Shown here: positions 1 through 64,000 of the stretch, in pieces
How positions within the stretch are numbered: position 1 is the first letter of the stretch
How the letters are laid out: each line of letters opens with the position of its first letter
NCBI GenBank assembly: GCA_951406725.2
Contig: OX597822.1
Location: 56,668,001-56,732,000 of the forward strand
Origin: Octopus vulgaris
Taxonomy: Eukaryota
Direction: 5' to 3'
DNA length: 64,000 nucleotides
The notes under the pieces: model-generated
What the model was told of the DNA's origin: nothing
Database searches by the model: none
What the model saw: the letters and a program-made list of their open reading frames with translations, nothing else
Program-made: the position numbers and the translations under genes

Positions 1-2
1 CG

Positions 3-45
3 CCACTACAATTGTTTCTTGTCTTGATCGACAATCTTCAGGTGG
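3..45 (-). ncRNA. Minimal type I hammerhead ribozyme motif (Penelope-like element end)
   Basis: Reverse complement reads CCAC-CUGAAGA-UUGUC(GAUCAA)GACAA-GAAAC-AAUU-GUA-GUGG: stem I, full core, stem II, palindromic stem III (ACAAUUGU), GUA cleavage triplet. Same family as 19644-19773. Confidence 0.8.
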
Positions 46-134
46 ACTTCCAATAAGTCAGTTTCATGGATTTAATCCTAAATCTGATTTTTTTCCCTAT
101 AAATTTGGATTTATTCCCTAATATTTATTATTAT

Positions 135-425
<291 letters not shown>

Positions 426-691
426 TGGAGTGGTGGAGTGAGTGAAGAAGTGAAGTGATAGCGTAGTACGGAACGAATGAGAGAGATGAAGGAGTGTGAG
501 AGTGAGATAAAGGAAGGGAGAGGGAGATAGCGTTATACTGTCACTCACGTGGGTAGTGGAAGTGAGAGGTGACGAGAAAGAGCGAAATGTTAACGATGAA
601 GCGGGGAATTACATGGTTAAAGAGTTTGTTGAATTAAGAGATACAGAGAAACAGAGAGAGAGAGAGAGAGAGAGAGAGCGGGAGTAAGGGC

Positions 692-727
<36 letters not shown>

Positions 728-786
728 AACAGGGACAGAGAGAAAGAGAAACAATTGTTTAGAATAAGAAAATTCTATAATCTCTC

Positions 787-1197
787 TTTTTACTCTTTTA
801 CTTGTTTCAGTCATTTGACTGCGGCAATGCTGGGGCACCGTCTTTAATCGAGCAACTCGACCCCGGGACTTATTCTTTGTAAGCCCAGTACTTATTCTAT
901 CGGTCTCTTTATGCCGAACCACTAAGTGACGGGGACATAAACACATAAGCATCGGTTGTCAAGCAATGCTAGGGGGACAAACACAAACATACACGCACAC
1001 ACACACATATACATATATATATATACATATATACGACGGGCTTCTTTCAGTTTCCGTCTACCAAATCCACTCACAACGCTTTGGTCGGCCCGAGGCTATA
1101 GTAGAAGACACTTGCCCAAGGTGCCACGCAGTGGGACTGAACCCGGAACCATGTGGTTGGTAAACAAGCTACTTACCACACAGTCACTCCTGCGCCT
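787..1197 (-). mobile_element. Composite tRNA-derived SINE (tRNA-like head, CORE-like segment, internal TA/TG tract, tail ending in AGTAAAAG repeats)
   Basis: Head with A/B-box-like motifs (TGTGTGGTAAG...GGTTCAGTCCC); near-identical copies at 14034-14473, 25107-25502 and 39505-39910, plus many fragments. Confidence 0.85.
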
Positions 1198-2609
1198 ATC
1201 ATATAATATATTGTTGTTACTGGAAGTGAAATAACTTAGCAAAATGGGTGTTCCATTTTTCTTTTCTTTGCAATGGAACTGAAGCTAATCATGTAATCAA
1301 AAACATTGTGTATATTCTCTATATCGTTTTGTGTACATTAATTGTATACTTGCGGGACCCGTGAATATTTCACAGAATTAATGGTACAACTATTGGCTAT
1401 TTCTGAAAATTGTTATCCAAAAAACCTGAAAGTGTAGCCTGTGTTGTGTCTGTATGGAAAGATGGTCGCTCATTTGCTACTCATTGAGAAGCGAAAGAAA
1501 TTGGAATACGATGATTACTTAATGCACTTTATATATACACTTTATATACTTTATGCGTAATTTTGTAGACTTAATACACAGCAATCATAAAATAAATATT
1601 CACTCTTATTTTTTCCATTTTCCCCATAAACTAAATACGAATATCCCGCACGTATGGTACAATCTTTAGTTAAATTGCATATAACTGCCACGTAAATAAG
1701 CGTGAATGTTTCATAGAATTGCACTTATGCGCATGCGTTAAGTGATAGGTGATATAAAAAAACTTAGTTCAATTTTTTAGATACACTTTCCACTATCCAA
1801 TCATCACCCCACCACTAACTCCATCTCCACTACCACCATCACCACCACCACAACCATCATCATCATCATCTCTCTCTCCCCACTCGCTTTCCCTCTCTCT
1901 TTGACTTTCTTTAACCTCATCTTCAGAACATCACCCCTCTGTTATAATTATATTCTTTAACTCTCCGCTTTTACCTCCAACTGACATTTTTGTAACCACT
2001 TAATAAATATTACGTTCCCCTACTTCACATCATGGATGCTTCTCTCTCCCTCTTTTTCTTTCTCTCTCTTTCTGTCTCCCCATTCACCTTATCCTCTCTT
2101 TCTCTTTTTACTTTCTCCTTTCTTTCCCTTCAACTAATCACATGAAAGTGTACTGACGGGCTAAGAAACGCAATGACAAGCAAAATTATCAGATACCGTA
2201 AGATAATTATGATAAAATATTGTGTAATAAGTGATATGCAATTATATATTGATCTTGCAGCTTCAATAGAATTAAATACTAACATATGATATGTTTGTTA
2301 AGTATTCGTTAGATTGTTATTTTATATCTTTGTATCATTTATTGCAGAGATAAAAATAAGATATATATGCAATAAAATGTAAATAACCCTTCCTTTCTCA
2401 AATAGCTCATCTTATTTTTTTTTGATCCCGTTAATGCCCGTGAGTCCCGCTTGTGAGAAATTAAAATGACAAGGGGACAAAAAATAATGTCATGAAATTC
2501 GTTATAGCTGTTTCTACTACAAATGCAATGCACTCATAGCTGATCACTTGTGTATTACCCTATAATATTATGAAAGTTTATTTGGGAAAGTATTTACATT
2601 TTCAGACAA

Positions 2610-2692
<83 letters not shown>

Positions 2693-2948
2693 GACAGGGC
2701 CGACAAAAGCCTTGCGAGTGGATTTGGTAGACTAAAACTGGAAGAAGCACTTCGCATATATGCACGTAGTACATGTCTGTCTGCCTGTATGTATGTATGT
2801 ATGTATATAAAGATAGATAGATAGATAGATAGAGAGACAGAGAGACAGAGAGATAGAGAGAGAGATTCAGATGAATATGGTACTTAAGTTGGGGTACCAG
2901 AATTTAGTACGGTATTATCCATACAATTTCAAAATAAGGTGATGTGAG

Positions 2949-3016
2949 TCAAAATAAGCAACAAGGATATCCAGAGGTAATGCAGTACCTCTGGATATCC
3001 TTGTTGCTTATTTTGA
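2949..3016. repeat. Perfect 31-bp inverted repeat with 6-nt loop, abutting (TA)n
   Basis: TCAAAATAAGCAACAAGGATATCCAGAGGTA-atgcag-exact reverse complement. Confidence 0.95.
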
Positions 3017-3017
3017 T

Positions 3018-3075
<58 letters not shown>

Positions 3076-3838
3076 CGTCACTTAGTGTAACTAAGGTTGC
3101 CGACTCACCAACATTGCTAGAAATAAGAGTTGGCAAACCTTTAGTGCTGTAAGAAGAGCGCAAGATACTTTGTATTTTAACGTGTAAATGGACCCCCCCC
3201 GTTTTTTTTATCAAAAATTAGGTTAAGAACTATGGGTGTTTCTTATCCATGGATAGTATTGCAATCCCTTACAAAACCTTTTTACCAATTATTAAATCCC
3301 CAAAATTAGGGTGTTCCTTATACACGAGGGTTCCTTATACACGTTAAAATACGGTAGATATACTGACAGGGAAGGTAACTTCCCCATGACCGTTTCTAGA
3401 ATCACCAGTTTCGCCTATTCCGTAGGCATCGTCAGTAGTGACTGCTCAGATGACTAATGGCCGATCAATTCTGTCTACTAGCATATATATACATATTTGC
3501 CATAAACTTTAAGGATGATTTAGCAAAATGTTAACGCCTTACTAAAACTTAATTTAAACAGCTAAGTGTGATTTAATACCATAAAGGTAAAATTTAATTG
3601 TCACTAAGTGTACACTACTGACGTTGCCTACTGTAGTTTATTGAAACTATTTGATACGTACGATTCAGGTTTGTGTAATATATATTTTGAAATGTTTTAA
3701 CTGAGGAATATCCAGAGGAATAGATACATTTCTTATTATTTATCATCCAATCCTGAAACATACATTTTAAATAATATCGCGATACTACAATTTGGTTTGA
3801 ATTCATTACTATAACATTAAGATATATATATGTATATA

Positions 3839-4050
3839 AGGCGGCGAGCTGGCAGAAACGTTAGCACGCCGGGTGAAATGCTTAGCGGTATGTCGTTTGT
3901 TTTTATATTCTGAGCTCAAATTCCGCCGAGGTCGATTTTACCTTTCATTCTTTCGAGGTCGATAAATTAAGTAACAGTTGCATACTGGGTTGATATAATC
4001 AACTGTCCCCTTCCCCAAAAATGTCGGGCCTTGTGCCTAGAGTAGAAAAG
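3839..4050 (+). mobile_element. tRNA-derived SINE with Meta-domain-like central segment
   Basis: GGCGGCGAGCTGGCAGAAACGTTAGC head, B-box-like GAGCTCAAATTCC, then CTTTCATTCTTTCGAGGTCGATAAATTAAGT; many related copies near 22660, 29145, 40826, 41364, 46490-46780 and 47980-48820. Confidence 0.8.
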
Positions 4051-4369
4051 ATTAATATATATACACACACACATGCAAGCACCATATATATATACACACA
4101 CATGCAAGCACCATATATATATCGATACTATTATGTTAAACTGTCATATGTTCAAATTTAGCCGAATGCGATTTTTTTTTCAATATCTATTTTTGCTTGC
4201 AATAGCCGGTTTTTGACCAAACCTTCGTATCTCCAGCTGCTTCAGATACCGAGATATCAAAAATAGTCAAAGTGTTGTACAACGGTTTTGCTATGGAATG
4301 GTGAAACTATTTTTTTTATTTATTGAGAAAGCAACGACGTTTTGCATAATAGCAACGATATGTGTGTGC

Positions 4370-4418
<49 letters not shown>

Positions 4419-4470
4419 CATACACACATGAGAACATGTATGTATGTATATGTATATAAATAAGCGTGCA

Positions 4471-4543
<73 letters not shown>

Positions 4544-6039
4544 TATACATGTATATACATACATGTGTGTGTGTGTGTGTGTGCATATCTGTAGCTTGTT
4601 ACCCACCTCTCGACTTACTGAAAAAAGTACATTTTTTTAACGGAATTCTGTAGAGTTATGTTGTCAAGGGTGTGGATGATTATGATGTTAATGAATTTTA
4701 GAAAAAAAAAAAAAAAGCATCGTGAGCGTTTCAGATTATTCTCACCCGCAATTTGTTTAGCACCAGTTTTCGTAACTTTGGCATTTCTCACATTGTTTTT
4801 CTTGATATTTGTTTGAAACATCAGTATTAGATAATCTACACTCGAAAAACCTATTTCTGCAAAATGTCATTCGAAAATATGCAATTAAAGAGAGCTCTGA
4901 GAAAACTAAAGTCGGCAGGAATGAAAAATGATCCAAAAATCATTCATCAAAATTTATTTTTTAATGTTATCAGCATAATCGTAATCTACACCATTGGAAA
5001 CATACAAAATAACATTTAAAAATTTCACTCGTCAACCAAATTCACTCACAATGTTCTTTCCAATGCGGTTGGGAAGCATGCTTATTACCACAAAGACACC
5101 CCTGCGCCTATGTATACATATATACCTATTTCTTTACTACCCACAAGGGGCTAAACACAGAGGGGACAAACAATGTCGGTTCAAAACTCGCACAAAACGG
5201 CATGTATGTTTACAAAACGTGCGCTGCTATCTATTGGTGAATGATCAACTACGGTATGTTTATATCGTTTGTAGATGCAATAAATTGCTTATAATTGCCG
5301 GTAATAACATAAAGTTATACAGATAAGTGGAGGAATTAAAACAATATTTTAGTGGTAATTTATTTTACAAAAGTATTGCCTAGGCTAGGGTGCATCCTAA
5401 GCACTCGTGCATCTTATAGGCCATCAAATACGGTACATATATATAAATATGTGTGTGTGTATGTATGTATATATATATGCTTATATATATATATATATAT
5501 GTGTGTGTATTTATACTGTTTTTCCCCATATCCTTCCCTTTTTCTCCCCTTCACAATTTTCAATCTGTCTTTCTCTCTCCCCCTTTTCTCCTTCCTCTCT
5601 CTCTCTCTCTCTCGTTGCTCACATGTGACCATCGTCCATCTTTCTTTTCCTCACGTCACCATCTTTCTTTTCCAACACGACATTCTAGGAACTGGACGTC
5701 TTCTATCACTCTCTTCCATCTTTTCTCTTTTTCGAAGAAAATATTTCTTACAGCGTTCACTAATTCTCCCTCGTTCTGGTCTAACGACCCTCCATGTTTG
5801 TTTTCGTTCGGTTTCCTTGTATGTATCCACTGTCCTATTTTTGTTCCCATCCTCGACCATCCGTATTGTCGTCGAATGCTCGAAATGAGGATTAGATATA
5901 CAGTCGAAAACTGATGAAGGGTCGTTCTTTGTCTTGCTTGTCCTGTTTTCAATTTTTTTTCTCTCTCGTTGTTTGCGTATTTAACTCGCTTGCTTTCGTA
6001 TTTCATGTTGTTTACAGTTGGTAACGTCCTGTACACCAC

Positions 6040-6108
<69 letters not shown>

Positions 6109-6109
6109 C

Positions 6110-6242
<133 letters not shown>

Positions 6243-6249
6243 CGTATGT

Positions 6250-6800
6250 CATTATTCCATTTCATTATGAGTGGCTATTGCTTCTACCATATTCTGGGTT
6301 TTTATTTCTTTGTTCTCGTGATTATCCTCCCGACAGATTTCATAATAGAATGTGCTAGCTACACTCTTACACCTCGTCGGTAGATAATATCGTGATGACA
6401 TTTTCGGACAACTGCTTATGATGTGTATGATATCTCCTGTGTGACCCACACAAAGTCTGCATCGGTTGTCTCATTTTACATTTTTTCTTGCATCTCTATC
6501 CCTTTTGTGCATTAGATAGTCGACTGATATTTCCTGTTCCCGGATTGCAAAGGCATACCCTTCAAAGTGGGAAGTAGTAATCCGGCTATTGGTTCATGGT
6601 AAACTGCTTTGATAATCGATGTTACTATCATCACGTAGCTTTCTACTAACATATCCATGCACAGTCTTCTGCTCATATAAGCTCATCCTTTCATCTGATG
6701 ATACATTGGGGTAGTCGTGCGACTTCGATGGACAGGTATTCTCAGTTATCAGACAAAAAGTGTTGCTCAAGGAGCTACCTTCCAGTTCTTATGATGTTAC
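6250..6800 (-). mobile_element. Decayed REL-type non-LTR retrotransposon fragment (zinc-knuckle region)
   Basis: Minus strand reads TTSHFEGYAFAIREQEI...RCRLCVGHTGDIIHIISSCPK with an in-frame stop; matches the EG.IIAAQDQ...CxxC..HxxxxC region of the element at 33-37 kb. Confidence 0.7.
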
Positions 6801-7373
6801 CAGCCTCGTGTATTCAATGTATACATGCGTGCGTCTTTGTGTTTGTCATCCTCCACAACTTGACAACCGGTGCTGGCGTAGAGACCGATAGAATATAGAA
6901 TAAGTACCAGGCTTTATGAAGAATATCCTGGAGTCGATTTGTTTTGATTAAAACCTTTCAAAAGCCATGCTCCAGCATGACTGCAGTCAAATGACTGAAA
7001 CAATTAAAAGATAAAAGAAAAAAGACAAAAGATTTTCAGAAAGCTATGAGGAAACAAAATCGAGAGAGGTCACCAAAATATAAATATACTATATACAGGT
7101 AAGTATGTATATATATATATATATATATATACATAAAAGATGAATATTTATTTCCACGTTTATACTAATTTAAACGTGTTCTCCTTAATGTCCTATAAAC
7201 AGAGGTAGCATAGTTGACTATATGATCAGGAAGGTCGATTTGTAATCGCTTGGTTTTGGGTTTAGTCTTATAGTGCATCACCTAGGAAAAGTATCTTCTT
7301 CCAGAGCCCCAGGTGGACCGATGCCTTGTGAATGAATATGGTAGACGGAAACTGCGGAAGCACGTCATTTGTG

Positions 7374-7419
<46 letters not shown>

Positions 7420-7817
7420 GGCGTGTGTGTGTTTACGCGCACTTATCCTCGTGTGCGTGTCCCTCAATGCTTGACAACCGATGTTGGCTTGTTTACGTCT
7501 ACGTACCTTAGCGGTTCGGCAATAGTACTCCTAGAATAGGAGCCAAACTTTCAAATATAAATACTGGAGCCAATTAGTTTAACTGAACACCTCAAGGTGA
7601 AGAAGCCCCTGCAAGGCCGCAGTCATTTGACTGAAACAAATAAGGGCAAATGATAAAAGATATTGTTGATGTGATTGATTAAACATTTAAAGCTCTCCTC
7701 ACACACACACACACACACACACATACACACACACACACATACACCGAAATGTGGACAGCCAAACTACTGAAATCAGTAAGAGAATCCCTCTTTACAATAA
7801 TTGTCCATATAAAACCT

Positions 7818-8551
7818 GGCTGGTTGGTTGGTTGGTTGATTGGTTGGTTGGTTGGTTGCTTGGTTGGTTGCTTGGTTGGTTGGTTGGTTGCTTGGTTGGA
7901 TGGTTGGCTGGTTGGTTGGTTGCTTGGTTGCTTGGTTGCTTGGTTGCTTGGTTGGTTGGTTGGCTGGTTGGTTGGTTGGTTGGTTGGCTGGTTGGTTGGT
8001 TGGTTGGATGGTTGGCTGGTTGGTTGGTTGGTTGGTTGGTTGGTTGGTTGGATGGTTGGCTGGTTGGCTGGTTGGTTGGTTGGTTGGTTGGTTGGTTGGT
8101 TGGCTGGCTGGTTGGTTGGTTGGTTGGTTGGCTGGTTGGTTGGTTGGTTGGTTGGCTGGCTGGTTGGTTGGTTGGTTGGTTGGTTGGTTGGATGGTTGGC
8201 TGGTTGGCTGGTTGGTTGGTTGGTTGGTTGGTTGGTTGGCTGGTTGGTTGGTTGGTTGGTTGGTTGGCTGGTTGGTTGGTGTGTTGGTCGGTCGGTTGGT
8301 TGGTTGGCTGGCTGGTTGGTTGGTTGGCTGGTGGCTGGTTGGTTGGTTGGTTGGTTGGTTGGATGGTTGGCTGGTTGGTTGGTTGGTTGGTTGGTTGGTT
8401 GGTTGGTTGGTTGGTTGGATGGTTGGCTGGTTGGTTGGTTGGTTGGTTGGTTGGTTGGTTGGTTGGTTGGTTGGTTGGCTGGTTGGTTGGTGTGTTGGTC
8501 GGTCGGTTGGTTGGCTGGCTGGCTGGTTGGTTGGTTGGTTGGTTGGCTGGT
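7818..8551. repeat. About 730-bp (GGTT)n tetranucleotide satellite with GGCT/GGAT/GCTT variants
   Basis: Directly visible; gives rise to the spurious GWLV/NQPT ORFs. Confidence 0.98.
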
Positions 8552-9419
8552 TTCTCTTGCAACGCTTTACATCGTAAAGAGTGGGAAGAGAATAAAAGAG
8601 AGATACAGAAAGAGTTATAACAAATTCAGGATGAGTGCGCATATTAGGAATTGTGGCAGGAACGCTACACATACTCACGCATGCACGCCCGTACACACGT
8701 ACACACGCACACACATACACATGCACACACACAGTGAGATAGAAAGAATCATAGAGACAAAGGGGAATGAAAGGGAATAAATGAGTAGATATGGCGCGAG
8801 TCATACAAATGAGAAATGTGTTTTATTAATTTTATTTTAAAGCAGTAAATATTTACCTGATATTATCCATGCTGGTAAAAGTTTATTTCCGTATTCACTC
8901 ATCATATGAGTAACATGCTAATAAATAAATCACCATCCGCTCTCTATCTCTCTCCCTCCCTCTCTCTCTCTCTCTCTATCAATCTATCTATCTCTCTTTC
9001 TCTCCCTTCCTCTCATTCTGTCTCTTCCTCTCCCTCTCTCTCTCCATATACATACATATATATATATGTTATTTTATTCTTTTATTTGTTTCAGTCAGTT
9101 GTCTGCGGTCCTACTGGAGCACCGCCTTAAAGGGTTTTAGTAGAGCAAATCGACCCCAGGGCTTATTCTTTACAACAAGCTTAGTACTTGCTTTATCGGT
9201 CACTTTCGCTGAACCGCTGATTTACAGGGATGTAAACACACCAATATCTGTTGTCAAGCGATGGGGGTGGAGACTAACACAGACACAAATGCACACACTT
9301 ATAAATGTAAACATACATACATATATATATCAGGCAGAATAAAAAGTAAGCAACGTTTTGAAACATGAAATTTATCACAATATATTTCAAAATATTCGGA
9401 CATTTTATTTATTAAAGTA

Positions 9420-10406
9420 AGCACCATTACAATCAAAACATTTTGCCAACGAGCTACAAGTTTGTTTATTCCAGTAACATAAAAATCTGGAGTTCTGGAG
9501 CTGATGAACTCTTTGGATGCACTCTCAGCGCCGGCTTGATTTTTTAACTCCTCCTCTCGCAGAAAACCATCAAGGGGCTTGAAATAGCGATAGTCGGTAG
9601 GAGAAAGGTCTGGAGAACAAGCTGGGTGAGGAAGAATTTCGTAGCCAACCTCCCTCAATTTCTGGAGCCTCATTAATGAAACCTGTGGTCGAGCATTGTC
9701 ATGAAGAATGATTGGCCCCCTTCTATTGACCAGTCTGTGACGTAGGAGTGTCAGTTTTTCGTAGATTTTGGCAATTTCTGGCAATATGTTTCTGCAGTAA
9801 TGGTTTTTCTGGGTTTTAAGAAGTGAATGACTCCAGCAGTACACCAACAAACAGTCACCATTAACCTTCTTTTTGAAGGGCAGAGGTTTATGGAAGGTTT
9901 TTGGTGTTTCATTTTGGTCCAACCTCTGCAAAGAACGTTTATTACTATTCTACATAATCTGTTCTTCATCGCAAATCACAGTACGGTCGAGAAATGGATC
10001 AGTCTGTTTACGGAGAAGAAGCGACGAACAAATTTCATATCTGCGCATTTTCTGAATTTCGTTGAAATCGTGTGGTACACATTTGTAGGGCTCTTTTGAT
10101 TTTCCGATCGCATGCAAATGCAGGCAGTTTTCTGGCTAACTTGAAGTTCTTTTGCCAGTTCTCGAGTGGTTTTTCGTGGACCTTTCTCAATGACGGTGTT
10201 TAATTGACCGTCATCGATGACAGATGAGCGTCCACTTTGCTCACGATCTTCAAGGTTCAAATCTCCACTGCGAAATCGTTTAAATCATTTTCGAGCTGAC
10301 CAATCACTGGTTATTTCATCACCAAACGTTTCGTTGATATCGCGAGCAGTCCTTTTTTGAAGTTGAATAGCAAAATTGCTTGAATATCCCGCTTTAACAG
10401 TTCCAT
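9420..10406 (-). pseudogene. Mariner DD34D transposase pseudogene
   Basis: MELLKRDIQAILLFNFKKG start, EDREQSGR, HDNARP and HPACSPDLSPTDY motifs; split by frameshifts and stops. Confidence 0.9.
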
Positions 10407-10427
10407 TTCAGTTGATTGTCACAACGA

Positions 10428-11441
10428 TTTCTTTATTGCCCACGGGGAGGATGTCATCTTCCATGACGCTCAGCTTCGTCTCCCCCATCCGTATACAATC
10501 TATGATGTTTTCTAAATCAGCAGGGGCTGCCTGTATAATCATCTCGAGACCTTGCCCCTGCCAGTTTTGCAATTCCAGCGCTTGGGCTTGGAGGATTGTG
10601 ATTTTATCCTCCAAGCAGTTTATTATGGTTGCCACCAGCCAAGTGGGGTCTATTTTGGATGGGATGTCTCCTACCTTAAACTTAGAAGTCTGCCTTCCAA
10701 GATAAGTAGGTAGGAGTACGACCTCCGCGGTTTTTAATGATGTCGTCGACGCTTGTTTCACTTTTTTTCCCGTTTTAAACCTGACTTTTATTGTGGCATA
10801 CTTCACTTCTCTTGTGATGTTTGCCAAGTCATTCCAAACTGGACGGAGGTACTGCTCCACCGACTCCTTACTTTTTTCTGTTTTGCCCTTTTTTTGTTTT
10901 TACAACAAACGACTTGTAAATGACTGTGCATCGTAATGCATTATGAGTGGTTTTACTGGGAAGGGTAATCACAGTTTCGCTCCCCTCCTTTTCATCCTTC
11001 CTTTATAGTTTCCTAACTCGTCACTTCCGTAGTTAATCAACTTTGTTTTGAAATAGTAGCTACTGCTTCAAAATTGTTACCTTTTTTTCCTGCATAAAAT
11101 CTTCTCCAGCCGGCATTTTTATCAATATTGTATTGTTTTATATGCTTTTGGCACTCTCCCAAGAATTTGTACCAGGTTTATTACCATTTTTTAACAATTT
11201 ATCCATGTTTTGTATGTTTTTTTCCACACAATATAACAATATTTTTCCCCTTCACGCAAGGAGGGAAAAAGTTATCAAAACGCTGCCTCAAGCAAAGAAA
11301 TAGGATGTTTTACAAAAGACACTAAACAAAATTTCAACCACGTAACAATCCAACAGTGTAAATTCAACAAATTATCTATTAAACTTATGCCAAACATTTC
11401 GAACAACGCACAAACAACATTCACGATCAAGTCGGCCCAGG
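10428..11441 (-). mobile_element. ORF1(gag)-only L1/Tx1-like element, copy 1 (internally deleted)
   Basis: ORF 10408-10860 aligns by eye with the 62585-63667 protein (VKYATIKVRF..LLPTYLGRQTSKFKVGDIP vs VRHATVWLLF..FLPLYYGRKVIRACVCGLP); ends in CCCCGTGGGCAATAAAGAAA. Confidence 0.7.
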
Positions 11442-11456
11442 TGATTGTAAGAACGA

Positions 11457-12875
11457 TTTTTTTATTACCCACAAGGGGCTAAACACAGAGGGACAAATAC
11501 AAATATATAAATGGGGGCGAAAAAAGACAAACGAATGGGGTAAAGGAAAAAATGAATAATCAAACGGAATGAAGCCACTCGACCCCACATCTGAGTGACT
11601 TCATTTACACATTTTCTTTTACTATTTTTATAAATTTATCATTAAGGTAGTTTAAATTAGACAGCAACTTACTTGCGTTTGCTGTCACGCCTGTGTCCAA
11701 TGTTTGTGTCCCACAGTTTTCCATTAAACCAAAACAATTTGGGGGGGGTGTGCATGTTGGGAAGTTTTGGGGACCTGCCGTTTGCGTTATTGTCGGTATC
11801 AGGAGGGGGCAAGGAGAAGATTGGTAACAGCAGGAGGAGGGTGTGACAGTCGGGATTCACATTTTTTCCTCCTCCTTTTAGCTTGTGTCCATTCCTGCTC
11901 TTCTTCCTTCCCAGGCTCCTCCTCGCTTGTAGATGACTTGACCTGAGGCGGAGGTGCGACTTTTTATTTTGGTTCCTTTGCACTGGGTGGAGAACATTCT
12001 TCCTTAATGAGGCCTTTTTCCCCTACACATAAAACATCTAGGCGTCCTGCCCTCCACCATGACTCTCAAATTGATGCCCTCGTCGACCGTGATGGTCTCC
12101 CCCATATTTTCTAAATATCTCGAGACGGCCTGGCTCACCATTTCCAGGCTCTGCTCTTGCCAATTTCTTGTCAGCATTCCTTTTTCCTGGAGGACCGCAA
12201 TCTGGTCCTCCGTGCTAAATAGGATGGCGGCTACCAACCAGGCAACATCCACTTCAGGAGGATCTTATTTACTATTATCCGAGAAGCACGTCTTCTCTAG
12301 GGTAGCAGGAGCACCTCTTCCGTCTTGGGGGAAGTAACGGCATGCTGTCTAGCCACAGCCTCGGACGCAAACCGCACTTCCACCGTTGCGAACTTTCTCC
12401 CTCTAGGTAGGCAATCCACTTCTTTCCAAATGGGCCGCAGCTCTCATAGCCACCTCTATCCGATGCAGTCTTACGTTGTATATTTTATACAACACCGATG
12501 CTTTGGCTGTCCTTTCGGTAGTTTCCCTGGGAGGGGATTCCTTGACGTTGTTCCTCTCCCTTTTCATCATTTCTTGGAATCTTTCACTTCAAACACACAT
12601 CTTCAGACTACCGTCTCACTGCGTCTGCAAAACTCCTTTTCGTCTCACTCTCTATTTCGTCTAGACATTTCAGCAGCTCCTCCTCAGACGGCGACAGGTC
12701 TGAGTAACTAATTCTCTCCATTTTAACAGCGCTTCCCCCTTCAAACAAAGGGACAGCTCTAACAAAACTGCCATAAGGCAGCAAAACAAGTGTCTCAAGA
12801 CACTACAATTAGTAAGAAATACAACTCAGATTAACCTTCCGCACAAGCAAAATTCACGATCAATTCTGTCACAAA
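11457..12875 (-). mobile_element. ORF1(gag)-only L1/Tx1-like element, copy 2 (decayed)
   Basis: VMVEGRTPRCFMCRGK zinc-knuckle remnant; 5' end similar to copy 1; 3' end TGTGTTTAGCCCCTTGTGGGTAATAAAAAAAA; no RT or endonuclease remnant seen. Confidence 0.7.
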
Positions 12876-14033
12876 TGATTGTAATTACGCTGGAAATTAC
12901 AATCAATGTTAATTTATTGATGCATTTAGGCAGGTCTATGACTGTATTATCAGACAATTCCAAAAAAATGCTTTAAAAATTTCAAAGCTCTGCAAAAATC
13001 CGGTACAAATTCTTCATAGTTCCAAACGTTGCTTATTTTTTTACATAACCTGATACACACACACACACACACACACATATTAATAATATATATACACGAC
13101 AGGCTTCAATGTGTTTCCGTCTACCAAATCCACTCACAAGGCTTTGGTCAGCCCGGAGCTCTAGCAGAAGACGTTTGTCCAAGGTACCACACGGTGGAAC
13201 TGAACCGGGAACCATGCGGTTAGGAAGCAAGCTTCTTACCACACAGCCACGCCGATGCAACATCCTGCCCGTGAAATTAAGGTGCAAGTAGCTGAGCACT
13301 CCGCAAACGCGTACACTTAACATAGTTCTCAGGGTAATTCAGCGTGACGCAGAATGAAACAAAGTTAGCACTTTGAAATACGGGTACTACTCATTGATAC
13401 CAGCTGAATGTACTAGAGTAACATGAAATAAAGTGTCTTGCTCAAGGATGCAATGTACTGCCGGTATTCGAATTCACGACGCAATGGTCTGGAGCAAAAT
13501 ATTCTAGACAGTCGCGCGCAAACAAACAAACATCGACTTGGTCGTATGGTTAAGAAATTCGTTTTCCAACAACATGGTTCTTGGTTCAGTCCAACTGCGT
13601 GGTACTTCAAGCAAGTGTCTGCAACTATAACCTCTGGCTGAGAAAACAATCGTGAGTGAATTTGGTTGACAGAACTCGTAGGGAAGCTTTTCGTGCGTGT
13701 GTGTGTATGCGTGTGTGTGTGTGTATGTGTGCGTGCATGTGTGCTTATTGTTTACGTTGGTGCCGTTTATTCTTTTACTGTTCTAACAGACGATACCTTT
13801 TGGATGTACTTTCATAAATGAACTTTCGATTCTACTCACGGTCAATCACTCTCTGTGTATATATATATATGAGCATGCGTGCGTGATCACCAGCCGAACC
13901 ATCTATCTTTACCCATATATATATATATACTTTATTTAAAAGCAGCAGAAATTCAACAAAACCTGTTACTCGGAGTTTAGATAGATATATAAATAGATAT
14001 ACATATATATATAATTACATACATATATGTATG

Positions 14034-14180
14034 CTGTGTGGTAAGTAGCTTGCTAACCAACCACATGGTTGCGGGTTCAGTCCCACTGCGTGGCATCTTG
14101 GGCAAGTATCTTCTGCTATAGCCCCGGGCCGACCAATACCTTGTGAGTGGATTTGGTAGACGGAAACTGAAAGAAGCCTG

Positions 14181-14264
<84 letters not shown>

Positions 14265-14473
14265 TTGTGTGTCTGTGTTTGTCCCCTAGCATTGCTTGAC
14301 AACCGATGCTGGTGTGTTTACGTCCCCGTCACTTAGCGGTTAGGCAAAAGAGACCGATAGAATATGTACTGGGCTTACAAAGAATAAGTCCCGGGAGCGA
14401 TTTGCTCGACTAAAGGCGGTGCTCCAGCATGGTCGCAGTCAAATGACTGAAACAAGTAAAAGAGTAAAGAGTA
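14034..14473 (+). mobile_element. Composite tRNA-derived SINE (same family as 787-1197)
   Basis: Near-identical to the other copies; internal (TA)n(TG)n; AGTAAAAG tail. Confidence 0.85.
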
Positions 14474-14712
14474 ATATATGTGTGTATGAATATATATACA
14501 TATATATGTGTATGTATATATATCTATGTGTGTATATATATATATATATGTGTGTGTGTGTACAAACTGAGGCGATGGCGGCGTGGATTTGCACCTCGGC
14601 ATCCGAAACTCGGAGTTTTATCATGGCTACCGAATAATTGTCACATATTACATAAACAGATAAATTCCTCTACTTACATAATATCGAGGTCTCTTACTTT
14701 TGTTATCTTACC

Positions 14713-14752
<40 letters not shown>

Positions 14753-15148
14753 GCATGTATGTATGTGTGTGTATGTGTGTGTTTCTATGCTATAGAAAGA
14801 TAAGTATACTGGGGACACACACATACACACACACACATTGGCCTTCAAACTTTCAGCCTGTCTTCCTCACTATTTTTTCTCGTTGCGTATCTCCCTCTCT
14901 CTTTTCTCTAGTCCAGCCATCTGTCTATGTATCCGTCTATTTATCTGTCTATATATTTGTTTTTGTATACTGATGTGGTGGAAGGCTACCCTATTATGCA
15001 TGTTTCTATCTCTTTCTTCTCGCCTCCCCCCCCACCGTCTTGCCTTTGTTTCTTTGCTTCTCTTACATTTCTCCACACTTGCCTCCAATTCGTCTCTCTG
15101 TCTATTTCTCAACCCTCACCTGATATTTTTTCAATCTTTCCCTCACCC

Positions 15149-15227
<79 letters not shown>

Positions 15228-15373
15228 TTATTCTCTCTCTCCCTTTCCTTTCCTCTCTCTCTTCATCATATACTCCCTGCCTGTACTTGCAGCATTAACT
15301 TCTAACTTCACGTTCTTTTTCATTTACTTACACTTATACTTTCTTTTCTATTTTCTGTACACTGTATCCTGTA

Positions 15374-15414
<41 letters not shown>

Positions 15415-15437
15415 CTATCTATCTATCCATTTACCCA

Positions 15438-15469
<32 letters not shown>

Positions 15470-15585
15470 CATGCACACATCTTCATATACATATACCCAC
15501 ACACACACACATATACGTATATATCCTAACACTCCTTATCTTCACTTCACTTTCCGCCAGCCATTTCTCTTTCTCTCTTTCTCTC

Positions 15586-15630
<45 letters not shown>

Positions 15631-16120
15631 ATCACTCGCAGATCATCATTCCGTTATTCATTATCACTCTGTTCCTTACTCCTCTCTTTCACCATCTCCC
15701 CTCACACCCATTCTGTTTCTCCTCCTAACCATTCCTAACTCTTCCTCTCCTTCCGCTCCCTTCTCAACATTTCCTCATTTCTCTCTTCTCCCCCTTCTCT
15801 CTCCCCTCCCTCTCTGTCTCTCTCTCTGAACTGAACTGATGCATCACTCTTATATTCTTTACCTCTCGTTCTCTTCTTTACTCAACACTCATCCTCTCTC
15901 TTCATCATTCTATAACATTTCTTTTTCCTCCCACTAAACTATAGTCCTTTCACTTCTTATAGACACGTGCATTCTGGTTCCCTCTCTCCCTCCCTCGCTC
16001 ACATGTTCACTTATTCTCTACCTCACAGACAACCCCGCCTCCATGCCGCTTCTACTATAAAGATTCCTACTATAAAGGTTTTTGTCATTATACCAAATAT
16101 ATATATATATATATATATTC

Positions 16121-16152
<32 letters not shown>

Positions 16153-16334
16153 ATTCATATGAATTTGTCTTCCCTATACAGTTGAAGCATTTTGTTTATT
16201 ACTGGGAGTACTGAATGCGTGGGTACTGCATGAAAAACAAGGTAAAAATCTACCTATTTATCTATCTATATGTACAGTCATGCCAAAGCACGAAACTGTC
16301 GGAACTTGAGTCAGTCTATTACTTCTGCTAGATA

Positions 16335-16369
<35 letters not shown>

Positions 16370-16370
16370 T

Positions 16371-16491
<121 letters not shown>

Positions 16492-17065
16492 GTGTGTGTA
16501 TGTATCCTTCTTTTTACCTATTTTTCTTTACATACACATATATTTAATACATATACACATACATACACACACGCACGCACGCACGCACATGGGTGGGTTT
16601 GTGCGCACATGTACATTTGAAAATACTATATATGAAATTATGTTTATATTCTAAATTTTCTAACATCATGCACATTGTTACATGTATCAAAAATATTTAA
16701 AATTTGTATACTGTTATACGAAACATCTGATCATATATATGTATATGTTTGTGTGTATTGAGAGAATGAGAGAGAGAGAGAGAAAGAAAACGAGTTTACT
16801 GTTCTGTTCAGTTAAGATCAACAAAAAGGTATTCCATCCAGTTAGAGGTAAATGTCATTTAATGTACACAGTATAAAGGCAGAAGCTATTATTTGTTTCA
16901 TGTATTGGAGGCGCGAGTCTAGGCTGATCTATAACACGAGGTGTGTTATAAAAACCTGCCTAGATTCGCGTTTCAAATGCACAAAATAATCAGGAGCTCG
17001 TATCTTTATACTGTGTGCATTAAGTGATGCATACATACATACATACATACGTACATACATATATT

Positions 17066-18165
17066 TTCGGTCATCCCATAAAAATGCATCTTTTCCTTCT
17101 TTTAATTTTTCAAAATTTAGATAAACAAAGTTCTTTCTTAAGTTAAACTATGCTATCCTTCATTTTCTACAATGCTATTCCATCTATTTGGTAGCCTCTC
17201 TTCAAAAATTCACTTCTCCGTGACGAAAATACTACTCCTGTACTGTTCTGATCTCGTCTACAGAATTCATATTTTCCGTACAAATGATTTTGAAGACGGC
17301 AGAATAAATGATAATCACAAGGAACAATATCCGGCGAATGTTGTGGGTGGGGCATCGTTTCCCATTCAAACTGCTCCAGTCTTTATAATGTCATCCTCGC
17401 TGTATGTGACCAAGCATTATCCTGATAGAAGAACACCTTCCGTCTTGAAACCGAAGATGGTCCTTTTTCTTCTATCGCTGACTTAAGCCGCCAAGATTCT
17501 CGCAGTAGATCTCCTTTATTATCATTTGGTTTAAGTTTAAAAGTTCAAAGTGGACTAAACCTTTCATATCCCACCAAACAGATAACAACACCCTACGTAG
17601 ATGAATAACTTCTTTAGCTTGTTTCTCCTTTCCTTGCCTACTGTCTTCGGCGCTTGACATGTTTATATAGAACCCATTTCTCGTCAGCAGTCACTTATTC
17701 GGTCCAAAAAGGTTCATTCATGAGACATGACATCAAAGAAGTGTACACATTCACTCTCTGCTTGTGGTTAGACTCGGAAAGTTTGTGAGGAATCCATTGA
17801 CTCAATTTGCTAACTTTTCCGATGACCAAATCTAAGCTTCTCTCCAAGTTCTTCAACAGCTACGATGGGATTTTATTCCACCAGGGTTTTCAGGACGTCC
17901 TCGTCGAGCTCTACAGATCTTCCAGGACGAAGCTCGTCTTCTAGGCTATAGTTTCCGGTTCGGAATTTTCTAGAAATTCCGTTGACACTGGATTTCTCTT
18001 ATTGTCCGATCCCCATATACTGCATTAGTATTCTTCGCACTTTCCGTTTCGTTGTTGCCGCTATTGAACTCATAAAGTAAGATACGGCGAATATGCTCCT
18101 TTGTCCCTTTTCCATTAAAGCTTTGAAAAAGTAACTGTTAAAACTGAATTGCACTCTTCAAAACA
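17066..18165 (-). mobile_element. Mariner element, decayed (same family as 58642-59910)
   Basis: LLSVWWDMKGLVHFELL and PHPQHSPDIVPCDYHLF motifs; colinear with the 58.6-59.9 kb copy. Confidence 0.85.
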
Positions 18166-19170
18166 GTATTGCTAATTGAAATGTAGCATTGATACTAGCA
18201 GGGACTGCCCAAATTCTTCTTACCTTCACCATAGCATGCTCTTTCTCTTCGTCATTTCCGCAATAGACGTTTGCTCTTGACAGCCTTTCGTGACTGCCTC
18301 AGCAAGTTAGCACAATACTTTCCATTGAAGATGTAACTCTTTGGAAGATAGTTTTGGGGGATGCAAGATGCATCGTGTTTATACACGATGCTTTTTGCAT
18401 CCCCCAAAAACTGAGACCATCACCATCCCTGCAGATGAAACAACCTTGGCTTGCTCTGGAGCAAGTGAGGAGAGGTATTTCCACTGCATAGATTGTATCT
18501 TTGTCTGTTGCTCAAAGTAATGAAGCCGTCACTCATCCTGAGTCACGAAACCTTTGAAGTGTACCAGCTGGGTCTGCCTGAAACAATGTCAGATTTTCCT
18601 GTGAGGTCATCAGCATGGTGCCGTTTTTGATCAGATATCAGACGACATGGAGCCCACCGAGCAGAAACCTTCGTCATACCAAGTTGATTGTGTAGAATAT
18701 TCTCAACTATCTTACGGAATACGCTAATAGCATTTGCTGTTTAATTTGTAATCAATCGCCTATCATCCGCCACTCTGTGGCGAACACGTTCAGTTTTCCT
18801 CGGTGGTAGCAGTTGCAGGACGTCCAGATGTTGGGTCATCTTCTAGATTCTCCCTTTCCATTTTAAACTGAGCTACCCTTTTTTGCACTGTTGAAAAATC
18901 TGGACTGTCATCCATCCAAAAAGTAGAAAGCATGTCAGCATAAATGGCCTTTTCTGCAGGTACTTAATAACATGACGATGCCAGATTTTGTCCATTTTCG
19001 AGAGAAGTTGCTACTAGTTACATTTGAAGTCTTTGAACAGTCAGATATCAATTTACCCGGAAAGAAACAATGCAGTTATTAAGAAGGAGATCTGAGATTA
19101 ATGCATGCAAGATTTCACAGCTCCAGCATCGCAACTTCATAGTCAGCCTATGAAGTTTTCAGCCTCCCAT
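18166..19170 (-). mobile_element. 5' portion of another, more decayed mariner-family element
   Basis: Minus strand contains FVTQDE (VTGDETW-like) and FWGMQK/VFWD-like remnants; heavily mutated. Confidence 0.55.
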
Positions 19171-19257
19171 CACCACGTATATTTGATCACTGTAAACCAA
19201 ACATTTTTATTGTTTAGTAAGAAACAGCAGAACCCTTTCTCAAAACATGTGAGACTA

Positions 19258-19316
<59 letters not shown>

Positions 19317-19470
19317 ATATATAGTGGACATTTTGCCAGTTTAGCCCATAAAAACACACGCACTATATATTTGGTGTTATTGGCTAAACTGGCAAAATGA
19401 CCATTCCTAAATACAACAATATCTGTTTCAACACACGATTTCACATAAAAAATCTTGCAATATATATATA

Positions 19471-19556
<86 letters not shown>

Positions 19557-19643
19557 TATTAGAGACAAAACCACTATTTTGCAAAACAAACAAGGAAAGA
19601 CTTAATCAATACATAAAATTTTAATAAATAGTCAAAAAAACCG

Positions 19644-19686
19644 CCACTACAATCGTTTCTTGTCTTGATCGACAATCTTCAGGTGG
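19644..19686 (-). ncRNA. Minimal hammerhead ribozyme motif (left palindrome arm)
   Basis: Mirror image of 19731-19773. Confidence 0.75.
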
Positions 19687-19730
19687 ACTTCAATAAGTCA
19701 GTTTCAAATTTGAAACTGACTTATTGAAGT

Positions 19731-19773
19731 CCACCTGAAGATTGTCGATCAAGACAAGAAACGATTGTAGTGG
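19731..19773 (+). ncRNA. Minimal hammerhead ribozyme motif (right palindrome arm)
   Basis: CCAC-CUGAAGA-UUGUC(GAUCAA)GACAA-GAAAC-GAUU-GUA-GUGG. Confidence 0.75.
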
Positions 19774-19952
19774 CGGTTTTTTTGACTATTTATTAAAATT
19801 TTATGTATTGATTAAGTCTTTCCTTGTTTGTTTTGCAAAATAGTGGTTTTGTCTCTAATAATATTTTATAATATTTTACTATAAAATTGGATTTAATCCT
19901 AAATCTGATTTTTTCCCCTGTAAATTTGGATTTATTCCCTAATATTTATTAT

Positions 19953-19989
<37 letters not shown>

Positions 19990-20826
19990 GTATATTATGT
20001 CGGGATGGCCATTTTTTTTTGCCAAATAAACACACGCACTATATATTCGTTCTTCACTCGTTTATTACTGTTCTTATTTTATCTTATGTCTATAGTCCGG
20101 AAATCTTTCGTCACACATCTGCGACCTCTACATCGACCTTCTCCGTCCACGCGTGTCTTCCTGCTCCATTTAATCTTATGTGTGTGTGTCCGTTGCGGTT
20201 TGAAAATGCACCTGAATTTCAAAAACGTGCCGTAGTTTTTAAAGAGATTTATTTACATGCATACCAAACTAGTTTCAACAATATTTTGTATATGAACGGT
20301 ACAAATATATATAAAACAACCGTGGTTTAACAGAGTTAAGAAGTACGGACAAACATGTTTCAGCGATCAAATGGTCAACTGTTCACATACATTTCAATGA
20401 GTTTCACCGATAATATCAGTAAATGTAGAGCGTAGATTGTAACAAATGTACATGATTGAAAGTTCGGTTATGTTGTTTTAAGTTTTTATAGAATGCGTGG
20501 ATAAGAAAAAGAAGAAGGTTTTTTTTTCCTTTTACAATTTCTGTCGCGTTGCGCGTCGTTCATTTTTCTTCGCGTGGTGGTACTTTCTCTTGCCTTGCTG
20601 AAAAGCGAAGAGACCAGTACATGAAGAAAATGTATATGTATGTTAATTTTAATACAATATAATAAAGAATTAATCAATTAATACAATATCCAAAAACATT
20701 AACCAAATAAAGTTGACAACAGTTTCATATAAGGTCAAACTTCCCTCAGCAGAAAGTTGGTTCAAACAATAGACGAATAAACGGACATCATACATACATA
20801 CATACATACATACATACATACATACA

Positions 20827-20858
<32 letters not shown>

Positions 20859-21421
20859 CACGTACATACATACATACATACACACACACATAAATACACA
20901 CACATACATGCACACAGAGACACAGATACATACGGAATATTAATATGTAAAATACGAAAATTTGAAACCAAAAACATAAATCTTAGTGAGGAAATTTCAG
21001 TTTCAAAGTATATTTTTTTTGCTATTTCGAGATATATTCCCGTTTTTTTTCTTTTTTTTGCGAGAGGTAGGGACATTGTTGCTCTTTAATGTGTATTTTG
21101 TAGAATTTTTCTTTTAGTTCTGTTTTCAATTATTTTAATTACGTTACTTATACTTTCATTGTATTTTTACTCTATTTCTATTATCCTCTCACTATCTATT
21201 CGGTTATATCTGTTATCAGATTTTCTATGAAGTAATCCATTATGAATCACTCAAATTTAATCAGTCAGGTGATTGATATGTGACTGCTGCTTTCTCTTCT
21301 CTTTACTTCTCTTTCTTTTCCTCTATCTCTCCGTAAATACACACACACATACGCACTCACGCACACACACAGCCACACACACAGCCACACACACATACAC
21401 ACACACACAGCCACACACATA

Positions 21422-22010
21422 CAGGATGCGGTGAATAAATTGTTGTCTAGATTACACAAAAATTAAAATAACACTGACATCTTATTTCGATAGACATATT
21501 TACCAAAATTACAAAAAAGTATCTTGAAACACTAAACAGCACATTTATTCAATGAAATCGCCATTTGTTTCAACCATGGACTCTCCTGCAACTCTTGTGG
21601 ACGGTCCCCTTGTTTAAGATAGTCAATGCTGCCATAATGCTTACCTTCGGTTCATCTTTGGTGTTACAAGGAGTTTTGTTGATCTCTCTCCCTCAACAAC
21701 GCCCACCACATAATAATCAAGGGGATTGTATTCTGAGGAGTTAGGTAACCAGATGTTAGGAGAGATGTGTTCGCAGAAATTGCTTGACAGCCATGGCTGG
21801 GTTCTCTCCTTGACTTCGTAATAACTCCGAGTTGACAGCATGTCGCTTCCAAATTTCTGGTAGAATGAATTGCGTCATGGTGCTGTTTTTCTCACAGATG
21901 ATGCCCAACTGACCCCACTATACTGTGTAGTCAACAAATCGAGAACAATCAATGCGCATACACGAAATTAAAAATATAAAATGGCGACAATTTACCCATC
22001 TTACCCACTG
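21422..22010 (-). mobile_element. Internally deleted Tc1/mariner-superfamily element
   Basis: WLPNSSEYNPLDYYVVG (WPPxSPDLNPLD-like) motif; loose CAG...CTG terminal inverted repeats. Confidence 0.6.
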
Positions 22011-22069
22011 TGTGTGTATGCATATGTGTGCATGTATATGCATATGTGTGTGTGTGAATGTGTGTGTGT

Positions 22070-23080
22070 GTATCACAGTACTACAGCATCAAGGTATCGA
22101 CCAGACCATCAAATGCAGTTATGCATCGCAGGTCACAATGCACTTCCAATTTTGTCTTAATTGCGCCATTCTTTTCCATCTTGACCCATATTGCTTGACT
22201 AAATCGTCTTCTGTCGTCAAGCGGCTTTTTCTGACCTCTAGGACTCGGCAACGACAAGGGTCAACATGCTGTCTGTGAATCTTGCAGCATATCCGGCCCA
22301 GCAGAAGTTCTACTTTCGATACTCTGCGATTATATTGTTCCCTCCACTCCGTTCTCTTTGTATAATTCCTATCAAAGATCTTTCTATGGCCTCTTGAGTC
22401 ATAGCCAATTTATATTCTGTTCTCTTCGTAGTAACCCACGTCTTTCTTGTGTATGATAGCGGAGGTAGGACGGTGATAATATAGAGTCTGGCAAGTAAGT
22501 CATTACCTAGCTTTGTTTGAAGCTCATCCTTTATTGAGTTGAAGGCCTTTCATCCTGTCCTTAATCTTTTTGAGATTTTAGCATCCATATCTCGGTGCAT
22601 ATTCACTGTGTGCTTTAAGTAGAGGTGCTCCTATACCTCCTCGATTTCATAGCTTCCCAAGGCAGCAAGCTGGCAGAATCGTTAGCACCGGGCGAAATGC
22701 TCAGCGGTATTTCACCCGTCGCTAAGTCCTGAGTGCAAGTTCCGTCGAGGTCGACTTTGCTTTTCATCCTTTTGGGATCGATAAATTAACTATCAGTAAA
22801 ATATCGGGCTCGTTGTGATCAACTGTCCCTTCATCACAAAACTCCAGGCCTAGTGCATATAGTAGAAAGGATTTCATCGCTTCCCACCTCTATTTGGTCT
22901 TGGGCTGCGTCTTCCGACCGCACATATTTTGTTTTCATGCCTTTCATTTTAAGAACTACAGTTAAGCTCAGAGTGTACAATTCTGTCAGCATGGTCCGCA
23001 TCTGAGCTGTGGTTTCAGCAATGAATAAACGTCATCTGCGAATCAAAGCTGTGTTAGTTGCTTGCGTAAAACATGACTCT
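22070..23080 (-). mobile_element. RTE-like LINE 3' fragment, interrupted by a SINE at about 22660-22870
   Basis: Minus strand has an FADD RT motif near 23030-23043 and a WAGYAARF C-terminal motif near 22280; degenerate. Confidence 0.6.
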
Positions 23081-25106
23081 TTGATGGAGCACAATCCGAT
23101 TTGGTTCAATATGTGATTGAAGTCATCACACTTAAATTAAACGTCTAAAGTTGTTGAAAAAGAAATAAGTATTATAAAAGTCCGCTCAACAGCTTTGTTA
23201 ATTTAGAGTATTGGGAAAGAAGGCTCTAAACCTAAACCAATGAGGTATGGAATTAAATGCTGGAATATTTAGTGTCTCCCTCACTATTGTTACTTAATCT
23301 GTTATTGTCATGTGGAAATAAGGTCATCAAAACGCAAGATTTGGCAAAATTTTGATTGTGAAACCTTGGAGCAGTAAATTAGTTCTCGATGTGTTCGGTC
23401 CGACATCCTTAACTTTTAACCAAATCTCTTGTTTATGGAACAACATATATGAGTTTTTTTGTTTTTTTTTTGCTTTTTTTGCTTTGTTTTTGTTTTGTTT
23501 TTGTTTTTTTTTTGTTTTTTGTGGTGGGGTTAAGTAAATAGAACTAGGAAAGCAAGGACATGTTCAACTATAAAAAGTACAGTTTCTTTTTTTTAATTTC
23601 TAGGCTATTAGAAAATGTCAAACCACTTTTCAGGCACTTTGTAATGGAAAAAAATACAAAAAGATCGGAATGTCAACAGAGCAGGATCTCGTTCCTCCTT
23701 CTCTATTTAGTCACCCATAAGTTTTATTACATCTCCTTTTTTTTTTTTATCTTCTGGTTAAATGGTCGCTTTTCTTTCCGTCATTGTTTTTAACCTACTT
23801 TTATTGTCAACTACCAATTATAAGAGGGTGGAGGGCGCTAAACTAGCGCAGTCTTTGAGACCATCGAATAACATTCTTTGCGTGATTTGTTCCACTTTTT
23901 TTTTTTAGGTTCTGAGTTTAAATCCCGTTAAGCTAAAGTTTGCCTTTCATCCTTTCAAGGAGAATAAAAATTAAGCGCCAGTCAATTAATTAAGCTGAAG
24001 TCGATTTAATCTACTGTTCTTCTCTCCTCCACAAAATGAGAAGTTTTTTTGTGTAGATAAGATACTGATAGTAAAAAGATTATACAGAATAGGAAAAAAA
24101 AAACAGAACACGAGTTAAATAAATAAACATAATAAAGAAACTGTTTTCTTGTTTTTATGTATGTAACTTTAGACGGTGTCCGTATTCATGATGTCAATAG
24201 TACTTATGCACTTTACCATACCACAACCAGCAACTTTTGTGAATTGCCATTTTATGTTGTACCGAGTGTATTAAATTATTGTATGAAACGTTTACAAGCA
24301 GGGCCATGATCAAAAAGATTCCAGCCATAAGCATCTGGCCTTCTTTCAGAAATAGTATTGCTAAAACAACATTATCCAGTTTTAAGAGAAAAATCTAGCT
24401 GCTTTTTCTAGTAGATTGAGATGTTTCTGTGTGTCCTTCTCACTTAATAATCCTGTGTTGAAATCCGTGTCGATTTCCAACAGATGGTAAATAGTTCGGA
24501 TATACATCTAAATGCAACAACCAGACACAGTGACGCAAAAATTGACAAAAATTAGAGCTAAGGGAATGAGGGACAGAGAGAGGGGGAGAGATAGAGAGAC
24601 AAGGAGAGTGGAAAATTGTGTGTGGGTGTGTGTATCTGTGTTTTTGAGAGAGATCGAATCAGCGAGTGAGTGAGTGAGAGTGAGTGAGTATGTGAGTGAG
24701 TGAGTGAGTGAGTGAGTGAGTGAGTGAGCGAGTGAGAGTGAGTGAGTATGTGAGTGAGTGAGTGAGCAAAGTAGCGACACAGAAAGATTAATAGAAAGAC
24801 AATTCTTAGGAAAGGTAGAAAGAACAGATGAAAAACACCAAGATGATGGACCTACCTTTTTTGTTTTTTGCTCCTTCCTTTTCGCAGCACTTTCAATATT
24901 TCCTTTTCCATCTTATTAGTTATATTTGTCTCCTCTTTTCCCACCCACTCATATCCACCCATTTTTAACAACTTCCTAGATTAGGTTCCAGATCAAATCT
25001 CTATCTTATCTTTCACAGTCTTATTTAAACATATCCATACAACCATTTATACGCCATTGACCAAAGGATATGCGAAAACCATATATGCATTTATATATAT
25101 ATATAT

Positions 25107-25302
25107 ACTCTTTTACTCTTTTACTTGTTTCAGTCATTTGACTGCGGCCATGCTGGAGTACCGCCTTTAGTCGAGCAAATCGACCCCGGGACTTATTCTT
25201 TGTAAGCCCAGTACTTATTCTATCGGTTTCTTTTGCCGAACCGCTATGTTGTCAAGCAATGCTAGGGGGACAAACACAGACACACAAACATATATACACA
25301 CT

Positions 25303-25336
<34 letters not shown>

Positions 25337-25502
25337 TACGACGTGCTTCTTTCAGTTTCCCTCTACCAAATCCACTCACAAGGCATTGGTCGGCCCGGGG
25401 CTATAGCCGAAGACACTTGCCCAAGGTGCCACGCAGTGGGACTGAACCCGGAACCATGTGTTTGGTTAGCAAGCTACTTACCACACAGTCACTCCTGCGC
25501 CT
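25107..25502 (-). mobile_element. Composite tRNA-derived SINE (same family as 787-1197)
   Basis: Near-identical to the other copies, with a small internal deletion. Confidence 0.85.
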
Positions 25503-25600
25503 ATATATATATATATATTGAAGAATGAAGGCTCTGAATTACTGTCCGTTTTTCCGTGTTTGACAATTCGTGAATTTCACGTTCTTTATATATAAGCTTT

Positions 25601-25634
<34 letters not shown>

Positions 25635-25725
25635 AACACAAACACACACACACACAACTTAATATTCTCTCCAAAATAAAGGAAGTTCGTAGTAATTTTA
25701 TTTCAAGTGTCATTTGAAATATATA

Positions 25726-25771
<46 letters not shown>

Positions 25772-26492
25772 CGTCTATGAGGATTAATTAATACAGTTTT
25801 TTAAGTATAATGGGGATATTTTTATTTTCTAAAAATATGTTATGAAATCTTTTATGAGGATGTTACTAACCTTCTTTTGGAAAGAAGTTTTCTTCTAGTG
25901 TGTGAGCACTTTCGTTAAACCACTTCAAATACACTTGCTCTTAAAGATGAAGTTCTTATTTTTGTGGTAGTGGTAGTATTATTTCTGGTTTATTTTCGGA
26001 CTTTTGATATCATCGCACGCTAATATAGAAAGCCCCACAACTTTATCCTTCAGAGAAAGAAAACAGACCAACGAACAACAGCGCTATGTATACCTGCACC
26101 CCCAGTAAAAGTTATACATATGACACCACTATACATACCATAAACCCCCAAACCACACCCCCATCCCCACAGGGACGCTACATTATTAATACAAACTTTC
26201 CCCACTTCAAGATAACTCTGGCCGTCTTCACAACAAACCTAGCCAAAGGATATAACACCTAGCCAAATACCCTGGCTCATTTTTCATTTCACTTTTTGGC
26301 GGCAGACGCTGAGATGTTGTGCTAATCCACGTCCGGCAGTGAAGAGCAGTCGCCATATTCCCTTCCGTATCGGCTACTTCTGATGAGCATAATTATATAA
26401 TTGGATTGTTACCTAACAATCCATGTTTTTTTTTTGCGCGAAACTGATTGGTAAGACCAACCGTGATGGATACTTAATACAATAAAATTCGG

Positions 26493-26552
<60 letters not shown>

Positions 26553-26769
26553 AATAAAAGCAAGAACACCAATGGGTTAAGGTTCATTATAGCTTTTTAA
26601 GATGCGTTTTCTATTGATGAGTAGAACCGATTACATCATGAGAAAAACTGTTTACTTCGGGTGAATTAAAAGTCAAGGGTGCTAAATTTGATGATTTTTT
26701 ATGTCTCCTTTTTTCAGTAACAGCTTGATATATTGGTGAATAGTTAACGGTGTTGGATCGCATAAAGAC

Positions 26770-27526
26770 TGAAGTTGTAGTTGAAAAATGTTAGCTGACA
26801 CGGTGAAATGGATGCCATCTGAATGTTGGAAAAGCCGGATTTCCAAATAACAATTTCATAACTACCACTCAATGGTCTGTGAACACTGTAAAAGCTATAA
26901 GACGTGACATGGACAGCAGCAACGTGAACTACAAAACGGTGACCAGCAGAAAGGAATACAGCAGACGTTCTTACTGCGTCTCCACGCCAGAATCAATCCC
27001 TACAGAGCCTTTAGCTCAATCAAGACGGGTCTATGCAGCTGCTGAAGACTGATGTGGCTCTATGCAGCTGCTGAAGACTGCTGAAGACTAATCCTTGGCT
27101 GAAGAGGGTTGCTGGAAGTGTCTATGTTTGGCAGTAGGAATTGGCTCCTTACCACATCTGTGGAAGTGGTCTTCGGAGAATTTCTACGTCTTCACAATCC
27201 CCAATTTCTGGCCCCTAATTCACACAAATGTAATCCCATGAAATACTACATGTGGGGCGTGGTTGAAAAATGCACCAACCGCTCTGACTGTAACAACAAA
27301 GCCGACCAGGCGGGTATCAAGGAGGTGTTCGAAGATGTTCCCAGCGACGCAATGAAGTATGTGTAACCAGGTTCCAAAGGCGTCATCCGGCCGTGGTGGA
27401 AGATGATATCCTCCAGGATAATCTAGTTGATATTTAAAATCTTTTTAATACTTTAGTTATGGAATAGGAAACTGTGTTTTCGTTTCCCTTTATGCAAAGT
27501 GTACTGTCAAATTTAGCCCAAACATC

Positions 27527-27529
<3 letters not shown>
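26770..27529 (+). mobile_element. Decayed Tc1/mariner-superfamily fragment
   Basis: LAPNSHKCNPMKYYMWGVVEK motif, related to 21422-22010; ends CCTG-TA. Confidence 0.5.
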
Positions 27530-27572
<43 letters not shown>

Positions 27573-27650
27573 AAAATGGAAAAAACAAAACGATAAATTG
27601 AACAATTATGAATACAGTTCAATTTAAATATTTCATACAAACAAATGACA

Positions 27651-27735
27651 CATCTCATAAATTACAGCTGTTTCCACTTCATTAATAAAACGTTTAAATC
27701 CGTTTAAATATGTGATGATGCTTCATCAGATAGAT
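27651..27735 (-). ncRNA. Hammerhead ribozyme motif with extended stem II
   Basis: CUGAUGA...GAAAC-AGCU-GUA with palindromic stem III (ACAGCUGU); stem I short and bulged. Confidence 0.5.
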
Positions 27736-28663
27736 ATATCTTCTTAGACATTTGACGAAAATTATCAAATGGATATATTTATAATTTCTAAATTATTACG
27801 AAGACGCTATATAAGAACGAGCTTAATCATAAAAAAAGTAAATAATCTAACTGAAATTTTGTAGATTCATAAATTTAAAACTATAACTATTCCGTTCTAT
27901 AACCGATTTATTTGCACAGTACAGACGTTTATGTATATATTTATACATACTTATATATACACACATACACCTATCATTTATGTATACATACTTAGACACA
28001 TGCGTACGTATATACAGATGCATATACACTTGCACGCGTTTAGTTATTCATCTACATATATATACATATATATTTTTTTTTTACAATTTACATACATATA
28101 CAATTCATACACACGTATCTTTTTATGTAAGTACATTATTTTATATATATTAAAACAAATTTAAATTTTTTAATTTGACTATTAGAAGGCAAGGGAGATT
28201 AATAATTTTCCGTTTATAGAAACAAAACGAAAAACAAAATCAATTCGATACGGTCAACGAAAAAAACATTTAAATAAATGCATACAACAAAAACAAATTA
28301 ATACAATACAAACGAAATCTCCCACACACTGACAATAAGATTAAACAACAAATTAAATAAAATAAGCTATATCTACATATATCCCCATTATTTCTTTGCT
28401 TACATACATATATTTATCGATATTTATAAAACAAAACGGAAAACGAAACTACACGGACAGAAACGGACAGAAAAATAAATACATTGTATATACACATCAA
28501 AACCCAAATAATACCGATATAAAGCAATTTATTGTTCTACATTCCATTCAGCCGTCAGGCTTACATTTATACATATATATGCACACACATATATATATTT
28601 TTTTTAACGTACACAAATACACACTTATACATATGTGTGTGTATACATATATAAGTGTTTGTC

Positions 28664-28715
<52 letters not shown>

Positions 28716-29144
28716 AATTGTTATCGCCATATTAATAAGGCATTCTTATAGATATAAGAATAATCGCTGCCGCTGGTCAGCTCCATGAGGCCACCGCCTT
28801 AAGATAGCTATTGATACACGATCTGTATCCATTATAACCTTCGAACAAGGGAGGTCAGCCGCTTCACACTGCCAGTCCGACAGCTACAGACGCGTTTCGG
28901 GGTATTGCCCCTTGTCAATGTAGCGCAGTCAGACCCCGCAGGTGTCGCCACTGACGTCTCTGTTCGAAGGCTTATATTTACCTAGTTTCAGTGGAATACA
29001 TCCACTTGTTTTCAATAATAGAAATATTAAAATTACTAAGTCTCTATAAAAGAGTTTACGACAGCGTTTACTGGAAATTAATTGTTATCGCCATATTAAT
29101 ATGGAATTCTTATAGATATAAGAATAATCGCTGCCGCTGGTCAG
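28716..29144 (-). mobile_element. Retrozyme-like non-coding element: 364-nt unit plus 65-nt partial tandem repeat, containing a hammerhead
   Basis: Direct repeats 28716-28780 and 29080-29144 (2 mismatches); internal hammerhead; ends in (TA)n. Confidence 0.65.
28883..28924 (-). ncRNA. Minimal hammerhead ribozyme, U3:A8 core variant
   Basis: GCUACA-UUGACAA-GGGG(CAAUA)CCCC-GAAAC-GC-GUC-UGUAGC: perfect stems I and II, palindromic stem III (ACGCGU), GUC site. Confidence 0.8.
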
Positions 29145-29520
29145 GGAGAAATGCTTAGAGGTATTTCATCTGCCGCTACGTTCTGAGTTCAAATTTTTGC
29201 CGAGGTCGACTTTGTCTTCCATCATTTAGGGGTCGATTAAATAATTACCAGTTACGCACTGGGGTCGATATAATCGACTTAATCCGTTTGTCTGTCCTTC
29301 TTTGTTCTCTCTGTGTTTAGCCCCTTGTGGGTAGTAAAGAAATAGGTATTTCGTCTGCCGCTACGTTCTGAGTTCAAATTCTGCCGAGGTCGACTTTGAC
29401 TTTCATCCTTTCGGTGTCGATTAAACAAGTACCAGTTACGCACTGGGGTCGATGTAATCGACTTAATGCCTTTGTCTGCCCTCTCTATATTTAGCCCCTT
29501 GTAGGCAATAAAGAAACATA
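29145..29520 (+). mobile_element. Tandem dimer of Meta-domain-like SINE with AGCCCCTTGTGGGTAGTAAAGAAATA tail
   Basis: Two units joined at AAATAG|GTATTTCGTCTG. Confidence 0.8.
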
Positions 29521-30669
29521 GACTGAAAAATATTTTTTACGTTTTTTAATTTTAATTTTTATATATTATTCAATGTTTTATGTAGTTTACTTTTACTTTC
29601 GCTTTTAAACTGCTAATTTCTAAAGCATTGTTATAATATTATGCATCACGATTGAAAGATTCGTCATCCGAAGATACACTGAATGACTATGAATATAGAT
29701 AACTATCTTTTTTATTACTTTTCTTTAAACTCTTTATAGAGGTAATATCTTCCAGGGTTTATTTCTAGTTTTATATGTAGAAAAATGAAAGGTATATTTT
29801 AACAGTAATTTTTACATTAATTTCCCTAACATACACACATATACACTTGCTTTGAAAGTTCAATATTTTCCCTATACATTTCAATATGGCACTAACTTTA
29901 TTATGTAAAACTTAATCCACTTACAAAATACTTAAACCAAGCATGGGTAACCTTCTTTCGAGATCTCGGCCACATGAGACCGGCGCTACGAAACACTTTC
30001 AAAGTAAATTTTCGTTAGCTGTTTCATTCAAGAAGTTGCGGGGATCACAGTTTCCCAGTGGCTGCCCTATACTATGCTAAACTACTGGTTGCAGTTTAGC
30101 TTTATATCAACCTATATTCAATAACCCTTCTCGTAGCCTGTTCTCTTTCTCCACTCAATCTCTCCCCACCAAGCTTCCTTTTCATCGATCATCCTACTCA
30201 GCTATCTTCTTAGTCTAATCAAATAAACGAGCATTAAGCCAAACAGCAACAAACAACTAGAGTACGTTCACATGAGATGTATTAGCTTGATGCCCAGTAA
30301 GATGAGCTTTTGACGCTTCGAGCATAGTTCTTCGTCGGAACGAAAAACGGAAATCCCAGAAGAAGAAAAGAAATTACCAGCTAACCATTCATTGAAATTT
30401 GTAACAAATGGCAACACCAATTATGCCTACTTCATTTATTTAACAAAAATTTCTTTTATTTAAGGAAATCACAAGTAAAATGCTCCTTCACTGAGCCCTT
30501 CAAGAGGATAGACAAAATATGAAGTTCCAGTCAACTTGATATTCATAAGTTTTACTCTACTCTCATTATAGAATCACACCATCAGTATATGCTTAGCTAT
30601 GCTATTAAAAAGCGCTTGAAAATGCTAACATTAACACACACAGACACACTACTGTTTTCAGTATTAATC

Positions 30670-31142
30670 TAACTTGTCAATAGTATTCTTTTTTTATTTT
30701 CTCTTTCATTTGTGTATGTTGTATCGTATCTAGTTCATTGATTCCTAAATATTTGTAAGTTTGGCTTTGGTCTAATTCTCTTATTTCATTTGTTTTATCT
30801 AGCTTGATGCTGCTACTCTTAACTAGTTTCCCTCTTTTCAAGGTTGTTTGGCACATTTTTCTGAGCCAAATTTCATATTTATTTCTTTGGTAAATCCATG
30901 TACTGTCTGTTGTAATGTTTCCAGTTGTTTATCATTTGTAGCATACAATTTTAGGTCATCCATATATAAGATGTGGCTGATTGTTTTGCCGTGACAGTTG
31001 TATCCACATCCAGTTCTGTTTAGTATGTCAGATAAAGGTGTCAGTATTAATTAGAAAAGGAAGGAGAGGGTGTGTCTCCCAGAAATATTCCTCTTCTAAT
31101 GGGGATGGCTTTGGTTTTTGTGTCCCACTTTTGTCTGGAACT

Positions 31143-31143
<1 letters not shown>
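30670..31143 (-). mobile_element. R4/Dong-type retrotransposon RT fragment
   Basis: Minus strand ISHILYMDDLKLYATNDKQL, paralogous to 32683-32932; bordered by (TTA)n. Confidence 0.75.
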
Positions 31144-31208
<65 letters not shown>

Positions 31209-31210
<2 letters not shown>

Positions 31211-32932
31211 TAGTTTTATTTTTATAGCGTGCTTTCACTTCACTACCGAGCGCAGCTCTGTGTGCCTTGGGTATGTGCTGTGATTTGTTGTGATGCTCTG
31301 ATGCTTACTGTATGGAAAGTGTTCTCGTAGGCTGTGTGCAGTGCCTAGTAGTGCAATTTTCTGTATGTTATATGTGTTTGTAAGTCCTGGTGTTTTTGTT
31401 ATGTATTTGTCTGAATATTTTTTTATCATGCCTATGTACCTATTATGATAGGAATTGTTTCTGTTTTCAGGTTCCACATTCTAGTTACCTCTATTTCCAG
31501 GTCTTTGTATTTTGAGAGTTTCTCCATTTCTTTTAGAGACACGTTGTCATCTGCTGGTATTGATACATCATTTAGAAAGCATTTTTTTCTTCATGATCTC
31601 TGACAACTATATCTGGTCTGTTGGCCTTAATTTCTCTATCTGTGTGTATTGGCATATCCCAGAGTATGGTTGCTTTCTCGTTTTCTGTGACCTTTTCTGG
31701 TGTGTGCCTGTACTATCTTTTTTCTGTTGTTTTTTCATAATGTTGGCATAGCTTCCAGTGTATATAGGTCCCAACTCTGTCGTGTCTGTGAATATATTCC
31801 TTCTTAGCCAGGACTGGGCAGCCAGAGATGATATGATTTATTGCTTCTTGTCCATCTCCACATATTCTGCAGTTACTTGTTATATTTCTTTTCATTACAT
31901 GTTTTTGGTAATTTCTGGTGGGGAAGCTTTGGTTTTGTGCTGCAATTAAAAATCCTTCTGTCTCTGCTTTGAGTCCTGAGCTTCTCAACCATTGCTGGGA
32001 TTTTTTTTTGTCTATTTCTTTTACATTTAGTTTACTCCAGTATTTGCCATGAAGGGGATTTTCTTGCCATCGTTTTATCACAGTTCGTTGCTGTTCTATT
32101 TTTAGTTTGGATTTCATTTGTCTTATAGCTTTTGTTTCTTCTTCTTCTTCTTCTTCTTCTTCTTCTTCTTCTTCTTCTTCTTCTTCTTCTTCTTCTTCTT
32201 CTTCTTCTTCTTCTTCATATTTGTTAGGTGGTATGATTACTTGTTTGTATTTGTCAGCTTCCTTAAATACTGAGAACAGTTTTTTGTTTTGCTCGTGTTT
32301 TGCCGCTATTTGTATCAGTTTTCCTTCCTTCCGAAGTAGATATTTTTGCAGTCCTATGGTGGTTATTTTATAGTAGTTTTCCAGCTGCATAAGGCCTCTA
32401 CCACCTTCTATACGTTGTATATATAGCCTTTATATGTCAGATTTTGGGTGATGCATCCTAGATCCTGTCATTATTTTTCTTGTTTTCCTATCTATTTTGG
32501 TCAGTTCATCTAGTGTCCAGTTAAGGATATTGTAGCTGTAACTTATAACTGGGACGGCTAAAGTGTTGATACCTATTATCTTGTTTTTAGCATTGAGCTC
32601 TGTTTTCAGTATTGATCTAACTCGTCTATAATATTCTTTTTTTATTTTCTTTTTCATTTGTGTGTGTTGTGTCTTATCTAGTTCATGGATTCCTAAGTTG
32701 GCTTTGGTCTAATTCTTTTATTTCATTGGTTTTATCTAGTGTGATGTTGCTACTCATAACTAGTTTTCCTCTTTTCAGGGTTACTTTGGCACATTTTTCT
32801 AAACCAAATTTCATATCTATTTCTTTGATAAATCCATTAACTGTCTTTAATAGTGTTTCCAGCTGTTTGTCATTTGTAGCGTATAGTTTCAGGTCATCCA
32901 TATATAAAAGGTGGCTGATCGTTTTGCCGTAT
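31209..32932 (-). mobile_element. 5'-truncated R4/Dong-type REL retrotransposon (subfamily B), decayed
   Basis: YMDD, CRICGDGQEAINHIISGC knuckle, HRHDRVG, IQKIALLGTAH C-terminus; 3' end abuts (TAA)n at 31143-31208. Confidence 0.88.
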
Positions 32933-32947
32933 ATTATTATTATTATT

Positions 32948-35900
32948 CTATGTTTGACTTTTGCTTTATATTTGTACAAGTTGGCTCCAAGTCTCACCCA
33001 GAGACCTCAAGAGACAACAGGGTTGGAAGTTCATGTTGTTGTTATGCCTAGTGTGCCATATATTTGGGGGGTGGGGATGTTGTACTAATGAATGTCTAAA
33101 AAAAAAGTTTTTTTTTTGTTTTTTTTTAAACCGAAAATTATGTTTGTTTTAAACCTTGAGATTACATAGAGAGTATTTTGCGTAGGATATGAGCAGTTCC
33201 CATGAGCACTATCTTTTGAACTTCTGCCATTTTTGGGTTTCCTGTTATCTGAGTTAGGTAGCTATCAGCCCCTTTTGCTATCATTCCCAGGGCACCTATG
33301 ACAACAGGTATTGTTTTAGTCTTCAGCTTCCACATTTTGCTGATTTCTATTTCAAGATCTTTATATTTGCTCAGTTTTTGGTAGGTCTTGACAGATACGT
33401 TTATATCGATTGGGACAGTCATATCAATGAGGAGGCATGTTCTTTGTTTGAAGTTTTTCAATATGATGTCTGGCCTATTTGCATCTATCTTCCTGTCAGT
33501 TTGAATGGTGAAGTTCCAGAGGAGTGAGATGTGGTCATTTTCAAGCACTGGGGGTGGTTTGTGTTCCCACCAGTTTTTTTCATGGGGCAAATCCAGGTTT
33601 TTACAGATTACCCAGTGAATATATTGTGCAGCTCTATCGTGCCTGTTGAGATACTCTGTAGGCGCTAGAAGACTGCACTTGGAGACCACATGGTCAATGG
33701 TTTCATGTTGTTGCTTGCATACACGACACGTTGGACTGCTTCTGATCTTTAATATGTTGGCCTGGTAGTTTCTTGTTGGTAGGCATTGATCTTGAGCTGC
33801 TATGATAAACCCCTCTGTTTCAGATTTTAAGCCAGAGGCCATTAGTCATTGTTGGGTCAGGGCTTTGTCGATATCTGCATTATTCGCTCTCTTTGGGTAT
33901 TTGCCATAGAGAGGTTTTTCTTGCCATTTATTATTCAGAATATCTAAGGCCGCAGTTTTGGCACGGGTTTTCATGCGCCTAGCTTTTTCTGTGCTTGTTT
34001 CTTGTATATCTATCTCTAATTCCGAAATTGGTTGTATTCGGAGTTCACTTAGATATTCCTTTGCCTGTTTTGTGACTGAGTATGATGCTTTCTTGTTTTC
34101 ATGTTTTGAGACAAGTTTTAGCATCCAGTCCTCAGAGTTTTTCAGGTAGGTGTCTAGGCCAATTGTAGCAATCTTCATTGTTATTGCCAGTTGCAAAAGA
34201 CCACGGCCTCCCTCTTTTCTTGGCAGATATAGTCGTTCTGTATCTGCCTTAGGGTGGTGCATTCTATGCATTGTCAACAGTTTCCTTATTTTTCCGTCGA
34301 GCTGACATATTTCAGTAATTGACCAGTTAACAATATTGAAACTGTAAGTCACGACTGGTATAGCTAATGCATTGATTGCTTCGATCCTGTTTCTTGCATT
34401 CAGCTCTGTCTTGAGTATTGCTCTCACTCTTCGATAGCATTCTCTCCTGATCCTTTCCTTCATCTCTGAATGCCTTATTCCGTTCCCTTCAATTATCCCT
34501 AGGTACTTGTAGCTCTCCGCTGGGTCTAGTTCTTTTATGACATTCTGTTGGTCAAGGTTAACGTTAGATGTTTCTGTCATTTTTCCTTTGATAAAGGTAG
34601 CCTTTGCACATTTATCGAGGCCGAATTGCATTCTGATGTCGTCACTGAATTGTTTGACTATCGCTAGTAAGCCCTTGAGTTGTTGATCATTTTTTGCAAA
34701 AAGCTTTAAATCATCCATGTAAACGAGATGATTTATATTTTTATCAAACATTTTATACCCGTACTGCGCGTCATTGAGCAGCTTTGAGAGAGGTATTAAG
34801 GATAAACAAAAGAGGAGTGGTGACAGTGAGTCACCCTGGAAAATGCCACACGAAATTTTTACATCACCAGCATTTAGGGATTCACTGTCACTGTTCAGAG
34901 TTAGTGTGGTTCTCCATGATCTCATACTTACAGTCAAGAAGTTTCGCAGAGTTGGTGCTATCTTATACATTTCAAGGCATTTCCTAATCCAGCTATGTGG
35001 TAGGCTATCAAAAGCCTTTTTATAGTCTATCCAGGCTATTGATAAGTTTTTTTGTGTCGTTTGTGACAATCTTCTAAGATCATCTTATTGATGAGTAGTT
35101 GGTCTTTACAGCCGTAGGATCCATACTTACAGTCAAGAAGTTTCGCAGAGTTGGTGCTATCTTATACATTTCAAGGCATTTCCTAATCCAGCTATGTGGT
35201 AGGCTATCAAAAGCCTTTTTATAGTCTATCCAGGCTATTGATAAGTTTTTGTGTCGTTTGTGACAATCTTCTAAGATCATCTTATTGATGAGTAGTTGGT
35301 CTTTACAGCCGTAGGATCCACGTTTACATCCTTTCTGTTCATTAGGGAATATGCTGCTGTCTGTTAAAAAACTATAGGTATATTCCGTCAGGACAGATGT
35401 TAGTGTTTTGTACATAGTTGTTAAGCAGGTTATGGGTCTATAGTTTTTTGGTTCATTTGTTTCTTCACTTTTTGGAAGCAGGAATGTTAACCCATTAACT
35501 AGCCAAGGAGGCATCCTACTAGGGTGTTGCAAAACATCATTGTACAGTTCTGTTAGCAGTTCATGGCTCTCTGGGAAGGCATTCAGCCAGAAGTTAGGAA
35601 TTTTATCCTTTCCTGGAGACTTCCATTTGCTTGACCTCCTGAGAGCAGATCTTATATCTTCTACCTTGACACCCTCCCACTTTTGCTCTTCTAAGGGGTC
35701 CAGTTCTGTAGATATTCTGTCAATCCAGGGGGCCTTTTCGTTGTGTGTTTTTTCTTCTGCCCAGATTTTATTCCAAAATCTCTGCACTTCTTCTTTTGAT
35801 GGTACAGACCCTGCAGTAAACGCTGTTTTTCCTATCTTCCTGTAAAAATTCTTGGTGTTATTTTTGAACATGTTGTTGTCCTTGAAAAATCTAACACGCT

Positions 35901-37219
35901 TTTCATACCTCGCTATGCGGGCAGCTTTGGCAGATACCTTTTGTTTGATGGTTTCTATGGTGGCATCAATATCAAGTATAGTTTTCATATTGTATTTTTT
36001 CAGTAATTTTGGGGTTTTTGTAGGTTTGGTAATCTTGTGAGCCTTAAGGTTTTTCAAATATTCAATGTCAGATCTAAATATTTTAATTTGTTGTTGCAGA
36101 CGCTCTTGCCAAGAAGGCTTTTTGTGGGACTGTTGCCGTTTTCTAATCTTTACACCACATAGGATCGTTGAGATTTTCGCGGATGCATAGTATAGGTGGT
36201 TGAGGTTTGTGATATCAACATCATTAACTGAAATTATATCCTTAAGTGCAAGCCGGATTTTACCAATTATTTTCATGTTTTGGTTAGAGTTGCGGATTTT
36301 AGGAAGTGTATCACGCTCATCCATGCTGGTTTCTTTAATTTTCAGCCATTCAATCATGATTTGATTTTTTAGCTCATGTAGTTCTGTTGGGTCAATATTT
36401 GTGTGACTTTCTTTATCTATTTGATGCTCATCTGTCTTAGTGTTTATGATTGGTTCAGGGCGTATTTCACTTTGCCTATCACTTATACTAACTCTTTCAA
36501 TCCTCTCTTCGTTTTTATCCGCCCTGGGCTGGTCTATAATCATTTCCTCTGTATTATCTTCTCTAGCTGCAGCTTCGTTCATTTTATCCGATATTGCTTG
36601 TCTAACCTGATCAATCTCTACTTCAGTCAGTAATTTCTTTTTTATAATGTTTCTTCTAACATTGGCAAGCTTGTTACTGTCTATGTAGGGTCTTACTTCA
36701 GGGTGTTTCTGTCTCCAGTTTAAGTATGCTTGTACAGTGCTAGACTTATCTGTGGGGAAATATATGGCATGGTAGAAGGCCTCAAGAACTTCTTTATTAT
36801 CTTCCCTAGACCATTTTTCTTTCTTTTTCTTTTGATTATTTGGTGATGAGCATGGATGGCCATCTGTTGGAATATTCCGGTTGTGGGGTTCGTCCAGCTC
36901 CTGTGTGTTGGGAAGATTTGATCCAGTAACTGATTTTTCAATCAGGATTTGGTTCAATTTTCGGGTACGTGGTCTTTTGTAATCCGCGCAATGACCAATG
37001 CGGTTTATTGTTTGATTTGTTGACCTTGAAGCATGACGAGCATTCATTCTTATATTAGGAGATGGATCTGTCAGTTTAGGGTTCACTACATGTAAGCATT
37101 GCTCATAGCGCCGCTTCTTAAGACTAGCAGATCTATATTCGTCTGTATTTTTTTTGTTGATAGTTTTATCTCCGGACATTTTTTTTTTTTTTTCCCTTTC
37201 CTCCTCTTCCCTTTTCCTC
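32948..37219 (-). mobile_element. Near-full-length R4/Dong-type non-LTR retrotransposon (subfamily A)
   Basis: Single long ORF architecture, about 200-nt 3' UTR, (TAA)n at both ends. Confidence 0.92.
33162..37179 (-). pseudogene. RT / zinc-knuckle / restriction-like endonuclease polyprotein, disrupted by a tandem duplication and one stop
   Basis: NYRPITCL, WIDYKKAFDS, GIFQGDSLSP, YMDD, CRVC..HVVSKC, RHD, RPDIIL..LIDMTVP..K..KY; TGA at 33846-33848 where the paralog has Trp (QQWL); duplication at 34923-35318. Confidence 0.92.
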
Positions 37220-37263
<44 letters not shown>

Positions 37264-37299
37264 ATTATTATTATTATTATTATTATGATTTTTATTATT

Positions 37300-37997
37300 A
37301 CTTTTTTTCTTCTTTCAAATTTGCTTCCATTTCTTGCCGAGTATCTTCCCGACTCCTAGGGCAAAGAAACTCATAGTATACATTGGTAGGCCATTAAACT
37401 AAAGTCAATAGTTCGTTCATTTTTTTTTTTTAAGTTAAATTAAAATACATGAGCAGCAACAGTTCTCAAATCGACAATGCTCTTCTCAATACGTGTGATG
37501 TACAGTTAAGACAATCTTTTGCACTTCTTGCAGGGATGGTAAGCCAGGGATCATTCTCATATAATTTTCGGTTCCCTTCTTGATCATTCCTACTGCTCCT
37601 ACGATCACTAGTATTGTAACCGCCTTGAGATGCCACATTTTCTCAATTTCAATGAGTAGGTCTTTATATTTTCTGAGCTTGTCAAACTCTTTCGCTGAGA
37701 TATTATGATCACAGGGGATGTTCATGTCGATCAATAATCAAACTTTATTGTTTTGGTCTTTCACAACAATATCTGGTTTATTGGCCTTGATGGTTCGGTC
37801 TGTATGTACTGGAAAGTCCCACAGAATGGTTACATTTTCTCCTTCAGTTACAGCCTCAGGGTGGTGATTATACCACTTGTCGGCAGTTTTGATATTGTAA
37901 TGCCGACTTATTAGCCAGTGTAGATATTGGCCAACTCTGTCATGTCTTAATTTATACTCCACTGGTGCTAAGACTTTACATCCAGAGATTAGGTGGT
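37300..37997 (-). mobile_element. R4/Dong-type 3' fragment (subfamily C; REL domain and 3' UTR)
   Basis: RHDRVG, ILWDFPVHTDRTIKANKPDIVV, IDMNIP, KYKDL; (TAA)n on both sides. Confidence 0.85.
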
Positions 37998-37999
37998 CC

Positions 38000-38520
<521 letters not shown>

Positions 38521-39504
38521 CATAGGTCTATTCAATTAAAACTGGCTTGAATTTAAAAGCAACAACATGCACGCGCAAAGAGGCCCACCCACACATACAT
38601 GTATGTATGTATGTATGCATGTATGTATGTATGTATGTATGTATGTATGTATGTATGTATGTATGTATGTATGTATGTATGTATGCATGTATGTACGTAC
38701 GTATACATCTACGTTCTTACGTATCTGTGTATACATGTGTGTGTATTAAATTAAATTAGATACTTTACAAACACGAAACTAAGCTAGGAAATGTGCACAA
38801 GACGAACCACGGCGAGTGAACTACGCTTCTGTAGATAACTGAGCCCACCATTACACCACTGGTACACTTCCTTTACTCAAATTAACATCTGTAAATTGTC
38901 ACTGTGAAAATATCACGTCACCCACAAGAGAATTCATGGAATTTCTTAGTTACTTAATCTAAGCTGTAAAAAAAAATCAGTACTTGCTTCTATTTTATAT
39001 TCTTCGGTTAACATGTTTTTATGTTTTTCCCGAAATTATATTTTTACGTTAAACTTGATCTGAAACATAATCATTTTTGTTGATGATAAAGTAGGCGCTC
39101 GTGAATCAGTAGCAATATTTTATCTTTGTAACAAGTAATGACCGTCTTGATTGACTAGTAAAAGAACTGTAAGAAAATTGCGTACAAGCACCAGGTTTAG
39201 TTTAATGTTTGCATCTATTTAGCGATCGTATATCGAGCAAAGGCCGTTGTGTCTCTGAAAATGTTCATGCTTTCATTGTTTGGAAACATCAAATACCCTC
39301 TCTGTGAAGTATAATTTGAAAGTCAAAGGACAAGATACACATTCGAAAAAGTCACATTTATTTAATTTCGCTCAATTTCCAAATTTCCCATGCCTTTTTA
39401 TTTACGTTGTATAAATTTAGCTTATCTTAATCGTGTTTTAACAATGTCTTATATGAATGTCATTGACTAAATCTAGCCGAATATACAACTTGAACTAATC
39501 AAAT

Positions 39505-39910
39505 AGGCGTAGGAGTGGCTGTGTAGTAAGTAGCTTGCTTACCGACCACATGGTTCAGGGTTCAGTCCCACTACGTGGCACCTTGGGCAAGTGTCTTCTA
39601 CAATAGCTTCGGGCCCACCAAAGCCTTGTGAGTGGATTTGGTTGACGGAAACTGAAAGAAGCCCGTCGTATATATGTATATGTATATATATATGTGTGTG
39701 TGTGTGTCAGTGTTTGTCCCCCAACATCGCTTGACAACTGATGCTGGTGTGTTTACGTCCCCGTAACTTAGCAGTTCGGCAAAGAGAGACTGATAGAATA
39801 AGTACTAGGCTTACAGAGAATAAGTCCTGGGGTCGATTTGCTCGACTAAAAGGCGGTGCTCCAGCATGGCCACAGTCAAATGACTGAAACAAGAAAAAAA
39901 AAAGAGTAAA
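39505..39910 (+). mobile_element. Composite tRNA-derived SINE, full length
   Basis: AGGCGTAGGAGTGGCTGTGTAGTAAG head through the AGAGTAAA tail. Confidence 0.85.
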
Positions 39911-40325
39911 TATAATCAAACATTTAACCGGTTCCGAAAAGTTTCTGGCACTTTCAGATAAATATGTACTTCTATTCTGATGAAGTGAAATATTTTAATG
40001 ATGTATTCATGAAGTATTCATATGATTGCATCAAATCGGATGATTCCACAAGGTATCACAAAATGCTACTATTCGTGTCCCCTGTAATCGGTACTAAACT
40101 TTATACATTGCCAAGACAATCATTTTGCATCATTTCAAATCTAAAACAGCGTAAATATCGACAAGAGAAACCAGAAACACAAGGGTGAGAAGTTTGCCTT
40201 GAAAGTACATGATCTGAAATTTGATGACACAGCACGGTGCACTGAGCAATGCCTTCTACCTTTGCCATTTGTTGAGCGATACCTTGTGAGTGGAATTTGG
40301 TAGACCGAAGTATAATCACACGCTC

Positions 40326-40710
40326 GGAGGCGCAATGGCCCAGTGGTTAGGGCAGTGGACTTGCGGTCATAGGATCGCAGTTTCGATTCCCAGACCGGGC
40401 GTTGTGAGTGTTTATTGAGCGAAAACACCTAAAAAAGCTCCACGAGGCTCCGGCAGGGATGGTGGTGATCCCTGCTGTACTCTTTCACCACAACTTTCTC
40501 TCACTATTACTTCCTGTTTCTGTTGTACCTGTATTTCAAGGGGCCGGCCTTGTCACTCTCTGAGTCACGCTGAATATCCCCGAGAACTACGTTACGGGTG
40601 CACGTGTCTGTGGAGTGCTCAGCCACTTACACGTTAATTTCACGAGCAGGCTGTTCCGTTGATTCGGATCAACCGGAACCCTCATCGTCGTAACCGACGG
40701 AGTGCTTCCA
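40326..40710 (+). mobile_element. Third tRNA-derived SINE family (resembles the octopus OK family, from memory)
   Basis: tRNA-like head GGCGCAATGGCCCAGTGGTTAGGGCAG...GTTTCGATTCCC followed by a roughly 300-nt body; a related fragment lies in reverse at about 13260-13370. Confidence 0.65.
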
Positions 40711-40825
40711 ATCACACACTCACACACACACACACCTACATATGTATTTGTGTTCCTGTATGAATGTATGTATGTATGTATGTATGTATGTATGTATGTA
40801 TGTACGTATGCATGTATTTATATAT

Positions 40826-41051
40826 ATTTCTTTACTACCCACAAGGGGCTAAACTTAGAGGGGACAAACAAGGACAGACAAAGAGATGAAGTCGATAACA
40901 TCGACCCCAGTGCGTAACTGGTACTTATTTAATCGACCCTGAAAGGATGAAAGGCAAAGTCGACCTTGGCGGCATTTGAACACAGAACGTAACGGCAGAC
41001 GAAATACGGCTACGCATTTCGCCCGGCGTGCTAACGTTCCTGTCAGCTCGC
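40826..41051 (-). mobile_element. Meta-domain-like SINE monomer
   Basis: Reverse complement of the first unit at 41364. Confidence 0.8.
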
Positions 41052-41363
41052 ATGTATTTATATATGTATGTATACATGTATGTATGTGTGTGTATGGTTG
41101 TTTGTGTGAGCGTTTCACCTTATTTTCTCTGGCCGTCATAATTTCATCTAACCAGTGATTGGCCCTTTAGAGGACTGTAAAAAACGAAGATAGTCTTCCC
41201 CAATTGCGGTAATGAATGAATGAGTAAATAAATAAATGAACAAATAAATAGACTAATCAACTGCCCAGTTTACTTATCTACAAATATGGCTATTCAAAAA
41301 TCCGAAACTAAAGGAAACTATATATACGGCAATGATGTATGGTTTAAAAGGTAGATTGTCTGG

Positions 41364-41956
41364 CAAGCTGGCAGAAACGTTACCACGCCAGGCGAAATGC
41401 GTAGCCGTATTTCGTCTGCCGTTACGTTCTGAGTTCAAATTCCGCCGAGGTCGACTTTGCCTTTCATCCTTTCGGGGTCGATTAAATAAGTACCATTTAC
41501 GCACTAGGGACGATGTAATCGACTTAATCCGTTTGTCTGTCCTTGTTTGTCCTCTCTGTGTTTAGCCCCTTGTGGGTAGTAAAGAGATAGGTATTTCCTC
41601 TGTCGCTACGTTCTGAGTTCAAATTCTGCCAAGGTCGACTTTGCCTTTCATCCTTTCGGGGTCGATTAAATAAGTACCAGTTACGCACTGGGGTCGATGT
41701 AATCGACTTAATCCGTTTGTCTGTCCTTGTTTGTCCCTTCTGTGTTTAGCCCCTTGTGGGTAGTAAAGAAATAGGTATTTCGTCTGCCGTTACGTTCTGA
41801 GTTCAAATTCCGCTGAGGTCGACTTTGCCTTTCATCCTTTCGGGGTCGATAAATTAAGTACCAGTTACGCACTGGGGACGATGTAATCGACTTAATCCGT
41901 TTGTCTGTCCTTGTTTGTCCTCTCTGTGTTTATCCCCTTGTAGGTAGTAAAGAAAT
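41364..41956 (+). mobile_element. Meta-domain-like SINE trimer with 15-bp target-site duplication
   Basis: One head plus three body/tail units of about 185 bp; AGGTAGATTGTCTGG at 41349-41363 and 41957-41971. Confidence 0.88.
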
Positions 41957-42596
41957 AGGTAGATTGTCTGGAGGCTTTTCCACTTTTTTCACAGATTTTA
42001 TTTTAATCTCGTTCACTATCGAGAAAATTATGTAACGAGTAAATGGTTTTAGTTACTGCCACCCAGTGATAAAAGTAGTTGTACTGTTTTACATGGTAAA
42101 ATGAAACCTGACCTAACGTTATATAAATGTCTATTATCAAAATACAATCCATGGATGAAAACAGTAGCAACAGTATCAGTGTTGTAAGTCAAAATGAGGA
42201 ATGAATATATATATATATGCGCAAATACATATAGTATGTATAGCATTTAAATTAAAGTTATCTGTTATGTGTGGCTATAAGTTTCACACTACACGATCTT
42301 ATCAAAAGAATGGGGAAAGATTTAGTTGTTAAAATTACAAAAAAAATATGGGTTATATTAAAATAACCTATAAACTCCAACAGCTGACTAAATATCTCAT
42401 TTATTTGTTAAGCTCATATAGAGTGAAGCATATGGCCAGCTGTAACGAATCATTCTTATTTTAATATAACGTAATGTAATATAAAGTAGTACATAATATT
42501 CTTCTCAACATACAACCTCATTCCGTGTCCTTTATTATTGACTTCTAGTTCTAAATTTTACACACATACCGACATTCACACACTCACACACACACA

Positions 42597-42687
<91 letters not shown>

Positions 42688-42991
42688 TCAGATACATTGT
42701 GCATGTGTGGATGTATAATATCTATGTATGGATATACATGATGGCTGCCACTCGTTGATGAGTATGGCCATCACTGACAAATTATCCTATCCTAGATGTT
42801 GAAGATAATGTCTGTTAACAATGTCAGTTATACCTTGCGCAACACCGCTTAAATTCCCCTGTAAAGTCAAGTACTCCAGAAGCAAGCAAGAAGTATTCAC
42901 ATCTCAGAGCAGCTAGCCTCTATGACTGTACATGACTCTTCATTACTGTCAGATAACTATATCAGACACGTTATGTTCGCAATCGATGGGT

Positions 42992-43084
<93 letters not shown>

Positions 43085-43361
43085 ATAATTGTTTAAAATG
43101 CTTTCTATAACATCAGTCTCCACATTTGGTATTAAATTATTCTAAAGTAAACTTTGCTTTCTAACACGCCTTGTGATGAGGCTACTATTTATCTATCATA
43201 TTCTCCAAACACGTTTTTACTGTGATATAAGTCTGACATTCGAAGTTAACTGAAAATTAAGCTACATTGACATGAAGACAACCAAATTGGTTCTTATAAT
43301 AAACTTCTGTTTCTTTTTCTTTTTTCTTCAGAGTTTCGTCATCATTTGAACCATTCATATC

Positions 43362-44851
43362 ATGGAAGGACTGAAATATATTTTCATAATTTTTCTGTTA
43401 AAAATTTACGTCCATGCAGAAGACCCGATTATTCAAACTAATAAAGGTAAGATTAAAGGATCAACAGTTTTAATTCAAGGTGTTGAAGTTGATGTCTTTC
43501 TTGGAATACCATTTGCTCGACCTCCCGTTGGTAATCTAAGATTTAGACATCCTCAACCAGCTAGACCATGGTCTGGTGTGAAAGAAACAAAGAAATATGT
43601 TTCGTCGTGTGTACAAGTTAAAGACACTACATTCGGGGACTTTGAAGGTGCAGAAATGTGGAATCCAAATACTGTTATGAGCGAAGATTGTCTTTATTTG
43701 AACATTTGGGCGCCATCAGAAGCAAGAAAGTCTCGTTCACAGTTAGCTACCATGATTTGGATATTTGGAGGTGCATTTATGTCTGGATCAAGCACGCTGG
43801 ATATATATGATGGACGATGGTTAGCTGCTAGTGAAAATGTCATCGTTGCATCACTAAATTATAGATTAGGACCATTTGGCTTCCTTTCCTTGAATAACGT
43901 ACGTGCTCCCGGTAACATGGGATTATTAGATCAAACCCTTGCTATACAATGGATTCGTGATAACATTTTATCGTTCGGTGGCGATCCTAAAAAACTGACA
44001 CTATTTGGAGAAAGTGCTGGTTCTGGATCAGTTAGTCTGCACGTCGTTTCCCCACTTTCTCAGAGGCTTTTCAGGAATGCTATTATGATGAGTGGTTCGG
44101 CAACAGCAACGTGGGCAACTGTGCCTGTAGAGAAAAACATTGAAAGAGCGAAAGTGATGGCTGATTTCCTTAAGTGTCCAACCGAGAATACTACATCGAT
44201 GATAGATTGCTTTCTAGAAGCTGATGCTCATAAACTTGCAAACGCGCAGTTTCATAATTTAGATAGTTTCCTACCTTATACTTTAAGCCCTATTGTTGAC
44301 GGCGCTTTCTTGACACAGAAACCAATAGAATCTCTGAAAAATGAACCACAGAAAAAGGATGTGTTACTTGGCTATGTCACAAACGAAGGAACCTATTTTC
44401 TTATCTATGATCTACCGAAATATTTCTCCTTGAAAGGAACTGTTCCGATAAACAAATCTACCGCAGGCAAATTGATTAATAAGGTAATCGCACCGTTACG
44501 TGCAAATTCTGTGCAGTTGGATTTAATATCTTATCTTTATGGTTCTCATGTCTACGGCTCTTCTGAAACTGACAAATACAGATACATATTGGACCAAGCA
44601 TCAGGAGATGTCAAATTTAAATGTCCTGTTATCGAATTTGCCCAGGAATACAGCAAACATGCCAAAGTTTATATGTATTCTTTCGAATTTCGATCGAGAT
44701 TAAATCCTTGGCCGGAATGGGCCGGTGTGATGCATGGGTATGAGATTGAATTCCTATTTGCTCAAACGTTATCTGGAAAAAATTATTCAAAAGAAGGAAA
44801 TTTAGTAACAAAAAGGACGACAAGTCTTTTTGCAAACTTTTCTAAGTCGGG
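43362..44851 (+). CDS. ache: Acetylcholinesterase-like cholinesterase, first and major coding exon (protein incomplete at the C-terminus)
   Basis: Signal-peptide-like N-terminus, FLGIPFA, EMWNPN (W84), SEDCLYLNIW, FGESAG (Ser codon 44013-15), NEGTYF (Glu), GVMHGYEI (His). Polypyrimidine/AG acceptor at 43330-31; GTAAGT donor at 44852 after ANFSKSG. Orthology to canonical ache is not established. Confidence 0.93.
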
Positions 44852-45187
44852 GTAAGTTTACTTTGCTTTGTTATATTATTGTCTTTCATTTGTTTTAAAT
44901 TCTTATTCTCCCGATCTTATTCCATCTACAAAAGAATGCACATTCATTCACTGCAAACATGTGCCGTCTTTATATACACACCATGTACTCACATATACAT
45001 ACACTCACAAACTCACATGTACCACCATCCCACAAAATCCTACGCATATACAGACATTATTATGATAATGTAAAGTAATTCATTTGGAAATTAATGTATA
45101 AATGATTTATTTTAACAATATGTGTGTATTCTTTTATTCTTTTATACGTTTCAGCCCTACGGCAAAAGCCATGCTGAGGCATCACAG

Positions 45188-45276
<89 letters not shown>

Positions 45277-45564
45277 TGTGCGTGTGCGTGTGCGTGTGTG
45301 TGTTGTACCTGTGTGTGTGTGTAGAAGATTGAAAAGGAACACACGAGTTGATATGTATGAGGAAAATAAGTTTTATTATGAAGAACATTTTAGTAACGGT
45401 TCCAGTTAGAACCCACAGATGTAAAAAAAGAGAGAGAAAGAGAGAGAGAGGCAGAAAAACGAAAATGTCCCTCGCATTTGAAAATATGGAAATATATTTT
45501 TAAAAAAACATTTCATTTAATTTCATTTAATTTTTCCACAATTTAATTGTTTTTCATACTTTAC

Positions 45565-45606
45565 TCTAAGTTGAAAAAGTCGCAATGACTGAAACCGGTA
45601 CTAAGA
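45565..45606 (+). ncRNA. Minimal hammerhead ribozyme, U3:A8 core variant, sense in the cholinesterase intron
   Basis: UCUAAG-UUGAAAA-AGUC(GCAAU)GACU-GAAAC-CG-GUA-CUAAGA; palindromic stem III (ACCGGU); one A.A mismatch in stem I; (TA)n about 50 nt downstream. Confidence 0.7.
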
Positions 45607-45653
45607 TGTTCTTGATAAAATCATTTTAGTATTATCTGCCTTGTCTTATTTTC

Positions 45654-45725
<72 letters not shown>

Positions 45726-46813
45726 GGATGTATGTGATTTTGGATCTTATAATTAAACGAAGTAATTTAACTTATGAAAAAACAATAACTATAGAATGTG
45801 TACAGTATTTCCTGTTTAGTGCTTGTATGACCTTCTCATCACCTAAAGTTATCGTTTCCAAAATATCTGTCACATTGTACGTATACACCAAACACAGCAG
45901 TTTGCTTAATTTACACGAAGATGTCACTACTTACGAGAAATCCATGCCAGAAATACGTTATAAATATCTGCGTATATAAGTTGTCCATATCTCACAGAAC
46001 AGTTTGAATACAAATAAAAGTAGAAATCTGTGACGACTGGTGGAAATAACTTTTAAATAGAGAAACATTATTCTTGGAGACATTCAATAAAGTTCTATAA
46101 AGGTCCCTGAGTGAATTAAAATCCAAAATATTTTTTTTTCTTTCTCCACGCTTGCAACACAAAATTATCACAGCAAAATTGTAGCATGTCTCAAAGTAAA
46201 ATAAGCAGGAATTTGACAAATAATAAAGAACTGCTCTGATAATAAATTGCAGAAAGTAGCAACCTAGCTAAAGAAGAATGTCAGTTTCAAATTTTTGACA
46301 CAAGGCGTACAGTTTCGGGGCAGAAGTTAAGTCGGTTACATTACCCCTGTGATGAACTGGTACTGATTTTATAGACCCCGATAAGATGAATGGGAAAGTC
46401 AACATCGGTGTAAATCTTCAGAATGTAAAGATGAACGAAATATTGCTGAGAATTTTGCCGGGCGAGTTAACGATTCTACGAGCCCACCGCCGAGCTCAAC
46501 TTTGCCTTTCATCCTTTCGGGGTTGATAAATTAAGTACCAGCGAAAGACAGTGGTCGATGTAATCGACTAGTCTCCTCCCACCAAATTTCAGGTATTGTG
46601 CCTTTAAAAAGGTAGGCACACAAGCTGGAACTATGGTTAGCACGCAGGACGAAATGCATAGCAGTATTTCGCCCGTTGCTACTCTCAGAGTTCAAATTCT
46701 GCCGGGGTTGACTTTGCCTTTCATCCTTTCGAGGCCGATGAATTAAGTACCAGTGAAACACTGGAGTCGATGTAATCGACTGGTTGTTTATTATTATTAT
46801 TATTATTATTATT

Positions 46814-47324
46814 CAGTAGTTTTATTTTTATAGTGTGCTTTCACTTCACTACCGAACGCAGCTCTGTGTACCTTGGGTATGTGTTGTGATTCGTTGTGAT
46901 GCTCAGATGGTTATTGTATGGAAAGTGTTCTGCGTAGGATGTGTGCAGTGCCTAGTAGTGCAATTTTCTGTATGTTATATGTGTTTGTAAGTCCTGGTGT
47001 TTTTGTTATGTATTTGTCTGAATATGTTTTTATCATGTCTAATGCACCTACTATGATAGGAATTGTTTATGTTTTCAGATTCCACATTCTGGTTACCTCT
47101 ATTTCCAGGTCTTTGTATTTTGAGAGTTTCTCCATTTCTTTTAGAGAGACGTTGTCATCAGCCGGTATTGATACATCAATTAGAAAGCATTTTTTTTCTT
47201 CATGATCTCTGACAACTATATCTGGCCTGTTGGCCTTAATTTCTCTATCTGTGTGTATCGGCATATCCCAGAGTAGGGTTGCTTTTTCGTTTTCTGTGAC
47301 CTTTTCTGGTGTGTACCTATACCA

Positions 47325-47325
<1 letters not shown>
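46814..47325 (-). mobile_element. R4/Dong-type 3' fragment (subfamily B)
   Basis: Highly similar to 31209-31715; (TAA)n on both sides. Confidence 0.88.
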
Positions 47326-47394
<69 letters not shown>

Positions 47395-47416
47395 GTTATC
47401 ATCATCATCATCATCA

Positions 47417-48830
<1,414 letters not shown>

Positions 48831-49333
48831 TTGTTGTCGTTGAGTGACAGCGATGTATGCCATCAAAGTGATACTGGGATGCAAATATACAAAGCCCAAT
48901 ATACCCATCATGACTACTCGTCTGATGAGGGTACACCAGGTACATGCATCACAACCATATGTGCGAAACATGGTAAACTTGTATCAAGATAAACAACGCA
49001 TGCCCTTGCTCGTGGGGCCATACTAGGAATTTTCTCAGGTTGAGTAACCCATCCCACTCAAAAGGTCTCTGAATAAGAGTTGTTTAAGGATGATGAACGA
49101 AAGACCCATGCTTCCAGAAGTGAATTATTCAACCCCCCCAAAAAAATTCCTCTCAACACATGAGTATGATGCTTCCTCACTACCCCTGCTGCTGATCAAA
49201 GATGCACATATCGTCAATAACTAAGGGACACGTTCAACTGGTTAAGGTCAAACAGCTAACAAACAAATCTGCGGTTTTGAGCAGGATATTTGTTGTATCC
49301 CATCTTTTATTATCATTATTATTATTAGTAGTA

Positions 49334-49451
<118 letters not shown>

Positions 49452-49470
49452 CAGCAGCAGCAGCAGCAGC

Positions 49471-49532
<62 letters not shown>

Positions 49533-49539
49533 CAGCATT

Positions 49540-50855
49540 TACTTTTAATCTGCATCTTTGTTACAGTCACTTGCCGAAACATCCCCAACGTCCTGGGGCA
49601 AGTGAAAGATAAGAGATGTTATGATGTGACTGAAAGCTTGAGAAGGTAGTGAAATATCTTCATGTAGTACAACACATACATTTAAATGGGCAGGGTTTTT
49701 CTAAGGATGTGGGCAGCACTTGTCAGCACAATCTTTTGGATTTCTCTGAGACATGGTTCTCCTGGGATCTTATCTAGATGTCTCTAACAGGAACAGTTCT
49801 CGTTTTAAGATGCTGCATCTTTTGTATTTCAATTTCCAGGTCCTTATATTTACTTAGTTTGTCAAATTCCTTGACACATGTTTTTATCAGTAGGAACTTG
49901 TATTAGTCTACAAGTATTTTCTTCCCAGTATTTGATAATTAAGTCTGGTTGATTAGCCTGGATGGTTCTGTCAGTGTTGACTGGAAAATCCCAGAGGATA
50001 GTGACACTTTTACCTTCAACGACTGGCTCAGGATGATGTACGTACCAGTAAGTAGGAGTACTGCTTTTGTATTGTTTACATATTTTCCAATGTAAATACT
50101 GTCCTACTTAATCGTGGCGATTTTTATATTCGTTTGGTGTCAGCACAGGACATCCCGAGACGAGATGGTCTATTGTTTCGTCAAATGTTTTGTAGAACCT
50201 GCATTTAGGGTCAGAACAATTTTGAAGAACGTTAACCTGGTAGTTTTTTGTGAGCATGCTTTGGTCTTGTGCCACCAATATGAAACCTTCAGTTTCTGCT
50301 TTCAGTCCTGAGCTTCTCAGCCACTAGTGTGTTGTTCCTTGATCTACATAAGCATTTCGACTTCGAAGTATATACTATCCATGCAGAGATTTCTGGCTCC
50401 ATCGTCCCACAATTTGTTTCTGCCCGTTCTTTTTTGCAGTCTGCTTGATCCATTTTGCTTGCTTTGTGTCAGTGGTTTCAGGTTCTTCAACTATTACAGA
50501 GTTAATGCCAAGTTCCCTTGTGAATTTGCAAGCTTCCTTGACAATCGAATGACATTTTGCTGCTTTCGTGTTTGCACACATGTTGCAGCGTCCAGTCTTC
50601 TGTACTAGATAAGTACCTGTTCATTGCTATTGTGAAGATCTTATAGCACAGTTCTACTTGCATCATTCCTCTTCCTCCATTACTTCTAAGTAGGTACAAA
50701 ATTCAACATCTGCTTTTGGGTAGTACATGTTCTAACAAGTAAGCATTTTTCTTGTTTTCCTGCCCAGGCGTTAGAGCTCTATAAGATTCCAGTTAATGAT
50801 GTTGAAACTATATTGGACTACCGAAAGCTCCAGGATGTTAATGGCCTCGATGCGA
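49540..50855 (-). mobile_element. R4/Dong-type 3' fragment (another subfamily), decayed
   Basis: YLLRSNGGRGM, WSQKSLHG, knuckle and ILWDFPV..PDLII remnants; (TAG)n/(TAA)n flanks. Confidence 0.8.
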
Positions 50856-50897
50856 TTTATTATTATTATTATTATTATTAATAATATTATTATTATT

Positions 50898-50968
<71 letters not shown>

Positions 50969-51096
50969 GAAGACGAAGGAGGAGGAGGAGGAGAAGAAGA
51001 AGAAGAAGAAGAAGAAGAAGAAGAAGAAGAAGAAGAAGAAGAAGAAGAAGAAGAAGAAGAAGAAGAAGAAGAAGAAGAAGAAGAAGAAGAAGAAGA

Positions 51097-51480
51097 ATAT
51101 TGCTCCACTGTGGGACCACAGGATGAATAGAATGAAATTGAGAAAGGGGAGAAATATGAGGTGCTGAAGTGGGAAATCCGGAAACTAACGGGGAATCACG
51201 CACATAGATGTGGCACCGGTTGTGGTTAGTGCACTGGGAGAAGTTACCAAAAATCCGGATGCATGACTTGAGAAGCTAGGAAGTACCATCAGAACGGAAC
51301 TGTTGCAGAAAAACAGCAATGTTAGGAACGGCAAGGATTCTAAAGAGGGTGTTTGAAAGTTGAAGGAGAAGGAATAACCCGAAGACGTTTGACCATTGGA
51401 TATGACTTGCTCTTTTGGGATGGTGTCGGAATAACATCTGCCAGAGCAAAAGGGTCAATGAAAATAAAATTTTTAAAACT
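51097..51480 (+). mobile_element. REL retrotransposon C-terminal fragment, plus strand
   Basis: EKYEVLKWEIRKL..PVVVSALG..LQKTAMLGTARILKRVF remnants following (AAG)n. Confidence 0.65.
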
Positions 51481-52213
51481 GACAAAAGGCAATGTCTTCA
51501 ACATGGTGTTATGATTCATTAAATGAATAAATAATATATATTATTCTTCAAAATATACAGTCATTTTTTTAATTAATTCATCTCGAAGAAAAATTAATTT
51601 GCGCACATACTTACGCAAGCTACACAGATGCACGCTTAAATGCACGCACATCATCATCGTCGTCATTTTTATAACTATCGGCAGCAATACAAAAAAAAAC
51701 ATCACGTAAATTCATATAGATATGTGTGCAAATGTGTGTGCATTGTGTGCGTGGGTGAGGAAGAGAGAGAAAGAGGGATAGAGGAAGGGAGAAAGAGAGT
51801 TTACGTACATATAAATATATATGGGTTCTTGTGTGTGTGTGTATGTGGGGAATGTTTATATTGCCATTATTTAAAGTTTTGCGCCGACTCGACGTTCGCC
51901 AGATGGCATTTTGAACTCACATAAACACACGTTTACATATATACACATACACACACACACACATATATATATGCACGTACACAACACATACACCTACGTG
52001 CATATATACACACATAAAAACAAACACACATGTATACATAATACAAACAATCGTAAAATATATAAGGACATGTGTCTATGTATATGTGTATATATATAAA
52101 TACATTGTACCCATAAAGTTGGTTTACAATGATGTAACTTAACACAATACGTAGACTAGCCCAACAAAAAGAAAAACAAAAGCAAATGGATGAGTGTTTG
52201 TGTATGAGTATGA

Positions 52214-52286
<73 letters not shown>

Positions 52287-52463
52287 CGTCCATAAGTATA
52301 AATTTACATAAACAATAGCGTTATAGATTTATGACCGTGCCTGGATTTTGAACTTTTCAGAAGTAGTTCTTAGTGACTTTGCGTCTTAAACACGTTAAAC
52401 ACTTTCTTTTTGATACATGCATACGTATATATGTCTGTATTAATGTATGCACGTGTGTATGTA

Positions 52464-52546
<83 letters not shown>

Positions 52547-52804
52547 TTATTTATTTATTTATTTAGCCACAGAAACTGTATCAGTACCCAAAGGCAACAT
52601 TTATATCCAACTTAAACGGGAAGGCCTTGTTAGAACACTGGCTACTGCGGTATTAGCCTTGAGAGGTCCCTTCATATAGATGCATTGTGCGGAAAAGTAC
52701 ACACACACATACATACATGCATATGTGCGTGTGTGCGTTTGTATGTGTGTGTGCGTGTGTGTGCTTGTGTATGTATGTATATACACACACATATATATAT
52801 ATAC

Positions 52805-52849
<45 letters not shown>

Positions 52850-53805
52850 TATATATATATTCATATATATATATATTCATATATATATTCACATATATAT
52901 GTATTTACATATATATATATATACACATACATATATATTCATTGACGGATTATCTCTTCAAAATTTAATATTTTAAACCAGCGTATCTTGGATAAATATC
53001 CCTATATCAGGTTTGAATGTCCACATTGTGATTATATATATATATATATAACACTTGCCCAAGGTACCACGCAGTGGGACTGAACCCGGAATCGTGTGGT
53101 TGGTAAGCTAGCTACTTACCACACAGGCACTCCTGCGCCTATATATAATGAGTTCGTTTAGTATTTGCAATGATGGTACTGTGTTACTAAGCTGTCAACA
53201 CTTGATGTATGAAGGTTTCTTGAAGTATTGTTTTGCGACACTTGATGTATGGTTTCTTGAAGTATTGTTATGCGGGGTAAGAGAACCTGTCTCTCGCTGG
53301 AATGGTAATGACGGCTGTTTTGTAGTTAAATAAAGGTGAACAAGTAGTAATATAAGGATGTATGTAAAGCAAGATAAGAGTTTAAGTGCAGCAAGATACA
53401 AGACTGGAAGTGTAGTAACGTAAAAATGGATGTGAACGATGGCTTCACCTATATAGGTAAATGTTTGCCTGGTAAGAAGAAATAACAAGTAGGTCATGCC
53501 TTTAGGGAAGAAATAGTGTAGGAGTTATAACAGAATATTGCCGTTGCATCAGAGTCAGTAGAATTTTGTTGTTGTTGTTACATTGTTAACATCACTGCTG
53601 CTGCCGCTACATTGTGGTTTTCTCTCTTGTTTCCCTTTCATAAGGTTATCGTCTGTCTGTTGTAATTCCCTTGTGTATTGCATTTGTTTGCTAGTTTTGT
53701 TTCTGTCTTTCTGCAATTGCTTATCCTCTACACCATCTCTCTAAAACTCCTCTCCCCATCTTTATCTTCCTCTCTCTCCCTTTCTCTTTCTCTCTCTTTC
53801 TCTCT

Positions 53806-53888
<83 letters not shown>

Positions 53889-54990
53889 TGTCTGTTTGTG
53901 TAACTCATATATTGAAACAAATTCTTGATATCTCATCTGGAATTCTTTACCTTCATCAACGTTGCGTTCCATTTTCAGCACTCTTACCTTGTGCTTTATT
54001 TCTACTTCCAACTAGTATTTAAAACGAGAAAGACCAAAGACAAACAAATTTAAAGTATTTATTCTTATTCTCTTCCATTTTGTATTCCACTTCTGCCCGA
54101 GACATCTCAGCATTTCATGCACCAGGAGTCGATATAACATACGTATCAAACGAACATGCTACTACAAAACCAGCCTATTCCCTTTACATTTGAGGACGTA
54201 TGACTATACTTCAAAGAAATGCTTTTTTTTTTCTTTCATATTTGCCACCATTAAATACTGATTGCACCATACGCACACATATATAATATAGCTAGCTATC
54301 AGGATAGACAGACAGAAAGACGTAGGTGCTGGCCTGACTGTGTGGTTTAAGAAACTCGCTTTGCTATCACGTGGTTCCGGTTTTATTATCATTGCGCGGC
54401 AATGATAATGAAACCAGATAGAGGCCGATAGAATAAGTACAGGACTTGAAAAGAAAGCTGAGGTCCATTTGTTCAACTAAATACTACTAGGTTGTACCCC
54501 AGCGTGGTTGCAGTCCAATGAATGAAACTAGCGAAATTTGAAGATGAAACATGAGAAAACATATGAACACACGCAATCGGCAGAATTGTTGGAGTGTTGG
54601 ACAAAATGGCACGCCGCATTTCTTGCAGCATGACATTTTGCCCGACGCTGTTATGGTCTTTGCATACGATAACATCCTCGGTATTTCATTTTGGTTCATT
54701 TTTAATGTTACCAAAAATCTTTTAATTATTTTGATCCGATGCTGTCTTTTGAATAGTGTAAAACAGATGGGACAATACACTTCAAGCTGGAAATGTCTCT
54801 TGAGCCTTTGACTAAACTTCTTCCGCTTGGAAAGATTAGTTACTTATGAAACAATGCAGTAACACTTAGGCAGTTAATAGTTCTTAATTTAGAACAATAT
54901 ACCTACTCTATTTCTTTTGCTCTGACCTAGAAAGCCTCCTTTCAGAGACGATACACGTGTGCGTGAGTATGTGCTTATGTACGTATGTAC

Positions 54991-55042
<52 letters not shown>

Positions 55043-55133
55043 GGATGGATGGATGGATGTATATATGTGTGTATGCATGTATATGTACACACACATATAC
55101 ACACATATATTGATACACGCACACACACAAGAG

Positions 55134-55164
<31 letters not shown>

Positions 55165-55558
55165 GTATACTATCAATTCATATATACGTGTATATGTACT
55201 TATACATACATAAATATATACATATATGCATGCACATACATACTCATGCATATAAATATATATGAAATTGAAGTCAAGGCTATTTGCCAACATTTTGTGG
55301 CTGTCCTGGAAGGGACGTTTGCTACTGTTGTTTAGCCCCAGGTAACATCGTTTCCAGTTGGCTATATAGCACAATATCTGTGTCCTAATATTTTCGAACA
55401 GGGAGTCCAGCACCCGCCATCCAGCACAAAACAACATCTGTGGACCGGTTTCTGGAGCATTGCCCTTTATCAACACAGAGTCGCTGCTTGGCTAGGTGGC
55501 TTTGCTAAATTCATCCTATACATATATATAAGCATACAAAATGAGTTTTGTGTGGATA

Positions 55559-55681
<123 letters not shown>

Positions 55682-55968
55682 GTGTGTGTTTGTGTGTTTA
55701 GTGTTCATATCCTCGTCCGTAAAAGTTAATTTTGTTTCAAGTTTTGTGGGCTAATTTCTTAAAATCTTCTTCGACTTTAATTTACCTTTTATGCTTCTCT
55801 TTCAAAAACTTCCTAATGTTTATTTTTCACTAACTTCATACGATCGGAAGCGAGAAACTCGGAGTAACAACAACTCTGCAATCTCTATTTCCAATGAAAT
55901 ATGATACACAGCTTTAATTTTGCTATTGAGTAGACGCTTTTTTTCCCTTCCTGTTTTACACTTACACA

Positions 55969-56014
<46 letters not shown>

Positions 56015-56784
56015 ACATACACGCATCCACGCACACACGCACGCGCACTACACAATACAGACGTATTTTTATACACACAAAATCATTATGTGTCTATATG
56101 TGTGTGTGTATACATATGTTTGTATATATATATATATATATATGCATGCATAATGAGTTTTGTGTGGATATTACGTGTATGTGAGCGCGAGCGTGTGTGT
56201 GCGTGCGTATGTACATGTTTGCGTGTGTTGGTCTGGTGGTGTTGTGGCTACATAAATGGGAAACAGATTAGTTTTGGGGTAAGAAATAATGAATTTACCA
56301 GGTTCAGCCTTGTAAATATGGAAACAAACTTACGCATGGTTTGAAACACCAACATATTATCTCAAAAGAAAATCCGCCAGTATCCCCACTATTAATTAAG
56401 TAAAACTTAGTGGTATTTCAAGCAACATGAGTTTTTTTGCAACCCTACCTTCCTATGTTAATAGCAATTCACTCTCTACAACGCGCTCGTGGCTGTGCGG
56501 CAAGAAGTTTGCTTCGTAACAACATGGTTCCGTGTTCATTCTCACTGTGCACGGCATCTTGAGCAACTGTCTTCCAATAAAGACCCGGGCCGACCAAAGT
56601 CTAGTGAGTGACGTAAACCAGTGCTACTCAACGTGGTGGTCCGCGAACTATCAGCTGCCGGAACGCGGCCAGTTTCCAGAAAAGGAAGAAACATTATAAA
56701 ATGCTTATGAATTATTTGTATTATTTTTGAATCATTTGTTTACAAAATAAATATAAGATAGAAAAATTGCCAACTTTTATTATA

Positions 56785-56823
<39 letters not shown>

Positions 56824-57109
56824 CTTCCGGTATGAATTAATATTACCGGTCCCTGGCACATCGGAAAAATAACTGCCGGTACGCCATATCGGATAGTAGT
56901 CCCTTATGTGTGTGTGTGTCTGTCTGTCTTTTGAAGAGTATAAATCTATCATTTTTAAAGAAAAATGTTGTTGACTGCGACTTCGATATTTCAGTCAGCT
57001 AGCCCATCGTCGGCTTACTTGGCTGAAACTTTGAAGTCACTATCAACAACATTCTTCTTTAAGAATAATAAATAAATACATACATGTATGTATGTATGTA
57101 TGTATGGAT

Positions 57110-57170
<61 letters not shown>

Positions 57171-57753
57171 ATGACAGATAGATAGATCTGGGCTGCAGTA
57201 TAGCGCCAGCCCAACGACAGAAAAAAAGTAAGATATATAAAGTTATAAATTTATAGGTAAGCTCATTATTTGTATTTTCAAATGTCATGTTTTCATCTGT
57301 TAGTTCACTGGAAAATATTTTCTCAACTTGGCATAATTCTAATATAGGAACAGGAATTGAAATTTTGTTGGGGATACTTCAATCCCAGTGCTAAACAGAT
57401 ATTTATTGCATCGAAATGGAAAGAATGAAAGGCAAAGACAACCTCGGCAGTAATTGAACTCAGCGAAAAGCCGATGAAATGCCACTAAGGGCTTTGTCCG
57501 GCATGCTAACGATTCCGTCTTCGTGCTCGTCTTTGACTTCGCATAATAATATGCAAAGTCTATTGTGATGGAATTTAAATATAGAATACAAAGAAATGTA
57601 AATAAAGGTTCGGTTATGTTTTTGTATCTAAAACGTCTCGTCGTTACCACAAGATATAGTGTTTTATGCTCTTGTCACGGGATGCACAATGCTTGGTGAG
57701 TGGAAAGTTTGCGCAGTTTTGGTGTATACACACACACACACACAAACACACAC

Positions 57754-57828
<75 letters not shown>

Positions 57829-57867
57829 TAAAGTGTATGTACACCGCTATATATATATATATATATA

Positions 57868-58528
57868 ACAAGAACGTAAAACATCCAGACAGTTAGGTGA
57901 TACAAAAAAGGGACAATAAAACATCCAGACAGACGATACAAAGAAAACAAGGACGAGTCATTTGGAGTTTTCTTTCCTTAGTCGAGTTCCAGATTATCTT
58001 TGCAATTTCGGCTGGTTATACTCGAGATTGCTCCAATCTGGCCAGCCCCAAAGAAAAACTAACCTAAGAGCATTAGATTCCTTGGAAGAAAGCAGCGAAT
58101 GGATACAAAGGCAAGGACGAAAAAAGGACAATATATAGCTGTAAGGCTTCATTTCCACAAGCGCCAGCTTAATTCAGTTCGTCCTTAGTCGAAAGACACC
58201 TGTTGTTATGTCCTGTTATTATTTTTATTGTATTTTTTATTTTGCATTTATATTTGTATAACATTGTCCATTTTTTCCGTCCTTGTTTTTGTATACATTC
58301 GCTGCTTTCTTCCAAGGAATCTAATGCTCTTAGCTTAGTTTTTCCTTGGGGCTGGCCAGATTGGAGCAATCTCAAGAATAATCAGTCGAAATTGCGAGGA
58401 TAATCTGGTGCTTCACCGAAGAAAGAATACTTCGAATGACACGTCCTTGTTTTCTTTGTATCGTCTATTTAGATGTTTTGTTGTCCCCTTTTGTATCACC
58501 TAGCTGTCCGGATTTTTTACGTTCTTGT
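57868..58528. repeat. Imperfect inverted repeat, arms about 265 bp (57868-58132 and 58263-58528), spacer about 130 bp, between (TA)n tracts
   Basis: Arms are colinear reverse complements with scattered substitutions. Confidence 0.88.
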
Positions 58529-58577
58529 CCCATTTTGTATTTTTCATATATATAGTGGCGTAGGTACAATTTGTTCT

Positions 58578-58641
<64 letters not shown>

Positions 58642-58646
<5 letters not shown>

Positions 58647-59910
58647 ACATCCCATAAATAATACATTTTTTATACCTCTTTTATTTTTCAAAATTAAGAT
58701 AAACAAAGTTCTTTCTTAATCTAAAATATACCCTTCTTCATTTTCTACAATGCTCTACTATCTATCTAGTAGACTTGCAAGGTCCCTTTTCAAAAATTCA
58801 CTTGTCCGTGTCGAAAAGTACTCCTCCAGTACTGTTCTGAACTCGTTTACAGAATTCATATATTTTCCGTACAAATGATTTAGAAGACTGCGGATTAAAT
58901 GATAATCAGATGAGACAATATTCGGCGAATATGGTGGGTGGGGCATCTTTTCCCATTCACACTGCTCCAGCCTTTGGAATGTTATCCTCACTGTATGTGG
59001 CCAAGCATTATCCTGATGGAAGAACACCTTTAGTCTTGAAACCAAAGATGGTCGGTTTTCTTCTGGCGCTGACTTAAGCCGCTCAAGCTGCTTGCAATAG
59101 ATCTCCTTTGTCATCGTTTGATTTGGGTTTAAAAGTTCAAAGTGGTCTAAACCATTCATATCCCATCAAACAGATAACAACACCTTACCTGGGTGAAGAC
59201 CTTCTTTAGCCTGGAGTACCGGTGTTTCTCCTTTGCCTACCCACTGTCTTCGGCACTGGACATTTTGATAGAGAACCCATTTGTCGTCAGCAGTCACTTA
59301 TTCAGTCAAAAAAAAAAAACGGTTCATTCGTGGGACGTAACAGTAATGAAGATCACACATTCACTCTCTTCTCGCGATTAGACTCGAAAAGTTTGTAAGA
59401 AATCCATTGACCCAATTTGCTAACTTTACTCATGGCACGCAGGTGTCGATGAATGACGAAAGCGTCTGTGCTACTTCCTCAACAGTTACGGTGGGATTTT
59501 GTTCCATCATGGTTTGCAGGACGCCCTCGTCGAGCTGTACAGCTCTTCCAGAACGAGGCTCGTCTGCTAGGCTGTAGTTTCCGGCTCAGAATTTCTGGAA
59601 CCACCGTTGACACTGGCTTACGCTTATTCTCCGATCTTTGTATACTGCATTAATATTCCTCGCATTTTCCGTTGTGTTGTTGCCATTATTGAACTCATAA
59701 AGCAAAATATGCCGAATATGCTCCTTTGTCACTTCCATTATAACTTTGAAAAAAATAACTGTTAAAATCGAACTGCACTCTTCAAAAATTTCACTAAGAA
59801 TAAGTACAAGTAACATTTCTACCTAAGTTGATGCAGGTAGTTCATTCTGTCTCCCACTGACTTTTGGTGCATGCAATTGAAAAAACCGCATTATTTATGG
59901 AATGATCCCA
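58642..59910 (-). mobile_element. Full-length but decayed mariner element
   Basis: TIRs GGGACATCCCATAAATAAT / ATTATTTATGGAATGATCCC; ATG at 59738 (MEVTKEHIRHILLYEF); HQDNAWPH and HPPYSPNIVSSDYHL motifs; frameshifts. Confidence 0.9.
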
Positions 59911-60949
59911 TGTATATGTATGTGTGTATGTGCGTGTGTGTACATATACATTTCATATACCTATATATGTACAGCACAACTAGGTACATAGATAGATTGA
60001 TAGACTCACACACTGCTCCCGATGGTCTTGATAGAGCGGAAGTGTGGTTAGTCGAAGAAATCTTTTCTTCCCCTTTAAAACTCCCTTTCTTCTTAGGACA
60101 GCCTTACATTTTTTATGATTTCCTCTTATGAACGCCTCCTGTAACGGGCTTTTTTTTACCTCGAAATCATCGTTCGGCATATCGTAGAAGTCTGAGACAT
60201 ACAGTCACACTAGTGTGCCTGCTCGGATCTTTTCAGTTTGACTGTCAAATTTCGAAAACTCAAAGTTTATTGAGAGACTTAAAATTTGGTGCATTAATGG
60301 TGTTTTCTAAGCTGAATCTCAGGAGATACTTCACTTTATCCATATTTTTCTTTTTAAGCTATAGAGGTTTAAAGTTTGATGATTTTCACCCGGTCAGAAA
60401 ATGGGATTTGGAAGCTGTCATTATCTGCGTGACAGTACGTGTCGTCAACCGTAAACAAATCAAATTCTGCTTTATGTACGCCATATAACCCCTAATAACT
60501 TTTTGGTATTTTGGGAATGTGTATTCTACACACAGGAATTCATGCGATGATCCAAAACTAAAACAAAAAAATTGTTGCGTCATTTAAGGCCTATTTGGCT
60601 TTTATATTTAGTATAAGATAGCAAGATTGTGTCGATTAGCTAAAATTAGCCAAACTTTTCAAATTTTAAAAGCTAATAACTCTTTATTGATTTATTGCGA
60701 AAATGAATTTCAAAGCAATGTTAAGCATATAAAATCATATGAGTAAACAGAATATGAAATCAGTTCGAGCCGGAATTGAAGAGAATGAAAATTGGCAGCC
60801 AAACAAAATTCGCCGGCACTTGTGAGTTTATGTTTTTGCCGGGGAAAAAAGATATATCTATATTTGTTTATGGTGGAAGGGAGTCGCCTAGACAACATTT
60901 TCATAGTTCTATAGTTCGTTCTGTTTTTATTATTTCTTTTTTTGTTTTG

Positions 60950-61003
<54 letters not shown>

Positions 61004-61039
61004 CTTTTTTTCTTTTTTCTTGCCGATTCGTGTTGCTAA

Positions 61040-61405
61040 TCTCTCTATATATAAAGCTGAAGTTGTCTGTGTATGGCAGGTTTGGAACTAACCCTATCTC
61101 CTCCGAGACCCTGCGGCGCAAGTTGACTAAAATTGAAAGTATGATAGAAGAAGGCTTGCTTTTCCTTCCGTAGAAGAAAAAATTCAAATCGGACCATGTT
61201 ACTACCAAAAATCATTTACATCAAAAAGGTGCTTTTTTCTATGAAAATCCCTATTTTTTTACGATTTTTTGACTACTGTGTCGCCATTTTTCGGTGTATT
61301 TCAACCAGAAAAATGTTCACTTAAAGAGAATAACAAGCTACGTAATGCAATTTTTTTACTTTTCAAAAATTCCAATTCTAAAGGGTCGAAACAAACCCGA
61401 GCAAC
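61040..61405 (+). mobile_element. Possible non-autonomous Helitron-like element, 3'-truncated
   Basis: Starts A|TCTCTCTATATATAAAG, typical of Helitron 5' ends; ends at AACCCGAGCAAC, like half of a subterminal hairpin; no CTRR terminus seen. Confidence 0.35.
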
Positions 61406-61620
61406 ATGAGTTTATTGCAATCCTCCGTTCCTTTGTTAACAGCAAATTACCATCAATAAACGCGGTCGTCTGGACAATCAGAAATTTGTTTCCTAACCAC
61501 TTGATACCGGGCTCATTTCCACTGTGTGACATCTTTGGCAACTGTCTTCCATAATAACCCGGGGCCGATCAAAGCCTTGTGAACGGGTATAGGAAACATA
61601 AGCTGAAAGAAGCCTATCAT

Positions 61621-61774
61621 ACAGACAGTCAGACAGACGGACGGACAGGCAGATAGACAGACGGACGGACAGACAAACAGGCGGACGGACGGACAGACAG
61701 ATGGACGGACGAAGGGATAGACAGACAGACGGACAGACGGACAGACATTTAGACAGACAGACAGACAGATAGAC

Positions 61775-61834
<60 letters not shown>
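61621..61834. repeat. Compound (GACA/GACG)n-(GATA)n tetranucleotide tract at the 3' end of the ORF1-only element
   Basis: Directly visible. Confidence 0.95.
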
Positions 61835-61835
<1 letters not shown>

Positions 61836-64000
61836 TGTTACTTTATTAGCCATACAGGGTTGCACACAGACGGGACAGATTACAAAGTAGAGCTTTTCTA
61901 TTTGGGGAGAAAAAAAAAGTAAGGGTAGGTTTTCGGTCATAAGGGATCGTAAAAAGGGGAAAACCGATCAATAGGGATCGTGTATCACAGAAATGTCATG
62001 ATGTAAAGTGTAAAGATGGAAGCAGATAGGTTTATTCGTGGAAGGAAAAGCCTATGGAAAAGACCACGGTAACCTCGGTCAATAATGTTACATGTTATCT
62101 CATTTGTTTGCAAGTAAGTAACCCTCTGTTTTAATTTTTCCGGGTTCATGGGATAAAGCTACTTTATTTCCTCGAATTGACCATGAAGGTTGTACATAGA
62201 TAAAGGTAGCTGTGGGCTGGACAGAGACATTAATGAGTATGAAAACGACAAAGATGGAAAAAAAATAATAATGGGAGGGGCACCGGCGCCCGCCGACCGA
62301 TAATCCCTCGAAATCATTGTTCAATTTAAATCAATATAAATCAAAATTATAATTTAAAAAATTGAAAAATTGAAATTACACATTACAAAAATATATTTTT
62401 CATTATTCTTCGTCTTCCTCATCCGGGCTTCCAAGTACGTTTGCTGCCGCCTGCAGGAAAGCCTGCATCGGCTGGCTCGGACCGAGGGAAACAAAATCTT
62501 CTTTGTTACAGGTCTTGCTGACCTCAATCAGTTCTTTCTGATTTATGACGTCCGCAGCCACCTGCGGAGGCCAGCTTGGACAGTCTATACAGTCGAGTCA
62601 TATCCCTTTCGGTCTAGTAGACTGTCCAAGTATAACTCCACAGGCCCTCCCTTGAGATAGAGAATGACAAACTCTTCCTCACAGAGAGGGATCTCATCCT
62701 GTTCTGTCAGTGGCACAGTTCCCACTAACAGAGCCTCTCGCTCCGGTGGCACACTTCCCACCGGTGGAACATCGGGTTCGTTCGACGGTACGGCGACATC
62801 CGCTGACCGTCTCCCGTTTTTCTTCTTCCTCTTTTTTCTTCTTTCGGTTGCGGGAGTCGGGGCCTCCGTCGGCACATCCGAGGGGTCCTCCTCCTTTCCC
62901 GCAACCTGCACGTCTACTGGTGAGCAACCACCGTTGCTCACCTTTCTCTTTCTTCTCGTTGAGGTCGACAACTCAACGACTTCCTCCGTTTCTCCCTGCA
63001 ATGGGCGAGCGGAGTGCACCTTCCCCTTTTCCTGCTCCGGAGCCTTATCACGGTTCCGGGGGCAGTCCTTCTTGACATGGCCTGACTCCCAGCACGAGTG
63101 ACACTTGGTGGGGAGGCGACCCTCCAAAATCACTGGATACCTGGAGCCAACCATCCTCAAAAAGTCGGGGTAGGTTTTTTTGCCTGCGGCCTCTGGGGTC
63201 CACAGAGTCAAAGTTGCTTTTGCACCCTCCCAGTTGACCGCAGGCGTCACTCTTACATTTAAGAGCCTGGACCTGCTATCCCCCAGGCCGCCTATCCAAT
63301 CCGCCTCTATGCCCGGGGGTAGCCCACATACACAGGCTCTTATCACCTTCCTCCCGTAATACAACGGGAGGAACAATATTTCTTTTCCCTCCAAAGGCTG
63401 ACTTGCAAAATTGCCAGCCTCCTCCCTGGTGTTGAACAGCAACCACACCGTTGCATGCCTGACGCCCCGGGATATATATTTTACAGGGGACAAATAGTAT
63501 TTTAGTTCTTTTTCAATGGTTTGTTTTGTGAAGACGGTGATGGTATCAAAAACTTTAGAGTAAGTTCTAACCACCACCGTCCTCTCCTCCATATCTTTTA
63601 ACCACTGCTTAGGCGGGTTAATTTGCCACTCCAAGACAGAGTTCTTTTTAAGTTCCTTCTCTGCCATGTCCCCCCCACAAAAAAAACAGATCAAAAGTAG
63701 TTCAAAAAACAGTCCGCCAAAAAATTAAAACCGAAAAAATAGAAGTAAAACAAAATAAAAGAGAAGGAAAGGAAACTGAAATTTAAATAATGAAAAGAAT
63801 TATCCAAAATTTAGAAAGAAAGAAAAAATAGAAGGTAAAAAAATAAAATAAAAACTTCACAAATAGAACAGACGGAGCCCTTTGTACAATACTCCAAAAG
63901 GTAATCCAATAGTCTGGGTTATTCTTGAAGTACTCCAGTTCGGAAAAATTTCACTTTTTCTAGCGAGATACGCCCACTAGAATTTACAAATTATTTGGCG
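61835..64000 (-). mobile_element. ORF1-only L1/Tx1-like retroelement, copy 3 (5' end uncertain or outside the window)
   Basis: Open ORF1, about 750 nt with no recognisable RT or endonuclease, then AACCCTGTATGGCTAATAAAGTAACA joined to (TATC)n. Confidence 0.7.
62585..63667 (-). CDS. Gag-like / LINE ORF1 nucleic-acid-binding protein with CCHC zinc knuckle (360 aa from first ATG)
   Basis: CHSCWESGHVKKDC (CX2CX4HX4C) preceded by VILEGR; RRM-like N-terminal region; basic tracts RRKRK and RRKKRKKK. Confidence 0.8.
   Translation of the reverse strand: MAEKELKKNSVLEWQINPPKQWLKDMEERTVVVRTYSKVFDTITVFTKQTIEKELKYYLSPVKYISRGVRHATVWLLFNTREEAGNFASQPLEGKEILFLPLYYGRKVIRACVCGLPPGIEADWIGGLGDSRSRLLNVRVTPAVNWEGAKATLTLWTPEAAGKKTYPDFLRMVGSRYPVILEGRLPTKCHSCWESGHVKKDCPRNRDKAPEQEKGKVHSARPLQGETEEVVELSTSTRRKRKVSNGGCSPVDVQVAGKEEDPSDVPTEAPTPATERRKKRKKKNGRRSADVAVPSNEPDVPPVGSVPPEREALLVGTVPLTEQDEIPLCEEEFVILYLKGGPVELYLDSLLDRKGYDSTV

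What the first reader, a model, noticed from the sequence alone, without database searches (positions are those of the whole stretch)
9330..13053. Two ORF1-only retroelements inserted head-to-tail at one repeated target motif inside a mariner 5' UTR
Seen: the mariner TIRs are 3.7 kb apart, and about 2.45 kb of extra sequence lies just upstream of the transposase ATG (10406). It consists of two diverged gag-bearing elements. All three junctions carry a related motif on the minus strand: GCGTAATTACAATCATTTG (about 12872-12890), TCGTTCTTACAATCACCTG (11438-11456) and TCGTTGTGACAATCAACTG (10409-10427). The two elements also share a 5' block (TTGATCGTGAAT..TG.TTGTGC). Established: Tx1-clade LINEs are often target-specific, and Xenopus Tx1L inserts into a DNA transposon. 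Inference: a site-specific retroelement family parasitises this mariner, regenerating the target so that insertions stack.
Basis: partly seen in the sequence, partly recalled or inferred. Interest (0 to 1): 0.8.

Follow-up and report, generated by a model that had tools for sequence, protein, structure and literature searches.

The report
Half-LINEs stacked before mariner transposase start
In this octopus genome two different cut-down retrotransposons that carry only their RNA-binding gene sit head to tail at the same base just in front of a mariner transposon's start codon, which likely reflects targeted insertion of a kind already described in crocodilians.

Summary
An octopus DD34D mariner (9330-13053) carries two diverged ORF1-only non-LTR elements, A (12889-11456) and B (11455-10427), head to tail and in sense, 20 bp before the transposase ATG. 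Contigs from two public runs show a very high-copy mariner whose empty site has one motif; it aligns with motif 3, and 12902-13053 is the true 5' arm. Both 3' tails end at the same base of an 18-nt motif. A's tail is shared with a common SINE, which is not followed by the motif (0 of 6 copies). A and B are only 58% alike in ORF1 but 82-90% alike over their first 50 nt, motif included, so motifs 1 and 2 are likely an element-borne leader rather than plain target duplications. ORF1 relatives fold as two RRMs plus one CCHC knuckle. No RT partner was found, so Tx1 membership is unproven, and the flanks of other copies could not be counted. A third ORF1-only element in the window has a homologous tail but a microsatellite flank. 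Precedent: Tx1-Mar/SINEU in crocodilian Mariner-N4, and HAL1. Verdict: real, likely target-specific, a variant of a known kind.

The parts
12902..13053 (-). Mariner 5' arm with 5' TIR (about 13013-13053); TA at 13054-13055
   Evidence: depth about 48,000-58,000 in X1 and joints from 10417-10428 to 12902-12906
12890..12901 (-). 12 junction letters not found in empty mariners (which have 11 other letters); with 12902-12905 they form one arm of a perfect 11-bp inverted repeat 12905-12895 / 12886-12876
   Evidence: table 5c
12872..12889 (-). Motif 1, start of element A (13 of 18 to the mariner motif; 15 of 18 with paralog letters)
11456..12889 (-). Element A, 1434 bp: conserved 5' leader, decayed ORF1 (RRM-RRM-CCHC core about 12567-12013, low-complexity linker after it), no ORF2, 3' tail
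11456..11497 (-). 3' tail of A, 88-95% identical over 38-43 nt to the tails of six SINE copies in the window
   Evidence: depth 5.1 million in this bin in X1
11438..11455 (-). Motif 2, start of element B and 3' flank of A (15 of 18 to the mariner motif)
10427..11455 (-). Element B, 1029 bp: conserved 5' leader, ORF1 core open 10899-10408, deleted from before the zinc knuckle to the last 17 nt of the tail (10443-10427)
10409..10426 (-). Motif 3, the mariner's own 5' UTR sequence and the likely target; ends 2 bp before the ATG
   Evidence: empty-copy contigs align through 10424-10428 and then join 12902-12906
9405..10406 (-). Decayed DD34D mariner transposase (stops and frameshifts)
9330..9369 (-). 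Mariner 3' TIR; TA at 9328-9329
61841..64000 (-). Element C (outside the finding; 5' end not located, may lie beyond the window): related ORF1-only element, ORF1 63667-62585 nearly intact, homologous 3' tail followed by an (ATCT)n run, no mariner

Best explanation
A and B are two ORF1-only non-LTR retroelements lying head to tail at one base of a mariner 5' UTR; they were likely inserted one after the other, in trans, by the target-specific endonuclease and reverse transcriptase of a not yet identified full-length LINE, probably of the Tx1 clade. Shown: the anatomy; the single motif in empty mariners; both 3' tails ending at the first base of the motif; no ORF2 in either element; a 3' tail shared with a SINE; a conserved 50-nt 5' end whose first 18 nt resemble the mariner motif. 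Inferred: the partner's RT recognises the shared tail and primes at a nick just before the motif. B went in first, and the target-like leader at its 5' end was then used as the site for A. The leader was captured from the target by an ancestor that sat in this mariner, and it is now inherited with the element, so each full-length insertion supplies a new site. Further inferred and untested: sitting in sense 20 bp before the ATG lets the elements use the mariner's promoter and blocks transposase expression from that copy.
For: Empty site: the listed joints from 10417-10426 to 12902-12905 are carried by 15 contigs in X1 and 20 in X18 (5 of the 15 joint rows shown, 237 rows not shown), and table 5c gives the letters between. 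The mariner without the insert is 1260 bp. Same base: both tails end ...AAAT directly before CGTT. Two different elements: 231 of 395 aligned bases are identical in the ORF1 core, whereas the listed paralogous contigs of the mariner, A and B differ from the window by about 14-18% (table 8), so A and B did not arise by duplication inside this mariner. Element-borne leader: over the first 50 nt A and B match at 40 of 49 aligned bases in the window and 44 of 49 with the letters that paralogous contigs show; after the motif they match each other at 26-28 of 31 but the mariner at 12 of 31-32. All 6 contigs in X1 and all 3 in X18 that cover 12886 carry a letter different from the window's, and X18 depth is the same at 12886 and 12897 (148.7), so other A-like copies also begin with the motif. 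ORF1: 567 relatives at E<=0.001; 16 of the 30 representatives looked up carry a species name, 15 Octopus and 1 Argonauta. A relative models as two RRM-like folds plus a knuckle (pLDDT 84; tandem-RRM hits), and 22 of 56 aligned members hit zf-CCHC at E<=1. O. vulgaris is reported to have 80 L1-Tx1 families, 13 recently active (PMC13282606). Precedent for the whole habit: PMC4494074.
Against: Only one filled locus was read in full. The 3' flanks of other A and B copies could not be seen (1487 loose ends and 237 joints were not shown), so the share of copies at the mariner is unknown. No ORF2 or RT partner was found, and RRM+CCHC ORF1 is not unique to Tx1 (PMC5203782 passages). The elements have no poly(A) tail, and SINE-shared tails in molluscs are reported for CR1, CR1-Zenon, L2 and Nimb partners, with Tx1 not mentioned (PMC11481361, PMC4824008 passages). 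The SINE with the same tail is not followed by the motif (0 of 6 in the window; the consensus over 544-548 contigs is another sequence), and element C with a homologous tail has a microsatellite flank, so the tail alone does not give this target. The leader argument rests on few letters and on a table that shows 40 of 1164 differences. The 12 junction letters at 12890-12901 are unexplained. No RNA evidence was examined.
Confidence: 0.58

Rival explanations
1. Same target-specific insertion, but motifs 1 and 2 are ordinary 18-bp target-site duplications that have since mutated.
For: There are three copies for two inserts, exactly as sequential TSDs would give; 13-15 of 18 identity; tandem insertions sandwiching a 16-bp TSD are described in PMC4494074.
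Against: Motifs 1 and 2 share T7 against G7 in motif 3. With paralog letters motif 1 is 16 of 18 to motif 2 and 15 of 18 to motif 3. A-B similarity runs on without a break for 30 more bases that the mariner lacks. The margin inside the motif itself is only one base.
Confidence: 0.2
2. One event, not two: A and B were already joined (read-through transcript of a tandem master locus, or a template jump from B to A during reverse transcription) and were inserted once at the mariner motif.
For: A's tail abuts B's first base without extra letters; template jumps and 5' extensions are discussed in PMC4494074.
Against: It still needs a target-like leader and a 3' junction at the look-alike site, so it does not remove the link to the mariner. 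Depth across the insert is very uneven (153-1034 in X1), with one contig only at 11749-11852, so a common A-B unit is not evident.
Confidence: 0.1
3. Hitchhiking: one mariner copy acquired the inserts and the composite was multiplied by transposase in trans, so the paralogous A-like 5' ends are not independent insertions.
For: Both TIRs are present; the listed mariner, A and B paralogs are similarly diverged from the window, about 14-18% (table 8; a biased sample of the longest contigs above 80%).
Against: One A-like contig in each run (1072 and 1057 nt) matches 11864-12400 and then runs about 530 bases unlike the window, and a B-like contig diverges beyond 11044, so paralogs differ in structure. 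It also leaves the double hit at one base unexplained.
Confidence: 0.08
4. Chance nesting of two unrelated insertions in a repeat-rich genome.
For: The window is dense in repeats and the mariner is very abundant.
Against: Two tails end at the same base of an 18-mer that also opens both elements; pairwise P is 3e-4 or lower.
Confidence: 0.04

Closest known systems
Tx1-Mar LINEs and SINEU-1/2/3 in crocodilian Mariner-N4_AMi (Kojima 2015, PMC4494074; parts 1-4 of 5 read)
   Same: Non-LTR elements prefer fixed sites in an abundant mariner family; non-autonomous passengers; tandem insertions with a target copy between them; a SINEU-2B subfamily has a mariner-derived 5' extension; transcription from the flanking mariner is proposed.
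   Different: Here the passengers encode ORF1 and have no snRNA-derived head (no relevant Rfam hit). The host is a transposase-coding mariner hit 20 bp before its ATG. There is no poly(A) tail, the tail is shared with a SINE that is not at this target, and the autonomous partner is unidentified.
HAL1 (half-L1), ORF1-only non-autonomous L1 derivatives of mammals (passages in PMC5753468)
   Same: Non-autonomous non-LTR element encoding ORF1p only.
   Different: ORF1 here is Type I (RRM + CCHC), not the mammalian Transposase_22 type. No target preference of HAL1 appears in the passages read. The parent LINE is not shown here.
Xenopus Tx1L inserting into the piggyBac-type element Tx1D (as cited in PMC4494074)
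   Same: A non-LTR element whose target is a DNA transposon.
   Different: Tx1L is autonomous, with an APE-RT ORF2 (recalled); A and B have none, and their clade is untested.
Drosophila HeT-A (recalled, no call)
   Same: Gag-only non-LTR element in head-to-tail arrays at a fixed kind of site, using another element's RT.
   Different: HeT-A adds to chromosome ends and is jockey-clade; here the site is an internal sequence motif in a mariner.

Membership tests
Tc1/mariner, mariner (DD34D) | DDE transposase with D34D spacing and Mos1-type HTH | tested here: met
   HTH_48 E 2.8e-5, Transposase_1 E 9.7e-7; spacing 34
Tc1/mariner, mariner (DD34D) | TIRs, TA target duplication, about 1.3 kb | tested here: met
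   29-nt arms 86% complementary; TA at both ends and 1260 bp without the insert
ORF1-only non-autonomous LINE (HAL1-like) | LINE-type ORF1 present, ORF2 absent | tested here: met
   ORF1 homology; at most about 500 bp between the ORF1 core region and the tail in A and none in B; no Pfam hit at E<=0.5 in the three minus frames of 11456-11950
ORF1-only non-autonomous LINE (HAL1-like) | 3' end shared with an autonomous parent LINE | tested here: inconclusive
   The tail is shared with a SINE and with element C, but no autonomous LINE with this tail was found; no genome held
ORF1-only non-autonomous LINE (HAL1-like) | Amplified as a family with the deletion fixed, not a one-off deletion of a full LINE | tested here: inconclusive
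   About 2-18 related contigs cover parts of A and B, but A's 3' part has one contig only and one paralog continues in unlike sequence; C is a third ORF1-only case
Tx1 clade | APE-RT ORF2 that groups with Tx1 in an RT tree | not testable with these tools
   No ORF2 in the elements; no fused ORF1-ORF2 found (weak searches); no neighbouring DNA for the relatives
Tx1 clade | Type I ORF1 (RRM + CCHC) | tested here: met
   Model of relative P0003 with tandem RRM-like folds; zf-CCHC in 22 of 56 members; ZCCHC3-like clusters in the Atlas at 0.90. Compatible with Tx1 but not diagnostic (PMC5203782 passages)
Tx1 clade | Sequence-specific insertion (Kojima's criterion: over 20% of flanks of one kind) | tested here: inconclusive
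   2 of 2 A/B 3' ends in the window are at the motif; A-like 5' ends in 6 and 3 contigs cover the motif; genome-wide flanks were not countable
SINEU | U1/U2 snRNA-derived head, short and non-coding | tested here: not met
   The only Rfam hit at E<=5 in 10300-13100 is a microsatellite-driven match outside the elements; the elements are 1.0-1.4 kb and encode ORF1

The most novel reading that the evidence does not exclude
Octopods hold a large radiation of ORF1-only retroelements that share one 3' tail (one RT supply) with a hugely abundant SINE but go to different targets. The ORF1 protein kept in cis, with a portable 18-nt copy of the target at the element's 5' end, would decide where each family lands. 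The A/B lineage would be a hyperparasite that switches off mariner copies, takes over their promoter and rebuilds its own landing site with every insertion.
Probability: 0.12. Interest if true: 0.7.

Novelty: new variant of a known kind. Interest (0 to 1): 0.4.

Why it matters
It would extend mariner-targeting retrotransposition from crocodilians to a mollusc, and add ORF1-only passengers to a habit described, in the papers read, for full LINEs and SINEs. The site is unusually telling: 20 bp before the transposase start, in sense, where an insertion would both gain a promoter and disable the host copy. Because a SINE with the same tail is not at this site, the system gives a natural test of whether targeting comes from the endonuclease alone or also from ORF1 and the 5' leader. 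The principle itself (retroelements aiming at other mobile elements and stacking) is known, which limits the surprise.

Tried and rejected
No whole genome is held, so flank counting was impossible. Word-based protein searches were weak: B's ORF against longer proteins found nothing, C's ORF found one O. sinensis protein, and the 56-row alignment against proteins of 1508-4305 aa found nothing. None of the 26 longer relatives scanned has an RT or endonuclease domain. Pattern scans for the 5' block (metagenomes), the mariner target (bacterial genomes) and the tail (viral contigs; bacterial genomes) gave 0 matches. Locus searches with distant ORF1 relatives gave no confirmed locus. The two raw-read runs X23 and X24 had no depth on the mariner transposase and were uninformative. 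A conserved C-terminal motif seen by eye in several ORF1 relatives could not be shown in A or C: HMM scores were not significant, so I do not claim that A's ORF1 reaches 11560. Folding of the 5' ends and tails gave no significant structure (z -1.8 to +2.1), and no ribozyme or snRNA head was found. The 11-bp inverted repeat at the 5' junction is real (0 in 30 shuffles), but a second such stem lies at 10586, so I draw no mechanism from it. Local tandem duplication of one element was rejected because A and B are far more diverged than the mariner family. A paper search for ZCCHC3+Tx1+ORF1 gave 0 papers, so the ZCCHC3 likeness is not used to assign a clade.
Full report
Source. The window is from an octopus-like genome: the best relative of a window ORF1 is an Octopus sinensis protein at 56% identity, and 16 of 30 relatives looked up carry a species name, 15 Octopus and 1 Argonauta. 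No whole genome is held.

Host element. On the minus strand a mariner runs from 13053 to 9330. The TIR arms are 86% complementary over 29 nt and both ends read TA|TCAGG. The transposase starts at 10406, is broken by stops and frameshifts, hits HTH_48 and Transposase_1 and has D34D spacing. I laid four public runs on 9325-13058 at 80% likeness. The two raw-read runs had no depth on the transposase and were uninformative. In the two contig sets the mariner bins have summed depth 45,872-95,897 (X1) against 62-66 for contigs nearly identical to this locus. The insert bins have 153-1034, apart from the SINE-tail bin. The tool warns that summed depth is no copy number, so I read this only as hundreds-fold against few-fold. 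Five of the 15 joint rows shown (237 not shown) link 10417-10426 to 12902-12905, carried by 15 contigs in X1 and 20 in X18. Table 5c gives the letters between, which amount to 11 bases in place of window 12890-12901. Empty copies therefore have one motif, aligning with motif 3, and 12902-13053 is the family's 5' arm. The empty element is 1260 bp.

Inserts. A is 12889-11456 (1434 bp) and B is 11455-10427 (1029 bp). Both carry pieces of one ORF1 family, which has 567 relatives at E<=0.001 among 50%-identity representatives. A relative (P0003) folded with a 56-row alignment gives pLDDT 84. Its best Foldseek hits are tandem-RRM proteins (Sxl RRM1-2, E 2e-5, TM 0.48 by target), and VIA-align gives Z 9.1, rmsd 2.3 over 78 residues for the first domain. 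Twenty-two of 56 members hit zf-CCHC at E<=1. This is a Type I ORF1 in the scheme quoted in PMC5203782 (passages), compatible with Tx1 but not diagnostic. A keeps a knuckle-like motif across a frameshift near 12030. B stops just before the knuckle and joins the last 17 nt of the tail. No ORF2 was detected in A's 3' 500 bp, and there is no room for one in B.

Ends. Both A and B end ...AAAT directly before CGTT, the first bases of motifs 2 and 3. None of the six SINE tails is followed by the motif, and the consensus after the tail in 544-548 contigs is a stretch of the SINE's own 5' part. At the 5' end A and B match at 40 of 49 aligned bases over their first 50 nt, against 231 of 395 in the ORF1 core. 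One search lists letters in which paralogous contigs differ from the window at 12847, 12864, 12874, 12886 and 11436; with these the match rises to 44 of 49. After the 18-nt motif, A and B match each other at 26-28 of 31 but the mariner at 12 of 31-32. Inside the motif both have T at position 7 where motif 3 has G. All contigs covering 12886 (6 in X1, 3 in X18) differ there from the window, and X18 depth is unchanged from 12886 to 12897, so other A-like copies begin with the motif and align at least a few bases further up. I could not see whether they continue into a mariner arm. This favours a leader inherited with the element over a fresh duplication, but it rests on few letters and on 40 rows shown of 1164.

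Why targeting is likely. If the motifs are plain duplications, A hit exactly the base that B had hit. If they are element-borne, B's 3' end landed at an 18-mer that is 15 of 18 like its own first bases. Both readings need a site preference. Local duplication is excluded because A and B are about 42% diverged, while the listed paralogs of mariner, A and B differ from the window by about 14-18% (table 8, a biased sample). I put target preference of some form at about 0.8, the leader version at about 0.58, and a Tx1 partner at about 0.6. The Tx1 guess rests on ORF1 type, on the known habit of the clade, and on the 80 L1-Tx1 families reported for O. vulgaris (PMC13282606, parts 1-2 of 3 and a search of its one supplementary file). 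Against it are the lack of poly(A) and the fact that mollusc SINE tails in the passages read are tied to CR1, CR1-Zenon, L2 and Nimb (PMC11481361, PMC4824008, PMC4758252; passages).

A third element. At 63667-62585 lies a nearly intact ORF1 homologous to B (23%, E 7e-12). It is followed after about 700 bp without ORF2 by a tail homologous to A's (score 46, best of 1000 shuffles 37) and an (ATCT)n run. ORF1-only elements with this tail thus recur within 64 kb and are not all tied to the mariner. Whether (ATCT)n is a target or the element's own tail repeat is open.

Comparison. Kojima 2015 (PMC4494074, parts 1-4 of 5 read) describes Tx1-Mar LINEs and SINEU elements in Mariner-N4_AMi: 313 of 347 near-full SINEU-3 copies are flanked by it, tandem copies sandwich a TSD, one subfamily has a mariner-like 5' extension, and transcription from the flanking mariner is proposed; its supplementary figures were not seen. 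HAL1 is the known ORF1-only form (PMC5753468, passages). My nine answered paper searches showed no description of this octopus system or of a target-specific ORF1-only element. Most were seen as listings only. Repbase reports, the Zenodo library and subscription journals are not covered, so it may already be annotated. PMC8967140 and PMC3747384 were read as passages and add only that L1-Tx1 and mariners are present in coleoids and that the Tx group is target-specific. Earlier notes of this scan list several Tx1 or SINE families aiming at other mobile elements in other genomes, unchecked here; none concerns this genome or sequence.

Verdict. The feature is real and most likely records target-specific, sequential insertion of ORF1-only retroelements into the mariner's 5' UTR. 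It works like Tx1-Mar/SINEU, but membership of Tx1 is unproven and the genome-wide flank count is missing. New variant of a known kind; interest 0.4.

Noticed in passing
window 61841-64000 (-): Third ORF1-only element (C) with a nearly intact 360-aa ORF1 and a tail homologous to A's, followed by (ATCT)n rather than a mariner.
   Followed up: partly
window 41407-41961 (+), 29161-29514 (+): The 184-bp SINE unit stands in head-to-tail arrays (3 and 2 copies). In 544-548 contigs of two runs the consensus after the tail is a stretch of the SINE's own 5' part, suggesting self-insertion or tandem amplification on a large scale. Its likeness to Nin/Deu-domain SINEs is recalled, not tested.
   Followed up: partly
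window 12876-12905: Perfect 11-bp inverted repeat with an 8-nt loop across the mariner/A junction; the 12 non-mariner junction letters may come from a fold-back copy. A second 11-bp stem lies at 10586.
   Followed up: partly
window 33162-37314 (-): Large single-polyprotein RT element with a C-terminal zinc finger and what looks like a restriction-like endonuclease end (R4/Dong-like by recall); part of the RT region appears twice (two RVT_1 hits). A related fragment lies at 31713-32429.
   Followed up: no
window 43350-44855 (+): 501-aa open frame with a full carboxylesterase domain (E 1e-137), cholinesterase-like by recall, in one long exon.
   Followed up: no
window about 58700-59900 (-) and 17280-18000 (-): Two decayed mariners of another family (about 27% aa identity to the host mariner); the one near 59740 has no insert before its ATG and lacks the motif.
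   Followed up: partly
proteins P0004, P0012, P0013, P0027, P0031, P0042, P0111: Full-length ORF1 relatives share a short C-terminal motif (L-K-x-x-F-P-x-D-V type) after a long low-complexity linker, with no Pfam match in those scanned; possibly an undescribed C-terminal domain.
   Followed up: partly
proteins P0051, P0077, P0144, P0135: Octopus gene models in which pieces of this ORF1 are joined to LDL-receptor, WD40 or integrase domains; probably annotation chimeras, but exonisation was not excluded.
   Followed up: no

Follow-up and report, generated by a model that had tools for sequence, protein, structure and literature searches.

Is a hammerhead motif on the sense strand of an octopus gene a working part of that gene, or the remains of something that inserted there? 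The question arises in the window, by which we mean the whole 64,000-nucleotide stretch of Octopus vulgaris DNA analysed here, where a 42-base minimal type I hammerhead motif, identified by sequence parse and by a strict descriptor, lies in the large intron of an acetylcholinesterase-like gene (Table 1). The reading that we favour, with a probability of about 0.87, is that this motif (hereafter the 45565 motif) is the hammerhead of a truncated pseudo-LTR (pLTR) of a Penelope-like element (PLE), that it has its U3:A8 core from the element lineage, and that it probably sits in the intron as an inert passenger.

The host gene and its intron

Over 496 amino acids, the large coding exon of the host gene and a carboxylic ester hydrolase of O. 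vulgaris are 100% identical. The donor GT stands at 44852 and the following coding exon lies ~14.7 kb beyond the end of the window, so that the host intron measures ~33.9 kb; counted from 44852, the motif is therefore 714 nt into the intron on the sense strand, in agreement with the ~710 nt given by the first-pass annotation. RNA-like contigs from three studies reach the exon end at 44851 and then continue elsewhere, exactly at the donor. These contigs come from three runs whose RNA nature is guessed, and contigs as such cannot reveal cleavage ends; those listed over 45520-45613 differ at 6-9 positions and were taken as paralogs. As to the layout of the gene, 497 residues are coded by this one exon, with a pair of short coding exons ~34 and ~41 kb further on.

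Table 1. Features of the window and of one related locus (positions in the window unless a locus is named).
Feature	Position	Strand	Basis
Hammerhead motif, minimal type I, 42 bases	45565-45606	+	Sequence parse and strict descriptor
Stem I 5' arm, TCTAAG	45565-45570	+	Sequence parse
Core UUGAAAA, U3 to A9 (U3 = 45571, A8 = 45576)	45571-45577	+	Sequence parse
Stem II, AGUC/GACU, 4 bp, loop GCAAU	45578-45581/45587-45590	+	
GAAA	45591-45594	+	
Palindrome ACCGGU, 2-nt loop III	45594-45599	+	
A17 of GUA, predicted cut 3' of A17	45600	+	
Stem I 3' arm, CTAAGA	45601-45606	+	
Pyrimidine-rich tract ending in AG directly before the core	45540-45570	+	Sequence; candidate 3' splice site by appearance
Large coding exon, acetylcholinesterase-like gene	43362-44851	+	Protein match; RNA-like contigs leave at 44851
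3' pLTR of PLE subfamily A, 5'-truncated, ending in (TA)n	45407-45656	+	82% match with the 3' terminus of L007
Inverted 5' piece of the same PLE (GAAAC-tail-5' UTR)	~45320-45406	-	27/31 identical to 45588-45618
U3:A8 hammerhead near 28.9 kb, UUGACAA core, one monomer of a non-LTR retrozyme family of ~362-364 bp	28883-28924	-	
Edited-looking core, young PLE family	L062:716-728	sense on minus strand	Three contig ends

A hammerhead motif beyond chance

The perfect 4-bp stem II, the palindromic ACCGGU and the GUA site that had been claimed for this motif were all found in the parse. It has the PLE-type core, with a Watson-Crick 3:8 pair, GAAA and an NUH site (GUA), and stem I forms five of its six pairs around a single A.A mismatch. 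Could this nonetheless be a chance likeness in AT-rich sequence? The isolated 42-mer folds weakly, at -4.4 kcal/mol, and the hammerhead family is absent among the best 150 of 235 Rfam matches at E<=10, both of which would fit such a view. Against it, the strict descriptor, which finds two matches in the whole window, this one and the minus-strand motif near 28.9 kb, gives only 0.027 matches per shuffle over 150 block-wise dinucleotide shuffles of the window, with a U:A core in none; and the genome-wide pattern TTGANAA-N10..24-GAAACSSGTH (U3:A8) returns 10,946 matches against 237 for its reversed control, both counted without a stem filter. The stems also covary across families: in an alignment of 11 hand-picked, equal-length sequences from among the matches listed (10 distinct, and with the relatedness that inflates such scores), 88.5% of cells are paired as against 32-42% in slid controls, both partners vary in 11 of 13 pairs, and the score is reached by none of 500 shuffles. 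For stems I and II, both partners vary between families in all ten pairs (82% and 90% of cells paired, respectively); of the ten distinct sequences, nine have U-A and one has C-G at the 3:8 pair. The motif's place in a pLTR is, moreover, the reported site of PLE hammerheads.

Because of the match counts and the covariation, we consider the chance reading already refuted, its remaining likelihood being negligible; the earlier judgement that a chance origin was improbable was thus well placed. At the level of sequence, the 45565 motif is confirmed as a non-chance U3:A8 type I minimal hammerhead, and the position of its cut, after 45600, is a predicted one.

The parent element is a truncated Penelope-like retrotransposon

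The 250 nt that contain the motif align to the 3' end of a paralog (L007) that codes GIY-YIG further upstream, and also to the 3' end of an intact sister element (L061). Immediately upstream stands an inverted piece of the same PLE, which aligns to the hammerhead tail and 5' UTR of L061 and which, in the pre-mRNA, is complementary to 45588-45656; the insertion is flanked by microsatellites, (GT)n and (TA)n runs. The window copy is thus a PLE in direct-plus-inverted arrangement, 5'-truncated and with microsatellites alongside, much like the tandem and inverted 5'-truncated, microsatellite-flanked insertions described for PLEs (PMC8557442).

How widespread is this element? A 161-nt query against the genome gave 1,877 candidates, 40 of which were scored, with paralogs at 85-93%; paralogs of the 45565 copy are 76-91% identical to it, with a median of 82% over 36 loci. 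This is a dispersed, decaying repeat and not the single-copy sequence of a conserved host-gene intronic hammerhead. A gene-specific element at 45565 is likewise ruled out, the motif being the 3' pLTR of a dispersed PLE family. The first-pass annotation had let its case depend on paralogs that conserve the stems, and the hammerhead architecture is indeed kept among them; in a search that put no constraint on positions 3, 7 and 8, U3 and A8 were present in 55 of 55 exact family matches.

The longer paralogs extend upstream into broken frames with YLDD (RT) and GIY-YIG motifs. Pfam recognised GIY-YIG (PF01541) in two of five broken ORF pieces, one of them above cut-off at E 4.8e-5, and nothing in the other three; one paralog ORF piece matches ~750-aa proteins annotated as RT + GIY-YIG, at up to 66% identity. 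The EN+ PLE order, RT with a C-terminal GIY-YIG upstream of the 3' pLTR, is therefore present in the paralogs and in the sister family, and absent from the truncated window copy. No intact copy of subfamily A was seen among the loci examined, so the link to a full element goes via the truncated paralogs and the sister family.

This sister family, ~81% identical in DNA to L007, has open ORFs and is still young. A protein-query search for the ~750-aa RT + GIY-YIG product gave 60 scored places without stops, and 25 of the 30 that were fetched belong to it, their RT frames differing by 0-1.4% from that of L061. A U3:A8 hammerhead lies downstream of the ORF in 24 of these 25 loci, with upstream copies in direct orientation at seven loci and inverted at four, which is the hammerhead-in-pLTR arrangement of EN+ PLEs. 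The other five fetched loci (L051-L055) form a second open-ORF PLE family, where the patterns used found no hammerhead within 1.5 kb. EN+ Neptune-type PLEs carry an RT followed by a C-terminal GIY-YIG, a Cys-rich linker and hammerhead pLTRs (PMC8557442), and ORF2 of L061 has a CX4CxxC linker near residue 650, within the Neptune-type CX2-5CxxC form; the element would thus be Neptune-type by its linker motif. On the minus strand of L061, ~150 nt downstream of the upstream hammerhead, there is a ~410-aa ORF that overlaps the 784-aa RT/GIY-YIG frame in another frame, which suggests a two-ORF or frameshift layout; EN+ Neptune PLEs as described in PMC8557442 differ from the octopus family by this extra ORF upstream of the RT frame. 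PLEs have been annotated in O. vulgaris, their 336 recently active insertions falling into 31 families, in a paper whose main text uses neither the word 'ribozyme' nor the word 'hammerhead' (PMC13282606).

U3:A8 cores are abundant and not confined to one family

The first-pass annotation had seen in the window two independent hammerheads with the same double substitution. Their independence stands, as the sequences are unrelated and the 28.9-kb motif belongs to a separate tandem retrozyme family; the sameness holds for the U3:A8 swap, which is common to both, and fails at N7, where UUGACAA differs from UUGAAAA. The 28.9-kb motif is 85-97% identical to tandem arrays at two loci (L091 and L092), and its family is built as non-LTR retrozymes are, from non-coding repeats of ~300-400 nt in tandem that each carry a hammerhead; the 45565 motif is single and PLE-derived. 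In the window, 28691-29160 comprises a retrozyme monomer and a 68-nt repeat, and a further copy lies at window-equivalent position 132332. Two ~360 bp tandem retrozyme families (L091, L092, L107) have a near-identical hammerhead layout, one with U3:A8 and the other with C3:G8, and little sequence likeness outside it.

Is U3:A8 then the dominant core of this genome? Comparisons of 3,496 with 49 matches, and of 10,946 with the 408 (control 290) returned by the C3:G8 version of the same pattern, suggested as much; the idea was overturned by a loopless C3:G8 pattern with 26,578 matches (control 3,962; those listed fall mostly into a few families) and a long-stem C3:G8 pattern with 760 (control 126). 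The raw C3:G8 total of about 27,700 exceeds the U3:A8 count, and U3:A8 dominates only among motifs that combine a 2-nt loop III with a short stem II. Across 526 kb, largely from loci selected beforehand, the stem filter let through neither loopless U3:A8 motifs nor mixed U:G or C:A cores. The 20 stretches around listed pattern matches contain several unrelated families with differing stems I and II, and two U3:A8 families (L097 and L105) adjoin other PLE ORFs. The U3:A8 core is thus abundant genome-wide, in several unrelated families.

With such numbers, the rarity that the first-pass annotation had implied for the motif falls away, all the more as the swap is already published: natural C3-G8 to U3-A8 covariation was reported in several hammerheads, with earlier in vitro activity cited (Perreault et al. 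2011, PMC3088659). Whilst that report describes several examples, in octopus entire transposon lineages are fixed for the swap. A close precedent is that of the Cercyon PLEs of Schistosoma mansoni, with ~1,300 U3-A8 minimal hammerheads in pLTRs, mostly single motifs for which dimers are thought to be needed (Cervera & De la Pena 2014, PMC4209133). The octopus motif shares with them the covariation and the pLTR location. It differs in host and element family, in a pattern count ~8-fold higher, in combining a 4-bp stem II with a 2-nt palindromic loop III where the common Schistosoma minimal hammerhead has a 7-8-bp helix II, and in the occurrence of the U3:A8 core also in tandem retrozyme arrays, unlike Cercyon as described there (PMC4209133). 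Retrozyme arrays are present in a mussel (PMC7229834), and those of Xenopus are associated with PLEs and under-represented in introns (bioRxiv 10.64898/2026.07.22.740005). Further metazoan motifs are catalogued in the supplements to the Schistosoma study (PMC4209133). In the main texts of the mostly open-access literature searched, we found no report on octopus U3:A8 hammerheads. The octopus motif is a PLE pLTR hammerhead in the published U3:A8 variant.

A splice acceptor before the core?

An AG closes the pyrimidine-rich tract before the core, and it does so right before the core in subfamilies A, B and C alike, the tract ending in TTAG and TTACAG in the sister subfamilies. One might ask whether the motif is kept in this PLE lineage mainly as a 3' splice site, or as a protein-binding pLTR fold, with a hammerhead that is weak or vestigial. 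The idea concerns subfamily A above all, whose stem I has 2 bp before the mismatch; splicing would swap the 5' arm of stem I, and a possible upstream donor, TTTTAG/GT, would make stem I 6 bp long. Besides the shared tract and AG, it can draw on the Penelope element of D. virilis, in which the 5' arm of helix I holds the mapped end of an intron (PMC4209133), a position resembling that of the octopus AG. The two hammerheads are also alike in a short palindromic helix III, a 2-nt insertion and a helix I of down to 2 bp; the D. virilis helix II has 6 bp with a bulge (PMC4209133), and in octopus no splicing was seen at the AG.

One of 40 loci has a deletion that starts at the putative donor: in the subfamily A copy L032:1640 (minus strand), ~200 nt are missing from exactly TTTTAG/GT onwards, as could result from splicing or from deletion at a microhomology. 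The predicted junction is present in no genomic copy, however, the nine pattern matches being seven unspliced subfamily B copies and two unrelated sequences; among the rows listed for three RNA-like runs, neither a joint nor a loose end falls at the AG, and the contigs read straight through. The AG is also explained by stem I pairing, with a U-A/C-G exchange between B and C, and it is missing from other U3:A8 families. We therefore hold conservation chiefly for splicing or protein binding to be unlikely. A stem I activated by splicing is unsupported, with no spliced genomic copy and no joint among the RNA-like contig rows listed.

Is this copy active?

Where the helix III of a PLE hammerhead is short and palindromic, the active form in tandem transcripts is believed to be a dimer (PMC4209133; PMC6765202); single minimal hammerheads of PLEs gave no cleavage, and dimers low cleavage only (PMC4209133). 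When two copies of the octopus 42-mer are cofolded, their ACCGGU palindromes pair between the copies, as a palindromic helix III would. By extension from published PLE work, two motifs of an intact tandem PLE would pair through ACCGGU into a double hammerhead, which would slowly cut the precursor RNA after GUA and release unit-length RNA. The 45565 copy has no such partner: we found no second convincing sense-strand hammerhead in the host intron, where a weak match at window-equivalent 69885 is without the palindrome. In addition, the inverted upstream arm, transcribed first, would pair with the GAAAC/cleavage-site segment. Folding of 45320-45660 predicts just this pairing, with probabilities of 0.01 for stem II and 0.0 for stem I, and forcing both stems costs 21.8 kcal/mol, as against 11.4-15.3 kcal/mol without the inverted arm. 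With the cleavage segment masked and no partner at hand, the active fold would rarely form and the intron would be spliced normally. The weak stem I of subfamily A, one pair of which is in this copy a private mutation, and the decay of the paralogs likewise speak for silence. Separately, the 3' arm of stem I can alternatively pair with a tail segment ~25 nt downstream (45600-45629, in subfamilies A and C), possibly an inhibitory hairpin.

The opposite view is one of exaptation, in which the copy would cleave the acetylcholinesterase pre-mRNA and thereby adjust its splicing or the amount of mRNA. It would be in keeping with a sense-strand position so close to the donor, and with a core, stem II, palindrome and GUA that are all intact in this copy; of 37 paralog motifs, counted at loci mostly chosen by the upstream part of the motif, just 13 have kept the GAAACCGGUA segment whole. 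It would also fit a private A>G at 45605, a position that is A in 37 of 37 paralog motifs and G in none; on the sequence, this adds one stem I pair (C-G, 45566/45605) to the otherwise weak stem I of subfamily A. Set against this are a helix III of 2 bp, the missing partner and the predicted masking, whilst one intact copy among thousands is to be expected and in all three studies the contigs depart from the exon at the donor. Exaptation thus seems very unlikely to us, and the cutting of the intron envisaged by the first-pass annotation is not what a lone, decayed transposon end with a site predicted to be masked would lead one to expect. The spliced contigs are compatible with partial cleavage of the intron, and the model that we prefer is of a passenger copy, predicted from folding and from published analogues to be inactive in the acetylcholinesterase transcript.

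Amniote intronic hammerheads are single-copy and ultraconserved. The octopus copy, a member of a dispersed, decaying repeat with no stable helix III, is unlike them. It does resemble the hammerheads conserved in amniote introns in being a sense-strand hammerhead in a large intron of a protein-coding gene (PMC6765202).

Possible A-to-I editing of the core

Coleoids are marked by high A-to-I editing. In three contig ends from two RNA-like runs of different studies, the young-family core UUGAAAA is read as UUGGGGG, with four A>G changes, exactly on A6-A9. No copy within two mismatches of the UUGGGGG-core form occurs in the genome, where the young-family pattern has 2,278 matches and 100 of the 100 listed are unedited. 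Each of these ends spans only 9-10 letters and derives from another animal, the runs are guessed to be RNA, and for the DNA run the loose ends considered are those listed. We could speculate that octopus harbours a large, still-young lineage of PLEs and retrozymes with A-rich U3:A8 hammerheads that the host switches off by ADAR: inverted pLTRs would make long double-stranded RNA, and editing would turn UUGAAAA into UUGIIII. We regard this as doubtful; in the literature searched, we found no published report of ADAR-silenced U3:A8 hammerheads.

Implications

The 45565 locus is itself a transposon remnant of little significance, and its value lies in the class to which it points. Hammerheads of the giant squid have been counted via Rfam (PMC6962438). 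As the first-pass annotation foresaw, searches restricted to CUGANGA miss U3:A8 cores: ~10,700 excess matches would go undetected, so that ribozyme censuses of the O. vulgaris genome fall short, by as much as about one third of the matches counted. The young open-ORF family and the tandem retrozyme arrays offer natural pairs of U3:A8 and C3:G8 hammerheads on similar scaffolds for a comparison of rates. If the editing proves true, it would link cephalopod RNA editing to the control of transposon ribozymes.
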